Positions 1 through 44,368 of a DNA stretch of 44,368 nt are shown one piece after another. This DNA is from Pseudomonadota bacterium. Lineage in GTDB: Bacteria > Pseudomonadota > Alphaproteobacteria > UBA6615. Both the position numbers and the translations under genes were made by a program. The first letter of the stretch is position 1. Every line of letters starts with the position of its first letter. The notes below the pieces were generated by a model. That model did no database searches. It saw only the letters and a program-made list of their open reading frames with translations, and was not told the DNA's origin. Location of the stretch: positions 1 to 44,368 of the forward strand of contig JAQCFD010000002.1 of the NCBI GenBank assembly GCA_027618305.1, read 5' to 3'.

Positions 1-427
1 CCGTTGCCCCGTTGTGCAGCGGGTGGGCATTGACCGGGTCGTGATCGAGGATGGCGCGGTCGAGCACCATGGAGACGAGGCCGTCCGTGTCGTTCATTAC
101 CGCGAAGGGCGTGACGGAGCCGGGCGCGACCCCCAGCGACGACGCGAGCAAATCGGCGCTGCCGAAGCTCAGATTGCCGCTGGCGCCGAGTGTGTGACGC
201 AGGGCCTTGAGGTTGACCGTGGTGTCTTCCAGGACGGTGACCAGCCACTGGTTGCGCTTCTTGTCACGCAGAAACAGGTTCTTGATGTGGCCGCCCGGCA
301 GCGCGCCGCGCAGTTCGCGGGACTCCGCCACCGTATGCAGCGGAGGATGCCGGTGGATCTCAACCGCGATGCCCAGCGCGTCCAAACGGGCGAGCAGCGG
401 GGCTTCTATATCCTGTGAGATGGTCAT
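1..427 (-). CDS. YbaK/ProX-type aminoacyl-tRNA(Pro) editing (deacylase) domain protein; C-terminal end lies outside the window
   Basis: Absent from the ORF track because it runs off the left edge. Reverse complement from ATG at 427 reads without stops: MTISQDIEAPLLARLDALGIAVEIHRHPPLHTVAESRELRGALPGGHIKNLFLRDKKRNQWLVTVLEDTTVNLKALRHTLGASGNLSFGSADLL...GSVTPFAVMND...HPLHNGAT. The HIKNLFLRDKK and GSVTPF blocks are typical of the ProX/YbaK family. The + strand ORF 14..418 is its antisense shadow. Confidence 0.75.
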   Translation of the reverse strand, partial: MTISQDIEAPLLARLDALGIAVEIHRHPPLHTVAESRELRGALPGGHIKNLFLRDKKRNQWLVTVLEDTTVNLKALRHTLGASGNLSFGSADLLASSLGVAPGSVTPFAVMNDTDGLVSMVLDRAILDHDPVNAHPLHNGAT

Positions 428-549
428 AACCGGGGATATACCGGGTTTGCCGGCATGTGTGTAGTTGGGCGAAGTGACAGAATCGAACGATTCCCGTTGA
501 TCGGCACTTGAAATCAAGCGCCGGTTGCGGTTATGTCCGGCATCTCGAT

Positions 550-624
550 GCGGGAATAGCTCAGTGGTAGAGCATCACGTTGCCAACGTGAGGGTCGCGA
601 GTTCGAATCTCGTTTCCCGCTCCA
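550..624 (+). tRNA. tRNA-Gly (anticodon GCC), CCA encoded
   Basis: GCGGGAATAGCTCAGTGGTAGAGCATCACGTTGCCAACGTGAGGGTCGCGAGTTCGAATCTCGTTTCCCGCTCCA folds as a 75-nt cloverleaf. Acceptor GCGGGAA/TTCCCGC, anticodon stem TCACG/CGTGA with loop TTGCCAA (anticodon GCC), T-arm GCGAG-TTCGAAT-CTCGT. Near-identical in outline to enterobacterial tRNA-Gly(GCC). Confidence 0.95.
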
Positions 625-630
625 ATTTTC

Positions 631-663
631 AAAGGGCCTGTGCGGTCATCCGCCGGGCCCTTT
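631..663 (+). terminator. Hairpin directly after tRNA-Gly, likely intrinsic terminator
   Basis: AAAGGGCC (631-638) pairs with GGCCCTTT (656-663). Inner pairs are GCGG (642-645) / CCGC (650-653) around loop TCAT. Followed by GTCTTG. Confidence 0.5.
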
Positions 664-711
664 GTCTTGCCGCGAATGATGTCCCATCCGGTTTCAGGGA
701 GGTGAGTTCAT

Positions 712-1026
712 ATGTCCGACGATCATATCGACGACGCGCGGGTTGAGGCGGCATTCAAGTCCGTTACCGCCGCGCGGGCGAGCGCCTGGAGCATGTCGAT
801 CGACGAGGTCGCGGCACTGGCCGAGCGGGTGCGTATGGAGATCATGCTGGAGCGGGGGATGCGCAAGTCCCGCAAGCGCTGGTACCGCGCCTATGCGGAC
901 TTCCTCGACGATGTGGTCGAGGAACGCCTGGAGAAAGACGGACGCAGCGCGGATGCCTTCCATTCGGCCGTGGTGGACTACGTACGCGGCATGCTGAGCG
1001 ATTCGGAGAAATCCGACGACCAATAG
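712..1026 (+). CDS. Hypothetical small acidic protein (104 aa)
   Basis: ORF with a good SD (GGGAGG, 8 nt upstream of the ATG). GC-rich third positions. No recognisable family. Convergent with the HTTM gene (21-nt gap). Confidence 0.55.
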   Translation: MSDDHIDDARVEAAFKSVTAARASAWSMSIDEVAALAERVRMEIMLERGMRKSRKRWYRAYADFLDDVVEERLEKDGRSADAFHSAVVDYVRGMLSDSEKSDDQ

Positions 1027-1047
1027 TGGTGCCGCCCGGCGGGAGGT

Positions 1048-2859
1048 TCAGGTGAAACACTCATGGACCCAGACGCGGCGGATTTCGAACCGCCTGGGCT
1101 GGCCGGGAGGTCCCGTCCATTCGACGGGAAACAGAATCTCGAAATGTATGAGTTCCTGTCCGGCGGGGGCATCCTCGTTCCAGCGGCGGCACAGATAGCG
1201 TCCATAGTCGAGCGCGAAGTCGACCGCATCAGAATTGTAGCTTTGGTCCTCGATATTCGAGAGGTATTTGCGCCAGCGATAATTTTCGTAGGCATGGGAC
1301 ACGATGCGCGGCTTTACCAGCGACGGTGCGCCGACGGTCCCGTTGTAGGCATCGACCGGGGTGCCGTCGCGCAGGACGCCCGGCATCACGGGCCAGGGAC
1401 TGGTGATCTCCGGGTGGGGCGCGAACATGGTCCAGTTCTGATAGAGGTTCAGCGCCTGGCGCGTGGCGATGAAGGAATCGCCGTGACGCCATGACAGGGC
1501 CGGCAGGGTCGACAGATTCTGTACAAAGACGAAGCCCATGAAGGCGAGAGCGAGTGTCTGGCCGGCGAGGTTCGGTTTCACGCGCACGGGGCGGAACGGC
1601 AAGGCCCTGGCGGTCAGGCCACTCAGCCGGCCGCGGTTTCGCGCGACCAGGCCATAGAGCCGATCGCCGTGCCGCCGCATGGCGATGAGGCCGGCGAGCC
1701 AGAAGAAGATGGGCGATGCGGTCACCACCGCGTGCATCGCCGCCCAGCGCACATGATTGAGGCCATGCCCGTCGTGGACCACCCAGCTGTCATGTTCCTG
1801 CATGAGCGCGTGGATCTCCGGGCGCGTCTGGGCCGGCAGGATCGGGACATCGTTGAGAATCAGGAAGGACTTCAGGAGCCGGCAAATCTTGAAGCAGAAA
1901 TCGCAGTCGCGGTCATAGTAGATCACCATGCCGATGACCGACGGGCGGCGCAGGCGCGCGCCGAGCCAGTCCCAGACCCATCCCTGGGTGAAGGTCAGAT
2001 TCATGAGGATGCTGATGAAGGGAAACAGGCCGATCTGCAGAAACAGGAAGAAGCCGAAATGCATCGACATGAAGGCGAGCTGCAGCACCGCACGCAGCGG
2101 CCGGAGCAGGAGCGGCGAGAAGATCAGAATCGGGCCGATCAGCTCGAGCCCCCAGACATAGAATGTCAGCCCCTGCAGCAGCGTCTCGAATTGCCGGAAC
2201 CAAAGCGCCAGCGGTGTGACGAGATAATCGAGCTGGAGGGCAAAATAGACGGCGGTGCCGTCCGGCACCCAGCGGGCATCGGACTTCAGGAGCGCACTGA
2301 ACAGGTACATGGACATGCCCTGAATGAGGAGTGCGGCGCTGGCGATCGACACGAAATGGTTGGGGTGTGTGTCCGACGCATTGTCGAGGGCGGCGTCGAC
2401 GGAGTAGCGCGCGCCGATGGGCAGGAACATTGCCCAGAACAACAGCAGGACCAGCAGATTGTCTTCGCCTGACAGGATCATCGGGTTGCGCATCTGAAGC
2501 AAGACCAGCATCACCCAGCTCAGGACCGTCATGAGCCGTGTGCGGTAGCCGACCAGCAGCAGCAGGGCGAGCAGGCCGGCCAGCAAAAACAACAGGGCCT
2601 GGAACCAGGCGGCACCGTTCATAAGGTGGAGCGAGAACGACGCGGGATGCATGAAGCCGTCGATGACGGCGCGGGGCATGATGCCGAAATCTGTGTAGTG
2701 CGCCCGCAGATCGCGGGCCCGCAAGACAAGGTCGGCGAGGATCATCACCGCCAGCCCGATCCTGAGCAGGGCGAGTGTGCGCAGGTCGATCGCGAAAATT
2801 TCGCGGATGCCGGCCCATCGCCAAACGGAAGCAGAATTCTGATCGCTGGCTGACGTCAT
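1048..2859 (-). CDS. HTTM-domain (vitamin K-dependent gamma-carboxylase-like) polytopic membrane protein with an embedded DCC/DUF393-type thiol-disulfide oxidoreductase domain
   Basis: The N-terminus IREIFAIDLRTLALLRIGLAVMILADLVLRARDLRAHYTDFGIMPR, followed by many TM helices, is the classical HTTM start. The central YYDRDCDFCFKICRLL carries the D-x-x-C-x-x-C signature of the DCC family. The C-terminal part (NLYQNWTMFAPHP...) continues the HTTM-type extracytoplasmic region. Confidence 0.8.
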   Translation of the reverse strand: MTSASDQNSASVWRWAGIREIFAIDLRTLALLRIGLAVMILADLVLRARDLRAHYTDFGIMPRAVIDGFMHPASFSLHLMNGAAWFQALLFLLAGLLALLLLVGYRTRLMTVLSWVMLVLLQMRNPMILSGEDNLLVLLLFWAMFLPIGARYSVDAALDNASDTHPNHFVSIASAALLIQGMSMYLFSALLKSDARWVPDGTAVYFALQLDYLVTPLALWFRQFETLLQGLTFYVWGLELIGPILIFSPLLLRPLRAVLQLAFMSMHFGFFLFLQIGLFPFISILMNLTFTQGWVWDWLGARLRRPSVIGMVIYYDRDCDFCFKICRLLKSFLILNDVPILPAQTRPEIHALMQEHDSWVVHDGHGLNHVRWAAMHAVVTASPIFFWLAGLIAMRRHGDRLYGLVARNRGRLSGLTARALPFRPVRVKPNLAGQTLALAFMGFVFVQNLSTLPALSWRHGDSFIATRQALNLYQNWTMFAPHPEITSPWPVMPGVLRDGTPVDAYNGTVGAPSLVKPRIVSHAYENYRWRKYLSNIEDQSYNSDAVDFALDYGRYLCRRWNEDAPAGQELIHFEILFPVEWTGPPGQPRRFEIRRVWVHECFT

Positions 2860-2949
2860 GATCGCTCTCGTTGTCGGGGTTCGAGGTGAACCCGCAGCGG
2901 GGACATGACCTTAGCGCAAATTCGTTAACGGCAACCTGCCGCGCCTGCC

Positions 2950-5277
2950 TCAGGAGGCGAAGATCACGGCCGCGTTGTCGTCGTCCTCGGATTCCACCGG
3001 TGCGCAGACGCGGGATTTCGGGAAGGCGATCTGGACGCGGGTGCCGACGCCGACATTGCTGGTGATGGCCAACTCGCCCTCATGGGCCTCGACGAAGGTC
3101 TTGACCAGGGACAAGCCCAGGCCCGTGCCGTCATGAGAGCGGGCGAGGGTCCCGTCGACCTGATAGAAGGCCTCGGTCAGGCGCGGGATCGCGTCTTCGG
3201 GAATGCCGATGCCGTTGTCGGCGACCTCGACGACGAGCGCGCCGTCATCGCGCAGGAACCCGCGCAGCGTGACCATGCCGGTATGGTCTTCCGTGAACTT
3301 GAACGAATTCGACAGCAGGTTGAGGGCGACCTGGCGCACGAGACGCTGATCGCCAACGAGCCATGGCAGGTCTTGTGATATCTCTACCGAGAGGCGGCGT
3401 GGCTGTTTCTGCTGCCAGCCCTGGGCGATCCGAATGCAGGCACCCAGCGCATCGGCGAAATCGAAAGGCTCGTCGTTGAGCTCGAACGACCCGGTCTCGA
3501 TCCGGGAGATGTCCAGGATGTCGTTGATGACCGACAGCAAATGATTGCCGCTATCGTGGATCACCCCGCTATATTCGAGGTAGTCCTCATTCTCCATGGG
3601 GCCGAAGGCTTCGTCCTTCATGAGCTCGGAGAAGCCAATCACGGCATTGAGTGGGGTACGGAGTTCGTGGCTCATATTTGCCAGGAATTCTGTTTTGGCC
3701 CGGTTGGCCGATTCCGCACTCTCCTTGGCGGCGATCAGATCGGCCTCGGCACGCTTGCGATTGGTGATGTCGCGGATGGTGTAGGTGTAGATGGGGCGTT
3801 CGCGGGCGGCGCGACGCTGGCCGCTGACCGCCTCGGGGACGGACGACCGGCTGACACTGATTTCCACGGGCACGCGGGTGCGCGCGTCTCCCGCCTTTAT
3901 CAACTCGAGTTCCAGGGGCGCGATCAGGAGCGGTCCGGGTGACTCGTCACCGGCCTCGACCGATTCGCGGACCGGCTGGCTCGCGCCCGAGATGATCTCG
4001 TCAATATGATAAGTCTTTGCGTCCCGCCGTCGGACTCCGGAAATCATGGCCGCCGCCGTGTTGAAGACCTCGATCTGGCCCTCCTCGTCAGTGATCACGA
4101 TGCCGTCGAAGCTGTCCGAAATCACCCGGTCGAGCATCTTGCCGCGGCGGCCCATGACCAAACGCTGCTGGAAGATTGTGACCGCCTGGCGTTCGATATC
4201 CTTGAAGAGTTCGAAGGCGAAGCAGAAAAGGGCGACGCCGGAGGCCCCCGCGGACTCGAGCGCGATGGCACCCTCGTGCAGGGCGAGCAAGGCCGCGATC
4301 TGCCCGATGGTCAGGAAGACGACGACGGCGGCGGCACGGATGATCCAGTGCCGCCGGGTGATGAGCGACCAGATGGCTGCCAGCACGATGATGCCGAGCA
4401 TGGCCAGCACATTGCCGGCGGCAACGATGCCGCGATTCTGGGTGATGGTTTCAAAGGCGAGGGCCTGCAGCATCGGCCCGTCGATCACGCCATAGACCGG
4501 CGCGGCGAACTGATCGCCGAGTTCGAGCGCGGTGGCCCCGACCACGACATACTTTCCCTCGAACGTCCCCGGCGCAACGTTGCCGGCGAGCAAGTCCACG
4601 ACCGATATGCGCGGTATCGTGTCCGGGCGAATGCCATAATCGATGGTGATATCCGTCGGGCCGCCCCCGGTCAGGCCGGCGAGCGCGAAGGGCAGAGACG
4701 GTACGAAACGTTCGTCGATCTTCGTGCCGGCGCGATAGGTGCGGATGAACGTGTCGGTGCCGGGGAAGACGTTAACCAGCCCCAGGTCGACATGTTCCCG
4801 GAATATCTCGATGGGTGCATTGAAGGTCAGGGTCTCCGCGCCGTCCGGGTGTCGGATGACCTGCTGAAGGGCGGCGAGGACCACGTGCCCGCTTACTCGG
4901 TCCAGCGCCGCGGCAAAGGACCGATCTTCGACGTCTGTCGACCTTGAGCTGAAATCGATATCGAAGGCGATCCGTTCGGCGCCGTCGGCGACCAGCCGGT
5001 CCACCAATGCGCCATGGATCGAGCGCGGCCAGGGCCAGACATCGATCGCCCGGAGGCTGCGGGTGTCGATATCCACCAAGATGACCTCTCCCGTGGCCGG
5101 GCGGCCATCGACCTTGTTTCGCAGGTCCTGCAGCGCGTTGTCGATCGGGGTCAGCCAGCCGAACGCCTGCATGGCGCAGAAGGCGAGCCCGATCAACAAA
5201 TATGGCGCGTGTCGTTTCATCGATACCTTCGATTCTCCAAGCGCGTGTCCTTTCCTGGAAACGCGTGTCCGCCGCAC
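2950..5277 (-). CDS. CHASE2-domain sensor histidine kinase (CHASE2 - TM bundle - PAS - HisKA - HATPase_c), no receiver domain
   Basis: Periplasmic CHASE2-like N-terminal third after a signal-anchor (MKRHAPYLLIGLAFCAMQAF), then a hydrophobic block around aa 290-370 and a PAS-like region. H-box FLANMSHELRTPLNAVIGFSELM, N-box NLLSNSFKFT, G-boxes DNGIGI and GTGLGLS. The true start is probably the internal ATG at 5220 (GAAGG SD upstream) rather than 5277. Confidence 0.9.
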   Translation of the reverse strand: MRRTRVSRKGHALGESKVSMKRHAPYLLIGLAFCAMQAFGWLTPIDNALQDLRNKVDGRPATGEVILVDIDTRSLRAIDVWPWPRSIHGALVDRLVADGAERIAFDIDFSSRSTDVEDRSFAAALDRVSGHVVLAALQQVIRHPDGAETLTFNAPIEIFREHVDLGLVNVFPGTDTFIRTYRAGTKIDERFVPSLPFALAGLTGGGPTDITIDYGIRPDTIPRISVVDLLAGNVAPGTFEGKYVVVGATALELGDQFAAPVYGVIDGPMLQALAFETITQNRGIVAAGNVLAMLGIIVLAAIWSLITRRHWIIRAAAVVVFLTIGQIAALLALHEGAIALESAGASGVALFCFAFELFKDIERQAVTIFQQRLVMGRRGKMLDRVISDSFDGIVITDEEGQIEVFNTAAAMISGVRRRDAKTYHIDEIISGASQPVRESVEAGDESPGPLLIAPLELELIKAGDARTRVPVEISVSRSSVPEAVSGQRRAARERPIYTYTIRDITNRKRAEADLIAAKESAESANRAKTEFLANMSHELRTPLNAVIGFSELMKDEAFGPMENEDYLEYSGVIHDSGNHLLSVINDILDISRIETGSFELNDEPFDFADALGACIRIAQGWQQKQPRRLSVEISQDLPWLVGDQRLVRQVALNLLSNSFKFTEDHTGMVTLRGFLRDDGALVVEVADNGIGIPEDAIPRLTEAFYQVDGTLARSHDGTGLGLSLVKTFVEAHEGELAITSNVGVGTRVQIAFPKSRVCAPVESEDDDNAAVIFAS

Positions 5278-5316
5278 CCGGGGGCACGGCGGACATCGAG
5301 TTAAGCACCTATTTCT

Positions 5317-6303
5317 TTAGTTTCCGTTGCCATTCCCATTTCCGTTGCCATTCCCGTTACCGCCGCCGTTACCGCCGCCGTTACCGCCGCCGTTACCTGT
5401 GGCCTGGGCGACGAGCGTGCCGACGGGCACGTTGGTGACACCGGGCGCGGAGCCGTTGCCGCCAGAGTTGACCTTGGCACCAGCATTTCCGTTGCCGCGG
5501 CTATTTCCCTTGCCGGCGGACTTGCCGGGTGCGGTCGCCAGACCGTTGGTTGCGGATGCGACGTTCAGGTTGAGGTTACCCAGGGCCTTGCCGATCTTCG
5601 GCCCGCGCGCCGCAGCGGCGTTGCCGCGCGAACCCGGTGCTGCCTTGGTGTCGTCCGACTTGGCTGCCGGGCCCTCGACGTTTGCCTTGTCGGCCTTGCC
5701 GGACGGCGCGGCGCCGACACCGGTGACCTTAAGCGCGGCACCGGAATCTTTGCCGCGCGTCGCGGTCTGTCCCGGGCGGATCAGCTGGACCTGCTGGCCT
5801 GCCAGATCGGCGACCTGCACCGCACCCTCGACCACATGCACGGCCGCGCCCTGTTGGCCGACACTGACCGTAAAGGTCGTGCCTTTCACGACGGCGGCCA
5901 TATAAGGCGTCTGCACTTCAAAATGCTGGTTGGGCTGCTTGTCCACCTTCAGGAGAATGGTCCCGAGGTTCTGCAGGATGCGTGTGCTGTAGGGCCCGGT
6001 GTTTTCGGCCGGCAAACCCATCTCGCTCGACGGCGAAACGGTGATCCGCTCCGCCCCGCGCGCGATGACAACGCGGCCGTCGGTACCTGTCGTGATGCGG
6101 TCGCCCGCGTCAATCACGGTGCCCGCCGCCGCCGCCTGGGCGCCCTTCTCCTGATCCACGAAACGGGCGTCGCCCGTGACCTCCTGGATTTTCCATGGTG
6201 TATCCGCCGATGCGGCCATGGCCTGACCGCCGAATGCGGCGGTCATCATGACGGCCGCCGCCGCGCCGGAAAATACTTGTCTGATCGTCGTACTGTTAAA
6301 CAT
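5317..6303 (-). CDS. Secreted FecR-domain protein with a long Ala/Gly/Lys/Asn-rich tail ending in a (GNGG)3(GN)7 repeat
   Basis: Sec-type signal peptide (MFNSTTIRQVFSGAAAAVMMTAAFGGQAMAASA). FecR-fold blocks ITTGTDGRVVIARGAERITV and FEVQTPYMAAVVKGTTFTV. The last ~130 aa are low complexity. Sits 40-97 nt upstream of, and co-directional with, the CHASE2 kinase gene. Confidence 0.85.
   Translation of the reverse strand: MFNSTTIRQVFSGAAAAVMMTAAFGGQAMAASADTPWKIQEVTGDARFVDQEKGAQAAAAGTVIDAGDRITTGTDGRVVIARGAERITVSPSSEMGLPAENTGPYSTRILQNLGTILLKVDKQPNQHFEVQTPYMAAVVKGTTFTVSVGQQGAAVHVVEGAVQVADLAGQQVQLIRPGQTATRGKDSGAALKVTGVGAAPSGKADKANVEGPAAKSDDTKAAPGSRGNAAAARGPKIGKALGNLNLNVASATNGLATAPGKSAGKGNSRGNGNAGAKVNSGGNGSAPGVTNVPVGTLVAQATGNGGGNGGGNGGGNGNGNGNGNGNGN
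5320..5397 (-). repeat. In-frame tandem micro-repeats encoding the C-terminal Gly-Asn tail
   Basis: The + strand shows GTTACCGCCGCC three times (5356-5391) plus a partial fourth unit. These are preceded by alternating 6-nt units GTTGCC/ATTCCC/ATTTCC (5320-5355). Confidence 0.9.
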
Positions 6304-6545
6304 AGCTACCTGCCTTTCGGTCTCCCCGCTTTTGGACCGTCCTGATCCGCGATACGGGACGACTTGGTTGTTTGCGTTGTGATGAAAATAGTTCCGATAA
6401 AAAATGTTAGCAATTTCAATCGTTTACAAATTATTCGAAACTTTCCACGAATTTTAGAGATCGCGAAAAGTCATTGGTTGGTTAAGTACTTCCGGGGTAT
6501 CAAGGCACCGCAACCACTTGCCGGGCAATAATCGTTCGAAATTTC
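6304..6545. promoter_or_regulatory. AT-rich divergent control region between the FecR-domain gene and the ShlB-type gene
   Basis: A clearly AT-rich stretch (e.g. GATGAAAATAGTTCCGATAAAAAATGTTAGCAATTTCAATCGTTTACAAATTATTCGAAAC) in an otherwise GC-rich window. The palindromic hexamer TTCGAA occurs at 6434, 6535 and 6555. Confidence 0.4.
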
Positions 6546-8288
6546 ATGCGAGACTTCGAAGTTCATTTTTCTGCTTTTCGACGGATTACCAACGGATGGC
6601 GCAACCCCCGTGCGGTGCCCGCCGGGGCGCTGGCGCTTGCCTTGGCTTTCGTCGTCTGGGTGTCGCCGGTGGCTGCGCAGACGACGGGCGCGAGCACCGA
6701 CGCCGGCCAGATCGAGCGGCGCATCGACGATGCGGCCCCACCGCCCAGGCGCGAACCCGAGCGAGGCGCGGAACTACCGGATCTCCCGACCGAGGCGGGT
6801 GATGATGAAATAGAGTTCATCCTCGCCGCCGTTTCCCTGCTGGGCGTGGAGACCCTGAGCGCCGAAGCGCTCGCCTCGACCTATGAAGACCTCCTCGCCC
6901 GGACCGTGACCACGGCGGATGCGGCGGAGATCGCCAACCGGATCACCCGGATCTACCGCGACGCGGGCTATGCCCTGTCGCGTGCCTTCGTGCCGCCGCA
7001 GACCATCGATACCGGGGTCCTGACGGTCCAGGTCGCGGAAGGTTCGGTGATCGAGGTGGTGTTCGAGGGCCTCGAGGAGATGCCTCTCGATCTCGAACCC
7101 TATGCGCGTGCGATCCGGGACGAACGGCCGCTGACCCTCGACACGCTTGAGCGCAACATTCTGCTGATCGGCGATCTGCCGGGGATCGATGTTGCCCGGT
7201 CGAGCCTCGACGAGGCCGAGGAAGGGTCGGGCGCGTTCCGTCTGACCCTGGTCATCGAATATGACGCGGTCGACGGGACGGCCTATGTCGACAATCGGGG
7301 CACGCCGTCGGTGGGGCGGCTCCAGAGCTGGCTCAGCGGGGGCGCGAATTCATTGTTCGGGCAGGGCGAGCGTCTGCAGGCCGGGCTGTTTACGGTTCCC
7401 AACCAGCCCGAGGAGCTTCTTTACAAGGAGGTCAGCTATCTCCAGCCGCTCGGCAGCGCGGGCACCGAGGCGTTGTTGTCGGCCTCCCACAGCGTGATCG
7501 ATGCGGGCAGCAGTTCCGGAGAGCTCAACACCGAGAGCGAATCCTACCGGTTTTCGCTGCGGCTCAGCCATCCGATCATCCGCAGCCGCACCGAGAATCT
7601 CTGGATCAATGGATTCGCGGAATACCGCAATGCGGAGGAGTCCCAGTCGGGGGCGGAAAATTTTGACGACCGGCTGCGCGTGGTTCGCGCCCGCCTGAAT
7701 TACAACCGATCCGGCGAAACATTCTTTTCGTCGGCGGTATTGCGGGTGAGTCAGGGGCTCGACGTGTTGGGCGCGTCGGAGGAGCGGTCCGGCCCGCTGT
7801 CGCGGTTCGACGGCGCGCCGAAATTCACCAAAGTCAGTGCCGATTTATCCCACGCCCAGTCGATTTATGGGGGCCTCTCGGTACAGGTCTCGGCCATCGG
7901 CCAGAAATCGGCCAACTCGCTCCTGGCCTCCGAAGAGTTTGCGATCGGCGGCAGCCGCTTCGGCAGGGCATATGATTTTGCCGAGCTGACCGGCGAGGAT
8001 GGGGTGGCCGGCTCGCTGGAGCTTCGCTACAGCTTCGAGGATACGGGCGATCTGCTGGAGTCCCTGCAGGTTTTCGGATTCTATGACAACGGCGCCGTAT
8101 GGAACCGAAACGCGACCGACACGTTCCGGCGACATTCTCTTTCGTCGGCCGGGATCGGTGTGCGTGTGAATCTTCCGCGGTCGATTTTCATCGGCCTCGA
8201 GGCCGCGAAGCCCCTCACGCGCCAGGTGGCCACCTCGGGCGGCAACACGGACCCGCGCTACTTCTTCTCCCTGTCCGTCGGTTTCTGA
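6546..8288 (+). CDS. ShlB/FhaC/HecB-family (TpsB-type) outer-membrane transporter with POTRA domains
   Basis: Signal peptide (ALALALAFVVWVSPVAAQT). ShlB-type POTRA block (IANRITRIYRDAGYALSRAFVPPQTIDTGVLTVQVAEGSVIEVVFEG). Beta-barrel-like C-terminal half ending in the OMP-typical terminal Phe (SLSVGF). Confidence 0.85.
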   Translation: MRDFEVHFSAFRRITNGWRNPRAVPAGALALALAFVVWVSPVAAQTTGASTDAGQIERRIDDAAPPPRREPERGAELPDLPTEAGDDEIEFILAAVSLLGVETLSAEALASTYEDLLARTVTTADAAEIANRITRIYRDAGYALSRAFVPPQTIDTGVLTVQVAEGSVIEVVFEGLEEMPLDLEPYARAIRDERPLTLDTLERNILLIGDLPGIDVARSSLDEAEEGSGAFRLTLVIEYDAVDGTAYVDNRGTPSVGRLQSWLSGGANSLFGQGERLQAGLFTVPNQPEELLYKEVSYLQPLGSAGTEALLSASHSVIDAGSSSGELNTESESYRFSLRLSHPIIRSRTENLWINGFAEYRNAEESQSGAENFDDRLRVVRARLNYNRSGETFFSSAVLRVSQGLDVLGASEERSGPLSRFDGAPKFTKVSADLSHAQSIYGGLSVQVSAIGQKSANSLLASEEFAIGGSRFGRAYDFAELTGEDGVAGSLELRYSFEDTGDLLESLQVFGFYDNGAVWNRNATDTFRRHSLSSAGIGVRVNLPRSIFIGLEAAKPLTRQVATSGGNTDPRYFFSLSVGF

Positions 8289-8298
8289 TCGACCCGCG

Positions 8299-8327
8299 CG
8301 GTTTGCCGTCCTGCGTCCGGCAAACCG
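8299..8327 (+). terminator. 10-bp hairpin after the ShlB-type gene
   Basis: CGGTTTGCCG (8299-8308) pairs with CGGCAAACCG (8318-8327). No clear T-tract. A second hairpin GCTTGCC-tgcg-GGCAAGC lies at 8370-8387. Confidence 0.4.
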
Positions 8328-8454
8328 GCACGCGCATGAATATGGAACGAAATTAAATCGCACAGGGGTGCTTGCCTGCGGGCAAGCGAACTCCCTACGC
8401 TAGCTGGTCCGAACCCTGTCTGGGCCACAGCCGTTGCGCGCGAAGGAGGCAACC

Positions 8455-9204
8455 ATGCCGTATTATGAAAATGGTGATGTTCGTATCCGTTACGAGGAGG
8501 CCGGGAGCGGCTTCCCGCTGCTGGTCACCCCGGGCGGCGGTCTCAACTCGCGTATCGCCAACTGGCCGACCGCGGTCTTCAACGCGATGGACGCCTTCAA
8601 GGACGATTTTCGCTGCATCACCATGGATCAGCGCAACGCCAATGGCGGCGAGAGTTCAGGGCCGATCGCGCTCGACGATCCCTGGGGCGCCTTCGCCGAC
8701 GATCAGCTTGGGCTGATGGACCATCTGGGCATCCGCGAATTCGCCTATATGGGCTACTGCATCGGCGGCTGCTTCGCCGGAACACTGCTCAAGCGCGCCC
8801 CGGATCGCGTTGTCGCGGCGGTGTTCTGCCAGACGGTGGGGCACCGCCCCGATGACCCCGATGTCATGTACCGGTCCGGACGGGATGTGTGGGCCCCCGA
8901 GCTGCTTGACCGGCGGCCGGACCTGAACCAGGACATGATCGACAAGTATCTGCACGGCCTCTACCGGGTGAACCCCGACTTTCTCTACAGCGTGTCGCGC
9001 GACGTTATCCGCGATTGCCAGACGCCGATCCTGGTGCTGCCGGACGACGTACCGTCCCACCCGCTCCAGACATCGATCGATGTCGCCGCGCTGGCGCCGA
9101 ACGCCGAGATCACGGTCTTTCCCTGGACCGAGCCGCCCGAACTGAAAGAGCGCACCATCGGCCGGGTGCGCAGATTCATCCAGACGCACGCCGCAGGGCG
9201 GTAG
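8455..9204 (+). CDS. Alpha/beta-fold hydrolase with a Cys in the nucleophile elbow (G-Y-C-I-G-G)
   Basis: MPYYENGDVRIRYEEAGSGFPLLVTPGGG... is typical of the alpha/beta hydrolase fold. Nucleophile elbow is MGYCIGGCFAG. Strong SD GAAGGAGG 5 nt before the ATG at 8455, so the track start 8434 (TTG) is an extension. Confidence 0.8.
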   Translation: MPYYENGDVRIRYEEAGSGFPLLVTPGGGLNSRIANWPTAVFNAMDAFKDDFRCITMDQRNANGGESSGPIALDDPWGAFADDQLGLMDHLGIREFAYMGYCIGGCFAGTLLKRAPDRVVAAVFCQTVGHRPDDPDVMYRSGRDVWAPELLDRRPDLNQDMIDKYLHGLYRVNPDFLYSVSRDVIRDCQTPILVLPDDVPSHPLQTSIDVAALAPNAEITVFPWTEPPELKERTIGRVRRFIQTHAAGR

Positions 9205-9252
9205 GGGCGGGACGCTCGAAGGCTGCTGGTTGCGGCTGGCGCCACATGTGAG

Positions 9253-9279
9253 AAACCGGAACGAATTTAGTTCGGGTTT
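9253..9279 (+). terminator. Hairpin downstream of the hydrolase gene
   Basis: AAACCGGAAC (9253-9262) pairs with GTTCGGGTTT (9270-9279): 9 of 10 pairs, with a T-run at the 3' side of the stem. Confidence 0.4.
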
Positions 9280-9407
9280 GGGCGGTTGCCTGTTGGTGAG
9301 TTGCCGCCATACGCTGATGCTCGTCTTTGGCTGAAAGACACCAGCGATCCACGCTGAGTTCAGCCGGTATCGTGCGCCGTGGCGCACCGTCTGGGAGGAC
9401 GCACAGA

Positions 9408-9845
9408 ATGTCATTTGCAGAAACCAAACGCCTGACCAGTGCCGGGGCCAAGCTGATGCTCGCCGCCGCCATCGCCAAGGCCGAAGAATTCGGAATCGCC
9501 GCGACCGTCGTGGTCGTCGACGCCGGGGGCCATCCGCTGGTGCTCGAGCGCATGGACGGGGGGCGTTTCCACACGGTGCACTCGTCAACGGTGAAGGCCG
9601 TCACGGCATCCTCGAACAAGCGAATAACGACGACCCAGGGTGCGCAGGGCCAGGACCTCGACACGCTGCACGCGATCGGCCTAACGTTGGCTGCGGGTCC
9701 GGAGCGCTGGACCGCCATGGAGGGCGGCTATCCCATCATCGTCGACGGGGAGTGCCTCGGCGGCATCGGCGTCAGCGGCGGCGACTGGCAGCAGGACGCG
9801 GACATCGCCGCGGCGGCGCTGGAAGCCGTCGGCCTGACGGGGTAA
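9408..9845 (+). CDS. GlcG/HbpS-like (DUF336) heme-binding family protein
   Basis: MSFAETKRLTSAGAKLMLAAAIAKAEEFGIAATVVVVDAGGHPLVLERMDG...GGYPIIVDGECLGGIGVSGG is the GlcG signature. SD GGGAGG 9 nt upstream of the ATG at 9408; the track start 9327 is an extension. Confidence 0.85.
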   Translation: MSFAETKRLTSAGAKLMLAAAIAKAEEFGIAATVVVVDAGGHPLVLERMDGGRFHTVHSSTVKAVTASSNKRITTTQGAQGQDLDTLHAIGLTLAAGPERWTAMEGGYPIIVDGECLGGIGVSGGDWQQDADIAAAALEAVGLTG

Positions 9846-9890
9846 ACAAGCCACACGAACACACGCAAACGAATCTGGGAGGATTCCAAC

Positions 9891-10850
9891 ATGAACATGT
9901 TTCGCACAATGATGGTCGGGGCCGCGGCGCTCGGCCTTGCCGCGGCGGCCACGCCCGCCCAGGCCTTTCCCGACGGGCCGGTCGAGTTCGTCATTCCGTT
10001 CGGCGCCGGCGGCGGCGCGGACATCGAGGGCCGGCTTCTGGCCAAGAAGATGGGCGAGATTCTCGGCGTGCCCTTCACGCCGGTGAACCGTCCCGGCGGC
10101 GGCGGTGCCGTGACCTACACCTACATCAAGAACTCCAAGCCCGATGGACATACGGTGGGGTGGAACTCCACCTCGGTTCTGACGACGACCAATCTCGGCA
10201 ACACGGACTTCGCCTACGACGCGATGGACCATGTCGGCCGGGTTGAGTTCCAGCCCCAGCCCTTCGTCGTCAAGGGCGACGCGAAATGGAACACGTTTGC
10301 GGAGTTTGTCGCCGACTGTAAGGCCGCGCCGGGCACGCTGAAGGTTGCCAATTCCGGCACCGGCAGCGCCACCCACGCCGCCGCCATCCTGCTGATGGAT
10401 GCGGCCGGCTGCAAGGTCGTGCACCTGCCCAAGGGCATTGCGGGCCGCAACAAGTCGGTCCTGAACGGCGAGGCCGATGCGATGATCGCGCCGCTCACGG
10501 GTACCGTGAACCTGACCAATGCCGGAAAGCTGAAGATCCTGCTGATGCCGACGGCCGAGCGCAGCACGGTCTTCCCGGACGTGCCGACCGCCAAGGAAGC
10601 GGGATACGACGTCTCGCTGGATCTGTTCCGCGGCCTTTCGGTGGCTCCGAACACGCCGGACGACATCAAGGCCAAGCTGGCCGATGCGATGACCAAGGCG
10701 GCCAACTCGCCGGAATTCCTGAAGCTCGCCAAGGACAACGGCTTCACCGTGGCCCCGATGGACCACAAGGCGTTCGAGGCGATGCTCGTCGAAGAGAATG
10801 CGAAGGTGAAGGCCATTTTCGCGAGCGCTGGCCTGCTGAAGACCCAGTAA
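9891..10850 (+). CDS. tctC: Tripartite tricarboxylate transporter substrate-binding protein (Bug/TctC family)
   Basis: Signal peptide MNMFRTMMVGAAALGLAAAATPAQA, then FPDGPVEFVIPFGAGGGADIEGR and the rest of a Bug-family fold. Followed by tctB and tctA. Confidence 0.9.
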   Translation: MNMFRTMMVGAAALGLAAAATPAQAFPDGPVEFVIPFGAGGGADIEGRLLAKKMGEILGVPFTPVNRPGGGGAVTYTYIKNSKPDGHTVGWNSTSVLTTTNLGNTDFAYDAMDHVGRVEFQPQPFVVKGDAKWNTFAEFVADCKAAPGTLKVANSGTGSATHAAAILLMDAAGCKVVHLPKGIAGRNKSVLNGEADAMIAPLTGTVNLTNAGKLKILLMPTAERSTVFPDVPTAKEAGYDVSLDLFRGLSVAPNTPDDIKAKLADAMTKAANSPEFLKLAKDNGFTVAPMDHKAFEAMLVEENAKVKAIFASAGLLKTQ

Positions 10851-10856
10851 CCGTGT

Positions 10857-10890
10857 CGCCATGGGCCTGTCTTCGGGCGGGCCCATGGCG
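10857..10890 (+). terminator. Strong intercistronic hairpin between tctC and tctB (attenuator/partial terminator)
   Basis: CGCCATGGGCC (10857-10867) pairs perfectly with GGCCCATGGCG (10880-10890): an 11-bp stem with a 12-nt loop. Confidence 0.5.
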
Positions 10891-10941
10891 GACGCACCGG
10901 GCGTGTTCCGGCCCGTCCCATTCATTCTAGGTGCGATTGTC

Positions 10942-11400
10942 ATGCGACGCCGAAACATCATCGCCGCCGTGGTTCTGCTCGCGCTGGGCGCCGTTTACGG
11001 CGTCCTGACGGCGCAGTTGCCGGTGCGCAGCCTGCCCGACACGCCGGGGCCGCCCTTCTTTCCCTGGATCAACACGATCGTGATTCTCGCCCTTTCGGCC
11101 ACGCTGCTGGTGCAGGGATGGATGGCCGCGGACGGGCCGCTGCCGCCGCAGGCCGCCGGGCGCCGGCGGGCGAGCTGGGCGCTGGGCGTGTTTGTCGTCT
11201 ACCTGGCGATCCTGCCGGGCTTCGGGTTCATCCTCGCGACCGCGCCGTTCTTCGCGGCGCTGATGCTGCTGTTCGGCGAGACGCGGGCGCTGCGCGTCGC
11301 GGCGGGGGCGCTCATCGCGACGGGCCTCCTCTACCTCCTGTTCCGGCACGGATTCAATGTGTATCTGCCGACCGGGCTGCTGAAGGGCATCGTGCCTTGA
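10942..11400 (+). CDS. tctB: Tripartite tricarboxylate transporter small membrane subunit TctB
   Basis: About 150 aa with 4 TM helices (MRRRNIIAAVVLLALGAVYGVLTAQLP...), located between tctC and tctA. The track start 10861 overlaps the hairpin and is probably an extension. Confidence 0.8.
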   Translation: MRRRNIIAAVVLLALGAVYGVLTAQLPVRSLPDTPGPPFFPWINTIVILALSATLLVQGWMAADGPLPPQAAGRRRASWALGVFVVYLAILPGFGFILATAPFFAALMLLFGETRALRVAAGALIATGLLYLLFRHGFNVYLPTGLLKGIVP

Positions 11401-11413
11401 CCGGGACCGAGAC

Positions 11414-12925
11414 ATGAGCCCGGACGTCCTCGCAGGCATCTCCCAGGCGTCGGGATTTCTCGTCCTGCTGACGACGGCGGTGGGCGTGTTCATCGGCCTG
11501 ACCGTCGGCATGATTCCGGGCATGACGATCAGCACCGGCATCATCATCCTGCTGCCGGTGACGTTTGTCCTGTCGGCGGATATTTCCATCGCCTTGCTGC
11601 TGGGTCTCTATGTGGGCGGGATGACCGGTGGCAGTTTCTCGGCCATTCTGCTGAATATTCCGGGCACGCCATCGGCGTCGGCCACGGCGCTCGACGGCTA
11701 TCCCATGTCGGCGCGTGGCGAGGCGGGCCGTGCGCTGGGCATCGCCATCACCTCGAGCTTTATCGGCGGCATGGCAAGCTTCTTCTGCCTGCTGTTCATC
11801 GCACCGCTGCTGGCCGAGGTCGCGCTGAGCTTCCGCACCGAGGACATGTTCGCGCTCGTTTTCTTCGGCATCACAATCATCTGCAGCTTCGCCGCCCAGT
11901 CGCTCGTGAAGGGGTTGTTGTCGGGCGCCATCGGCCTGGCCATCGTCACCATCGGCCAGGACCCGGTGATGGGCACCCAGCGGTTCACCTTCGGCCAGGT
12001 CAACCTGATCGGCGGCATTCACTTCCTGACCGCCATGATCGGGTTGTTCGCAATCCCCCAGCTGGTGAGCAACCTGATGGACGCGGCGGGCGGGGCACAA
12101 CGCATCCAGACCAGGCTGAAGTCGGTGCTGCCGCGGATGTCGGATCTGCGCGCCATCCGCATGCCGGTCACGATCGGTTCCCTCACCGGTGCCTTTCTCG
12201 GCATTCTGCCGGGCGCGGGCGGGCCCATCGCGGCCTTCATCAGCTATGACTACGCGCGCCGCCTCTCCAGGCGCCGGGGCGAGTTCGGGAAGGGCGCGGT
12301 CGAGGGCATCGCGGCGCCGGAATCGGCGAACAACGCGGTCACCGGCGGGGCGCTCATCCCGATGATGACGCTGGGTATTCCCGGCGATCCCGTGACGGCG
12401 ATCCTGATCGGCGCGCTCATCATTCACGGCCTGGCCCCGGGCCCGCTGATGTTTACCGAGCGGGGCGACTTCGCGTTCGGCCTTATCTTCTCCTTCTTCT
12501 GGGCGAATATTTTCAATCTCCTCATTGCGCTGACCGCCCTGCGGGTGCTGGTCAAACTGCTGGCGACGCCGCGCGCGCTTCTGATGCCGACGGTGGCGGT
12601 TTTGTGCGTGATCGGTGCCTTCGCGCTGCGCAACAATTTCTTCGACGTCTATGTGATGCTGTTCTTCGGCTTCGTCGGCCTGGCCATGCGCTGGCTGGAC
12701 ATGCCCGTGGTGCCCCTGCTGCTGGCCCTCGTGCTCGGCGTGCCGCTCGAGGAAAACCTCCGGGTGGCGCTGACGTCCTCCCAGGGCGATATCTCGATCT
12801 TCTTTTCCTCGCCAATCGCTGTGACCTTCCTCGCGCTGTCGGCGCTGTCCATCATCTGGTCGCTGCGCGCGGCCCGGCTCCGGAAGAACGCGGCGCCGCC
12901 ATCCCCCAAGGAGAGTTCATCATGA
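11414..12925 (+). CDS. tctA: Tripartite tricarboxylate transporter large permease TctA
   Basis: 503-aa polytopic protein with TctA-typical blocks (GMIPGMT, GGSFSAILLNIPGTPSASATALDGYPM, LGIPGDPVTA). Confidence 0.9.
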   Translation: MSPDVLAGISQASGFLVLLTTAVGVFIGLTVGMIPGMTISTGIIILLPVTFVLSADISIALLLGLYVGGMTGGSFSAILLNIPGTPSASATALDGYPMSARGEAGRALGIAITSSFIGGMASFFCLLFIAPLLAEVALSFRTEDMFALVFFGITIICSFAAQSLVKGLLSGAIGLAIVTIGQDPVMGTQRFTFGQVNLIGGIHFLTAMIGLFAIPQLVSNLMDAAGGAQRIQTRLKSVLPRMSDLRAIRMPVTIGSLTGAFLGILPGAGGPIAAFISYDYARRLSRRRGEFGKGAVEGIAAPESANNAVTGGALIPMMTLGIPGDPVTAILIGALIIHGLAPGPLMFTERGDFAFGLIFSFFWANIFNLLIALTALRVLVKLLATPRALLMPTVAVLCVIGAFALRNNFFDVYVMLFFGFVGLAMRWLDMPVVPLLLALVLGVPLEENLRVALTSSQGDISIFFSSPIAVTFLALSALSIIWSLRAARLRKNAAPPSPKESSS

Positions 12926-13935
12926 GTAGCAAACCCCTTCGCGTCGCCTCCGTCGGTCTCGGCTGGTGGTCCGATGTCCTGGCCGACGCGGCCGGCCGCA
13001 CCGGCGGGCGGGTCGAGATCGCGTCCTGCTTCACCCGATCCGAGGAGAAGCGCCAGGCCTTCGCCGCGAAGTACAATTGCGGGGCGGCGGCGAGCCTCGA
13101 CGAGATTCTGAACGACGATTCGATCGACGCGATCATCAACACCACGCCGAACCATGTGCATCTGGAGACGACCGCGGCGGCGGCCGGGGCCGGCAAGCAT
13201 GTGTTCCTCGACAAGCCGGTGGCCAACACGATCGGCGAGGCCCGCGCGATCACCAAGGTGTGCGCCGATGCGGGCGCGGTCCTGTCGGTCGGCTACCAGC
13301 GCCGGCGGGAAAGCCATTTTCGCTGGATCCAGGACAGGATCACCGCCGGGGAGTTCGGCACGCTGGTGCAGGCCGAGGCGAATATCAGCCGCGACCGGGC
13401 CGGCCAGTTCGAACTCGGCCATTGGCGCTATACCGCCGAGGGCATGCCCGGCGGCGTGATGCTGCAGATCGGGCTGCACTATGTCGATGTGCTGACCATG
13501 CTGCTCGGCCCGGTCGAATCCGTCTCGGGCATGGCCTCCCAGCTGGTGTTGCCCGGCGACAACCCGGATGTCGGCTCGCTGATGATGAAGCACGAGAACG
13601 GGGCCGTGTCGTCGCTGTCGACCAGTTATGCGTCGGCGTCCGAATATTATCTGATGAACATCTACGGCAAGAAGATGAGCGCCTACTACAACCTGTTCGA
13701 CGGGCTGCGCTATCTCCATCAGGGCGACACGGACCAGCAGCCGGTGGCGGTCGAGAAGAACGACGCCATCGCCGAGCAGCTGATTGAGTGGGCCAATGCC
13801 GTTTCGGGCGAGGGTGAACCCGAGGTGGGCGGCGAGAGCGCCATGACGTCGCTGGCCGTGGTCAAGGCCGGGATCAGGTCGGTCGCCGAGGGACGGCATG
13901 TGACCGTGGCGGAGATTCTCGCCGGCGACGATTGA
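12922..13935 (+). CDS. Gfo/Idh/MocA-family NAD(P)-dependent oxidoreductase
   Basis: MSSKPLRVASVGLGWWSDVLADA...AIINTTPNHVHLETTAAAAGAGKHVFLDKPVANT has the Rossmann and EKP-like motifs of the family. The ATG at 12922 overlaps the tctA stop (ATGA). The upstream part of track ORF 12604..13935 is a frame-shadow inside tctA. Confidence 0.85.
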   Translation: MSSKPLRVASVGLGWWSDVLADAAGRTGGRVEIASCFTRSEEKRQAFAAKYNCGAAASLDEILNDDSIDAIINTTPNHVHLETTAAAAGAGKHVFLDKPVANTIGEARAITKVCADAGAVLSVGYQRRRESHFRWIQDRITAGEFGTLVQAEANISRDRAGQFELGHWRYTAEGMPGGVMLQIGLHYVDVLTMLLGPVESVSGMASQLVLPGDNPDVGSLMMKHENGAVSSLSTSYASASEYYLMNIYGKKMSAYYNLFDGLRYLHQGDTDQQPVAVEKNDAIAEQLIEWANAVSGEGEPEVGGESAMTSLAVVKAGIRSVAEGRHVTVAEILAGDD

Positions 13936-14059
13936 ATGCGGCGTCCTGTTGCATCGCGCGAAACGAAAACGACCGGCGGTGAGGCCGGGCGCTTCCAAAG
14001 GTTGGTCTTAGGGAGGTTGAGGATTCGCGGCTAACCGGCGTCGCGAAGCCACGCGGCGG

Positions 14060-14200
14060 GGGTGCGGCTTTCGTAAATTTTCTGGCCGACCCGGCAGAGG
14101 AAATCGAACATCGTGGAACTCCATCTTTTGTTGCGTTGACCTGAGTACGGAGCGGACGTGCTTCTGGATGCGTGTTTCGCGCATGGCTCTCGTGTGAAGA
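14060..14200 (+). pseudogene. Decayed remnant of a DCC/DUF393 gene 3' end (part of a segmental duplication)
   Basis: By-eye colinear patches shared with the 3' part of the intact DCC gene (about 15130-15290). Examples: GGCTTTCG..CTGGC..ATCG..GTGGAAC.CCAT..TTGT..TGACCTG..GCGTG...CGCGCATGGCTC.CGTGTGAAGAC in copy 1, versus GGTTTCGCTGGC..ATCG..GTGG..GAACCATTTGTATGACCTG..GCGTGCGGCGCATGGCTCGTGCGTGAGAC. There are multiple indels and no intact frame. Boundaries are approximate. Confidence 0.35.
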
Positions 14201-14223
14201 CCGCATGCGCGGTTTGCGGGATA

Positions 14224-14250
14224 TGATCCACCCCCGGCGGTCGGGCGTAG
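14224..14250 (+). promoter_or_regulatory. Candidate ECF-type promoter TGATCC-N16-CGTAG (copy 1)
   Basis: TGATCC at 14224-14229, 16-nt spacer, CGTAG at 14246-14250. Lies 30 nt upstream of the ATG at 14280. Confidence 0.45.
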
Positions 14251-14279
14251 ACGGGTCAACGGAACAACAGGAGACAAAG

Positions 14280-14573
14280 ATGCTCGATCTTTACCGCACG
14301 ATCATGGACTCGGACCGCAACCCCTTGAATGCGCTGCCGCGCGCGCAGCGCTTTCAGATCATGGTGGTGCTCAGCCTCATGTGGACGTCGATCTTCTGCG
14401 CCGCCGCCGGTGCCTGGTTCTGGTATGGAGAGCTACTCTTCGCGCATGTTTTGTTTGCTCTAGGTTTCGCATTCACTGGTGCCACGTTCCATAGCGCATC
14501 GAAGCTGGCAACGTATCGCGATCACCCGAGCGCGGACGGGACGGCGCGTTACGACGACGTCTGGGGCGCCTAG
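14280..14573 (+). CDS. Small two-TM membrane protein, paralog 1 (97 aa), unknown family
   Basis: MLDLYRTIMDSDRNPLNALPRAQRFQIMVVLSLMWTSIFCAAAGAWFWYGELLFAHVLFALGFAFTGATFHSASKLATYRDHPSADGTARYDDVWGA. SD AGGAGA 6 nt before the ATG at 14280. 82 of 97 aligned residues are identical to the product of 15361..15657. The track start 14172 is an extension. Confidence 0.7.
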   Translation: MLDLYRTIMDSDRNPLNALPRAQRFQIMVVLSLMWTSIFCAAAGAWFWYGELLFAHVLFALGFAFTGATFHSASKLATYRDHPSADGTARYDDVWGA

Positions 14574-14588
14574 AATAAAGCCTTTCCG

Positions 14589-14894
14589 ATGGAAATCATT
14601 CAACACCTGGCGGTGCCGGTCTCCGATATCGACGTCGCCCTCACCTGGTATGGCGCGCGGTTCGATTTCGAAATCGTGTATGCCGACGAAAGCTGGGCGC
14701 TGCTCCAGTTCGCGAATGTTGCGCTGGCGCTTGTGCTGCGCGATGCGCATCCGCCGCACTTTGCGGTCGCCCGTGAGGACGCCGAGCGCCATGGTCGCCT
14801 GACGCCGCATCGGGATGGGACCGCGTCCGTCTATATCCACGATCCCTGGAACAATGCGATCGAGATCATGAAACCTTCGCCGGGTGCCGAATGA
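14589..14894 (+). CDS. VOC (glyoxalase/bleomycin-resistance/dioxygenase) family protein
   Basis: 101 aa. MEIIQHLAVPVSDIDVALTWYGARFDFEIVY...HFAV...VYIHDPWNNAIEI matches the beta-alpha-beta-beta-beta module pattern of single-domain VOC proteins. Confidence 0.7.
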   Translation: MEIIQHLAVPVSDIDVALTWYGARFDFEIVYADESWALLQFANVALALVLRDAHPPHFAVAREDAERHGRLTPHRDGTASVYIHDPWNNAIEIMKPSPGAE

Positions 14895-15283
14895 TCCAGG
14901 GGTCCCGTCTCACCGTGTTCTTCGACGGCGGGTGTCCCCTGTGTGCGCGGGAGATTGCCTTCTACCGGCGCCGGCGCAACGCCGGTGACATCGATTGGGT
15001 CGATGTGGACGGCCTCGACGGACCGGAAGCCGCACCCGGTCTGACGAAAGCGCGCGCGCTGGGGCGGTTTCATGTACGCGCAGCGGACGGGCGCATGGTT
15101 GATGGCGGGGAGGCCTTTGCCCTGCTTTGGTCCGCCCTTCCGGGGTTTCGCTGGCTCGGCACGATCGGCCGGTTTCGCCCGGGCCTGTGGTGCCTGAACC
15201 ATTTGTATGACCTGTTTCTGCATCTGCGCCCGTGGCTGCAACGCCGGGCTGCGGCACGCGTGCGGCGCATGGCTCGTGCGTGA
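14891..15283 (+). CDS. DCC/DUF393-family thiol-disulfide oxidoreductase
   Basis: LTVFFDGGCPLCAREIAFYRRR contains the D-x-x-C-x-x-C signature at the expected N-terminal position. The ATG overlaps the VOC stop (ATGA). Confidence 0.8.
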   Translation: MIQGSRLTVFFDGGCPLCAREIAFYRRRRNAGDIDWVDVDGLDGPEAAPGLTKARALGRFHVRAADGRMVDGGEAFALLWSALPGFRWLGTIGRFRPGLWCLNHLYDLFLHLRPWLQRRAAARVRRMARA

Positions 15284-15308
15284 GACTCGCATGTGCGCTG
15301 GCGGGAAG

Positions 15309-15335
15309 TGATCCGGGCTGTTGATCGCCGCGTAG
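15309..15335 (+). promoter_or_regulatory. Candidate ECF-type promoter TGATCC-N16-CGTAG (copy 2)
   Basis: TGATCC at 15309-15314, 16-nt spacer of unrelated sequence, CGTAG at 15331-15335. Lies 26 nt upstream of the ATG at 15361. Confidence 0.45.
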
Positions 15336-15360
15336 GGAGGTCTGTCGATCAAAGGAGACG

Positions 15361-15657
15361 ATGATGTTTGAACTCTACCGCACGGTCATGGATTCCGACC
15401 GCAACCCGCTCAACAATCTGCCGCGCGCGCAGCGCTTCCAAATCATGGTTGTGCTCAGCCTGATGTGGACCACGATCTTCTGCACCGCCGCCGGGGCATG
15501 GTTTTGGTATGGAGAGCTGCTCTTCGCGCATGTACTGGTCGCTTTGGGCGTCGCCTTGACGGGCGCGACGTTCCACACGGCCGCGAAACAGTCGACCTAT
15601 CGCGACCACCCGAAGTCAGACGGCACGGCGCGTTACGACGACGTCTGGGGCGCTTGA
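15361..15657 (+). CDS. Small two-TM membrane protein, paralog 2 (98 aa), unknown family
   Basis: MMFELYRTVMDSDRNPLNNLPRAQRFQIMVVLSLMWTTIFCTAAGAWFWYGELLFAHVLVALGVALTGATFHTAAKQSTYRDHPKSDGTARYDDVWGA. SD AAAGGAGA upstream. The stop TGA overlaps the TTG start of the photolyase gene. Confidence 0.7.
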   Translation: MMFELYRTVMDSDRNPLNNLPRAQRFQIMVVLSLMWTTIFCTAAGAWFWYGELLFAHVLVALGVALTGATFHTAAKQSTYRDHPKSDGTARYDDVWGA

Positions 15658-17195
15658 GCGGCACCCGCAGCACCGGGCGGCGGCTGGTCCTCGTTCTCGG
15701 GGATCAGCTCTCGCCCGATGTAGCAGCACTCGCCGCGGCCGATCCGTCCCGCGATGTTGTGCTGATGGCGGAGGTCCGCGACGAGACGACTTATGTCCGC
15801 CACCACAAGAAGAAGATCGCCCTGGTCCTCGCGGCCATGCGCCACTTCGCCAACGAACTCGCCGATGCGGGCTGGACCGTCGATTATGTGAAGTTGGACG
15901 ACCCGGAGAATACCGGCTCGCTGGCCGACGAGGTCGTTCGCGCGCTCGACCGCCACGATTACGATTCGCTGGTCGTTACAGAACCGGGAGAATGGCGCCT
16001 GCGCCAGGCCTTCGAGTCGCTTGCCGACCGTCTCGACGCGTCGCTCGAGATTCTCGAAGACGATCGCTTCGTCTGCAGCCATGCCGATTTCGAGCGATGG
16101 GCCGACGGCCGCACGGCATTGCGGATGGAAAACTTCTACCGGGAGATGCGGCGGCGCACGGGCCTGCTGATGGAGGGCGACGAGCCGGCGGGCGGGCGCT
16201 GGAACTATGATTCCGAGAACCGCAAGCCACCCGCGCCGGACCTCGATATCCCGCCGCCGCGTCGCGCGCGTCCGGACGATGTCACCCGGGAGGTCCTGGG
16301 CCTGGTGGCCGAGCGTTTTGACGATCATTTCGGTGATCTGGAGCCGTTCTGGTTTGCCGTCACCCGACTTAAGGCGGAGCAGGCGTTCACGCGCTTCGTC
16401 GACGAGCGTCTCGCCGCGTTCGGCGATTACCAGGACGCCATGCCGGCGGACGAGGCCTTCGTGTTCCATGGCGTGGTCGGTCTGCATCTCAATCTCGGGC
16501 TGCTCGACCCGCTGGCCGTCTGCCGCCGCGTCGAGGCGGCCTACCGCGACGGTGATGTTCCGCTGAATGCGGCAGAGGGCTTTATCCGCCAGATCATCGG
16601 CTGGCGCGAGTATGTGCGCGGCATCTACTGGCTGCAGGGCCCGGACTATGCGAACGAAAACTTCTTCGGCCACATCCGCGAGCTTCCGGACTTCTACTGG
16701 AGCGCTGACACGGATATGGCCTGCATCCGCGCCTGCGTGAGCCAGACCCGCGAAGAGGCCTATGCGCACCATATCCAGCGGCTGATGGTGACCGGCAATT
16801 TCGCGATGCTCGCCGGCGTGCGCCCGGCCGCGGTGCATGAATGGTACCTGGCGGTATATGCCGACGCTTATGAGTGGGTCGAGCTGCCCAACACGCTGGG
16901 CATGAGCCAGTTCGCCGATGGCGGGTTGCTGGCGTCCAAGCCCTACGCGGCGAGCGGCAACTACATCAACAAGATGTCCGACTATTGCGGGTCGTGTCGA
17001 TACGCTGTCACGCGCAAGACCGGGGAGGATGCCTGCCCCTTCAACTATCTCTACTGGGACTTCCTCGACCGCCATCGCGACAAGCTTGAGGATAATCACA
17101 GGCTCGGCCGCGCCTATGCGACATGGGACCGTTTCGATGACGACCGGCGCGCGGCGGTGCGTACCGACGCGGGGGCATTTCTCGCGGGTCTCTAG
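15654..17195 (+). CDS. phrB: Cryptochrome/photolyase-family protein of the FeS-BCP / prokaryotic (6-4) photolyase type (PhrB/CryB-like)
   Basis: LVLVLGDQLS... N-terminus, plus HHKKKIALVLAAMRHF, GGRWNYDSENR, IRQIIGWREYVRGIYW and HHIQRLMVTGNF blocks. Four Cys arranged C-x87-C-x2-C-x12-C (MAC...DYCGSCRYAVTRKTGEDAC) fit a [4Fe-4S] site. There is no ATG between the upstream stop and the conserved N-terminus, so I use TTG at 15654. Track ORF 15465.. is a 5' extension through the small-protein gene. Confidence 0.85.
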   Translation: MSGTRSTGRRLVLVLGDQLSPDVAALAAADPSRDVVLMAEVRDETTYVRHHKKKIALVLAAMRHFANELADAGWTVDYVKLDDPENTGSLADEVVRALDRHDYDSLVVTEPGEWRLRQAFESLADRLDASLEILEDDRFVCSHADFERWADGRTALRMENFYREMRRRTGLLMEGDEPAGGRWNYDSENRKPPAPDLDIPPPRRARPDDVTREVLGLVAERFDDHFGDLEPFWFAVTRLKAEQAFTRFVDERLAAFGDYQDAMPADEAFVFHGVVGLHLNLGLLDPLAVCRRVEAAYRDGDVPLNAAEGFIRQIIGWREYVRGIYWLQGPDYANENFFGHIRELPDFYWSADTDMACIRACVSQTREEAYAHHIQRLMVTGNFAMLAGVRPAAVHEWYLAVYADAYEWVELPNTLGMSQFADGGLLASKPYAASGNYINKMSDYCGSCRYAVTRKTGEDACPFNYLYWDFLDRHRDKLEDNHRLGRAYATWDRFDDDRRAAVRTDAGAFLAGL

Positions 17196-17231
17196 GGACC
17201 ACAGGGGAAGAAGGCGTATGGCGCGAATCAC

Positions 17232-17963
17232 ATGCTGAAAAGTTTCGGATCCGGTTTGAACGTTGCGGTGGCCGGTGCGACCGGCGGTATCGGGGCTGCG
17301 CTCTGCGCGCGGTTCGCGGAGATGCCATCGGTCGATCGTCTGTTCACGCTGTCCCGCGATCCCGGGCCGGAAGCCAGGGATCTGTATCTCGACCTGACTG
17401 ATGAGGCATCGATCGCCGCAGCAGGGGACACCATCCGGTCCCGCGCGGGCACGCTTCACCTGGTTATCGCGGCCACCGGTACCCTGCATGACGGTGGCGA
17501 TTTCCAGCCCGAGAAAAGCTGGCGCGCACTTGATCCGGAGAATCTTGCGCATGCGTTTCGCGTGAATGCGACAGGGCCAGCTCTCTTCGCCAAGCATTTT
17601 CTGCCGTTGCTGGCGCGAGACCGCAAGGCGGCGTTCGCCGCCCTGTCGGCCCGGGTGGGCAGCATTTCCGACAACGCGCTCGGGGGCTGGTACGCCTACC
17701 GCGCTTCCAAGGCGGCGCTCAACATGCTGATCCGCAGCCTGTCGATCGAGCTTGCGCGCCGCAGCCCGCAGGCGTTGTGCGTGGGCCTGCACCCCGGGAC
17801 GGTGGACACGCCGCTGTCGGTCCCGTTTCGTGGCGCGGTGCCGGATGGCCAACTGTTCTCGCCGGACCATGCCGCGGTCTGCCTGTTGGATGTGCTGGAC
17901 GGATTGAGCCCGTTGGATACAGGCGGTGTGTTCGACTGGGCCGGGCAGTCTGTTCCGGCCTGA
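17232..17963 (+). CDS. Short-chain dehydrogenase/reductase (C-factor-like SDR)
   Basis: VAGATGGIGAAL cofactor motif and YRASKAALN catalytic motif; 243 aa. Confidence 0.85.
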   Translation: MLKSFGSGLNVAVAGATGGIGAALCARFAEMPSVDRLFTLSRDPGPEARDLYLDLTDEASIAAAGDTIRSRAGTLHLVIAATGTLHDGGDFQPEKSWRALDPENLAHAFRVNATGPALFAKHFLPLLARDRKAAFAALSARVGSISDNALGGWYAYRASKAALNMLIRSLSIELARRSPQALCVGLHPGTVDTPLSVPFRGAVPDGQLFSPDHAAVCLLDVLDGLSPLDTGGVFDWAGQSVPA

Positions 17964-17982
17964 CCCTATTGCCGATTTGCGG

Positions 17983-18009
17983 CAATCCATTCGCCGCCGC
18001 GGCACGTAT
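17983..18009 (+). promoter_or_regulatory. Degenerate copy of the bipartite motif (CAATCC-N16-CGTAT) upstream of rpoH-like gene
   Basis: CAATCC at 17983-17988, 16-nt spacer, CGTAT at 18005-18009. Lies 38 nt before the ATG at 18047. Preceded by hairpin ATTGCCG-atttg-CGGCAAT (17968-17986) directly after the SDR stop. Confidence 0.3.
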
Positions 18010-18046
18010 TCAGTGTGCAGACCGTTCACGCACAGGGGGCCAGCAC

Positions 18047-18916
18047 ATGGACCGCACCGCCTTCAATACCGAAAGTATCGTTCGCGACGTATTCGCGGGA
18101 GACATCCTGTCGCGCGAGCGCGAGACCGAGCTCGCGCGCGCGTGGCGCGACGAGCGCAGCCAGGAAGCGCTGGATACGCTTGTGTCGGCATATCTCCGGC
18201 TTGTGGCCTCGATCGCCGGGAAGTATGCGCGGTACGGCTTGTCGAAGGACGATCTCGTCCAGGAAGGCACATACGGGCTGCTGCAGGCGGCACAGAAATT
18301 TGATCCCGAGCGTGGTTTCCGGTTCGGGACCTATGCGGGCTGGTGGGTTCGCGCCGCGATCCAGCGGCACATGCTCGACAATTGGTCGATTGTCCGGTTC
18401 GCCACGTCCCACAACCGCAAGAAGCTTTTCTTCGAACTGCGCAGCCTGCTCAAGCGGATCGATCAGGCCGGTGACCGCCCGTCGGACGCGTCGCTGGTCG
18501 ACACGGCGGCCGCCGAGCTGAATGTCGGGGCCCGCGATGTTGAGGCCCTGATGCCGATGCTCACGGGGCAGGATATGTCTCTCGATATGCCCATGGGGGA
18601 CGACGGAGACATGACTCTCCTCGAGCTGCTCGAAGACGAGGCGGTCGGAACGGAAGAATCGGTGACCATGGCGAACACGGCGCGCGCCCGATCGCGCTGG
18701 CTCAGCATGGCGCTGGATGACCTGCAGGACCGGGATGCCTATATCGTGCGCCGTCGCTATCTTGGCGCGGAGAAGGAAACCCTGTCGGCGATTGCGGACG
18801 ACCTCGGGGTGACCAAGGAGCGGGTGCGCCAGCTTGAGACCCGTGCCCTGGACCGGGTGCGCAGCTATCTGGAGGCAAATTTCCCCGGCGCGGTCGACGA
18901 TATTATCTCGCACTAG
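18047..18916 (+). CDS. rpoH: RNA polymerase sigma-32 (RpoH) family sigma factor
   Basis: Region 2 (DLVQEGTYGLLQAAQKFDPERGFRFGTYAGWWVRAAIQ), an RpoH-box-like NRKKLFFELRSL, and a region 4 HTH (ETLSAIADDLGVTKERVRQLETRAL). The ATG at 18047 gives 289 aa; the track start 17777 overlaps the SDR gene. Confidence 0.85.
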   Translation: MDRTAFNTESIVRDVFAGDILSRERETELARAWRDERSQEALDTLVSAYLRLVASIAGKYARYGLSKDDLVQEGTYGLLQAAQKFDPERGFRFGTYAGWWVRAAIQRHMLDNWSIVRFATSHNRKKLFFELRSLLKRIDQAGDRPSDASLVDTAAAELNVGARDVEALMPMLTGQDMSLDMPMGDDGDMTLLELLEDEAVGTEESVTMANTARARSRWLSMALDDLQDRDAYIVRRRYLGAEKETLSAIADDLGVTKERVRQLETRALDRVRSYLEANFPGAVDDIISH

Positions 18917-18972
18917 GCCCCTCGCCAGGTAGCACCCATGCCCGTAAACTTGTGCGGCGAGGGAGACGCCGC

Positions 18973-19737
18973 ATGCATGAGAAAACAGTAGATGTGCCGA
19001 CCGCTGACGGCATGATGGAAACCTTCATAACCCATCCCGAAGCGGGCGGGCCGTTCCCACCGGTGATCCTGTTCATGGACGTGTGGGGCATCCGCGAGCA
19101 GCTGCGCGACATAGCCCGGCAGATCGCCTGCGTCGGCTACGTTGCGGTGCTGCCGAACCTATACTACCGGATGGGGGGTGAGCACTTCGATTACCGCAAT
19201 CCGGACGGCACGACGGCGTCCCTGAAGGATCTGCCCGAAGCGCAGCAACAGAAAATCCTCGACTATCGAACCCACCTGTCCGACCCGATGGCAATCGCGG
19301 ATGTCGCGGCGCTGCTGGATTACCTGGGCAAGGATGCGGCGGTGCGACCGGGCCCGGCGGGGTCGATCGGATATTGTATGGGCGGCCGCCACGTGATCCG
19401 TGTCGCGGCGGCCTTCCCTGAGACATTCGTTGCCGGCGCCAGCCTGCATGGCACTCATCTTGTGACCGACGCCGGGGATTCGCCTCACCTGGACGCGCCA
19501 AGGGTGCGCGGCATGTATTACAGCGGCTTCGGAGAGAGGGACCATTACACGCCGCCGGAGACGATTGCGGCCGTCGAAACAGCATTTGCCGGACAGGGCT
19601 GCGCCTATACCCAGTTGGTCCACCCCGGTGCGGCACATGGCTATGCCATCTCCGATCGCGACGTGTATGACAAGCAGGCCGCCTACCGGGACTGGGCGCA
19701 CATCTTCGCGATGTATGACCGGATGCTGCGGGCCTGA
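18973..19737 (+). CDS. Dienelactone hydrolase family protein
   Basis: PVILFMDVWGIREQLRDIARQIACVGYVAVLPNLYYR and the Cys-nucleophile elbow GYCMGG are typical of DLH. SD GAGGGAG lies 8 nt before the ATG at 18973. Confidence 0.85.
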   Translation: MHEKTVDVPTADGMMETFITHPEAGGPFPPVILFMDVWGIREQLRDIARQIACVGYVAVLPNLYYRMGGEHFDYRNPDGTTASLKDLPEAQQQKILDYRTHLSDPMAIADVAALLDYLGKDAAVRPGPAGSIGYCMGGRHVIRVAAAFPETFVAGASLHGTHLVTDAGDSPHLDAPRVRGMYYSGFGERDHYTPPETIAAVETAFAGQGCAYTQLVHPGAAHGYAISDRDVYDKQAAYRDWAHIFAMYDRMLRA

Positions 19738-19746
19738 CCGGCGGCC

Positions 19747-20190
19747 CTACGGGCGGTGCATTTCGCGCTGGCGCATGGGCATGGCGTCGATGGTTGCGAA
19801 TAATTCATTTGCAGAAAACGCCGTCTTCGACCGCAATTTAACGCCACCATCCTTGCCGACCAGCAACGCCTGGGCCATATCTCGGGCGACCCGATAGCGC
19901 GCCCGCAGATCGTCGGCGCGGAGTCCCCGCGCGGTCTGCCCGTTGATCGAAACCCGATCGCCGATCACCTCGACCAGGATCATGTCCCGATCGCGGAACG
20001 CATAACCCTTCTCGTCCAGGACCGCCCGCTGCCCTGCGGCCAGCGGGTCGCCGGGCGTGGGGGTGAAGACAATCAGGGGTCGGCTTTTCCAGATATAATT
20101 ATCCATGGACGCCGTTCCGACCTCGCTCGGCGACATGTTGCCGGCGGCCGTCAGGCCGGCCATGAGCAGAAGGGGTTGCAGCAGACCCAT
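19747..20190 (-). CDS. DUF4174-family protein (probably exported)
   Basis: WKSRPLIVFTP...RDRDMILVEV...LVGKDGGVKLRSKTAFSANELFATIDAMPMRQREM matches my recollection of the DUF4174 pattern. Hydrophobic N-terminus. Confidence 0.65.
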   Translation of the reverse strand: MGLLQPLLLMAGLTAAGNMSPSEVGTASMDNYIWKSRPLIVFTPTPGDPLAAGQRAVLDEKGYAFRDRDMILVEVIGDRVSINGQTARGLRADDLRARYRVARDMAQALLVGKDGGVKLRSKTAFSANELFATIDAMPMRQREMHRP

Positions 20191-20199
20191 GCCGTCACG

Positions 20200-20748
20200 C
20201 TAGTCCGCATGCCGTTGGGCCTGGTGCAGGCGAACGAGGTTGGCGCGCGCGTTGCGATTGCCGTTGCGGATGGCCTCTTCGTACCAGTAGATCGCGAGGT
20301 CGACATCCGCGGGGACGCCGAGGCCTTTCTCATACATCGTGCCCAGATTGTTCTGCGCCTTGGCCTCGCCCTGTTCGGCGGCGGCGAGATACCAGAGATG
20401 GGCCAAGCCGTAATCCTGCGCGACCCCGAGACCATGCTGGTAGCTGTGCCCGACCGAGAGCTGCGCGCCGCGATGTCCCCGGATAGCCGCGAGATGGAAC
20501 CAGGCTGCTGCTGCGCCATGGTCCTGGGTGACGTTCTGACCCAGTGAATACATGACGGCGAGGCCGAACTGGGCGTGGGGGTCGCCGAGGACCGCGAGAT
20601 TCTCCCACTGGGCGAACGCCGCGGCGTAGTCCGCCCGGTTATAGGCCGACAGGCCGCGCTCGTAATCATCGGCGAAAGCAGGTGCCGCGGCGCCGAGCCA
20701 CATCGCGCACAGCGCGATGGCGGCGGATCTCAGCCAGGTCTGCAGCAT
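20200..20748 (-). CDS. Sel1-like (SLR/TPR) repeat protein with signal peptide
   Basis: Signal peptide MLQTWLRSAAIALCAMWLGAAAPAFA. Four repeats of the type GDPHAQFGLAVMYSLGQNVTQDHGAAAAWF / AQNNLGTMYEKGLGVPADVDLAIYWY. Confidence 0.85.
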   Translation of the reverse strand: MLQTWLRSAAIALCAMWLGAAAPAFADDYERGLSAYNRADYAAAFAQWENLAVLGDPHAQFGLAVMYSLGQNVTQDHGAAAAWFHLAAIRGHRGAQLSVGHSYQHGLGVAQDYGLAHLWYLAAAEQGEAKAQNNLGTMYEKGLGVPADVDLAIYWYEEAIRNGNRNARANLVRLHQAQRHAD

Positions 20749-20832
20749 GGTCTTGGCCCCCTCATAGACCGGGTGTGTCCCATGTTTCGTCCGCGCGCCG
20801 GTCTGACCGCGCGGTTTTGTGATGCACCATGG

Positions 20833-20859
20833 GTACGTCCGCCTGCGGGGATCGGATCA
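20833..20859 (-). promoter_or_regulatory. Candidate ECF-type promoter TGATCC-N16-CGTAC (copy 3, minus strand)
   Basis: The minus strand reads TGATCC (20859-20854), a 16-nt spacer, then CGTAC (20837-20833). It lies in the 127-nt gap between the DUF1993 and Sel1 genes, about 85 nt upstream of the Sel1 ATG at 20748. Confidence 0.45.
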
Positions 20860-20875
20860 GGCGGCGATGGGGCGC

Positions 20876-21412
20876 CTAACGCTGGCCCTTGAACTTGTCT
20901 TTCATGATGGCGCCCAGATAGTCGATCTTGCCGATGTCGACGCCCTCGTGGCGCAGGATGTCGTAGGCGGTGGTGACGTGGAAATAGAAATGCGCCTTGG
21001 CGAAATGGAGCAGATAGTCCTGCGCCGGCCAGCTCACCTCGCCCAGGCGCACCTTGACCGTGATCGGCCGGTCGGGGTTGCCCTCGAGTTGGTCGGGGTT
21101 GATCGCGTTGATGAAGTTACGCGACGCGGCAATGCGGGCACGGGCCCCGGCGATGCTGGTGTCGGGCTCGGTGGACAATGCCGGCGGTTCGATGCCGGCG
21201 AGCCGCGACATGGCCACAGCGGAATGTTCACAGGCGCGCTGGACCTGGCCCGCGAGTGTGAACATGTCCGGCGCCAGGCGGCGCTCCAACAGTTCGGACT
21301 CGTCGAGACCTTTTTCGGCAGCATAGGCGGCGCCTTGTTCGAGCACATAGTCGAGATTGGTGAGCATCTGGTCGTACACGGGCACGGAGATGCGGTGCAT
21401 GGAGAATGTCAT
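20876..21412 (-). CDS. DUF1993-family protein
   Basis: MTFSMHRISVPVYDQMLTNLDYVLEQGAAYA...HFYFHVTTAYDILRHEGVDIGKIDYLG is the DUF1993 pattern. I chose the start at 21412; the track start 21487 overlaps the upstream gene. Confidence 0.8.
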   Translation of the reverse strand: MTFSMHRISVPVYDQMLTNLDYVLEQGAAYAAEKGLDESELLERRLAPDMFTLAGQVQRACEHSAVAMSRLAGIEPPALSTEPDTSIAGARARIAASRNFINAINPDQLEGNPDRPITVKVRLGEVSWPAQDYLLHFAKAHFYFHVTTAYDILRHEGVDIGKIDYLGAIMKDKFKGQR

Positions 21413-21437
21413 GAAGGAGAATCCCGTTTGGGGTTGA

Positions 21438-22358
21438 TTAGTCGAAACTGAAGCCGATGGTGCGGCAGCGGAAATACAGCCCGCCATCCTGAATGACGAG
21501 AGACAGCATCGGCGTGTCGCCCTCGTTGTGATGCTCGTGAAGTTCGGCGGGCGGCGTGATCATCAGGGCATATTGATGCCAGTCGAGGCGGTTTCCCTCG
21601 ATCACCGAATACACATTGTCGGCCGCGATTGGCAGGGTGAGCGCGACCGAATTGTGCCGGTGGGGGCGCTGAACTCTGTGGGGGTCGAGGGTGTTCATGG
21701 CGAGCTTGATCGTTGGGTGGGCCGCGTCCGCATTCCCGTTGCGCTCGCTGGTCAGATGCAGGGCCCGGCCCGAGGCGTTGGGGTCGGCCGATTGGTCGGC
21801 GCGGACCCGGCCCATCTCGGCGAGGATCTCGGCCATCGGGTAGCGCACGGCGCGGGTGGGGGCCGTCTCCGGTGTGGGCGCCGCCAGCCCGTGAAAGGCG
21901 AGCTCGGGCTCGTTCGTCACCAGCAGCAGCACCGCGCCGGTGGGCCCACCATCGAGGCGGGTCTCGCTGCCGCCGGGCAGGGAGAACACGTCGCCGGACT
22001 GCCAGTCGAAGCTCTCGTCGCCCTTGGTCGCCCGACCGTCGCCGGAAATGACGAAATAGAACTCGCCGCTCGCACGGAAAGACCCGGTCAGGGCCTCACC
22101 GGCGGCAATCCGCGCGTAGCGGGCCAGCATGAGAGGTGTGGTCGCGGGCTCGTTGAGGCCGATTTGGGCGCCGATATCGAGGGATATCCAGCCGGTGGGC
22201 GTGCCGGGTGCCATGGCTTGGTCGCGCTGTGCGACGAACGCCATCTGCGGGATCGGCGGGCGCCCGACCTTGAAGATGTCCCCCAGGCTGTAGTAGCGCG
22301 CCCGCGCCACGACGCCTTCGTCCGCCGCCTGATCCGTGTTGCTGACCGTTCCGTCCAT
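21438..22358 (-). CDS. Bicupin protein, gentisate 1,2-dioxygenase-like
   Basis: Two cupin barrels. The C-terminal one has metal-ligand motifs PHRHNSVALT and PPAELHEHHNEG. SD GGGGAG lies 7 nt before the ATG at 22358; the track start 22646 is an extension. Confidence 0.65.
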   Translation of the reverse strand: MDGTVSNTDQAADEGVVARARYYSLGDIFKVGRPPIPQMAFVAQRDQAMAPGTPTGWISLDIGAQIGLNEPATTPLMLARYARIAAGEALTGSFRASGEFYFVISGDGRATKGDESFDWQSGDVFSLPGGSETRLDGGPTGAVLLLVTNEPELAFHGLAAPTPETAPTRAVRYPMAEILAEMGRVRADQSADPNASGRALHLTSERNGNADAAHPTIKLAMNTLDPHRVQRPHRHNSVALTLPIAADNVYSVIEGNRLDWHQYALMITPPAELHEHHNEGDTPMLSLVIQDGGLYFRCRTIGFSFD

Positions 22359-22488
22359 GATCCGACTCCCCTGTTTCGCGGCTAAGTCTAGTCCAACCGG
22401 GCGGGAGCACCAATCGGCTTGGCGCAACCCTCTTGACCGGGCGCGTTGCGCCGCCTTCACTAGGCGATACAGGGGACAAGGATAGAGC

Positions 22489-23670
22489 ATGCCAGACACA
22501 ACAGCCGTGACGGCCGCATCGGGTCTGAAATCACGTGCCGCCGCGCTGGAGCCGAGCCTCGCTGCGCGCGCCCAGGCAACAGAACAGCTGCGCCGTATCC
22601 CCGACGAGACGATCGCCGACCTCAAGGCCGCGGGACTGCACCGCATTTGTCAGCCGGCGCGGTTCGGCGGGGCGGAAGCACCGCTTGATGCGGCCTGCGA
22701 TATTGTCGCGGCACTGGCGCGGGGCTGCAGCTCCACCGGTTGGGTGGCGGGTGTCTATACCGACCATCAGATTTTGATCGGCATGTTCGATGACCGGGCC
22801 GCTGACGCCGTGCGGGCTGAGAATCCCGATGCGCTGGTTTCCGCCGGGTTCACCCCCGGGGGGAAGCATGAGCGGGTCGACGGCGGCTGGCGGGTCTCCG
22901 GCAGTTGGGAATGGTCGAGTGGTTGCGACCATGCCGACTGGCTGATCGTGGGCGTGCTGTTGCCGACGGGGCCGGACGGCGCGATCGAGCCGAACTACTG
23001 CATCGTGTCACGCGACGATGTCGTGATCGAAGACAATTGGCATGTGATGGGCCTGGCCGGGACCGGCAGCAAGAATTTGCATGTCGAAAGCGCGGTCGTG
23101 CCTGATTATCGCGCATTGCCGTTTCGGATGGCGGGCGCAGGGGGTGCGGCCAGGGGCCAAACCGACGCGCCGGCGCTTTACCGGTTGCCCCACCCGCCGT
23201 GCGTGCCGTTCCTGCTGGCGGTGCCGTCGCTGGGCATCGCGGAAAGCCTGCTGGATGCCGTGGTCGAACAGATGGCCGGGCGGAGCTCGCGCGGGGTGCG
23301 GGTCGCGGAACACCAGACCCTGCAGGTGCACATCGCCGAGGCTGCCGCCCAGATCGACGCCGCGCGGCTGCTGGTGATGCGCGACACGGGCGAGGCGATG
23401 GCGGCGATGCATGCGCGCCGCGAGCTGACGCTGCTGGAGCGGGCGCGCAACCGTCGCGACCATGCCTATGTGGTGCGCGAATGCCGGGCCGCGGTCGACC
23501 GGTTGTTCACCACCCTGGGCGGCCAGGGCATCTTCCTGGACAACGCCCTGCAGCGGAAGTTCCGCGACATGCACGCCATGAGCGGGCATTTCGCACTGAA
23601 CTGGGATATCGCCGCGACGACCTACGGGCAGGTGGCGCTGGGCATCGACCCGCAAACCAACCTGAAGTGA
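22489..23670 (+). CDS. Acyl-CoA dehydrogenase-fold flavin-dependent monooxygenase (HsaA/DszC/HpaH-like oxygenase component)
   Basis: IPDETIADLKAAGLHRICQPARFGGAEAPLDAACDIVAALARGCSSTGWVAGVYTDHQ and the WRVSGSWEWSSGCDHADW blocks are typical of the ACAD type-2 oxygenase group. No reductase partner is nearby. Confidence 0.7.
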   Translation: MPDTTAVTAASGLKSRAAALEPSLAARAQATEQLRRIPDETIADLKAAGLHRICQPARFGGAEAPLDAACDIVAALARGCSSTGWVAGVYTDHQILIGMFDDRAADAVRAENPDALVSAGFTPGGKHERVDGGWRVSGSWEWSSGCDHADWLIVGVLLPTGPDGAIEPNYCIVSRDDVVIEDNWHVMGLAGTGSKNLHVESAVVPDYRALPFRMAGAGGAARGQTDAPALYRLPHPPCVPFLLAVPSLGIAESLLDAVVEQMAGRSSRGVRVAEHQTLQVHIAEAAAQIDAARLLVMRDTGEAMAAMHARRELTLLERARNRRDHAYVVRECRAAVDRLFTTLGGQGIFLDNALQRKFRDMHAMSGHFALNWDIAATTYGQVALGIDPQTNLK

Positions 23671-23675
23671 CCGCC

Positions 23676-24047
23676 ATGTTTTACGCCGACCACCCGCCCC
23701 TCGAGATCGTCGGGCAACTGATGATCGCGACCCTATTTCTGGGCACGCTACTGATCAACGCCGCGACCAAGGAGCGCCAGCATGTCGACCGGATGGCGGC
23801 GATGGGTATCCCGCTGTCCCGGGCGACCCTTTGGGCGGGTTTCGCGCTGCAGGCAGCCGGCGGGCTGATGGTTGCGATCGACTGGCAGGCGGGGCTCGGT
23901 GCGATCCTGCTGATTGTGTTCACGGTGCTCGCGAGCGCCATCTTCCATCGTTTCTGGACGATGGAAGACCCGCTGCGCCGTCACCTGCACCTGTCGTTCG
24001 TGTTCTCGAACATCGCCGTGATCGGGGCGTTGCTGCTGTTGATCTGA
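23676..24047 (+). CDS. DoxX-family membrane protein
   Basis: 123 aa with 4 TM helices. ...AGGLMVAIDWQAGLGAILLIVFTVLASAIFHRFW... is the DoxX pattern. The ATG at 23676 lies just after the monooxygenase stop; track ORF 23199.. is an extension. Confidence 0.7.
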   Translation: MFYADHPPLEIVGQLMIATLFLGTLLINAATKERQHVDRMAAMGIPLSRATLWAGFALQAAGGLMVAIDWQAGLGAILLIVFTVLASAIFHRFWTMEDPLRRHLHLSFVFSNIAVIGALLLLI

Positions 24048-24081
24048 CGCTCTCGATTTAGCGGTACAATTTCGGTTGGGC

Positions 24082-25008
24082 CTAACGGCCCTTCGCGGCC
24101 TCGAGATACGCCGTGTCGATATAGTGTTCAGGCCCGTGCAGGTCGTCGGGTGCCGGGCCGAACTCGCGGCGCAGGTCGAGCACGGTGGCGATGCCGGGCA
24201 TGTCGAACGTCCCGTCGCGGCGCATGCCGGTCTCGGCATCGAAGAACACGTCGAGGGCGCCGGCGGCGACGGCCTCGGGCATCTGCGGCATGTTCTCGGC
24301 GATGATATCCAGCGCGGCCTGGCGGTTGGCCGGGTCGTAGAGCCAGTTCACGGCCTCGAGCCAGCCGGCGATGAAGCCGGACAGATCCTCGGCATTCTCC
24401 CGCGCCCAGGCGACCCGGGCACCGCCGACGATCCCCTGATAGGAATCCAGCACGTCCGCCGCGCGGGCCAGAACATGGTGCCCCTTGGACGCACCCATGA
24501 TCTCGAACGGGGTGACCTGCAGCGTGCCCTTCTGTTCGGGATGCTCCATCATCGCCTGCCAGCGCTGCAACACACCGCCGGTGGACATCCATTCGATGCT
24601 GTTCTCATCGATGCCGTTCAGCGCAAGCATGCGCCGCAGGACGAAGGCGAAGCCGGTGGTGAGCGCGTCGGCCGTCAGGATGTTGCCGGGCAGGTCGGCG
24701 AAGGACTTGATGTCCTCCTGGACGACGAAGCGCAGGAACGCATCGTCCGAGCCCATGAAGGCGAACAGGTCGGTGTCGCCCTCGGCTGGCACCTCGCCCT
24801 GCTTTTCCTTGTAGGCGATGATGTTGTCGATCGCCGTCAGCATGATGTCGAACTTGCCCGCCGCGATGCCGGTCAGCTGCTCGATCGAATTCGGCGTGAA
24901 AATAATGTCCAGATCCAGGTTGCGGTGGGCGAAGAAGCCCTGCTTGTGCCCGGCCCACAGAGGCACGTTGATGGCCCCCGGAAATACGTTGATTGTTAGT
25001 GTCCGCAT
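24082..25008 (-). CDS. NMT1/THI5-like (SsuA/TauA-type periplasmic-binding-fold) protein without signal peptide
   Basis: MRTLTINVFPGAINVPLWAGHKQGFFAHRNLDLDIIFTPNSIEQLTGIAAGKFDIMLTAIDN is the type II PBP pattern. SD GGGGGA upstream of the ATG at 25008. No N-terminal hydrophobic segment, and no ABC permease or ATPase nearby. Confidence 0.7.
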   Translation of the reverse strand: MRTLTINVFPGAINVPLWAGHKQGFFAHRNLDLDIIFTPNSIEQLTGIAAGKFDIMLTAIDNIIAYKEKQGEVPAEGDTDLFAFMGSDDAFLRFVVQEDIKSFADLPGNILTADALTTGFAFVLRRMLALNGIDENSIEWMSTGGVLQRWQAMMEHPEQKGTLQVTPFEIMGASKGHHVLARAADVLDSYQGIVGGARVAWARENAEDLSGFIAGWLEAVNWLYDPANRQAALDIIAENMPQMPEAVAAGALDVFFDAETGMRRDGTFDMPGIATVLDLRREFGPAPDDLHGPEHYIDTAYLEAAKGR

Positions 25009-25097
25009 GTTTTCGTCCCCCTGATTGGCCCGCCTCGCCGCCATTCGGTATTCTCCGGTTTGTGCGCGCCATAAAAAAGCGCTTTGTTTGGCCCGAG

Positions 25098-25622
25098 ATG
25101 AACAAAATGATCACTATCACCCATGCCGGACGGCACCGTATCGACGTGATGCCCGGGCGTGCGTTGCGCCTGAGTGACGGAAATTTTCCGCTGTTCAAGC
25201 CGCCTGCGCCGGAATCAGTTGGCGGCCCTGACGAATGCCTGATGTTCCTGCGCGAACTGCACACGAGCTTGCTCGATGTGTTCGAAATCGCCATGCGGCG
25301 CTGGCTCGTGGCCTATTTCGACGCGGTCATCGACCGGGCTGACGCGATGCGGGACGATTTGCCTGTGCCGGGGGGCATGGAGGATGTCGCGAATGGTCAC
25401 CACGCCTGGTGTTATGCCGCCTACCGTCCGCTGATCCGGGCCCGGTTCGAGCATGAGAGCCAGACCGTCGAGGCCAGGGCCCTGTTCTGGCTCACCGACG
25501 GGCCGCTGGTCGTCCAGCCAGACGAGGATATCGATCCCCGCCTGCTGGATTACCTGACCGGCGTCGCGGCCCCGCACCATCCCTTTGTGCGGCGGCCGCT
25601 GGCCGGTTTACTCGGCCAATAA
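25098..25622 (+). CDS. Hypothetical protein (174 aa), no recognisable family
   Basis: ORF with GC-rich third positions, divergent from the NMT1-like gene. The start at 25098 (MNKMITITHAGRH...) was chosen over the track start 24993, which overlaps the neighbouring gene. Confidence 0.5.
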   Translation: MNKMITITHAGRHRIDVMPGRALRLSDGNFPLFKPPAPESVGGPDECLMFLRELHTSLLDVFEIAMRRWLVAYFDAVIDRADAMRDDLPVPGGMEDVANGHHAWCYAAYRPLIRARFEHESQTVEARALFWLTDGPLVVQPDEDIDPRLLDYLTGVAAPHHPFVRRPLAGLLGQ

Positions 25623-25626
25623 CGCT

Positions 25627-26838
25627 CTAGATGTCGAGCGTCAGGCAGTAAAGGCCGCCACCGTGACGGTCGACGCAGTAGACGATCCGGTTTTCATCGA
25701 CATAGACGTCATTGATCTGCGCCGTCGCGACCGGTGAGTTGTCCGGCTTCGGCGGCACGAAATACGCCACTTCCTTCGGCTGCAGCGGATCCTTCAGGTC
25801 GAACACCCGCAGGCCGCCGTTGAAGAAGGTGCCGAAGATCAGGTCGTCCGACTGGAAGGACGGTCCGGGCCGGTTTTCATGCAGATTGTGGGCCCCGAAA
25901 CGCCCGCCGCGATTGCGGAAGTCATCCAGCGGCGGCATCGGCAGGGTGCCGATCGGCACCAGATTGTCTTCCTTGCGGGCATCGACCACCCAGGCCAGCT
26001 TCGGCCAGTCCATGGCATCGTCGCGAATGCTTTCGTCGGTGACAATCAGGACGTCCTTGCTGAACAGCGGCAGCACGGTGTGGGCAAACCCGTTATAGGG
26101 CGGGCTGGGGTTCCATTCGCCGATCACCTGGGGGTTCGACTTGTCGGAGATATCCATGACGAAGGTACCGCCGTCGAGATAGCCGAGATACATGCGGTCG
26201 GGACGCTGGGGATAGACGTTGGTGTTGTGGGCGCGGAAGCCGGAATCGAACTCCGGGTGGCGCGGCGGCGGTGCGACGTTGTCACCTTCGCGGGTGCCAG
26301 GGTACCACCAGCGGCCGACCTCGCTCGGCTTCGACGGGTTGCGCACGTCGATGCAGCGGTAGAACTGGTCGTCCTTGGGGTGGGTCGGCACGAAGTCGTC
26401 CGAACCGCCGGCGAAATGGACATACTCGCCGTCGGCGAACCAGAGCTGATGGACGCCGCGCGAGTGGGGGCCGGAACAGTCGAAGAAGGAAATCGACTTC
26501 GGGTCTTCAGGGGTCGAGATATCAAACAGCTCCACACCCACCTTCTGTTCGTTCACGCCGGGCGTCTGGTAGGCGACGGCCATGATGTCACCGGTCACCT
26601 CAAGGGAGTTGGAGCGCATGTTGACGATGGGCAGATCGGTCTGCACCACGACTTTCGGGTTCTTCGGGTCGGAGACATCGACGCCGGTGAAGTTCTTCGG
26701 TCCCCGTTCGTGGGCGAGCCAGATGATGCGGCGGCCATCGGGCGCGATCTGCATGGCCATGCCTTCGCCCATGCCGCCAAAGCCGACAAGGGTGTCCTGG
26801 GACAGTAGTGTCATATTGTGAATTTCAGGTGCGGCCAT
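25627..26838 (-). CDS. LVIVD-repeat beta-propeller protein (cytoplasmic, no signal peptide)
   Basis: Repeated strands of the LVIVD type: GVDVSDPKNPKVV, ELFDISTPEDPKSI, IDVRNPSKPSEV, FVMDISDKSNPQVI, RVFDLKDPLQPKEV. Strong SD AAGGAGAG lies 7 nt before the ATG. Confidence 0.75.
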   Translation of the reverse strand: MAAPEIHNMTLLSQDTLVGFGGMGEGMAMQIAPDGRRIIWLAHERGPKNFTGVDVSDPKNPKVVVQTDLPIVNMRSNSLEVTGDIMAVAYQTPGVNEQKVGVELFDISTPEDPKSISFFDCSGPHSRGVHQLWFADGEYVHFAGGSDDFVPTHPKDDQFYRCIDVRNPSKPSEVGRWWYPGTREGDNVAPPPRHPEFDSGFRAHNTNVYPQRPDRMYLGYLDGGTFVMDISDKSNPQVIGEWNPSPPYNGFAHTVLPLFSKDVLIVTDESIRDDAMDWPKLAWVVDARKEDNLVPIGTLPMPPLDDFRNRGGRFGAHNLHENRPGPSFQSDDLIFGTFFNGGLRVFDLKDPLQPKEVAYFVPPKPDNSPVATAQINDVYVDENRIVYCVDRHGGGLYCLTLDI

Positions 26839-26886
26839 CGTGATTCTCTCCTTGGATCGGAATTTGTGCGGATTTGTTGGTGTCGA

Positions 26887-29232
26887 TTATACGACGTTTT
26901 TTTTTGCGTTTTGTATGGCCTGCCAAACTCTTTCCGGTGAGGCAGGCATGTCGATATGGCGGATACCGAGCGGGCGAAGTGCGTCGCACACGGCATTCAT
27001 GACCGACGGCAGCGCCCCGACGGTGCCGGCTTCGCCCGCACCCTTGAGGCCCATGGGATTGTTCTTCGAGGGTATGTTGTGCTCGTGCACGTCGAAGCTC
27101 GGGAAATCGTCGGCGCGCGGCATGGCGTAGTCCATGAAGGAACCGGTCAGGAGCTGGCCGCTGTCGGGGTCGTAGACCACGCGCTCAAGCAACGCCTGGC
27201 CCGCCCCCTGGACCACGCCGCCATGGACCTGGCCCTTGACCATCATCGGGTTCAGGGCGACCCCGACATCGTCGAAGACGGTATAGGCGATGATCTCGAC
27301 CACGCCGGTCTCCGGGTCGATCTCGACCTCGCAGGCGTGCGCGCCATTGGGATAGGTCGGCCCGGGCGGCACGATGATGGCGCCCTCGGCGAGCCCCATG
27401 TCCATCTCGCGCGGCATCTTCGCCGGCACGTAGGAGGCCTTCGCCACGTCGGGCAGGGTAATCGTGCGGTCGGTGCCGGACACGGTGAAGACGCCGTCGT
27501 CGAACTGAATATCCGCCGCCGCGGCTTCGAGCAGATGGGCGGCGATCAGGGTCGCGCGGGCGATGATTTTTTCCGATGCGCGCAGCAGTGCTGCGCCGCC
27601 AACGCTGATGGAGCGGGAGCCGAAGGTGCCCTTGCCATGATGGATCAGGTCGGTGTCGCCATACTGAACGCGGATCGAGTCGAACGGCACCCCGAGTTTT
27701 TCCGAGGCGATCTGGGCGAACGCGGTCTCATGGCCCTGGCCGTGGGAATGGGTGCCCATGAGCACCGACACGCCGCCATCGGTGTCAAAACGTACCGCCG
27801 CACTTTCCTCGTTGGGCAGTGGCAGGGGGCCGCCGGCGATCTCGATCACCGTGGCGATGCCCATGCCGCGCAATTTGCCACGGGACGCGGCCTCGGCCCG
27901 GCGGGCCTCGAAGCCGTCGCGGTCGGCGGCCTCCACAACCCCGTCGAGGCAGCCGGCGAAATCGCCGCTGTCATAGGTGAAGACGAAGCCCGTGTCGTAG
28001 GGCAGCGCGTCGTTGGGAATGAGGTTCCGACGGCGCAGCTCGACCGGGTCGATGCCCAGATCATAGGCGGCGGCGTCGATCAGGCGCTCCAGGCCGTAAG
28101 ACGCCTCGGGGCGCCCGGCCCCGCGATAGGTCGCGGTGGGGCTGGTGTGGGTGAACACGCCGCGCGCTTCGACATGCACATGGGGTGTCGTGTAGACGCC
28201 CGAAAGGCCGCCGAGATTGTTGGTCGGTGAATGGGGCCCGGAGTTGCTGAGATAACCGCCCAGCGCCGCGTCCGTGGAGACCTTGAGACCCAAAAACTTG
28301 CCGTCGGTATCGAGGGCCAGGGCGGCATGGGAGACGTTGTCGCGGGCGTGATAGTCGCTGGCCAACGCCTCGCTGCGGGTTGCGGTGAACCGCACGGGCC
28401 TGCCGGTGCGTCGCGCGGCCCACAGGACCAGCGCATGCTCGACAAAGGGGCTGCCGCGCATGCCGAAGCCGCCGCCCATATCCGGTGAAATGACCCGTAA
28501 CTTGCCTTCAGGGATGCCGAACACATTCTTCGCCAGGTCCGAGCGGAGCCGATGGGGGGACTGGCACCCGGCATAAAGCGTGTAGCGCTCTTCCAGCGGG
28601 TCGAAAAAGCCAATTGCCGCGCGCACCTCCATCGTGTTGGTGGACACACGGCTGATTTCATAGTCGAGCTCGACCACATGGGCGGCTGCCGCGAAGGCCG
28701 CATCGGTGGCGTCCTTGTCGCCGAGCGCGAACACGAAGCTCTCGTTGCCCGGTACCGTGTCCCAGACTTCGGGCGCGTCCGCATCCCTGGCATGACCGGT
28801 CTCGGTGAGGGGTGCACGCGGGTCGTAGTCGACCTCGATTGCCTCCGTGGCATCCACCGCCTCGGCGTAGGTCTCGGCGATCACCGCCGCGACGGCCATG
28901 CCGACGAGATGAACATCACCGTCGGCCAGGAGGGGATAGGGCGGCTCGACCATGGGAGAGCCGTCGCGCTGCTTGCGCTTCACGCCGCAGGCCAGGCCGC
29001 CGATACCGTCCGCCTTGAGGTCATCTGCCGTCAGCACCGCGACAACGCCGGGCATTGCTGCCGCGGCGGACGTATCGATGGCGCGGATGGCCGCCGCCGC
29101 ATGGGGCGAGCGCAGAATGGCCATATAGGCCGCGCCCGGCACCTTGCGGTCGTCGGTATAGTTGCCCTTGCCCGTAAGAAGGCGCCGGTCTTCCACCCGC
29201 GGCACCGACTGTCCGATGCCATATTCGCGCAT
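26887..29232 (-). CDS. Xanthine dehydrogenase/aldehyde oxidase-family molybdopterin-binding large subunit (CoxL-like, not a true CO dehydrogenase)
   Basis: IGQSVPRVEDRRLLTGKGNYTDD N-terminus, then GGGFG, ATYRGAGRPEA and the C-terminal GAGEAGTVGALPSVMNAV blocks. The active-site loop is YRGAGR rather than the AYRCSFR of form I CODH. The likely start is ATG 29232 (MREYGIG...). Confidence 0.9.
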   Translation of the reverse strand: MREYGIGQSVPRVEDRRLLTGKGNYTDDRKVPGAAYMAILRSPHAAAAIRAIDTSAAAAMPGVVAVLTADDLKADGIGGLACGVKRKQRDGSPMVEPPYPLLADGDVHLVGMAVAAVIAETYAEAVDATEAIEVDYDPRAPLTETGHARDADAPEVWDTVPGNESFVFALGDKDATDAAFAAAAHVVELDYEISRVSTNTMEVRAAIGFFDPLEERYTLYAGCQSPHRLRSDLAKNVFGIPEGKLRVISPDMGGGFGMRGSPFVEHALVLWAARRTGRPVRFTATRSEALASDYHARDNVSHAALALDTDGKFLGLKVSTDAALGGYLSNSGPHSPTNNLGGLSGVYTTPHVHVEARGVFTHTSPTATYRGAGRPEASYGLERLIDAAAYDLGIDPVELRRRNLIPNDALPYDTGFVFTYDSGDFAGCLDGVVEAADRDGFEARRAEAASRGKLRGMGIATVIEIAGGPLPLPNEESAAVRFDTDGGVSVLMGTHSHGQGHETAFAQIASEKLGVPFDSIRVQYGDTDLIHHGKGTFGSRSISVGGAALLRASEKIIARATLIAAHLLEAAAADIQFDDGVFTVSGTDRTITLPDVAKASYVPAKMPREMDMGLAEGAIIVPPGPTYPNGAHACEVEIDPETGVVEIIAYTVFDDVGVALNPMMVKGQVHGGVVQGAGQALLERVVYDPDSGQLLTGSFMDYAMPRADDFPSFDVHEHNIPSKNNPMGLKGAGEAGTVGALPSVMNAVCDALRPLGIRHIDMPASPERVWQAIQNAKKNVV

Positions 29233-29294
29233 CAGCGGCCCTCGGGAGGTGCCGGGGTTAAAAACCAAATCACAACGAAACCAAGCATCAGGAT

Positions 29295-30836
29295 CTAGTC
29301 ATCGATGATCTTGTCGCCTGGCTTACCGCCAGCCGCGAGGGTCGCCTCGCCCTGCTCGACGGCCTGATCCCAGGCCTTCGGTTTGAACGAGTAGTACAGC
29401 GCGATGACGATCATGAAGATGATGACGTCCGAAATCCAACGGCTGAAGATAAAGCTGAACGGGCTGTCGTCGGAGACGATCAGAACGTTGCGCAGCCCTT
29501 CTTCGGCAATCGGGCCCAGGATGATGCCCAGCAGAATGCCGGCGGGCGAGAAGTTGTACTTCTGCGCCAGGTAACCAATGATCCCCATGGCGATCATGAT
29601 CCACACGTCCCACGGGTTTCCGCTCGCGGCGAAGGTGCCGACGACGCAGAAGATCATGATGATCGGGGCCAGAAGGCCGCGCGGGAACAGGGTGACATAG
29701 GCCAGGGTGCGCGCCATCACGGCGGCGATCCCGCCCATGAAGAAGTTGGCGAGGATGAAACCCCAGATCACCGTGAAAATGACTTCCGGTGAATCCGTGA
29801 ACAACCGGTCACCCGGTTGCAGCCCGTGGATCATCAGCGCGCCGAGAATAACGGCCGCCGATATACCGCCGGGAATTCCCAGCACGAACATCGGGATCAG
29901 GGAGGTTCCCGTCACGCCGTTGTTGGAGCCTTCCGTGGCGGCGAGGCCCTTGACCTCGCCCTCGCCGAACTTGTCGCCGGGTTTGCCGCGCTGGATTTCC
30001 CAAGCATAGGCGATCCACTGGGCGACACTCGCGCCGGCGGCGGGCACGATTCCCATGATCAGGCCGGTCGTCCAGCCGCGTACCAGCGACCAGCGGCAAT
30101 GCATGATCTCGGACCAGCGGGGCATGATGTTCCAGCTGAGCTTGGCCTTGCCCGAAATATTGGTTTTGGGGCTGCCTTCGCACAAGGTCAGTGCCTGGGC
30201 GAACGCAAACAGGCCGATCACGGCGGGCAGGATGCCGACGCCGGACAGGAGACCGGTCATGCCGTAGTTGAAGCGGGGAAAGGCCGACGCGGCGTCGACG
30301 CCGATGGTGCTGATGAGCAATCCGACCAGGCCGGCGATGAGGCCCTTCAGCACGGCGCCGAAGGACACAGCCGCGATTGCCGTCAGGCCGAGCAGGGCGA
30401 CCACAAAGAATTCCGACGGGCCGAACAGAAGCGAGATCTTGGCCAGCGGCGGCGCCAGGTAGAGAAGGGCGAAGCCACTGATCAGGCCACCCATCACCGA
30501 GGCGAAGGTGGACATGCGGATGGCTTCGGTCGCGCGGCCGCGCTTGGTCATCTCGTAGCCTTCGATGGCCGAGGCCGCCGACGCCGAGGTGCCCGGTGCG
30601 CGCAGCAGGATCGCCGTGAACGAGCCGCCATAGATGCCCGCGGCATAGGTCGACACCATCAGGATGAGCGCGGTTTCCGCCGGCCATTCGAACGAGATCG
30701 GGATCATCAGGGCGATGGCCATGGGCGGTCCGAGGCCTGGAATGGCGCCGATGATGAGACCGACAACAATACCGACGAACATCGCGCCCATGTTGGCGAG
30801 CGTCAGAACGTTCAGGAGAAATTCGAGGCTTTCCAT
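29295..30836 (-). CDS. tctA: Tripartite tricarboxylate transporter large permease TctA (second system)
   Basis: 513-aa polytopic protein. GGSFTAILLRAPGTSASAASAIEGYEM and LGIPGGISAAV blocks parallel the first TctA. Confidence 0.9.
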   Translation of the reverse strand: MESLEFLLNVLTLANMGAMFVGIVVGLIIGAIPGLGPPMAIALMIPISFEWPAETALILMVSTYAAGIYGGSFTAILLRAPGTSASAASAIEGYEMTKRGRATEAIRMSTFASVMGGLISGFALLYLAPPLAKISLLFGPSEFFVVALLGLTAIAAVSFGAVLKGLIAGLVGLLISTIGVDAASAFPRFNYGMTGLLSGVGILPAVIGLFAFAQALTLCEGSPKTNISGKAKLSWNIMPRWSEIMHCRWSLVRGWTTGLIMGIVPAAGASVAQWIAYAWEIQRGKPGDKFGEGEVKGLAATEGSNNGVTGTSLIPMFVLGIPGGISAAVILGALMIHGLQPGDRLFTDSPEVIFTVIWGFILANFFMGGIAAVMARTLAYVTLFPRGLLAPIIMIFCVVGTFAASGNPWDVWIMIAMGIIGYLAQKYNFSPAGILLGIILGPIAEEGLRNVLIVSDDSPFSFIFSRWISDVIIFMIVIALYYSFKPKAWDQAVEQGEATLAAGGKPGDKIIDD

Positions 30837-30857
30837 GATCCGTATCTCCGCGCGGCG

Positions 30858-31307
30858 CTAAAAGAGGATGCCTTCGGGCAGAAATGCGCCGAGGACCAGG
30901 GTGAAAAATGCATACAGCAGCGGGAACAGGATGGCGGCAGTGACCACGATCAGCTTGTGATCGCGCAGGCCGGTCATGTAGGCCGCGATGAAGTAGAAGA
31001 AGAAAGAGGTGACGTAGAAGCCGATTTTGAAGACGGCGATGGAGTAAATCACGCCGAGCAGCATCACATAGACGGGCTTCCAGGCGGTGTAGGAGAAGTC
31101 GAACTTCACCATGCCCTTCAGGCGTTCTTTGTCCCGGGCGGTGAGGGAGCGTGCGAGCATGCCGAACGCGAGAACCATGATGCCAATTTCCGCGAATTGC
31201 GGGAACGCGCCAGCGCGTTGCGGCCAGCCAATCGTCTGGGTGTACATGAACCCAGCGGCCAGAATAATACCTATGGCGACAAGCCGTTCGGCCATCAATC
31301 GTGTCAT
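30858..31307 (-). CDS. tctB: TctB small membrane subunit (second system)
   Basis: 149 aa with 4 TM helices, between tctC and tctA. SD GGGGGGAA upstream. Confidence 0.8.
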   Translation of the reverse strand: MTRLMAERLVAIGIILAAGFMYTQTIGWPQRAGAFPQFAEIGIMVLAFGMLARSLTARDKERLKGMVKFDFSYTAWKPVYVMLLGVIYSIAVFKIGFYVTSFFFYFIAAYMTGLRDHKLIVVTAAILFPLLYAFFTLVLGAFLPEGILF

Positions 31308-31368
31308 TGAATTCCCCCCCAGGATATCTCGTGGCCGGAATGTTTTGTCGCGGTCATGAACGGGATAA

Positions 31369-31400
31369 CACGCCCCGCCGGATCAAACCGACGGGGCGTG
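31369..31400 (-). terminator. Intercistronic hairpin between tctC and tctB (second system)
   Basis: CACGCCCCG (31369-31377) pairs with CGGGGCGTG (31392-31400): a 9-bp stem with a 14-nt loop. On the minus strand it is followed by TTATCCCGTT. Confidence 0.45.
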
Positions 31401-31434
31401 ATTGTTGGAAACAGAGTTTCCGCTACCCGTATGC

Positions 31435-32424
31435 TTACTGAACGCCTTCCTGCTTCCAGTAGGCGGCCTGCTCGGCGACCTTCTGGCCGTCGCGCAGGAG
31501 CTGCCACATCTCGTCGCCTTCGGCGAACATGAGATGGTTCTTGTTGGCGGCTTCCTTGGCCGCATACTCAGGATTGGCAATGGCCCGCTTGATGGCGTCG
31601 AGATAGATCTTGCGCTTCTCTTCCTCGAGGCCGTTGGCGGTCGCCAGGGTGCGGCCGGCATAGGTGATGTTACGCTTGCCGGTGATCTCCTCGAACGTGG
31701 GGACGTCCGGCAGCAACGACCAGCGGGTCGGGTGCAGCACGGCGATCGGCCGCAGCTTCTTTTCCTCGATCGAGGGGATGAAGAAGCCGACGTTGGCGGC
31801 GATCAGGTCCACATGCTTGCCCAGCGCGAGCTGGATCTTGGAGTTGTCGCCCTGGCTGGTGACGAACTTCGCCTGAAAGCCCGGAACGGCCTGCTGCGCA
31901 AACGCGACACCGATATGGTCATCGCTGCCGAAGCTGCCCGGCGCCACGATGATCGGCTGTTTCTGGGCATAGGCGAGAACGTCTTCGAGGTTTTTGAAAC
32001 GCTCGTCGTCGTAACGCGTCAGCCAAAGACCCGGATCGTAGGAATGCCAGGCCAGGAAGTTGAAGGATTCCAGCTTCTCCGTGCGCTTCATGGCGGGGTT
32101 CAGGAACGAGAAGATGTGCGGAATGTTGACAACGGCCAGCTTGTGATCGTCGCGCTTCGGGTTCCAGTCGTTGACGACCTGGCTCCATGACACCCAGCCG
32201 CCACCGCCGGCGACGTTGGTGACTTTCACGGGCTGGCCGAGTTCTTCGGCGAGATAGGGAGCAAACAGACGGAACGTCCGGTCGGCACCGCCACCCGGTG
32301 CGAACGGCACCTGGAGCTGGACAGCTTTGCTCGGGAAATCCGCAGCGGATGCAGTGCCGGGAGCCCCGAAGGCGAACCCGGCTGCGGCAACTGCCGCGAA
32401 GGCGAATGATGTAAAACGTTTCAT
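31435..32424 (-). CDS. tctC: Bug/TctC-family substrate-binding protein (second system)
   Basis: Signal peptide MKRFTSFAFAAVAAAGFAFGAPGTASA, then FPSKAVQLQVPFAPGGGADRTFR. I chose the start at 32424 rather than the track start 32481. Confidence 0.9.
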   Translation of the reverse strand: MKRFTSFAFAAVAAAGFAFGAPGTASAADFPSKAVQLQVPFAPGGGADRTFRLFAPYLAEELGQPVKVTNVAGGGGWVSWSQVVNDWNPKRDDHKLAVVNIPHIFSFLNPAMKRTEKLESFNFLAWHSYDPGLWLTRYDDERFKNLEDVLAYAQKQPIIVAPGSFGSDDHIGVAFAQQAVPGFQAKFVTSQGDNSKIQLALGKHVDLIAANVGFFIPSIEEKKLRPIAVLHPTRWSLLPDVPTFEEITGKRNITYAGRTLATANGLEEEKRKIYLDAIKRAIANPEYAAKEAANKNHLMFAEGDEMWQLLRDGQKVAEQAAYWKQEGVQ

Positions 32425-32587
32425 AATTGGGACCACCCCTGATTGGTTTCTTGATTTATTGTCCGCAAAGCGTATCGCCATCGGGAGACGGACGGCAAAC
32501 CATTTTTCCGAAAGGAAAATAGTACCGCAGGTTGACTCGCGGGCGCTCTTTCTCTAGCGCGCGGATGGTGCACCGCAACAAGTTGCT

Positions 32588-33127
32588 CTAGTCGAGCGGG
32601 GTCGCGTCGAGCAGAATTCCGGCCAGCAGACAGGGCTCTTCCGTCCGGTTTGACCAGGCATGCAGGGTGCCGCGCTGGACGCAGGTGTCGCCGGCCTTGA
32701 GACAGACCTCTTCGTCGTCGAGGATCAGCCAGATTTCGCCCGAAACAACGATCAGATAATCCACCGACCGGGTCTTGTGCATGCCGGGGTGTTTCTGCCC
32801 GTCGAGCCGGTCGCCGGCGCCCATCTGCTCGAAATATTTCTTCATGCTGTCGTAGTTGCGCTGGGAGTCGGGGGGCACTTCGAGCATGCGGAACACGGCA
32901 CCGCCGGCGGGCGGCTCCAGAGTGACCCTGTCGCCGACCGTATCGGCATTGCCGGCATTGCTGGCGGGGATGTTGCCGGAAATCCAGACATCGGAAAGCC
33001 GGACATTGGGCTGTCCCTCGGGTGTCAGCACATGGCCCATATCGGGGGTCATGGTCTCGTCGATCATCACGACGGCGTTGCCGTTTTCGTCATGGCCGGT
33101 AATGACGCGGCGGATGTCGCGGGGCAT
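32588..33127 (-). CDS. Cupin-domain protein
   Basis: 179 aa. The C-terminal barrel with GMHKTRSVDYLIVVSGEIWLILDDEE...GDTCVQRGTLHAW is a single cupin. Confidence 0.75.
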   Translation of the reverse strand: MPRDIRRVITGHDENGNAVVMIDETMTPDMGHVLTPEGQPNVRLSDVWISGNIPASNAGNADTVGDRVTLEPPAGGAVFRMLEVPPDSQRNYDSMKKYFEQMGAGDRLDGQKHPGMHKTRSVDYLIVVSGEIWLILDDEEVCLKAGDTCVQRGTLHAWSNRTEEPCLLAGILLDATPLD

Positions 33128-33137
33128 GTCGGTCTCC

Positions 33138-34175
33138 TCAGTTTTTGTCGGGGCTTTCGCGGTCGCGCCAGTCGGCCGGCTTGACGATCCGGGTGCTCAG
33201 CACGCCAAGGGATTCCACGTCGAGTTCGATCACATCGCCGTCCTCGAGATAGCGATTATGTTCGAGCCCACAGCCGGTTGGCACGGTGCCGGAGCCAAAA
33301 ACCTCCCCGGCATGGACCGTCTGGTTGTGGCTGAGATGGGCCAGCACGTCTTCGAAGCGGTGGTCCATCATCGACGAATTGCCCCGGCTCCACTCGTCGC
33401 CGTTGATCCGGGCGCACATGGTCAGATTGTAGGGATCGGTGATTTCGTCCGCCGTGACGATGCAGGGGCCGAAGACGTTGCCGGCGTCGAAATCCTTGCC
33501 GGGCCCACCCATGCCGGCGCCGCTGCGAATTTCGATGGCCTGGATATCCCGCGCACTGATGTCGTTGAAGACCATGTAACCGAAAATATGGTCGGCGGCC
33601 TGATCGGCCCTGATGTTGGTGCCGCGGCGGCCCGTGACCATGGCCCATTCGAGCTCATAATCCATGCGGCGCGCGCCGTGCGGCCAGATCGCCTCGTCCT
33701 CGGGGCCGATGATGCTGAGATGGTTGCTGTTGAGATAGACCGGTGCGGCGACCCATTCGGGCGGCACATCGAGGGCGCCGGCTGCGCGGTAGCGCTCGAG
33801 GGCCGCCTCGGGGTCGGCTTCGCGCGCGGCCAGCCGAGTGTGGCGGACCTCGCGGGCGTTGCGCAGATGCTGCAGGAAGCAGGCGCAATCGCGCAGGCGG
33901 CGCGGGTTGGGCAGCGGTGCTTCAAGCCGGACCGTATCGCGCGCGAAAATCGCGGCGTCGATGCCCCAGGTGATCGTCCGGTCGCAAAGTTCGTAAGTAC
34001 GGGTGAGCGCGGCGTCGCCACCGTCGATGAGGGCGAGCATCGACGCGAAGGCTGTGTTGTCGTCTTCCGGCGAGACCTGCTCGGCGGCGGCGGCAAGATC
34101 GACGATGGATGTGTCGTTGTTGAAAAATGCGCCGAGGCGTGTTGCGCCGGCAGTCGTAAATGTCACGAGACGCAA
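33138..34175 (-). CDS. Fumarylacetoacetate hydrolase (FAH) family protein
   Basis: MRLVTFTTAG... N-terminal domain, and a C-terminal FAH fold with YELEWAMVTG, GYMVFNDISARD and GEVFGSGTVPTGCGLE blocks. TTG start at 34175, preceded by GGGGGGAA. Confidence 0.85.
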   Translation of the reverse strand: MRLVTFTTAGATRLGAFFNNDTSIVDLAAAAEQVSPEDDNTAFASMLALIDGGDAALTRTYELCDRTITWGIDAAIFARDTVRLEAPLPNPRRLRDCACFLQHLRNAREVRHTRLAAREADPEAALERYRAAGALDVPPEWVAAPVYLNSNHLSIIGPEDEAIWPHGARRMDYELEWAMVTGRRGTNIRADQAADHIFGYMVFNDISARDIQAIEIRSGAGMGGPGKDFDAGNVFGPCIVTADEITDPYNLTMCARINGDEWSRGNSSMMDHRFEDVLAHLSHNQTVHAGEVFGSGTVPTGCGLEHNRYLEDGDVIELDVESLGVLSTRIVKPADWRDRESPDKN

Positions 34176-34281
34176 GGCGGTTCCCCCCGAACAAACATGA
34201 GTCCATCAAAGGGTCTCGTAAATCGGGGGCCGGGACAAGTCCTTTGGTGGTGCCGTCTCAGCAGACGGGTCGTGAGTCAGA

Positions 34282-34662
34282 TCAGAACTGGAGTACCGAC
34301 CCCGCGGCCAGGAATGCCACCAGTCCGAGTGCGTAGACACCGAACAGGCTGGATCCCAGGAATATGATGTTCCCGATCGTATGCAGGGGGTGGCGCTGGC
34401 GCTCCATGGCACGTCGGCCTTTAGAGCGTCGCTCGGGACCGGCCAGGACCGAGAAGAAGAACGGGCGACCGGGCACCGGCACGGTCACCCGGAGATCGAC
34501 CGGATGCGCGTTGGCCGTTGCCGGTTCGATGAAAGCGGAAAGCGCCTGCTGTTGTTCGGGTGTCAGGCTGGCGCGGAGTGCTTCAGGCAGGCGATCGAGC
34601 AGGGGAATAGAGTTATCGGTGCCGGTGTTGATGTCTGGCGTGTGGATATCTTGTGCGGTCAT
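34282..34662 (-). CDS. Hypothetical C-terminally membrane-anchored protein
   Basis: ORF with a single C-terminal TM helix (IIFLGSSLFGVYALGLVAFLAAG). No family recognised. Start uncertain: 34662, 34731 or 34761. Confidence 0.45.
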   Translation of the reverse strand: MTAQDIHTPDINTGTDNSIPLLDRLPEALRASLTPEQQQALSAFIEPATANAHPVDLRVTVPVPGRPFFFSVLAGPERRSKGRRAMERQRHPLHTIGNIIFLGSSLFGVYALGLVAFLAAGSVLQF

Positions 34663-34863
34663 GGCGTGTTTCGCGTCCCGGGAATTCGGCGCCGATGGCG
34701 CAATTGTCAACGCGGCATTATGAAAAGACATGGTTAACGAATGCTTGCCGGTGTTAACCATGTTTTACCAATCGGTTCGTATGTTTGACGCAACCGAGAT
34801 GCGCCTGGCGGCCGTCCGATCAATTCGGACGCCCGGGCGCACAGGATTGAAGGAAAGAAATCA

Positions 34864-37800
34864 ATGGCGACGCGCAGTGTTACGCGGAAGAAAAACCTGG
34901 TTGGCAAGGCGGCGCAGCTCGCGAAGAAGCGCCTTGGCGGTGATGCGGGCGCGGCCTGTGCGGATTTTGTGCGCGCCTACTACGCCAATGTGCCCCCGGC
35001 CGACATTGCCGGGATGGACGCGCAAACGCTTTCAGCCGCTGCGGAGTCATATCTCTCCTTTGCGCAGAAGCGTCTGCCGGGCGAGCCCCTGATCCGGGTT
35101 TTTAATCCGCGCCAGGATGATCATGGCTGGAACGGCACACACACCGTGATCGAGATCGTCACGGAAGACATGCCGTTTCTGGTCGATTCGATCACTGCCG
35201 AGCTGAACTATCAGGGCCTGACGGTGCATCTCGTGATCCACCCGATCTTTCAGGTGACCCGTACCGGCGCCGGGACGATGAAAGAATGCACCGCCCGCAC
35301 AGTGGACAGCGTGGGCGCCGAAAGTTTCATGCATTTCGAAGTGAATGAGCTGACCGACCCCCAAACCCTGGCCCATCTGGCGGGCCGGCTTGAGCAGGTC
35401 CTGCAGGATGTCAGCGCCTCGGTGCAGGATTGGAAAGCCATGCAAGGCCGGGTCGCCGATATTCTGGCCGACCTCGACAACCAGCCGCCCAAGATTGCCA
35501 AGCCGGAAATCGAGGAGACACGCGCCTTCGTCGAATGGATGCTCGACGATCATTTCACGTTTCTGGGCTATCGCGAGTATGACCATGTCGGCACCGGCGC
35601 GAAACAGAAGCTGAAAGCGCAGCCCGGCGGGCTTGGCCTATTGCGCAACGTGGACCGGGAAATTTTCGAGAACTGGGCGGATGACGCGCCCCTGCCGGAT
35701 GAGGTCCGCGCGTTCATTCGCCAGCCCCATCTCGTGATGGTGACCAAGGCGAACCAGCGTGCGACCGTGCACCGGCGCGTGCACATGGATGTGGTCGGCG
35801 TGAAGAAATTCGATGCGTCCGGCAAGGTGACGGGCGAACGGATGATCGTCGGGTTGTTTACCTCGACCGCCTACAGTGTCTCTCCGTCGCGTATACCGAT
35901 GCTGCGCAAGAAAATCGAAAAGACGATGAACGGCGCGGGCTTCCCGCCGTCCAGCCACGATTCCAAGGCGCTGGCGCACATCCTCGAGACCTATCCGCGC
36001 GACGAACTGCTGCAGATCGACGACGGCCTTCTGCTGGAACATGCGCTGGGTATTCTGCATCTGCAGGAACGCCAGCGCACGGCGCTGTTCGTGCGCGAGG
36101 ATCCGTTTCAACGCTACATCACGGCGCTCGTGTTTGTGCCCAGTGACCATTACGACACCGAGTTGCGCGAGAAAGTGGCCGAGATTCTGGAAGATTCATT
36201 CGGCGGCAACTGCGTCGCGTTCTTCCCCGAGTTTGGAACGGATTCCGTCCTCGCGCGGATTCTCTTCGTCATAAAGACCGGGGCAGATAGGAATCCGAAC
36301 TACCAGGTCGACGAGATCGAGATGGCGCTGCGCGAGGCGACGCGCTCATGGGAAGACCGTTTGCGCGACGCGCTGGCCGCAGCGCGCGGCGAAGAGGTCG
36401 GCCTGGTCATGTACCAGCGTTATGGGCAGGCGTTCACCGCCGCCTATCGCGACAGGTATGAGCCCGATGCGGCGGTCATTGATATCGGATTGATCGATGC
36501 GGCGCGGATTTCCGAGAAATTGCAATTGAACCTGTATCGCCCGGTCGGAGACGCCGCGCGGACGGTGCATCTGAAACTCTACCATGCGCACCAGGCACTG
36601 CCCCTGTCGGATGTGATCCCGATGCTCGAGAATATGGGCCTGAAGGTGATCGGCGAGGAGCCGTTTGAGGTCGAATATCAGTACGGCGACGGGTCGGGGA
36701 CGGTCTGGGTTCATGATTTTCAAATGGAATCCCGCACGGGCGCAGAGATCAATCTCGCGACGGTGCGCGACACCTTCCATGACGGCTTTGCCCGGGTCTG
36801 CGAAGAGTCGGTTGCGGATGACGGGTTCAACAAACTGATTCTGGGGGCGGGGCTCGAGTGGCGTGAAATTCTGGTGCTGCGCGCCTATTGCAAGTTCCTC
36901 CTGCAGAGCCGCATCGCCTACTCCCAGTCCTATATGGAAGAGACGCTGGCGAACAATCCGAAGCTGGCACGGCTCATCGTCGAACTGTTTGTCGCGCGGT
37001 TCGATCCGGCCCAGGCCGGCACGCCGGCGAGCGAACGCCGGGTTAAAAAACTGCGCAAGGACCTGGCTGAAGGGCTCGATGCCGTTTCGAATCTGGATGA
37101 AGACCGGATTATTCGCCGTTTTGCCAATGCCGTCGACGTGACGTTGCGCACGAACTTCTTCACCACGGAAGAGGACGGTGGATTCAAACCCTATGCGTCC
37201 TTCAAGCTCGACAGCGCGAGAGTCGATGACCTCCCCGAGCCGCGGCCGAAGAAGGAGATCTTCGTCTACAGCCCGCGCATGGAGGGCTGTCATCTGCGGG
37301 GCGGCGATGTTGCGCGCGGCGGCATTCGCTGGTCCGACCGGCGCGAGGATTTCCGCACGGAAGTCCTGGGGCTTCAGAAGGCTCAGATGGTCAAGAACTC
37401 GGTGATCGTGCCTGTCGGGGCCAAGGGTGGCTTCGTGTGCAAGAATTTGCCGGCCCCCACCGGTGACCCTCAGGCGGACCGCAAGGCGACGCAGGAAGAG
37501 GTCATTGCCTGCTACAGCACGTTGATCCGGGGCCTGCTGGATGTGACGGACAATCTGGTCGCCGGCAAGCTTGTGCCGCCCGAGACCGTGGTGCGTTACG
37601 ACGCCGATGACCCCTATCTCGTGGTGGCGGCGGACAAGGGGACGGCGACGTTCTCGGATATCGCCAACGGGATCAGCCAGGAGTATGGATTCTGGCTGGG
37701 TGACGCCTTCGCGTCGGGCGGGTCGGTCGGGTATGACCACAAGAAAATGGGCATCACGGCCAAGGGCGCCTGGGAATCGGTCAAACGCCATTTCCGTGAG

Positions 37801-39738
37801 ATCGGACATGACACCCAACGCACCGATTTCACCGTGGTCGGCGTCGGTGACATGTCGGGTGACGTGTTCGGCAACGGCATGCTGTTGTCCAAACACATCA
37901 AGCTGGTTGCCGCCTTCAACCATATGCATATTTTCCTCGATCCGGACCCGGACCCGACGAAGAGTTTTGCCGAGCGCAAGCGCCTGTTCGCGTTGCCACG
38001 ATCGAGCTGGACCGATTATGAGACAAAGCTGATCTCGAAGGGCGGCGGCATTTTCGAGCGTTCGGCCAAGTCGATCAAACTTACTGCCGAGATCAAGCAG
38101 CTGCTTGGCGTCACCCGCGATCAGATGACTCCGAACGATCTGATCCGGACCCTTCTCGTGGCCGAGGTCGACCTGCTCTGGTTTGGCGGGATCGGCACCT
38201 ACATCAAATCGACCGGTGAGAGCCAGGCCGACGCCGATGACCGCTCGAACGATGCCGTGCGTGTCGACGCGAAAACCCTGCGCTGCAAGGTGATTGGAGA
38301 AGGTGCCAACCTGGGTGTTACGCAGCGGGGGCGGATCGAGTATGCCCGCGCGGGCGGTCGCCTCAACACCGACTTCATCGATAACTCTGCCGGCGTCGAT
38401 TGCTCGGACCATGAGGTGAACATCAAGATCGCGCTCGACGATGTGGTGTCGAGCGGCGACATGACTCTGGAGCAGCGCGACGCACTTCTGGTCGAGATGA
38501 CGGACGAAGTCTCGGATCTGGTCCTGAATGACAATTACCTGCAGACCCAGGCGATTTCACAGGCGGAGCGCCGGGCCCCCGAGCTCCTTGAATCGCAATG
38601 GCGGGTGATGCGCTCGCTCGAGCGGCGCGGCCTGCTGGACCGCGCGATCGAGCACCTGCCGGATGATGAGCGTATGGCCGATCTCCTGTCCGACGGACTG
38701 GGCCTGACCCGCCCCGAATACGCCGTGTTGTTCTCCCACGCGAAGATTGCGCTCTATGGCGATCTGCTGCCCACCGATGTCCCCGATGATGCCTATCTGG
38801 TCAAGGATTTGGCCCGGTATTTCCCGCGGCCGCTGCGTGAGCGTTTCGAGGACCCGGTGGCCCGCCATCGCCTGCGCCGTGAGATTGTCGCGACCTATGT
38901 GACCAACTCCCTGATCAACCGTGTCGGGGCGGCCTTCGTTCATGACCTGACCGAACGTTCGGGCGCGTCTGCAGATGATGTCGCGCGGGCCTATGTCATC
39001 GCGCGTGATGTCTTCGATCTGCGTCCGTTGTGGCGCGATATTGAAGCGCTCGACCTCAAGGTGACCACTGAGACACAGAACGAGATGGCCCAGGAGCTGG
39101 AGAAACTGGCTGAACGCCTGACGATCTGGTTCCTGTCAAATGCGCGACGTCCGCTGGATATCGCGGCCACGATCGAGCGCTACGCGCCCGGCATTGGTGA
39201 GCTGGCGATGAAACTGCCGGATATTGTCGCGGCGGAGGACCGGCAGAGCATTGACGGGCATATGGAGCGGCTTACCAGCGAGGGTGTGCCCAAGGCCTTG
39301 GCCCAACAAATTGCGAGCCTCGCTATTCTGGCCGCCGCCGGCGATGTCGTGCGTATCGCGCGGGATTCCGGCGTGCCCGTGCTGGATACCGGCCGGGTCT
39401 ATTTCGAGCTCGGCGCGCGACTGGGCATAGACTGGGTGCGTCACGCGTCCAAGCAGATCAAGCCCGAGAGCGAATGGGAGAAGATCGCGATCGATTCCAT
39501 CGTGGATGACAGTTATCGCCATCAATCGGCTCTCACAAACCGGGTGCTCGACGTTGCCGGGGGTGGCAAGCTCGGCCCGAAGGTCGCAGCTGGGGTTATT
39601 GAGACCTGGATCGGCTCTCGCAATGGCGCGGTCGAGCGGACGTGTAGGCTTCTCGACGATTTGCGGGCGAGTGAATCCGTCGACCTGGCGATGCTTTCTG
39701 TCGCCAACGGGCAATTGCGAAATCTGCTTGCCGGGTAA
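34864..39738 (+). CDS. gdhB: Large (about 180 kDa class) NAD-specific glutamate dehydrogenase
   Basis: 1624 aa. Catalytic core blocks GGIRWSDRREDFRTEVLGLQKAQMVKNSVIVPVGAKGGF, VVAADKGTATFSDIAN, GDMSGDVFGNGMLLS and DLLWFGGIGTY are diagnostic for the bacterial giant NAD-GDH family. Confidence 0.95.
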   Translation: MATRSVTRKKNLVGKAAQLAKKRLGGDAGAACADFVRAYYANVPPADIAGMDAQTLSAAAESYLSFAQKRLPGEPLIRVFNPRQDDHGWNGTHTVIEIVTEDMPFLVDSITAELNYQGLTVHLVIHPIFQVTRTGAGTMKECTARTVDSVGAESFMHFEVNELTDPQTLAHLAGRLEQVLQDVSASVQDWKAMQGRVADILADLDNQPPKIAKPEIEETRAFVEWMLDDHFTFLGYREYDHVGTGAKQKLKAQPGGLGLLRNVDREIFENWADDAPLPDEVRAFIRQPHLVMVTKANQRATVHRRVHMDVVGVKKFDASGKVTGERMIVGLFTSTAYSVSPSRIPMLRKKIEKTMNGAGFPPSSHDSKALAHILETYPRDELLQIDDGLLLEHALGILHLQERQRTALFVREDPFQRYITALVFVPSDHYDTELREKVAEILEDSFGGNCVAFFPEFGTDSVLARILFVIKTGADRNPNYQVDEIEMALREATRSWEDRLRDALAAARGEEVGLVMYQRYGQAFTAAYRDRYEPDAAVIDIGLIDAARISEKLQLNLYRPVGDAARTVHLKLYHAHQALPLSDVIPMLENMGLKVIGEEPFEVEYQYGDGSGTVWVHDFQMESRTGAEINLATVRDTFHDGFARVCEESVADDGFNKLILGAGLEWREILVLRAYCKFLLQSRIAYSQSYMEETLANNPKLARLIVELFVARFDPAQAGTPASERRVKKLRKDLAEGLDAVSNLDEDRIIRRFANAVDVTLRTNFFTTEEDGGFKPYASFKLDSARVDDLPEPRPKKEIFVYSPRMEGCHLRGGDVARGGIRWSDRREDFRTEVLGLQKAQMVKNSVIVPVGAKGGFVCKNLPAPTGDPQADRKATQEEVIACYSTLIRGLLDVTDNLVAGKLVPPETVVRYDADDPYLVVAADKGTATFSDIANGISQEYGFWLGDAFASGGSVGYDHKKMGITAKGAWESVKRHFREIGHDTQRTDFTVVGVGDMSGDVFGNGMLLSKHIKLVAAFNHMHIFLDPDPDPTKSFAERKRLFALPRSSWTDYETKLISKGGGIFERSAKSIKLTAEIKQLLGVTRDQMTPNDLIRTLLVAEVDLLWFGGIGTYIKSTGESQADADDRSNDAVRVDAKTLRCKVIGEGANLGVTQRGRIEYARAGGRLNTDFIDNSAGVDCSDHEVNIKIALDDVVSSGDMTLEQRDALLVEMTDEVSDLVLNDNYLQTQAISQAERRAPELLESQWRVMRSLERRGLLDRAIEHLPDDERMADLLSDGLGLTRPEYAVLFSHAKIALYGDLLPTDVPDDAYLVKDLARYFPRPLRERFEDPVARHRLRREIVATYVTNSLINRVGAAFVHDLTERSGASADDVARAYVIARDVFDLRPLWRDIEALDLKVTTETQNEMAQELEKLAERLTIWFLSNARRPLDIAATIERYAPGIGELAMKLPDIVAAEDRQSIDGHMERLTSEGVPKALAQQIASLAILAAAGDVVRIARDSGVPVLDTGRVYFELGARLGIDWVRHASKQIKPESEWEKIAIDSIVDDSYRHQSALTNRVLDVAGGGKLGPKVAAGVIETWIGSRNGAVERTCRLLDDLRASESVDLAMLSVANGQLRNLLAG

Positions 39739-39764
39739 ACGCGCGCCGGTCCATGTTCGCGGCA

Positions 39765-39789
39765 CGCACCGGACTGTTTGTCCGGTGCG
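39765..39789 (+). terminator. 10-bp hairpin after the GDH gene
   Basis: CGCACCGGAC (39765-39774) pairs with GTCCGGTGCG (39780-39789), loop TGTTT, followed by GCATTTG. Confidence 0.55.
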
Positions 39790-39819
39790 GCATTTGACCT
39801 TGCCGCGACCGGACCCCGT

Positions 39820-40734
39820 GTGAGCCGATTCTTCAATCCCACCGCCAGCAATCTGGCGATCGTCGCGGCGCTCGCAGCATGCCTGTCGACGGCCCTGGGC
39901 GGCTCGGCGTTCGTCGCCATGCGCTTCCTCGTGACCGAGACCGAGCCGGTGACGGTCGCGTTCCTGCGCAATGTCATTGCTGCGATCGTGCTGGGCACGA
40001 TTGCCCTTGTTGTCGTCCGCCGCTGGCCGTCACCCCGCGAACTCGTGATCATGGGGTTCATGGGGGCGATATTCTTCGGCGGGCTGCAGTTCATCTTCGC
40101 CAATGCCCTGACCTATACGACCTCCTCGCGCGGCGCGCTTGCCTATATGACGGCCCCATTCCTGACATTGCTGATCGCGGCGGTGTTTCGCATTGAGCGT
40201 CCCACACGCAAGAAAATACTGGGGATTGTCGTCGCGACCGGAGGGATTGCCGTGGCGCTCGGCCAGAGCGCCGGTGCGCCGCCCGACGCCTGGATCGGCG
40301 ACAGCCTGATCCTGGTGGGGGCGTTGATCACGGCCAGTCATGGCGTCTGGTCGAACCGCTGGCTTCAGCGCCATCCCCCTCTCGTCGCCGTCGTGACCGG
40401 CGTGGTGCCCGGGTCGGCATTTCTCTATGTGGTTGCACTGGCAACCGACGCGCCGGCATTTACACCGGCGCTTTCGAGTGCGGGTTGGCTGGCCATCGCC
40501 TATCTCGGCATTGGCGCGGCAGCCATCTCATATACGCTTTGGCTATGGGCGCTGCGTTACACGACACCGACCCTGGTCTCGGTCGCGTTGCCGATGAATC
40601 CACTCATGGCATTGATCTGGGGCGCGGTCCTTCTCGATGAGAAGATCACGACGTCGATGCTTGTTGGCTTTGTACTGGTGATCGCGGGAATCGCTGTGAC
40701 CAACTGGCCGCAACGCAAAGCCACGCCGGCGTGA
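39820..40734 (+). CDS. DMT-superfamily (EamA-type) transporter
   Basis: Ten-TM pattern with two EamA halves. The track start TTG 39778 lies inside the terminator hairpin, so I prefer the in-frame GTG at 39820 (VSRFFNPTASNLAIVAALAA...). The start remains uncertain. Confidence 0.75.
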   Translation: MSRFFNPTASNLAIVAALAACLSTALGGSAFVAMRFLVTETEPVTVAFLRNVIAAIVLGTIALVVVRRWPSPRELVIMGFMGAIFFGGLQFIFANALTYTTSSRGALAYMTAPFLTLLIAAVFRIERPTRKKILGIVVATGGIAVALGQSAGAPPDAWIGDSLILVGALITASHGVWSNRWLQRHPPLVAVVTGVVPGSAFLYVVALATDAPAFTPALSSAGWLAIAYLGIGAAAISYTLWLWALRYTTPTLVSVALPMNPLMALIWGAVLLDEKITTSMLVGFVLVIAGIAVTNWPQRKATPA

Positions 40735-41657
40735 GCGGCGGTGCCGCCTCGACGAAGCGGCTCGCCCTGTTGGCTGCCATCGCCGCCGTGGTCGCGCCGT
40801 TTGCGGCCGGGACGACGCTTGGGGTCATTCGTTTTGTCGCCGCCGACATCGATCCGCTGACGATCACCATCCTGCGCCTGGGCATCGGTGCGGCTGTGTT
40901 GTTGCCGCTGGCCCTGGTCTTTGCGCGGGGCTGGCCGCGGGGGCGCGATTTCTGGATCGTGATCGGTTTCGGCCTCCTGATGTTCGGGGTCAGCCAATGG
41001 CTGGTCTCGGCCTCGCTCGCCTATACCAGCGCGGCGCGCGGCGGCATTCTCGCCTCCACGGTGCCGTTCCTCACCCTGGCCTTTGCGGCGGCGGTGCGGG
41101 CCGAGCAACTCACCTGGCTGAAATCGCTGGGGGTCGGCGTCGCGACGCTGGGGGTGGCATTTGCGCTCTGGCAGGATGCGAGCGCGATCCCCGGCGGCTG
41201 GCGGGGCGATCTGCTGATGTTTGCCGCCTCCTTCGTGCTTTCGATTTATAATGTAGCGACGCGGCAGGTCATCCGCCGCTATCCGCCGCTGATCTTCGTG
41301 GTTTGCAACCTGCTTTCGGGTGCACTGTTTCTAGGGATCGTCGGGACGATCACCGGCACGGTCGGCGCGGAGAGCCTGGCAAATATCGCGGCCTCGCAGA
41401 ACGGGATCCTGGCGGTGCTCTATATCGGCGTCGTCGGCAGCGCGTTCACCTATTTTCTCTGGCTCTGGGCGCTGCGTCACACGAGTCCGACCCGGGTGGC
41501 GATCGGCCTGACCATGAATCCGGTGGGGGCGCTGGTCGCGGCGGCGATCATTCTGGATGAGACCATCACATTGGGGGTCTGGGTCGGCCTGGCGTGCATC
41601 GCCGGCGGTATCCTGGCGACCAACTGGCGATTGCAGGATCGAACAGATGACGGCTGA
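40731..41657 (+). CDS. DMT-superfamily (EamA-type) transporter, second copy
   Basis: 308 aa, two EamA halves. The GTG start overlaps the upstream stop (GTGA). Confidence 0.8.
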   Translation: MSGGAASTKRLALLAAIAAVVAPFAAGTTLGVIRFVAADIDPLTITILRLGIGAAVLLPLALVFARGWPRGRDFWIVIGFGLLMFGVSQWLVSASLAYTSAARGGILASTVPFLTLAFAAAVRAEQLTWLKSLGVGVATLGVAFALWQDASAIPGGWRGDLLMFAASFVLSIYNVATRQVIRRYPPLIFVVCNLLSGALFLGIVGTITGTVGAESLANIAASQNGILAVLYIGVVGSAFTYFLWLWALRHTSPTRVAIGLTMNPVGALVAAAIILDETITLGVWVGLACIAGGILATNWRLQDRTDDG

Positions 41658-42957
41658 CACCGGCCAGAACCCCAGCCGAAGTCTCGACCGCAAATCCGTC
41701 GGGGCCTGGTGCGTTTATGACTGGGCAAACTCGCCCTTTCCGGCGATCGTCCTGACCTTCGTCATCCCGGCCTATTTCACCCAGGCGGTGATTGATGATC
41801 CGGCGACGGCGACAACCATGTGGGCGATCATGACCGGGACTGCGGCGCTTGCGATTGCGGTGCTGAGCCCGCTCCTCGGTGCCATTGCGGATCAGGGCCG
41901 CCGCCGCAAACCGTGGCTTGGCGTGTTCACGCTCATCATGGCGCTGGGTTCGGCGCTGCTCTGGTTCGTGCGCCCGGACCCGGATCACGCGATGCTGCTG
42001 CTGATACTGGTCGGGGTCAGCGTTGTCGCGTTCGAGCTGTCGATGGTGTTCTACAACGCGCTGCTGCCCACGCTCGTCCCGCCTCGCTGGCTCGGGCGAA
42101 TTTCGGGCTGGGCGTGGGGTCTGGGGGATTTCGGCGGTGTCGGCGGGCTGTTGCTCGTGCTGTTTGGTTTCGTCCAGGCGGACCCGCCGCCGTTAGGGCT
42201 GGATGATACCGGGGCGGCGCTGGAGCATATCCGGATATCAGGCCCGATTGTCGCGCTCTGGCTACTGGTCTTCTGCATTCCGCTGTTCGTTTGGACCGGT
42301 GACCCGCGCGGGCGTGGACTGGACGCGGGAGCGGCAATCCGGTCCGGTCTGTCGGAACTGCGTTCGACGCTTGCGGGTCTGCGGCGCCACCCCCAACTGT
42401 GGCGCTACCTGCTGGCGCGGATGATCTTCACCGACGGGCTGAACACGTTGTTCGCGTTTGGCGGGGTGTTTGCGGCGGGGACCTTCGGGATGTCCGTGGC
42501 CGAGGTGATCATGTTCGGGTTGATCCTGAATGTGACGGCCGGGGGTGGGGCGTTTGTGTTCGGCTGGATCGACGACCGGATCGGCGCCAAGCGCACGATC
42601 CTCCTGGGGCTGTGCGGGCTGGTGGTCGTGGGCGTGCCCCTGTTGCTGGTCGAATCGAAACTCGCCTTTGTCATCCTGGGCGCGATCCTCGGCATCTTCT
42701 TCGGCCCGGTTCAGGCCGCCAGTCGATCCCTCATGGCGCGCATGATCCCGGTGGGCGCCGAAGGGGAAATGTTCGGTCTCTATGCGCTGTCCGGCAAGGC
42801 CACGGCCTTCGTCGGGCCATGGCTGGTGGCGTTGATCACGGCGATGACCGGCAGCCAGCGCTGGGGCATGGCCAGCGTGCTACCGTTTCTGGTGATCGGC
42901 GGCCTGCTGCTCTGGCTGACCGTGCGGGATGTTCCGGCGGACCGCCCGAGCCGCTGA
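41647..42957 (+). CDS. MFS transporter of the UMF1/ATG22-like type
   Basis: SVGAWCVYDWANSPFPAIVLTFVIPAYF is the characteristic N-terminus of this subfamily, with 12 TM helices. The ATG at 41647 overlaps the end of the preceding gene; the track start 41557 is an extension. Confidence 0.8.
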   Translation: MTADTGQNPSRSLDRKSVGAWCVYDWANSPFPAIVLTFVIPAYFTQAVIDDPATATTMWAIMTGTAALAIAVLSPLLGAIADQGRRRKPWLGVFTLIMALGSALLWFVRPDPDHAMLLLILVGVSVVAFELSMVFYNALLPTLVPPRWLGRISGWAWGLGDFGGVGGLLLVLFGFVQADPPPLGLDDTGAALEHIRISGPIVALWLLVFCIPLFVWTGDPRGRGLDAGAAIRSGLSELRSTLAGLRRHPQLWRYLLARMIFTDGLNTLFAFGGVFAAGTFGMSVAEVIMFGLILNVTAGGGAFVFGWIDDRIGAKRTILLGLCGLVVVGVPLLLVESKLAFVILGAILGIFFGPVQAASRSLMARMIPVGAEGEMFGLYALSGKATAFVGPWLVALITAMTGSQRWGMASVLPFLVIGGLLLWLTVRDVPADRPSR

Positions 42958-42975
42958 GCCACACCCGTCGGGTGC

Positions 42976-44368
42976 CTAGTGCCGGAAGTGGCGCATGCCC
43001 GTGAAGACCATCGCGATTCCCGCCTCGTCGGCTGCCGCGATCACCTCGTCGTCGCGCACCGAACCGCCGGGCTGAATCACGGCGGTCGCCCCCGCCTCCA
43101 CGGTGGTCAGGAGCCCGTCGGGGAACGGGAAGAATGCGTCCGACGCGGCGACCGATCCGGTCGTGAGCCGTTCGGTCTCACCCGCCGCCGCGGCGGCCTC
43201 GCCTGACTTGTGGGCGGCGATGCGGGCGGCGTCCACCCGGCTCATCTGGCCCGCACCGATGCCGACCGTGGCGCCGTTCTTGGCATAGACGATGGTGTTG
43301 GACTTCACATGCTTGCCGACCGTGAAGGCGAACAGCATATCGGCGATCTCCTGATCGCTCGGCTGGCGCTTCGTCACGATCCTGAGGTCGTCGCGGGTGA
43401 TGTGACCGGCATCACGATCCTGAATCAGGAAGCCGCCGGCCAGCGGCTTCAGGAGACGCCCGGCCGCATGCGGGTCGGGCATCTCGCTGGTCAGCAGCAG
43501 GCGGAGATTTTCCTTCCCGGCGAACACCGCGCGGGCATCCGCATCGGCATCGGGTGCGATGACGACCTCGGTGAAGATCTCCGTGATGGCCTCGGCCAGC
43601 GCACCGTTGAGGGGGCGGTTGGCGGCGACGATCCCGCCGAAGGCGCTGACCGGGTCGCATTTGCGTGCCGCGCGATAGGTGGCGACCAGGTCGGCGCCGG
43701 TGGCGACACCGCACGGGTTGGCATGCTTGATGATGGCGATCGACGGCGCGTCGAACTCGGCCACCAGTTCGAACGCCGCATCCGCGTCGCCGAGATTGTT
43801 GTAGCTGAGCTCCTTGCCCTGGACCTGCTCGGCCTGGGCAACGCCGGGCCGGGGCGCGCCGCCGATATAAAGCGCGGCTTCCTGATGGGGGTTTTCGCCA
43901 TATCGCAGGACCCCGGCGAGGCGGCCGGCGGTGACATGGGTTTCGGGAAACTTGTCCCCCAGTTCACCCGAGAGCCAGGCGGTGATCGCGCCGTCATAGG
44001 CTGCGGTCCGGGCGTAGGCCTTGGCCGCGAGGGCGCGGCGCAGGTCGGCCGGGAGCGCCCCCTTGTTGGCGTCGAGGGCCGCAATCACGTCGTCATAGTC
44101 GCCCGGATCCGTGACCACGGCGACATGGGCGTGGTTCTTGGCGGCCGCGCGGATCATCGCCGGGCCGCCGATATCGATATTCTCGACACAGTCTTCGTAA
44201 CCGGCGCCCGAGGCGACGGTGGCCTCGAAGGGGTAGAGGTTGATGACGATCAGGTCGATCGGCCCGATCCCGTGTTCGGCCATTGCGGCCTGATCCTCGG
44301 GATGGTCGCGTCGGGCGAGGATGCCGCCATGGATCTTGGGGTGCAGGGTCTTGACCCGCCCGTCCATG
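42976..44368 (-). CDS. purH: Bifunctional AICAR transformylase / IMP cyclohydrolase PurH; N-terminal ~60 aa lie outside the window
   Basis: [56 protein letters not shown] and the C-terminal FTGMRHFRH are canonical PurH blocks. The reading frame stays open to the right edge. Confidence 0.95.

What the first reader, a model, noticed from the sequence alone, without database searches (positions are those of the whole stretch)
2950..8288. CHASE2 sensor kinase + secreted FecR-domain protein + ShlB/FhaC-type outer-membrane transporter, with none of the usual partners
Seen in sequence:
- A FecR-domain gene (5317..6303) lies immediately upstream of, and co-directional with, a CHASE2 histidine kinase (2950..5277).
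- A ShlB/FhaC-type POTRA transporter (6546..8288) is transcribed divergently across an AT-rich region.

Established knowledge:
- TpsB transporters normally sit next to a large TpsA exoprotein carrying a TPS domain.
- FecR proteins normally are inner-membrane anti-sigma factors paired with an ECF sigma and a TonB-dependent receptor.
- Histidine kinases normally pair with a response regulator.
- The ligand of CHASE2 domains is generally unknown.

None of these partners is present here:
- The FecR-like protein has a cleavable-looking signal peptide instead of an N-terminal anti-sigma domain, and it ends in an about 130-aa low-complexity tail.
- The kinase has no receiver domain.
- No response regulator gene occurs anywhere in the 44 kb.

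Inference: the FecR-domain protein may be the cargo or periplasmic partner of the POTRA transporter. It may also be the co-sensor feeding the periplasmic CHASE2 domain. That would make this an envelope or surface signalling module that, to my knowledge, is uncharacterised. The HTTM-DCC gene 90 nt downstream of the kinase may belong to the same transcript.
Basis: partly seen in the sequence, partly recalled or inferred. Interest (0 to 1): 0.7.

Follow-up and report, generated by a model that had tools for sequence, protein, structure and literature searches.

The report
TpsB barrel–FecR–CHASE2 envelope sensing module
Three neighbouring genes (an outer-membrane transporter-type barrel, a secreted FecR-fold protein and an inner-membrane CHASE2 sensor kinase) form a unit conserved across many alphaproteobacteria; it most likely relays signals across the cell envelope, and this barrel-containing form has not been described in the literature I could search.

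Summary
The window encodes a CHASE2-PAS-HisKA-HATPase kinase, a signal-peptide FecR-fold protein with a disordered G/N-rich tail, and a divergently transcribed TpsB (ShlB/FhaC)-type barrel. There is no TPS exoprotein, ECF sigma factor, TonB-dependent transducer or receiver domain in the 44 kb.

The adjacency is not chance. Of 66 species-representative genomes with enough flanking sequence, 64 have the divergent barrel gene, 59 have the downstream CHASE2 gene, 63 have all three, and none has a TPS domain. The three proteins are inherited together (distance-matrix r = 0.91-0.96). The CHASE2 receptor's output switches between histidine kinase and (PAS-)GGDEF-EAL, so barrel + FecR + CHASE2 is a portable input module.

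It is not wholly uncharacterised. FecR-CHASE2 pairing is published (Burkholderia "BiofilmReg"; Campylobacterota). S. meliloti NsrA, required for signal perception by CHASE2 cyclases, is here inferred to be a FecR-TPR-barrel fusion encoded beside cyaK. The new element is the TpsB-family barrel, which keeps all transporter motifs.

The HTTM-DCC gene is not part of the module.

Verdict: a new variant of a known kind. The mechanism is inferred, not shown.

The parts
6546..8288 (+). TpsB (ShlB/FhaC/CdiB)-family outer-membrane protein, 580 aa. It comprises a signal peptide (aa 1-44), a candidate N-terminal helix (aa 53-63), two POTRA-like units (aa ~90-226) and a beta-barrel (aa ~227-580).
   Evidence: Pfam POTRA_2 and ShlB. 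AF2 model: pLDDT 85, pTM 0.78. Best PDB fold matches are CdiB 6wim (TM 0.71/0.76) and FhaC 4ql0/4qky, ahead of TamA and BamA.
7947..7973 (+). L6-loop signature of the barrel: G468-G469...G-R474-A-Y476, the counterpart of the TpsB/Omp85 VRGY/F motif. The beta13 motif F512-x-D514-x-G516 follows at 8079-8093.
   Evidence: These residues are nearly invariant in 39 homologues. They are conserved at 90% or more in both FecR-linked and TpsA-linked barrels.
6304..6545 (.). AT-rich divergent intergenic region, presumed to hold the promoters of both transcription units.
   Evidence: GC is 0.44 overall and 0.34 in the core 6370-6500, against 0.64 for the window. The divergent layout is conserved in 64 of 66 loci. 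No promoter was demonstrated; the only sigma-70-like match (6299-6270, minus strand) lies inside the FecR-like ORF and is at chance level.
5317..6303 (-). Secreted FecR-fold protein, 328 aa.
   Evidence: Pfam FecR. 1660 homologues at E<=1e-3, all carrying PF04773 as their only domain in the top 120. Family alignment A1.
6214..6303 (-). Sec-type signal peptide of the FecR-like protein (aa 1-30, cleavage predicted after AMA).
   Evidence: Read directly from the sequence. An N-terminal hydrophobic segment followed by a small-residue motif is conserved across the family. No signal-peptide predictor was run.
5704..6201 (-). All-beta FecR-fold domain (aa 35-200).
   Evidence: pLDDT above 90. Foldseek: FecR-family anti-sigma periplasmic domain 4m0n (E 7e-7), PupR cell-surface-signalling domain 6ovk_R (E 5e-6) and, weakly, RTX-adhesin anchoring domain 5ix9 (E 0.03). 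Sub-threshold NCBIfam hit to the LapA retention module at residues 38-106.
5539..5595 (-). Short conserved linear motif in the tail (aa 237-255, IGKALGNLNLNVASATNGL; T252 and G254 are at least 90% conserved).
   Evidence: Alignment A1. A motif HMM scores above shuffled background in 92 of 107 homologues whose locus has the barrel gene, against 1 of 6 that lack it. This comparison is phylogenetically confounded.
5320..5691 (-). Low-complexity G/N/A/S-rich tail (aa 205-328) ending in (GN)n; predicted disordered.
   Evidence: pLDDT below 50. 41% G+N. Tails of 150-350 aa that vary in sequence occur in nearly all homologues.
2950..5277 (-). CHASE2 sensor histidine kinase (maximal ORF 775 aa; probable start ATG 5220, giving 756 aa). 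Domains: CHASE2 4375-5193, PAS 3847-4107, HisKA 3490-3699, HATPase_c 3013-3354. No receiver domain.
   Evidence: Pfam. H-box SHELRTPL, DNGIGI and GTGLGL motifs are present in the translation. Start-site reasoning.

Best explanation
The three genes encode a trans-envelope sensory input module with three parts: a TpsB-family barrel with periplasmic POTRA domains in the outer membrane, a soluble or tethered FecR-fold protein in the periplasm, and a CHASE2 receptor in the inner membrane.

Proposed mechanism, by analogy with FecA-FecR and PupB-PupR cell-surface signalling and with S. meliloti NsrA-CyaK:
1. An event at or beyond the outer membrane is registered by the barrel.
2. It is passed to the FecR-fold protein.
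3. That protein changes the state of the periplasmic CHASE2 domain.
4. This changes the autokinase activity of the PAS-HisKA-HATPase portion, which signals to a response regulator encoded elsewhere.

Shown here: gene content, domain architectures and folds, intact catalytic and transporter motifs, strong conservation and co-inheritance of the triad, and interchangeable outputs.

Inferred: the physical contacts, the direction of signal flow, the nature of the cue, and the identity of the regulator.
For: 1. Conserved synteny. In 66 GTDB species-representative loci with adequate flanks, 64 have the divergent TpsB-type gene, 59 the co-directional CHASE2 gene and 63 all three. Flanking genes differ between loci.
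2. Starting from the barrel instead, 31 of 51 relatives again sit divergent to a FecR gene. That context never coincides with a downstream TPS-domain gene.
3. Distance matrices of the three proteins correlate at r = 0.91-0.96 over 85 non-redundant triads.
4. The same barrel+FecR+CHASE2 input is joined to HisKA/HATPase in some lineages and to (PAS-)GGDEF-EAL in others. This is the behaviour expected of a sensory input module.
5. The FecR-like domain has the fold of the periplasmic signalling domain of FecR/PupR, which contacts an outer-membrane transducer.
6. Experimental precedent: NsrA is an outer-membrane protein required for signal perception by the CHASE2 cyclases CyaK and CyaD1/D2 (PMC7529298, PMC13001267). 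The gene I assign to NsrA by position and size is signal peptide-FecR-TPR-barrel and lies directly upstream of cyaK.
7. Published FecR-CHASE2 operons exist in Burkholderiales (PMC5192318) and Campylobacterota (PMC9239204).
Against: - No interaction, localisation or phenotype data exist for any TpsB-containing version.
- Co-inheritance is also what shared vertical descent alone would give.
- FecR-CHASE2 pairs work without an adjacent barrel gene in Rhizobium and Sinorhizobium plasmids, in L088 and in Burkholderia (PMC5192318). The barrel is therefore not universally needed.
- One gammaproteobacterial locus has a barrel and a CHASE2 cyclase without a FecR gene (L113).
- The barrel retains all transporter signatures and has no residues that distinguish it from true TpsBs. 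That fits a transport role at least as well as a pure signalling role.
- The window's kinase has no identified regulator. Regulators beside homologous modules are of three different types.
Confidence: 0.55

Rival explanations
1. Non-canonical two-partner secretion. The FecR-like protein, or at least its disordered tail, is a genuine substrate of the TpsB barrel. It is exported or displayed at the surface without a TPS domain. The CHASE2 kinase regulates or monitors this process, or senses the exported protein as an autocrine or tethered ligand. This partly overlaps with the best explanation: the domain could stay in the periplasm while the tail goes out.
For: - The barrel is a bona fide TpsB by fold (CdiB TM 0.71/0.76, FhaC) and by motifs (L6 R474/Y476; F512xD514xG516).
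- It is as similar to TpsA-linked TpsBs (median 34% identity) as to other FecR-linked barrels (median 32%).
- No class-specific residue differences were found.
- The FecR-like protein has the general layout of a TpsA: signal peptide, a conserved N-terminal domain, then a long extended region of variable length.
- A short conserved motif at the start of the tail is present in 92 of 107 homologues with a barrel gene against 1 of 6 without.
- One barrel-less homologue replaces the tail with a C-terminal TM-like anchor (L088).
Against: - No TPS domain by HMM, and no TPS or beta-helix fold among the PDB matches of the model.
- The FecR gene is operonic with the CHASE2 gene and divergent from the barrel gene, unlike the tpsB-tpsA operons seen in the sister group.
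- G/N-rich tails also occur in Rhizobium homologues with no adjacent barrel gene.
- Characterised FecR-fold domains act in the periplasm.
Confidence: 0.3
2. The barrel is an uptake or entry gate, or a surface receptor, for a peptide or protein cue. The cue then reaches a periplasmic FecR/CHASE2 complex, as proposed for NsrA and ribosomal protein uL2. The FecR-like protein never touches the barrel.
For: NsrA-dependent perception of a proteinaceous signal by CHASE2 cyclases (PMC7529298). Conserved adjacency of the barrel with FecR and CHASE2. L113 shows a barrel and a CHASE2 cyclase without FecR.
Against: TpsB proteins are known as exporters, and no import function has been described for the family (TPS review PMC5422565). 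NsrA's barrel is unrelated to TpsB (BLASTP E above 3), so the analogy holds only at the level of architecture.
Confidence: 0.1
3. The adjacency has no functional meaning. The barrel is an orphan TpsB whose TpsA is encoded elsewhere, and FecR-CHASE2 is an independent two-gene sensor.
For: The rest of the genome is not available, so a distant TpsA cannot be excluded. FecR-CHASE2 pairs exist without a barrel gene.
Against: 64 of 66 loci keep the divergent barrel gene next to the FecR gene across families from Parvibaculaceae to Bradyrhizobium and sphingomonads, despite unrelated flanks. The FecR and TpsA contexts are mutually exclusive. The three proteins are co-inherited.
Confidence: 0.05

Closest known systems
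Sinorhizobium meliloti NsrA - CyaK (and CyaD1/D2) plant-signal perception pathway
   Same: A secreted protein with an N-terminal FecR domain is encoded immediately upstream of, and co-directional with, an inner-membrane CHASE2 receptor. An outer-membrane beta-barrel is part of the input. NsrA is required for signal perception by the CHASE2 cyclases (PMC7529298, PMC13001267).
   Different: In NsrA the FecR domain, TPR repeats and barrel are one 1190-aa polypeptide, and the barrel is not Omp85/TpsB-type (no similarity to the window's barrel). Here the FecR protein is separate, has a disordered tail instead of TPR repeats, and the barrel is a divergently transcribed TpsB. The output is a histidine kinase, not a cyclase. 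I assigned the pSymB gene to NsrA by position and size, because the original paper could not be read.
FecA-FecR-FecI / PupB-PupR cell-surface signalling
   Same: A FecR-fold periplasmic domain (Foldseek 6ovk_R E 5e-6, 4m0n E 7e-7) is placed between an outer-membrane barrel protein and an inner-membrane signalling step.
   Different: No N-terminal anti-sigma domain, no TM helix, no ECF sigma factor and no TonB-dependent transducer with an STN domain. The inner-membrane component is a separate CHASE2 kinase, and the outer-membrane component is a TpsB.
Two-partner (type Vb) secretion: FhaC/FHA, CdiB/CdiA, ShlB/ShlA
   Same: The barrel has the TpsB fold, two POTRA domains and the L6 and beta13 motifs. 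Its sister group contains classical tpsB-tpsA pairs at about 35% identity.
   Different: No TPS-domain partner at any of about 100 FecR-linked loci. The neighbouring secreted protein has a FecR fold, is small and is transcribed divergently. The module is wired to a signalling receptor.
Burkholderia 'BiofilmReg' operon (RR - LysM/FecR protein - CHASE2 HK - DUF4136) and Campylobacterota CHASE2-cyclase clusters
   Same: A secreted FecR-domain protein is encoded directly upstream of a CHASE2 receptor (PMC5192318; PMC9239204).
   Different: The Burkholderia operon has a LysM domain, an adjacent CreB-type regulator and no barrel gene. The Campylobacterota clusters are described as having a FecR-domain outer-membrane protein plus a TPR protein and a phosphodiesterase. 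Neither involves a TpsB.
LapA / MpIBP RTX-adhesin N-terminal retention (anchoring) module
   Same: Weak resemblance of part of the FecR-fold domain: NCBIfam retention_LapA E 5e-5, below its cut-off, and Foldseek 5ix9 E 0.03 over 65 columns. That module plugs an outer-membrane pore from the periplasm while the rest of the chain is outside.
   Different: The similarity is sub-threshold. LapA uses a TolC-like type I pore, not a TpsB, and is a giant adhesin. This is a lead for the threading idea only.

Membership tests
TpsB transporters (type Vb, ShlB/FhaC/CdiB) | Omp85-type 16-stranded beta-barrel | tested here: met
   AF2 model with pLDDT 85. Best PDB matches are CdiB (TM 0.71/0.76) and FhaC, over about 550-600 aligned columns. 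Pfam ShlB E 3.4e-24. The strand number was not counted rigorously.
TpsB transporters (type Vb, ShlB/FhaC/CdiB) | Two periplasmic POTRA domains | tested here: met
   Pfam POTRA_2 at 91-166. The model shows two beta-alpha-alpha-beta-type units between residues 90 and 226. Sequence hits to the TpsB4 POTRA (2mhj) and CdiB (6wim).
TpsB transporters (type Vb, ShlB/FhaC/CdiB) | Conserved L6 tip motif (VRGY/F) and beta13 (F/G)xDxG motif | tested here: met
   G-R474-A-Y476 and F512-Y-D514-N-G516. R474, Y476, F512, D514 and G516 are nearly invariant in 39 homologues and shared with TpsA-linked relatives. V-to-G and G-to-A substitutions in the tetrad are noted.
TpsB transporters (type Vb, ShlB/FhaC/CdiB) | N-terminal plug helix H1 inside the barrel | tested here: inconclusive
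   A helix is predicted at residues 53-63, followed by a linker, but with low confidence (pLDDT about 55-67). Its position relative to the pore could not be inspected.
TpsB transporters (type Vb, ShlB/FhaC/CdiB) | Cognate TpsA exoprotein with an N-terminal TPS domain, usually in the same operon | tested here: not met
   No TPS domain in the window or in any FecR-linked locus. The rest of the genome is not available.
TpsA exoproteins (as a possible identity of the FecR-like protein) | TPS domain / right-handed beta-helix at the N-terminus | tested here: not met
   Pfam finds only FecR. The fold matches FecR/PupR periplasmic domains, and no TPS or beta-helix structure appears among the top PDB matches.
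FecR-type transmembrane anti-sigma factors | Periplasmic FecR domain | tested here: met
   Pfam FecR E 1.9e-11. Foldseek 4m0n and 6ovk_R.
FecR-type transmembrane anti-sigma factors | N-terminal cytoplasmic anti-sigma domain followed by a single TM helix | tested here: not met
   The protein begins with a cleavable-type signal peptide, and the FecR fold starts at residue ~35.
FecR-type transmembrane anti-sigma factors | Adjacent ECF sigma factor and TonB-dependent transducer | tested here: not met
   The only sigma factor in the window is RpoH-like. No TonB-dependent receptor was found among the ORFs scanned.
CHASE2 sensor histidine kinases (two-component systems) | Periplasmic CHASE2 domain between TM segments, plus HisKA with the phospho-acceptor His and HATPase_c with N/G boxes | tested here: met
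   Pfam. SHELRTPL, DNGIGI and GTGLGL are in the translation, and hydrophobic segments flank CHASE2.
CHASE2 sensor histidine kinases (two-component systems) | Cognate response regulator (adjacent or fused) | tested here: not met
   No receiver domain in the 44 kb. Only a few homologous HK-type loci have a receiver gene nearby; the three examined are of different types.
NsrA-type FecR-domain outer-membrane proteins | Signal peptide + FecR domain encoded directly upstream of a CHASE2 receptor | tested here: met
   Window. pSymB gene upstream of cyaK.
NsrA-type FecR-domain outer-membrane proteins | TPR repeats and a C-terminal beta-barrel fused to the FecR domain | tested here: not met
   The window protein is 328 aa with a disordered tail and no TPR or barrel. 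The separate barrel is unrelated to NsrA's.

The most novel reading that the evidence does not exclude
A large clade of TpsB transporters has been recruited from secretion into signalling. The barrel threads the disordered G/N-rich tail of the FecR-fold protein across the outer membrane, docking it through the short conserved motif at the start of the tail, while the folded FecR domain stays in the periplasm as a stopper. This would create a surface-exposed tether. Its binding, cleavage or pulling would be relayed through the FecR domain to the CHASE2 receptor. If true, it would be the first TpsB substrate without a TPS domain, a new mode of trans-envelope signalling, and the first mechanistic handle on what CHASE2 domains sense.
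Probability: 0.2. Interest if true: 0.85.

Novelty: new variant of a known kind. Interest (0 to 1): 0.6.

Why it matters
CHASE2 is a widespread sensory domain whose ligand or mechanism remains generally unknown. The only functional handle so far is rhizobial NsrA.

This work shows that in many alphaproteobacteria (Bradyrhizobium, Bosea, Methylobacterium, Parvibaculum, Kiloniellaceae, sphingomonads, Brevundimonas and marine Rhodospirillaceae-like lineages) CHASE2 receptors come with two fixed envelope partners. One of them is a fully equipped TpsB transporter with no TpsA.

- For the type V secretion field, this is a sizeable TpsB group whose partner is neither a TPS-domain protein nor operonic.
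- For signal transduction, it defines a portable three-protein input module that drives either phosphorelay or c-di-GMP turnover.

Several hosts are genetically tractable, so the module's function can be tested directly.

Tried and rejected
1. The NsrA paper (PMC5952392) is not held, and 'smb20775' returns no paper. I identified NsrA by its position upstream of cyaK and its size.
2. NsrA's barrel as a TpsB homologue: rejected (BLASTP E above 3; Pfam gives only a weak OMP_b-brl_3 hit).
3. The 8-sequence barrel alignment was too divergent for the search for related loci. A 4-sequence alignment worked but used a single peptide pattern, so the reverse survey (51 loci) is a biased sample.
4. A clean FecR-linked versus TpsA-linked clade: the split is seen in the NJ tree, but bootstrap support is only 110 of 200.
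5. Class-specific residues in the POTRA domains or barrel: none found at the 80%/10% threshold.
6. The tail as a marker of barrel presence: rejected, because G/N-rich tails also occur in barrel-less Rhizobium pairs. Only the short motif correlates with the barrel, and weakly.
7. Profile search of the FecR-like family against PDB sequences: no hit. The relationship to FecR/PupR is seen only by fold and by Pfam.
8. Candidate hidden partners in the window: the 1624-aa ORF is a glutamate dehydrogenase and the sigma factor is RpoH-like.
9. Promoter and terminator scans of 900-8700 are at chance level.
10. Literature searches for CHASE2 or FecR together with POTRA/ShlB/TpsB/Omp85, and for the COG numbers, found no description of the triad. 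The two main TpsB surveys do not mention it. Subscription-only literature was not searchable.
11. Prediction of a complex was not possible, because the tool handles single chains only.

Full report
**1. Observation**

Pfam assigns the following:
- 2950..5277(-): CHASE2, PAS_9, HisKA and HATPase_c.
- 5317..6303(-): FecR, residues 68-163.
- 6546..8288(+): POTRA_2 and ShlB.
- 1048..2859(-): HTTM and DCC1-like.

NCBIfam adds nothing specific for the kinase, because all hits fall far below their cut-offs. For the FecR-like protein it gives only sub-threshold hits to leptospiral LipL45/Lsa33 and to the LapA retention module.

The 242-bp region between the divergent genes is 44% GC, and 34% in its core, in a 64% GC window.

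The FecR-like protein starts with a Sec-type signal peptide (…QAMA|A) and has no Cys for lipidation.

The kinase keeps its H-box, N-box and G-boxes. It probably starts at ATG 5220 rather than GTG 5277.

The window has:
- no receiver domain (with positive controls);
- no TPS domain;
- no ECF sigma factor, since the only sigma gene, at 17777-18916, is RpoH-like;
- no giant exoprotein, since the 1624-aa ORF is an NAD-glutamate dehydrogenase.

**2. Conservation**

Homologues of the FecR-like protein are numerous: 1660 at E<=1e-3 among the candidates scored, and PF04773 is the only domain in the top 120.

Three homologues at 76%, 50% and 42% identity lie in unrelated flanking contexts. All three show the layout barrel gene <-|-> FecR gene -> CHASE2-HK gene.

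I examined the best 80, using HMMs iterated from the window's own domains. Among the 66 loci with enough flanking sequence:
- 64 have a divergent TpsB-type gene within 1.5 kb upstream;
- 59 have a co-directional CHASE2 gene within 3 kb downstream;
- 63 have all three genes;
- none has a TPS domain.

Rearranged versions keep the three genes adjacent (L020, L022, L025, L057).

The taxa include Parvibaculum, Tepidicaulis, Kiloniellaceae, Tistlia, Nisaea, Bradyrhizobium, Bosea, Methylobacterium, Methyloligella, sphingomonads and Brevundimonas. The window's closest relatives are marine metagenome contigs and MAGs labelled Rhodospirillaceae.

The HTTM-DCC gene follows the kinase only in the closest relative, so it is not part of the module.

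**3. The module is an input device**

Pfam on representative CHASE2 partners shows two output types:
- HisKA/HATPase in the window's lineage, Parvibaculaceae and Kiloniellaceae;
- PAS-GGDEF-EAL or degenerate-GGDEF-EAL in Bradyrhizobium, Bosea, Rhizobium and sphingomonads.

Among 85 non-redundant triads, 16 are of the HK type.

Pairwise distance matrices of the FecR domain, the CHASE2 domain and the barrel correlate at r = 0.91-0.96 (Mantel p<=0.001). This shows co-inheritance as a unit, although shared vertical descent contributes to it.

**4. The barrel**

The AF2 model (pLDDT 85, pTM 0.78) has an N-terminal helix, two POTRA-like units and a large barrel. Its best PDB matches are CdiB and FhaC, ahead of TamA and BamA.

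The L6 motif (G-R474-A-Y476) and the beta13 motif (F512xD514xG516) are nearly invariant.

Starting from the barrel, 51 loci fall into three groups: 31 FecR-divergent, 11 with a TPS-domain gene immediately downstream, and 9 others. The first two contexts never coincide. Annotated plasmids show the same dichotomy: Bosea has EAL<-FecR<-|->ShlB, while Azospirillum and Thalassospira have ShlB->filamentous haemagglutinin.

An NJ tree of 124 barrels separates all 104 FecR-linked from all 12 TpsA-linked sequences by one split, with moderate bootstrap support (110 of 200).

The window's barrel is no more similar to other FecR-linked barrels (median 32% identity) than to TpsA-linked ones (median 34%). 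No column is diagnostic of either class. The barrel is therefore a genuine, apparently transport-competent TpsB that lacks the defining partner.

**5. The FecR-like protein**

AF2 gives a confident all-beta domain (residues 35-200) and a low-confidence tail (205-328).

Foldseek finds:
- FecR-family periplasmic domains: 4m0n (E 7e-7) and PupR in complex with its transducer's signalling domain, 6ovk (E 5e-6);
- weakly, an RTX-adhesin anchoring domain, 5ix9.

No TPS-like fold appears.

Low-complexity tails of 150-350 aa occur in nearly all homologues. They are G/N-rich in most lineages and D/K/G-rich in sphingomonads, and they often end in basic residues. They also occur in Rhizobium FecR-CHASE2 pairs that have no barrel gene nearby.

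A short motif at the start of the tail (window residues 237-255) scores above background in 92 of 107 proteins from barrel-containing loci, against 1 of 6 from barrel-less loci (Fisher p = 6e-4). The exceptions are clade-specific, so the test is confounded by phylogeny.

One barrel-less homologue (L088) ends in a TM-like segment followed by a basic cluster instead of a tail.

**6. What is already known**

- The pairing of a secreted LysM-FecR protein (COG4254) with a CHASE2 kinase is described for Burkholderiales, where disrupting the adjacent regulator abolishes biofilm (PMC5192318).
- In S. meliloti the outer-membrane protein NsrA is required for perception of plant and ribosomal-protein uL2 signals by the CHASE2 cyclases CyaK and CyaD1/D2 (PMC7529298, PMC13001267).
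- I located cyaK on pSymB. The gene immediately upstream encodes a 1190-aa protein made of signal peptide, FecR, TPR repeats and a C-terminal barrel. It matches NsrA by position and by the published size and barrel range. Its barrel is unrelated to the window's TpsB.
- SMc02177, another S. meliloti FecR-domain protein, was reported not to be needed for signal perception (PMC5498481).
- No held paper combines CHASE2 or FecR with POTRA/ShlB/TpsB/Omp85. The Omp85/TpsB survey and the TPS review do not mention such a group.

**7. Interpretation**

The best-supported reading is a three-tier envelope sensing module: a TpsB-type barrel, a periplasmic FecR-fold protein and a CHASE2 receptor. It is architecturally analogous to cell-surface signalling and to NsrA-CyaK, and in the window it feeds a kinase with an unlinked regulator.

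- *Shown:* components, folds, motifs, conservation, co-inheritance and modular outputs.
- *Inferred:* contacts, direction of signal flow and the cue.

The main rival, which partly overlaps, is that the FecR-like protein or its tail is a true TpsB substrate. The barrel's intact transporter signatures and the tail motif keep that alive. The absence of a TPS domain, the divergent gene arrangement and the barrel-less FecR-CHASE2 pairs count against full secretion. Chance adjacency is excluded.

**8. Verdict**

The finding is real, and its central inference (a functional envelope signalling unit) is supported by comparative evidence. It is a new variant of a known kind, namely FecR-domain/CHASE2 envelope signalling, distinguished by a TpsB-family outer-membrane component with no TpsA. 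Interest is moderate to high. The mechanism needs experiments.

Noticed in passing
window 7739-7826 (+): ARAGORN calls an 88-nt 'tRNA-Pro(TGG)' inside the TpsB-type ORF. Rfam's tRNA model does not report it at gathering threshold, so it is probably a false positive.
   Followed up: partly
window 550-624 (+): A genuine tRNA-Gly(GCC), found by both ARAGORN and Rfam (73 bits), lies just beyond the HTTM-DCC gene.
   Followed up: yes
window 2950-5277 (-): The kinase ORF as listed starts at GTG 5277. An ATG at 5220 with a GAAGG Shine-Dalgarno-like sequence upstream gives 756 aa, the same length as the homologue in L004, and is the more likely start.
   Followed up: partly
window 9891-12925 (+) and 29295-32481 (-): There are two separate tripartite tricarboxylate transporter (TctC/TctB/TctA-type) loci in one 44-kb window. 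The first is syntenic with the TARA relative L004.
   Followed up: no
window 34864-39738 (+): A 1624-aa large NAD-specific glutamate dehydrogenase with the full set of ACT and helical-motif domains. It is unrelated to the finding but is the only giant ORF in the window.
   Followed up: yes
window 15633-18029 (-): A 798-aa ORF with no Pfam hit lies antisense to a DPRP (photolyase-related) gene at 15465-17195 and to the RpoH-like gene. It is probably a spurious high-GC antisense ORF.
   Followed up: no
L113 3333-7497 (Gammaproteobacteria MAG DATJFK010000013.1): A CHASE2-adenylate cyclase gene is directly divergent from a TpsB-type gene with no FecR gene between them. A KAP-family NTPase gene lies convergent just downstream. 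This is a possible two-component version of the module.
   Followed up: partly
L021 6575-8540 and L049 8094-9888: Two tandem FecR-like genes lie between the barrel gene and the CHASE2 gene (duplication of the middle component). The second L049 copy has a short, non-G/N tail.
   Followed up: no
L088 8082-8900: A FecR-like protein with no barrel gene nearby ends in a hydrophobic TM-like stretch followed by KRRRQKQKQK instead of a G/N tail. The FecR domain appears to be anchored to the inner membrane here.
   Followed up: partly
L094 282-3680 and L138 133-5301: TpsB relatives from the TpsA-side of the tree sit directly downstream of Beta_helix/NosD-type proteins that my TPS model did not detect. 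These are possibly atypical cargo. L094 also has a DegP-like protease gene downstream.
   Followed up: partly
L009 6447-7948 (Sinorhizobium sp. B11 plasmid p2): Here a single-domain response regulator gene precedes the FecR-CHASE2(GGDEF) pair, and no barrel gene is present.
   Followed up: no

Follow-up and report, generated by a model that had tools for sequence, protein, structure and literature searches.

Which factor reads the bipartite motif TGATCC-N16-CGTA, which recurs in front of several genes in the DNA of an uncultured marine alphaproteobacterium? The window analysed here is a single stretch of 44,368 nucleotides. Comparison of sequences and analogy with known systems make it highly probable that the copies are promoters for a group-IV sigma factor of the ECF11 type (RpoE, or sigma-E), kept inactive by the zinc anti-sigma factor ChrR. 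As judged from the sequences, TGATCC serves as the -35 element and CGTA forms the core of the -10 element, with no sequence constraint on the 16 nt between them.

An exact search of both strands finds three copies of TGATCC-N16-CGTA in the window, as the original prediction had claimed. The number is not random: 100 dinucleotide-preserving shuffles contained a mean of 0.04 exact copies and a maximum of 1. Gene calls also bear out that all three are intergenic (in the MocA/TM1, DCC/TM2 and DUF1993/Sel1 gaps) and point at a start codon. The motif spans 26 nt, so the end coordinates first given overshoot by one base.

14224 to 14249, forward strand: putative sigma-E (ECF11) promoter 1, TGATCC-N16-CGTA (exact search, alignment of relatives, logo)
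15309 to 15334, forward strand: putative sigma-E promoter 2, TGATCC-N16-CGTA, in a duplicated cassette
20834 to 20859, reverse strand: putative sigma-E promoter 3, TGATCC-N16-CGTA, 17 nt past the DUF1993 stop and 85 nt before the ATG at 20748

The relaxed core ATCC-N16-CGTA occurs six times in the window, against 0.82 expected. Five of these copies are intergenic, are oriented toward the next gene and lie within 14146-20859 (6.7 kb). The sixth (9028-9051) was rejected as a promoter; it falls within the coding sequence of a hydrolase, relatives do not preserve it, and it serves as a control in which CGTA is lost despite a conserved spacer. The earlier tally of three sites and one doubtful one thus becomes five: three exact, and two with a variant -35 box in which the ATCC-N16-CGTA core and the 16-nt gap are intact.

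17983 to 18008, forward strand: putative sigma-E promoter, variant -35 box, CAATCC-N16-CGTA, 38 nt before the ATG at 18047
14146 to 14171, reverse strand: putative divergent sigma-E-type promoter, variant -35 box, GCATCC-N16-CGTA, overlooked in the original prediction

CGTA stands 30, 26-29, 38, 85 and 34 nt from the start codon at the five sites (34 nt before a 26-aa ORF), which is a promoter-like distance; the values first proposed for four of them (about 30, 26 and 85 nt, and 38 nt) were correct. Two of the five sites have non-canonical -35 boxes (CAATCC and GCATCC), a point against the sigma-E reading.

Promoters 1 and 2 each precede a gene for a small membrane protein.

14280 to 14573, forward strand: small membrane gene 1 (TM1), 97 aa, two hydrophobic segments
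15364 to 15657, forward strand: small membrane gene 2 (TM2), 97 aa from the ATG at 15364, with an alternative ATG at 15361

The two protein sequences are 85% identical. TM2 is 95% identical to the single-copy homologue of the relative L003, and the TM protein of the best relative in the searched genome collection is 87% identical. Neither Pfam nor NCBIfam contains a family that matches the 97-aa protein. Relative to the -35 box, the duplication starts at about -48, and it stops where the 97-aa gene ends. Both boxes are identical in the two copies (100%) and the spacers about 41% identical; the coding sequences agree at 81% of positions and the upstream flanks at 74%. Because both belong to one duplicated promoter-plus-gene cassette, sites 1 and 2 do not count as independent. 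The count of three exact copies stands; their independence does not, since two are paralogous. This common ancestry of two among the three exact sites likewise weighs against the sigma-E reading.

The duplication also bears on the idea that the copies are chance matches whose number was inflated locally, since it leaves only two independent exact sites. Even two are unlikely where 0.04 are expected, and other genomes offer a stronger test. Of 80 homologues of the small membrane gene, 51 are preceded by the exact motif and 20 more by a version with one mismatch; the gene is thus promoter-proximal in predicted sigma-E operons of at least 71 of the 80 genomes. CGTA is 25-34 nt from the ATG at 47 of the 51 exact sites. 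A logo of 65 non-redundant sites before the membrane gene contains information in TGATCC(G) and CGTA only. The original prediction held that the spacers are unrelated and the spacing fixed, and the orthologous loci agree: the boxes are kept and the spacers have diverged. With boxes conserved across dozens of genomes, spacers randomised and control loci that lack any copy, chance is extremely improbable and is effectively refuted by the cross-genome conservation.

The sigma factor that reads the motif would be encoded elsewhere, because gene calls and profile matches reveal no ECF sigma or ChrR in the 44-kb window, as had been foreseen. Where an rpoE-chrR pair is present, the reader can be identified, because 72 of 80 alphaproteobacterial rpoE-chrR operons have the exact motif immediately before rpoE, and 6 others have it with a single mismatch. 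In a second set of greater diversity the motif is exact in 48/80, as it is in L166, so that the motif appears to autoregulate rpoE-chrR in the clade. An rpoE-chrR pair and the small membrane gene occur together in three metagenome-assembled genomes (MAGs), 2.2 kb apart in one of them.

Alternatively, the promoters could be read by another sigma factor, either the cluster's own sigma-32 paralogue, which would then regulate itself, or an ECF sigma from a different group that lacks a ChrR partner. The gene of that paralogue (18047-18916) lies mid-cluster with a motif copy upstream, and a pattern-based search of the five closest MAGs yielded no rpoE-chrR pair, and so no cognate ECF11 sigma, among the matches listed for the host's lineage. 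The sigma-32-type promoter of E. coli reads CTTGAA ... CCCCATNT. The promoter logos of RpoHI and RpoHII are related to this type (PMC3441632). Such promoters are unlike TGATCC ... CGTA, and the motif is found before the small membrane gene even where no rpoH adjoins. Together with the 72 rpoE-chrR operons, this renders another sigma factor unlikely.

The reading as sigma-E promoters also agrees with published consensus sequences, and the TGATCC box named for ChrR-partnered sigma-E in the original prediction matches them (PMC5507510, PMC4336711, PMC5036791). For instance, work on P. syringae with ChIP-seq and qRT-PCR gives the consensus of its ChrR-partnered sigma PSPTO_1043 as TGATCCnnnnnnnnnnnnnnnnCGTA (PMC5507510). 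Consensus, rpoE-chrR operons and membrane-gene homologues thus all support what was first proposed.

Four further genes follow the two membrane genes.

14589 to 14894, forward strand: VOC/glyoxalase-fold protein (PF00903), starting 15 nt past TM1
14891 to 15283, forward strand: DCC1-like thiol-disulfide oxidoreductase (PF04134, 2.3e-22), its start overlapping the VOC stop by 4 nt
15654 to 17195, forward strand: FeS-BCP/CryPro photolyase (PhrB/CryB family), with a likely TTG start overlapping the TM2 stop (TTGA)
17232 to 17963, forward strand: short-chain dehydrogenase (SDR), 36 nt past the photolyase gene

Homologues of the VOC gene in L111 and of the DCC gene in L008 have exact TGATCC-N16-CGTA motifs of their own. 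The photolyase is similar over its full length to A. tumefaciens PhrB (4DJA, E = 7.7e-199) and R. sphaeroides CryB (3ZXS, 2.3e-194); the alignments cover residues 10-511 and begin at query residue 9-10. It also matches the Pfam family DPRP (5.2e-87), and by this similarity it classes as a member of the FeS-BCP/CryPro (6-4) photolyase family. Its gene and TM2 are probably translationally coupled through the overlapping TTGA.

The next site, CAATCC-N16-CGTA, had been described as a degenerate copy in front of an rpoH-like gene.

18047 to 18916, forward strand: sigma-32 family sigma factor (RpoHII-like) with the 'RpoH box' RKKLFFELR
18973 to 19737, forward strand: dienelactone hydrolase (DLH), 56 nt past rpoH

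The sigma factor scores 243 bits against NCBIfam PRK06596 (cut-off 241) and falls under the cut-offs of the NCBIfam equivalog models; its best relative in the PDB is RpoH. Similarity and the RpoH box place it in the sigma-32 family. A sigma-E-type promoter sequence lies directly upstream both here and in four syntenic relatives, where it reads TAATCC, TAATCC, AGATCC or CGATCC-N16-CGTA at an equal distance from the gene. Both this site and that of the Sel1/DUF4174 genes are kept as nnATCC-N16-CGTA, with diverged spacers, in L003, L004, L012 and L023, so the degenerate copy was rightly noticed. The hydrolase is possibly co-transcribed with the rpoH-like gene, to which it is adjacent in L003, L004 and L012 as well.

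Promoter 3 faces a pair of genes on the other strand.

20200 to 20748, reverse strand: Sel1-repeat protein with an N-terminal signal-like segment
19747 to 20190, reverse strand: DUF4174 protein, 9 nt past the Sel1 gene

In relatives this site reads AGATCC, AAATCC or AGATCC-N16-CGTA. A control search of 407 kb around unrelated DUF4174 loci found no exact TGATCC-N16-CGTA. Membership of the pair in the regulon, as first proposed, is upheld by the conserved site, but not as a general feature; by these comparisons the pair is a recruit specific to the lineage.

The divergent site lies back to back with promoter 1.

14031 to 14111, reverse strand: 26-aa small ORF MFDFLCRVGQKIYESRTPAAWLRDAG, stop codon included, conserved in 11 loci
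13965 to 13990, reverse strand: putative intrinsic terminator of the small-ORF transcript, a GC-rich hairpin followed by a T run
14178 to 14209, no strand assigned: conserved blocks GCGCATGGCTC ... CGCATGCGC between the two divergent -35 boxes

In 9-11 relatives TACG-N16-GGATG(C/T) is retained; its distance is always 33-36 nt to the small ORF that it precedes and 45-52 nt to the -35 box of the TM gene. The ORF has an AAGGAG ribosome-binding site, and its third codon position is the most variable, because pairwise differences among the 11 loci number 437, 377 and 709 at positions 1, 2 and 3. The region has no match in Rfam. The terminator sequence GCCCGGCC...GGCCGGGCGTTTT is conserved in relatives. 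Relatives share the blocks between the -35 boxes, as does the duplicated copy (15263-15296), whereas the adjacent spacers are scrambled, and the GCATGGCTC block could be a site for a second regulator.

Such nearby blocks suggest further protein binding sites, and with the fixed spacing and conserved half-sites they would also suit a motif that is an operator for a DNA-binding repressor or activator and no promoter. The halves, however, do not repeat each other, whether directly or inverted, the motif has a strict direction with its CGTA at a fixed distance (25-34 nt) from the start codon, and the 16-nt gap is the geometry of -35 and -10 boxes. In Shewanella, primer extension and RT-PCR place transcription starts just past CGTAAT/CGTATT (PMC4336711), from which we infer similar start sites in the host. 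An operator is thus very unlikely.

If the copies are sigma-E promoters, the response can be pictured from model systems, which supply the inducing signals. Singlet oxygen, organic peroxide or UV-A/blue light would free sigma-E from ChrR, and the released sigma-E would fire five transcription units of the 7-kb cluster, with operon limits as predicted here. The first would be a leftward transcript of about 175 nt encoding the 26-aa peptide, the second TM1-VOC-DCC and the third TM2-(6-4)-photolyase/CryB-like-SDR. The fourth would encode the RpoHII-like sigma-32 paralogue, perhaps with the dienelactone hydrolase, and would carry the response further through a sigma cascade. The fifth would be Sel1-DUF4174.

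The promoter type, ChrR-controlled sigma-E, is already known; what is new is the regulon annotation of the 7-kb cluster. It gives an uncultured marine alphaproteobacterium a confident regulatory annotation, a compact light/photo-oxidative stress island wired to a ChrR-type sigma-E, in which an RpoHII-like factor is predicted to relay a sigma cascade and a CryB/PhrB-type FeS photolyase to be controlled directly. The cross-genome test picks out the 97-aa membrane family and the 26-aa peptide as tightly linked to sigma-E. As a tentative proposal, these two uncharacterised small proteins, divergently encoded, may head the clade's sigma-E response. They could be new components of photo-oxidative sensing or repair, for instance sensing or quenching singlet oxygen at the membrane, or partnering the photolyase/cryptochrome. 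The cluster also illustrates how a regulon may grow, through duplication of a promoter-plus-leader-gene cassette that split one operon into two, and through recruitment of the Sel1-DUF4174 pair in the host's lineage only.

Among the closest known systems is the singlet-oxygen regulon of RpoE-ChrR (ECF11) in R. sphaeroides. The host, by contrast, is known from metagenomes only: the sequencing runs that match its sequence are metagenomic DNA, with no RNA run among them. The promoter architecture is shared, being given there as 'TGATCC(N15)GCGTA', and a sigma-E promoter drives the small coding RNA Pos19 (PMC5036791). The transcript of the 26-aa ORF resembles Pos19 by analogy only, and Pos19 is reported from R. 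sphaeroides strains only (PMC5036791). A second, RpoH-family sigma gene, rpoHII, is a direct target (PMC3441632), and an RpoHII-like gene is present here. The photolyase gene phrA is a target as referenced in PMC6852236; here the photolyase is of the FeS-BCP/CryB type instead. The R. sphaeroides RpoE target lists consulted do not include the host's 97-aa membrane protein, 26-aa peptide or Sel1-DUF4174 pair, and conversely the core furan-fatty-acid genes and rpoE-chrR are absent from the window.

In the gammaproteobacterium Shewanella oneidensis, RpoE2-ChrR uses TGATCC-N16-CGTA(A/T)T promoters with mapped starts, and its targets include an operon of phr (DPRP photolyase-related) and an SDR gene, which corresponds to the gene pair at 15654-17963 (PMC4336711). 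No small membrane gene is reported before its phr (PMC4336711), and its targets pgpD and a Lon-domain protease gene are absent here.

In P. syringae, PSPTO_1043 (RpoE-Rsp) with ChrR has the consensus TGATCC-N16-CGTA, and a glyoxalase-family gene and phrB are among its targets (PMC5507510). The variant -35 boxes aGATCC, cGATC and gcATCC are bound and induced there (gcATCC ChIP-bound and 7-fold induced; PMC5507510), so that the host's CAATCC and GCATCC sites have a parallel. Its katG, diguanylate cyclase and bacteriophytochrome targets are not seen here. The target genes of the cluster thus match known regulons: photolyase and SDR that of Shewanella, glyoxalase that of P. syringae, and rpoHII that of R. 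sphaeroides.

The motif TGATCC-N16-CGTA occurs three times in the window. An exact search of the whole stretch finds copies at 14224-14249 (+), 15309-15334 (+) and 20859-20834 (-), and these are the three among 53 TGATCC/GGATCA hexamers scanned that have CGTA after 16 nt. All three are intergenic and oriented towards the next gene, as the original prediction had stated; its distances from motif to start codon were also right on re-measurement, and the CAATCC-N16-CGTA variant that it named was recovered at 17983-18008. Dinucleotide-preserving shuffles contain a mean of 0.04 exact copies, with at most one per shuffle. For the relaxed core ATCC-N16-CGTA, six matches are observed in the window against 0.82 expected.

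An intragenic match, CGATCC-N16-CGTA at 9026-9051 (core 9028-9051), was rejected as a promoter. In three loci of relatives (L003, L004 and L005) the coding spacer is kept and CGTA is lost. This is the reverse of the pattern at genuine sites, so the match is attributed to chance. A further candidate, TGATCC-N16-CGTC at 22330-22355 (+), has one mismatch in the -10 element and lies 134 nt before an acyl-CoA dehydrogenase gene (22489-23670). It falls inside the divergently oriented cupin gene, at that gene's 5' end, and the relatives' loci stop short of it.

Gene calls were taken from an identical metagenome contig and combined with Pfam. The cluster around the sites is arranged as follows.

12922-13935, +, MocA-type oxidoreductase
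14280-14573, +, TM1, 97-aa membrane gene
14589-14894, +, VOC
14891-15283, +, DCC1-like
15364-15657, +, TM2, 97-aa membrane gene
15654 (likely TTG start)-17195, +, DPRP photolyase
17232-17963, +, SDR
18047-18916, +, sigma-32-like sigma
18973-19737, +, dienelactone hydrolase
19747-20190, -, DUF4174
20200-20748, -, Sel1
20876-21412, -, DUF1993
21438-22358, -, cupin

The TM1 and TM2 proteins are 85% identical, and the similarity between the two copies (14176-14573 and 15262-15657) reaches upstream of the genes. The two boxes are 100% identical, compared with 81% for the coding sequence, 74% for the 48 nt preceding the -35 box, 63% for the leader and about 41% for the spacer; outside the duplicated unit identity is down to background, about 47%. 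The first two sites are thus copies of one promoter-plus-gene cassette, and the independent exact sites number two. A chance match with its count inflated by duplication is one reading of the copies, and it is given little weight beside the shuffles. Since the boxes are perfect and the spacer is randomised between copies, the duplication doubles as a footprint.

In relatives, the TM gene is single-copy and heads one operon, with the order TM-DPRP-VOC-DCC-SDR in three loci (L012, L009 and L010) and TM-DPRP-SDR in L003, where the single copy is 95% identical to TM2 and 87% to TM1. Comparison with this state therefore indicates that TM1-VOC-DCC and TM2-DPRP-SDR arose when a tandem-like cassette duplication divided an ancestral TM-DPRP-VOC-DCC-SDR operon. 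A cassette duplication that divides an operon merits a specialist's second look.

The motif can also be followed across genomes. Among 80 fetched loci with homologues of the 97-aa protein (L003-L082), 51 have the exact motif upstream of the gene and 20 more have it with one mismatch. Of the 51 exact copies, 47 have their CGTA at a distance of 25-34 nt from the ATG. The spacers are unrelated among loci, which bears out across relatives the earlier observation of unrelated spacers at a fixed spacing, and a logo of 65 non-redundant sites confines the information to TGATCC(G) and CGTA. As a control, 407 kb of sequence surrounding DUF4174 genes of many phyla contained no exact motif.

A scan of the small-gene loci for a zinc anti-sigma motif found rpoE-chrR pairs, one of them (in L021) 2.2 kb from the small gene. 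With pairs of this type as query, 80 rpoE-chrR loci (L083-L162) were fetched. The exact motif stands directly upstream of rpoE in 72 of these, and with one mismatch in six more; a second, more diverse RpoE set (80 loci among the matches listed) has it in 48. By its position in both sets, TGATCC-N16-CGTA is therefore the autoregulatory promoter of the ChrR-type sigma in Alphaproteobacteria. Other genes behind exact motifs encode an FAD/amine-oxidase-type protein divergent from rpoE, fasciclin-domain proteins, glutathione peroxidase, a CPD-type photolyase, TspO, a DCC1-like protein and a 103-aa VOC homologous to that of the window. Such genes are typical of a sigma-E regulon. TspO, fasciclin and UbiX-like genes with exact motifs were seen in single loci each within L083-L162. 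In 10 of these loci a second exact motif is turned the other way from the one before rpoE and faces an FAD/amine-oxidase-like gene (about 446 aa). A divergent arrangement of this kind has been reported in R. sphaeroides, and the 10 loci look like it.

Both elements agree with published promoters. For PSPTO_1043, a ChrR-partnered ECF sigma of P. syringae studied by ChIP-seq and qRT-PCR, the consensus is given verbatim as 'TGATCCnnnnnnnnnnnnnnnnCGTA', and binding and induction were also seen with variants such as aGATCC and gcATCC; among the targets are phrB, a glyoxalase and rpoE-chrR itself (PMC5507510). Shewanella RpoE2 uses TGATCC and CGTA(A/T)T, with a primer extension start immediately downstream (PMC4336711), and RpoE promoters of R. 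sphaeroides read TGATCC(N15)GCGTA (PMC5036791). The TGATCC-type -35 that had been given for ChrR-partnered sigma-E, and the CGT-containing -10 that had been given for ECF sigmas, match all three sources. The bipartite motif could instead be a transcription-factor operator, a reading given little weight next to these promoters. Together with the motif before rpoE in 72 of 80 loci, the published consensus supports the sigma-E-type promoter reading originally proposed.

The sigma had been placed outside the window, and gene and domain calls over the 44 kb indeed contain no ECF sigma or ChrR gene. A FecR-domain protein at 5317-6303 was rejected as an anti-sigma: it adjoins a CHASE2 kinase and a ShlB/POTRA gene, with no sigma gene. 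An rpoE-chrR pair is encoded in CAJWOT01, CAYYUG01 and JAPPPC01, three carriers of the small gene that are more distantly related. The best TM match among the searched genomes is 87%. The closest MAGs (CBDHEC01, JBMYRB01, PBPM01, PBWR01 and PBMH01) are not among the RpoE or strict-pattern ChrR matches listed, the ChrR scan having used two strict peptide patterns that are blind to ChrR genes reading IATHAALCP. Sequencing runs with the window's sequence are DNA metagenomes, with no RNA. In the best-supported reading, the genome would encode, at another location, an ECF11 sigma-E that on release from ChrR would read the five promoters of the cluster; a sigma cascade through the RpoHII-like gene would extend the response. 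This reading is based on motif statistics, site geometry, cross-genome conservation and the link of the motif to rpoE-chrR. That the sites are read by a different sigma, for example the RpoH paralogue of the cluster, is given little weight beside that link.

The fifth of these promoters was absent from the original list. It emerged from an alignment of close relatives, in which TACG-N16-GGATG(C/T) is conserved upstream of the small membrane gene. Its minus-strand surroundings, and the blocks next to it, are as follows.

14171-14146, -, fifth site, (G/A)CATCC-N16-CGTA, from the relatives' alignment
14111-14031, -, 26-aa ORF, MFDFLCRVGQKIYESRTPAAWLRDAG, conserved in 11 loci
about 13990-13965, -, GC-rich hairpin and T run, the ORF's terminator
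14178-14209 and 15263-15296, upstream of the -35 box, conserved blocks GCGCATGGCTC ... (C/T)GCATG(T/C)GC

The fifth site and the plus-strand -35 box are 45-52 nt apart. It is followed on its own strand by an AAGGAG ribosome-binding site and the 26-codon ORF, for which the identical metagenome contig has no gene call. The 11 loci with the ORF are the window and ten MAG loci; L076, from Reyranella aquatilis KCTC 52223, a cultured carrier of the 97-aa gene, is not among them. MocA was rejected as the target of this divergent promoter, being on the plus strand. Pairwise differences in the ORF among the 11 loci number 437, 377 and 709 at codon positions 1, 2 and 3, a pattern that favours a translated peptide. 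An Rfam search of the transcript gave no matches, and its folding z-score is 0.13, no better than shuffles, terminator aside. On these three grounds a structured sRNA was rejected.

Conservation between the divergent -35 boxes covers the block tGCATgGCTC and a second GCATG. Relatives retain these GCATG blocks, and so do both copies of the cassette, whereas the neighbouring spacers are scrambled. No match to a known consensus was recognised for them. A second regulator could bind there, and a conserved block between divergent promoters deserves a specialist's second look.

The site before the sigma-32-like gene had been called a degenerate copy. In four syntenic relatives the ATG is preceded, at an equal distance, by TAATCC, TAATCC, AGATCC or CGATCC-N16-CGTA, and the spacers have diverged, so 17983-18008 is a conserved site. 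The product of 18047-18916 scores 243 bits against PRK06596 (cut-off 241), carries the RpoH box RKKLFFELR and has RpoH as best PDB relative, which identifies it by sequence as a sigma-32 family member. The site before Sel1-DUF4174 reads AGATCC, AAATCC or AGATCC-N16-CGTA in relatives. The pair's proposed place in the regulon thus holds within the lineage, but DUF4174 was rejected as a general sigma-E target: none of 80 homologues from other phyla and clades has the exact motif upstream, and only two show a one-mismatch site, at a distance of 675-821 nt. Sites in the window's relatives and none elsewhere mark the pair as a probable lineage-specific recruit.

Along its full length the DPRP protein is homologous to the FeS (6-4) photolyase PhrB (4DJA, E = 7.7e-199) and to CryB of R. 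sphaeroides (3ZXS). The metagenome contig calls its gene from ATG 15765. PDB alignments and the Pfam domain begin earlier, so TTG 15654 is the likelier start; it overlaps the TM2 stop (TTGA; 15654-15657), which suggests translational coupling. The 97-aa proteins have two hydrophobic segments and match no Pfam or NCBIfam family, and their database homologues are all 'hypothetical'. Across genomes their gene is promoter-proximal with variable cargo behind it (DPRP, SDR, DCC or VOC), and it leads sigma-E operons in most carriers among L003-L082. Two unnamed small proteins so tightly linked to sigma-E promoters are worth a specialist's second look.

Elsewhere in the window, a fusion protein at 1048-2859 (-) joins an HTTM domain to a second DCC1-like domain, and its upstream region has no sigma-E-type motif. 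A CHASE2-PAS histidine kinase (2950-5277, -), the FecR-domain protein (5317-6303, -) and a POTRA/ShlB-type outer-membrane protein (6546-8288, +) are neighbours; 2950-8288 is a signalling module unconnected with the sigma-E promoter finding. There are also a tRNA gene at 550-621 (+; Rfam, 73 bits), an NAD-specific glutamate dehydrogenase of 1624 aa at 34864-39738 (+), and two separate TctABC tricarboxylate transporter sets at about 9891-12925 and 29295-32481.

The promoter class and the regulon are both well described already, and the cluster adds a further instance of them. In model systems the inducers are singlet oxygen, peroxides and UV-A (PMC6852236). Among the targets of Shewanella RpoE2 is a DPRP-type phr gene with an SDR gene behind it (PMC4336711), a gene pair that its regulon has in common with the window. 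In R. sphaeroides, rpoHII is a direct RpoE target (PMC3441632), and the sigma-E site before the sigma-32-like gene parallels this RpoE-to-RpoHII cascade. The closest analogy to the 26-aa ORF transcript is Pos19, a sigma-E-driven small coding RNA of the same species (PMC5036791).
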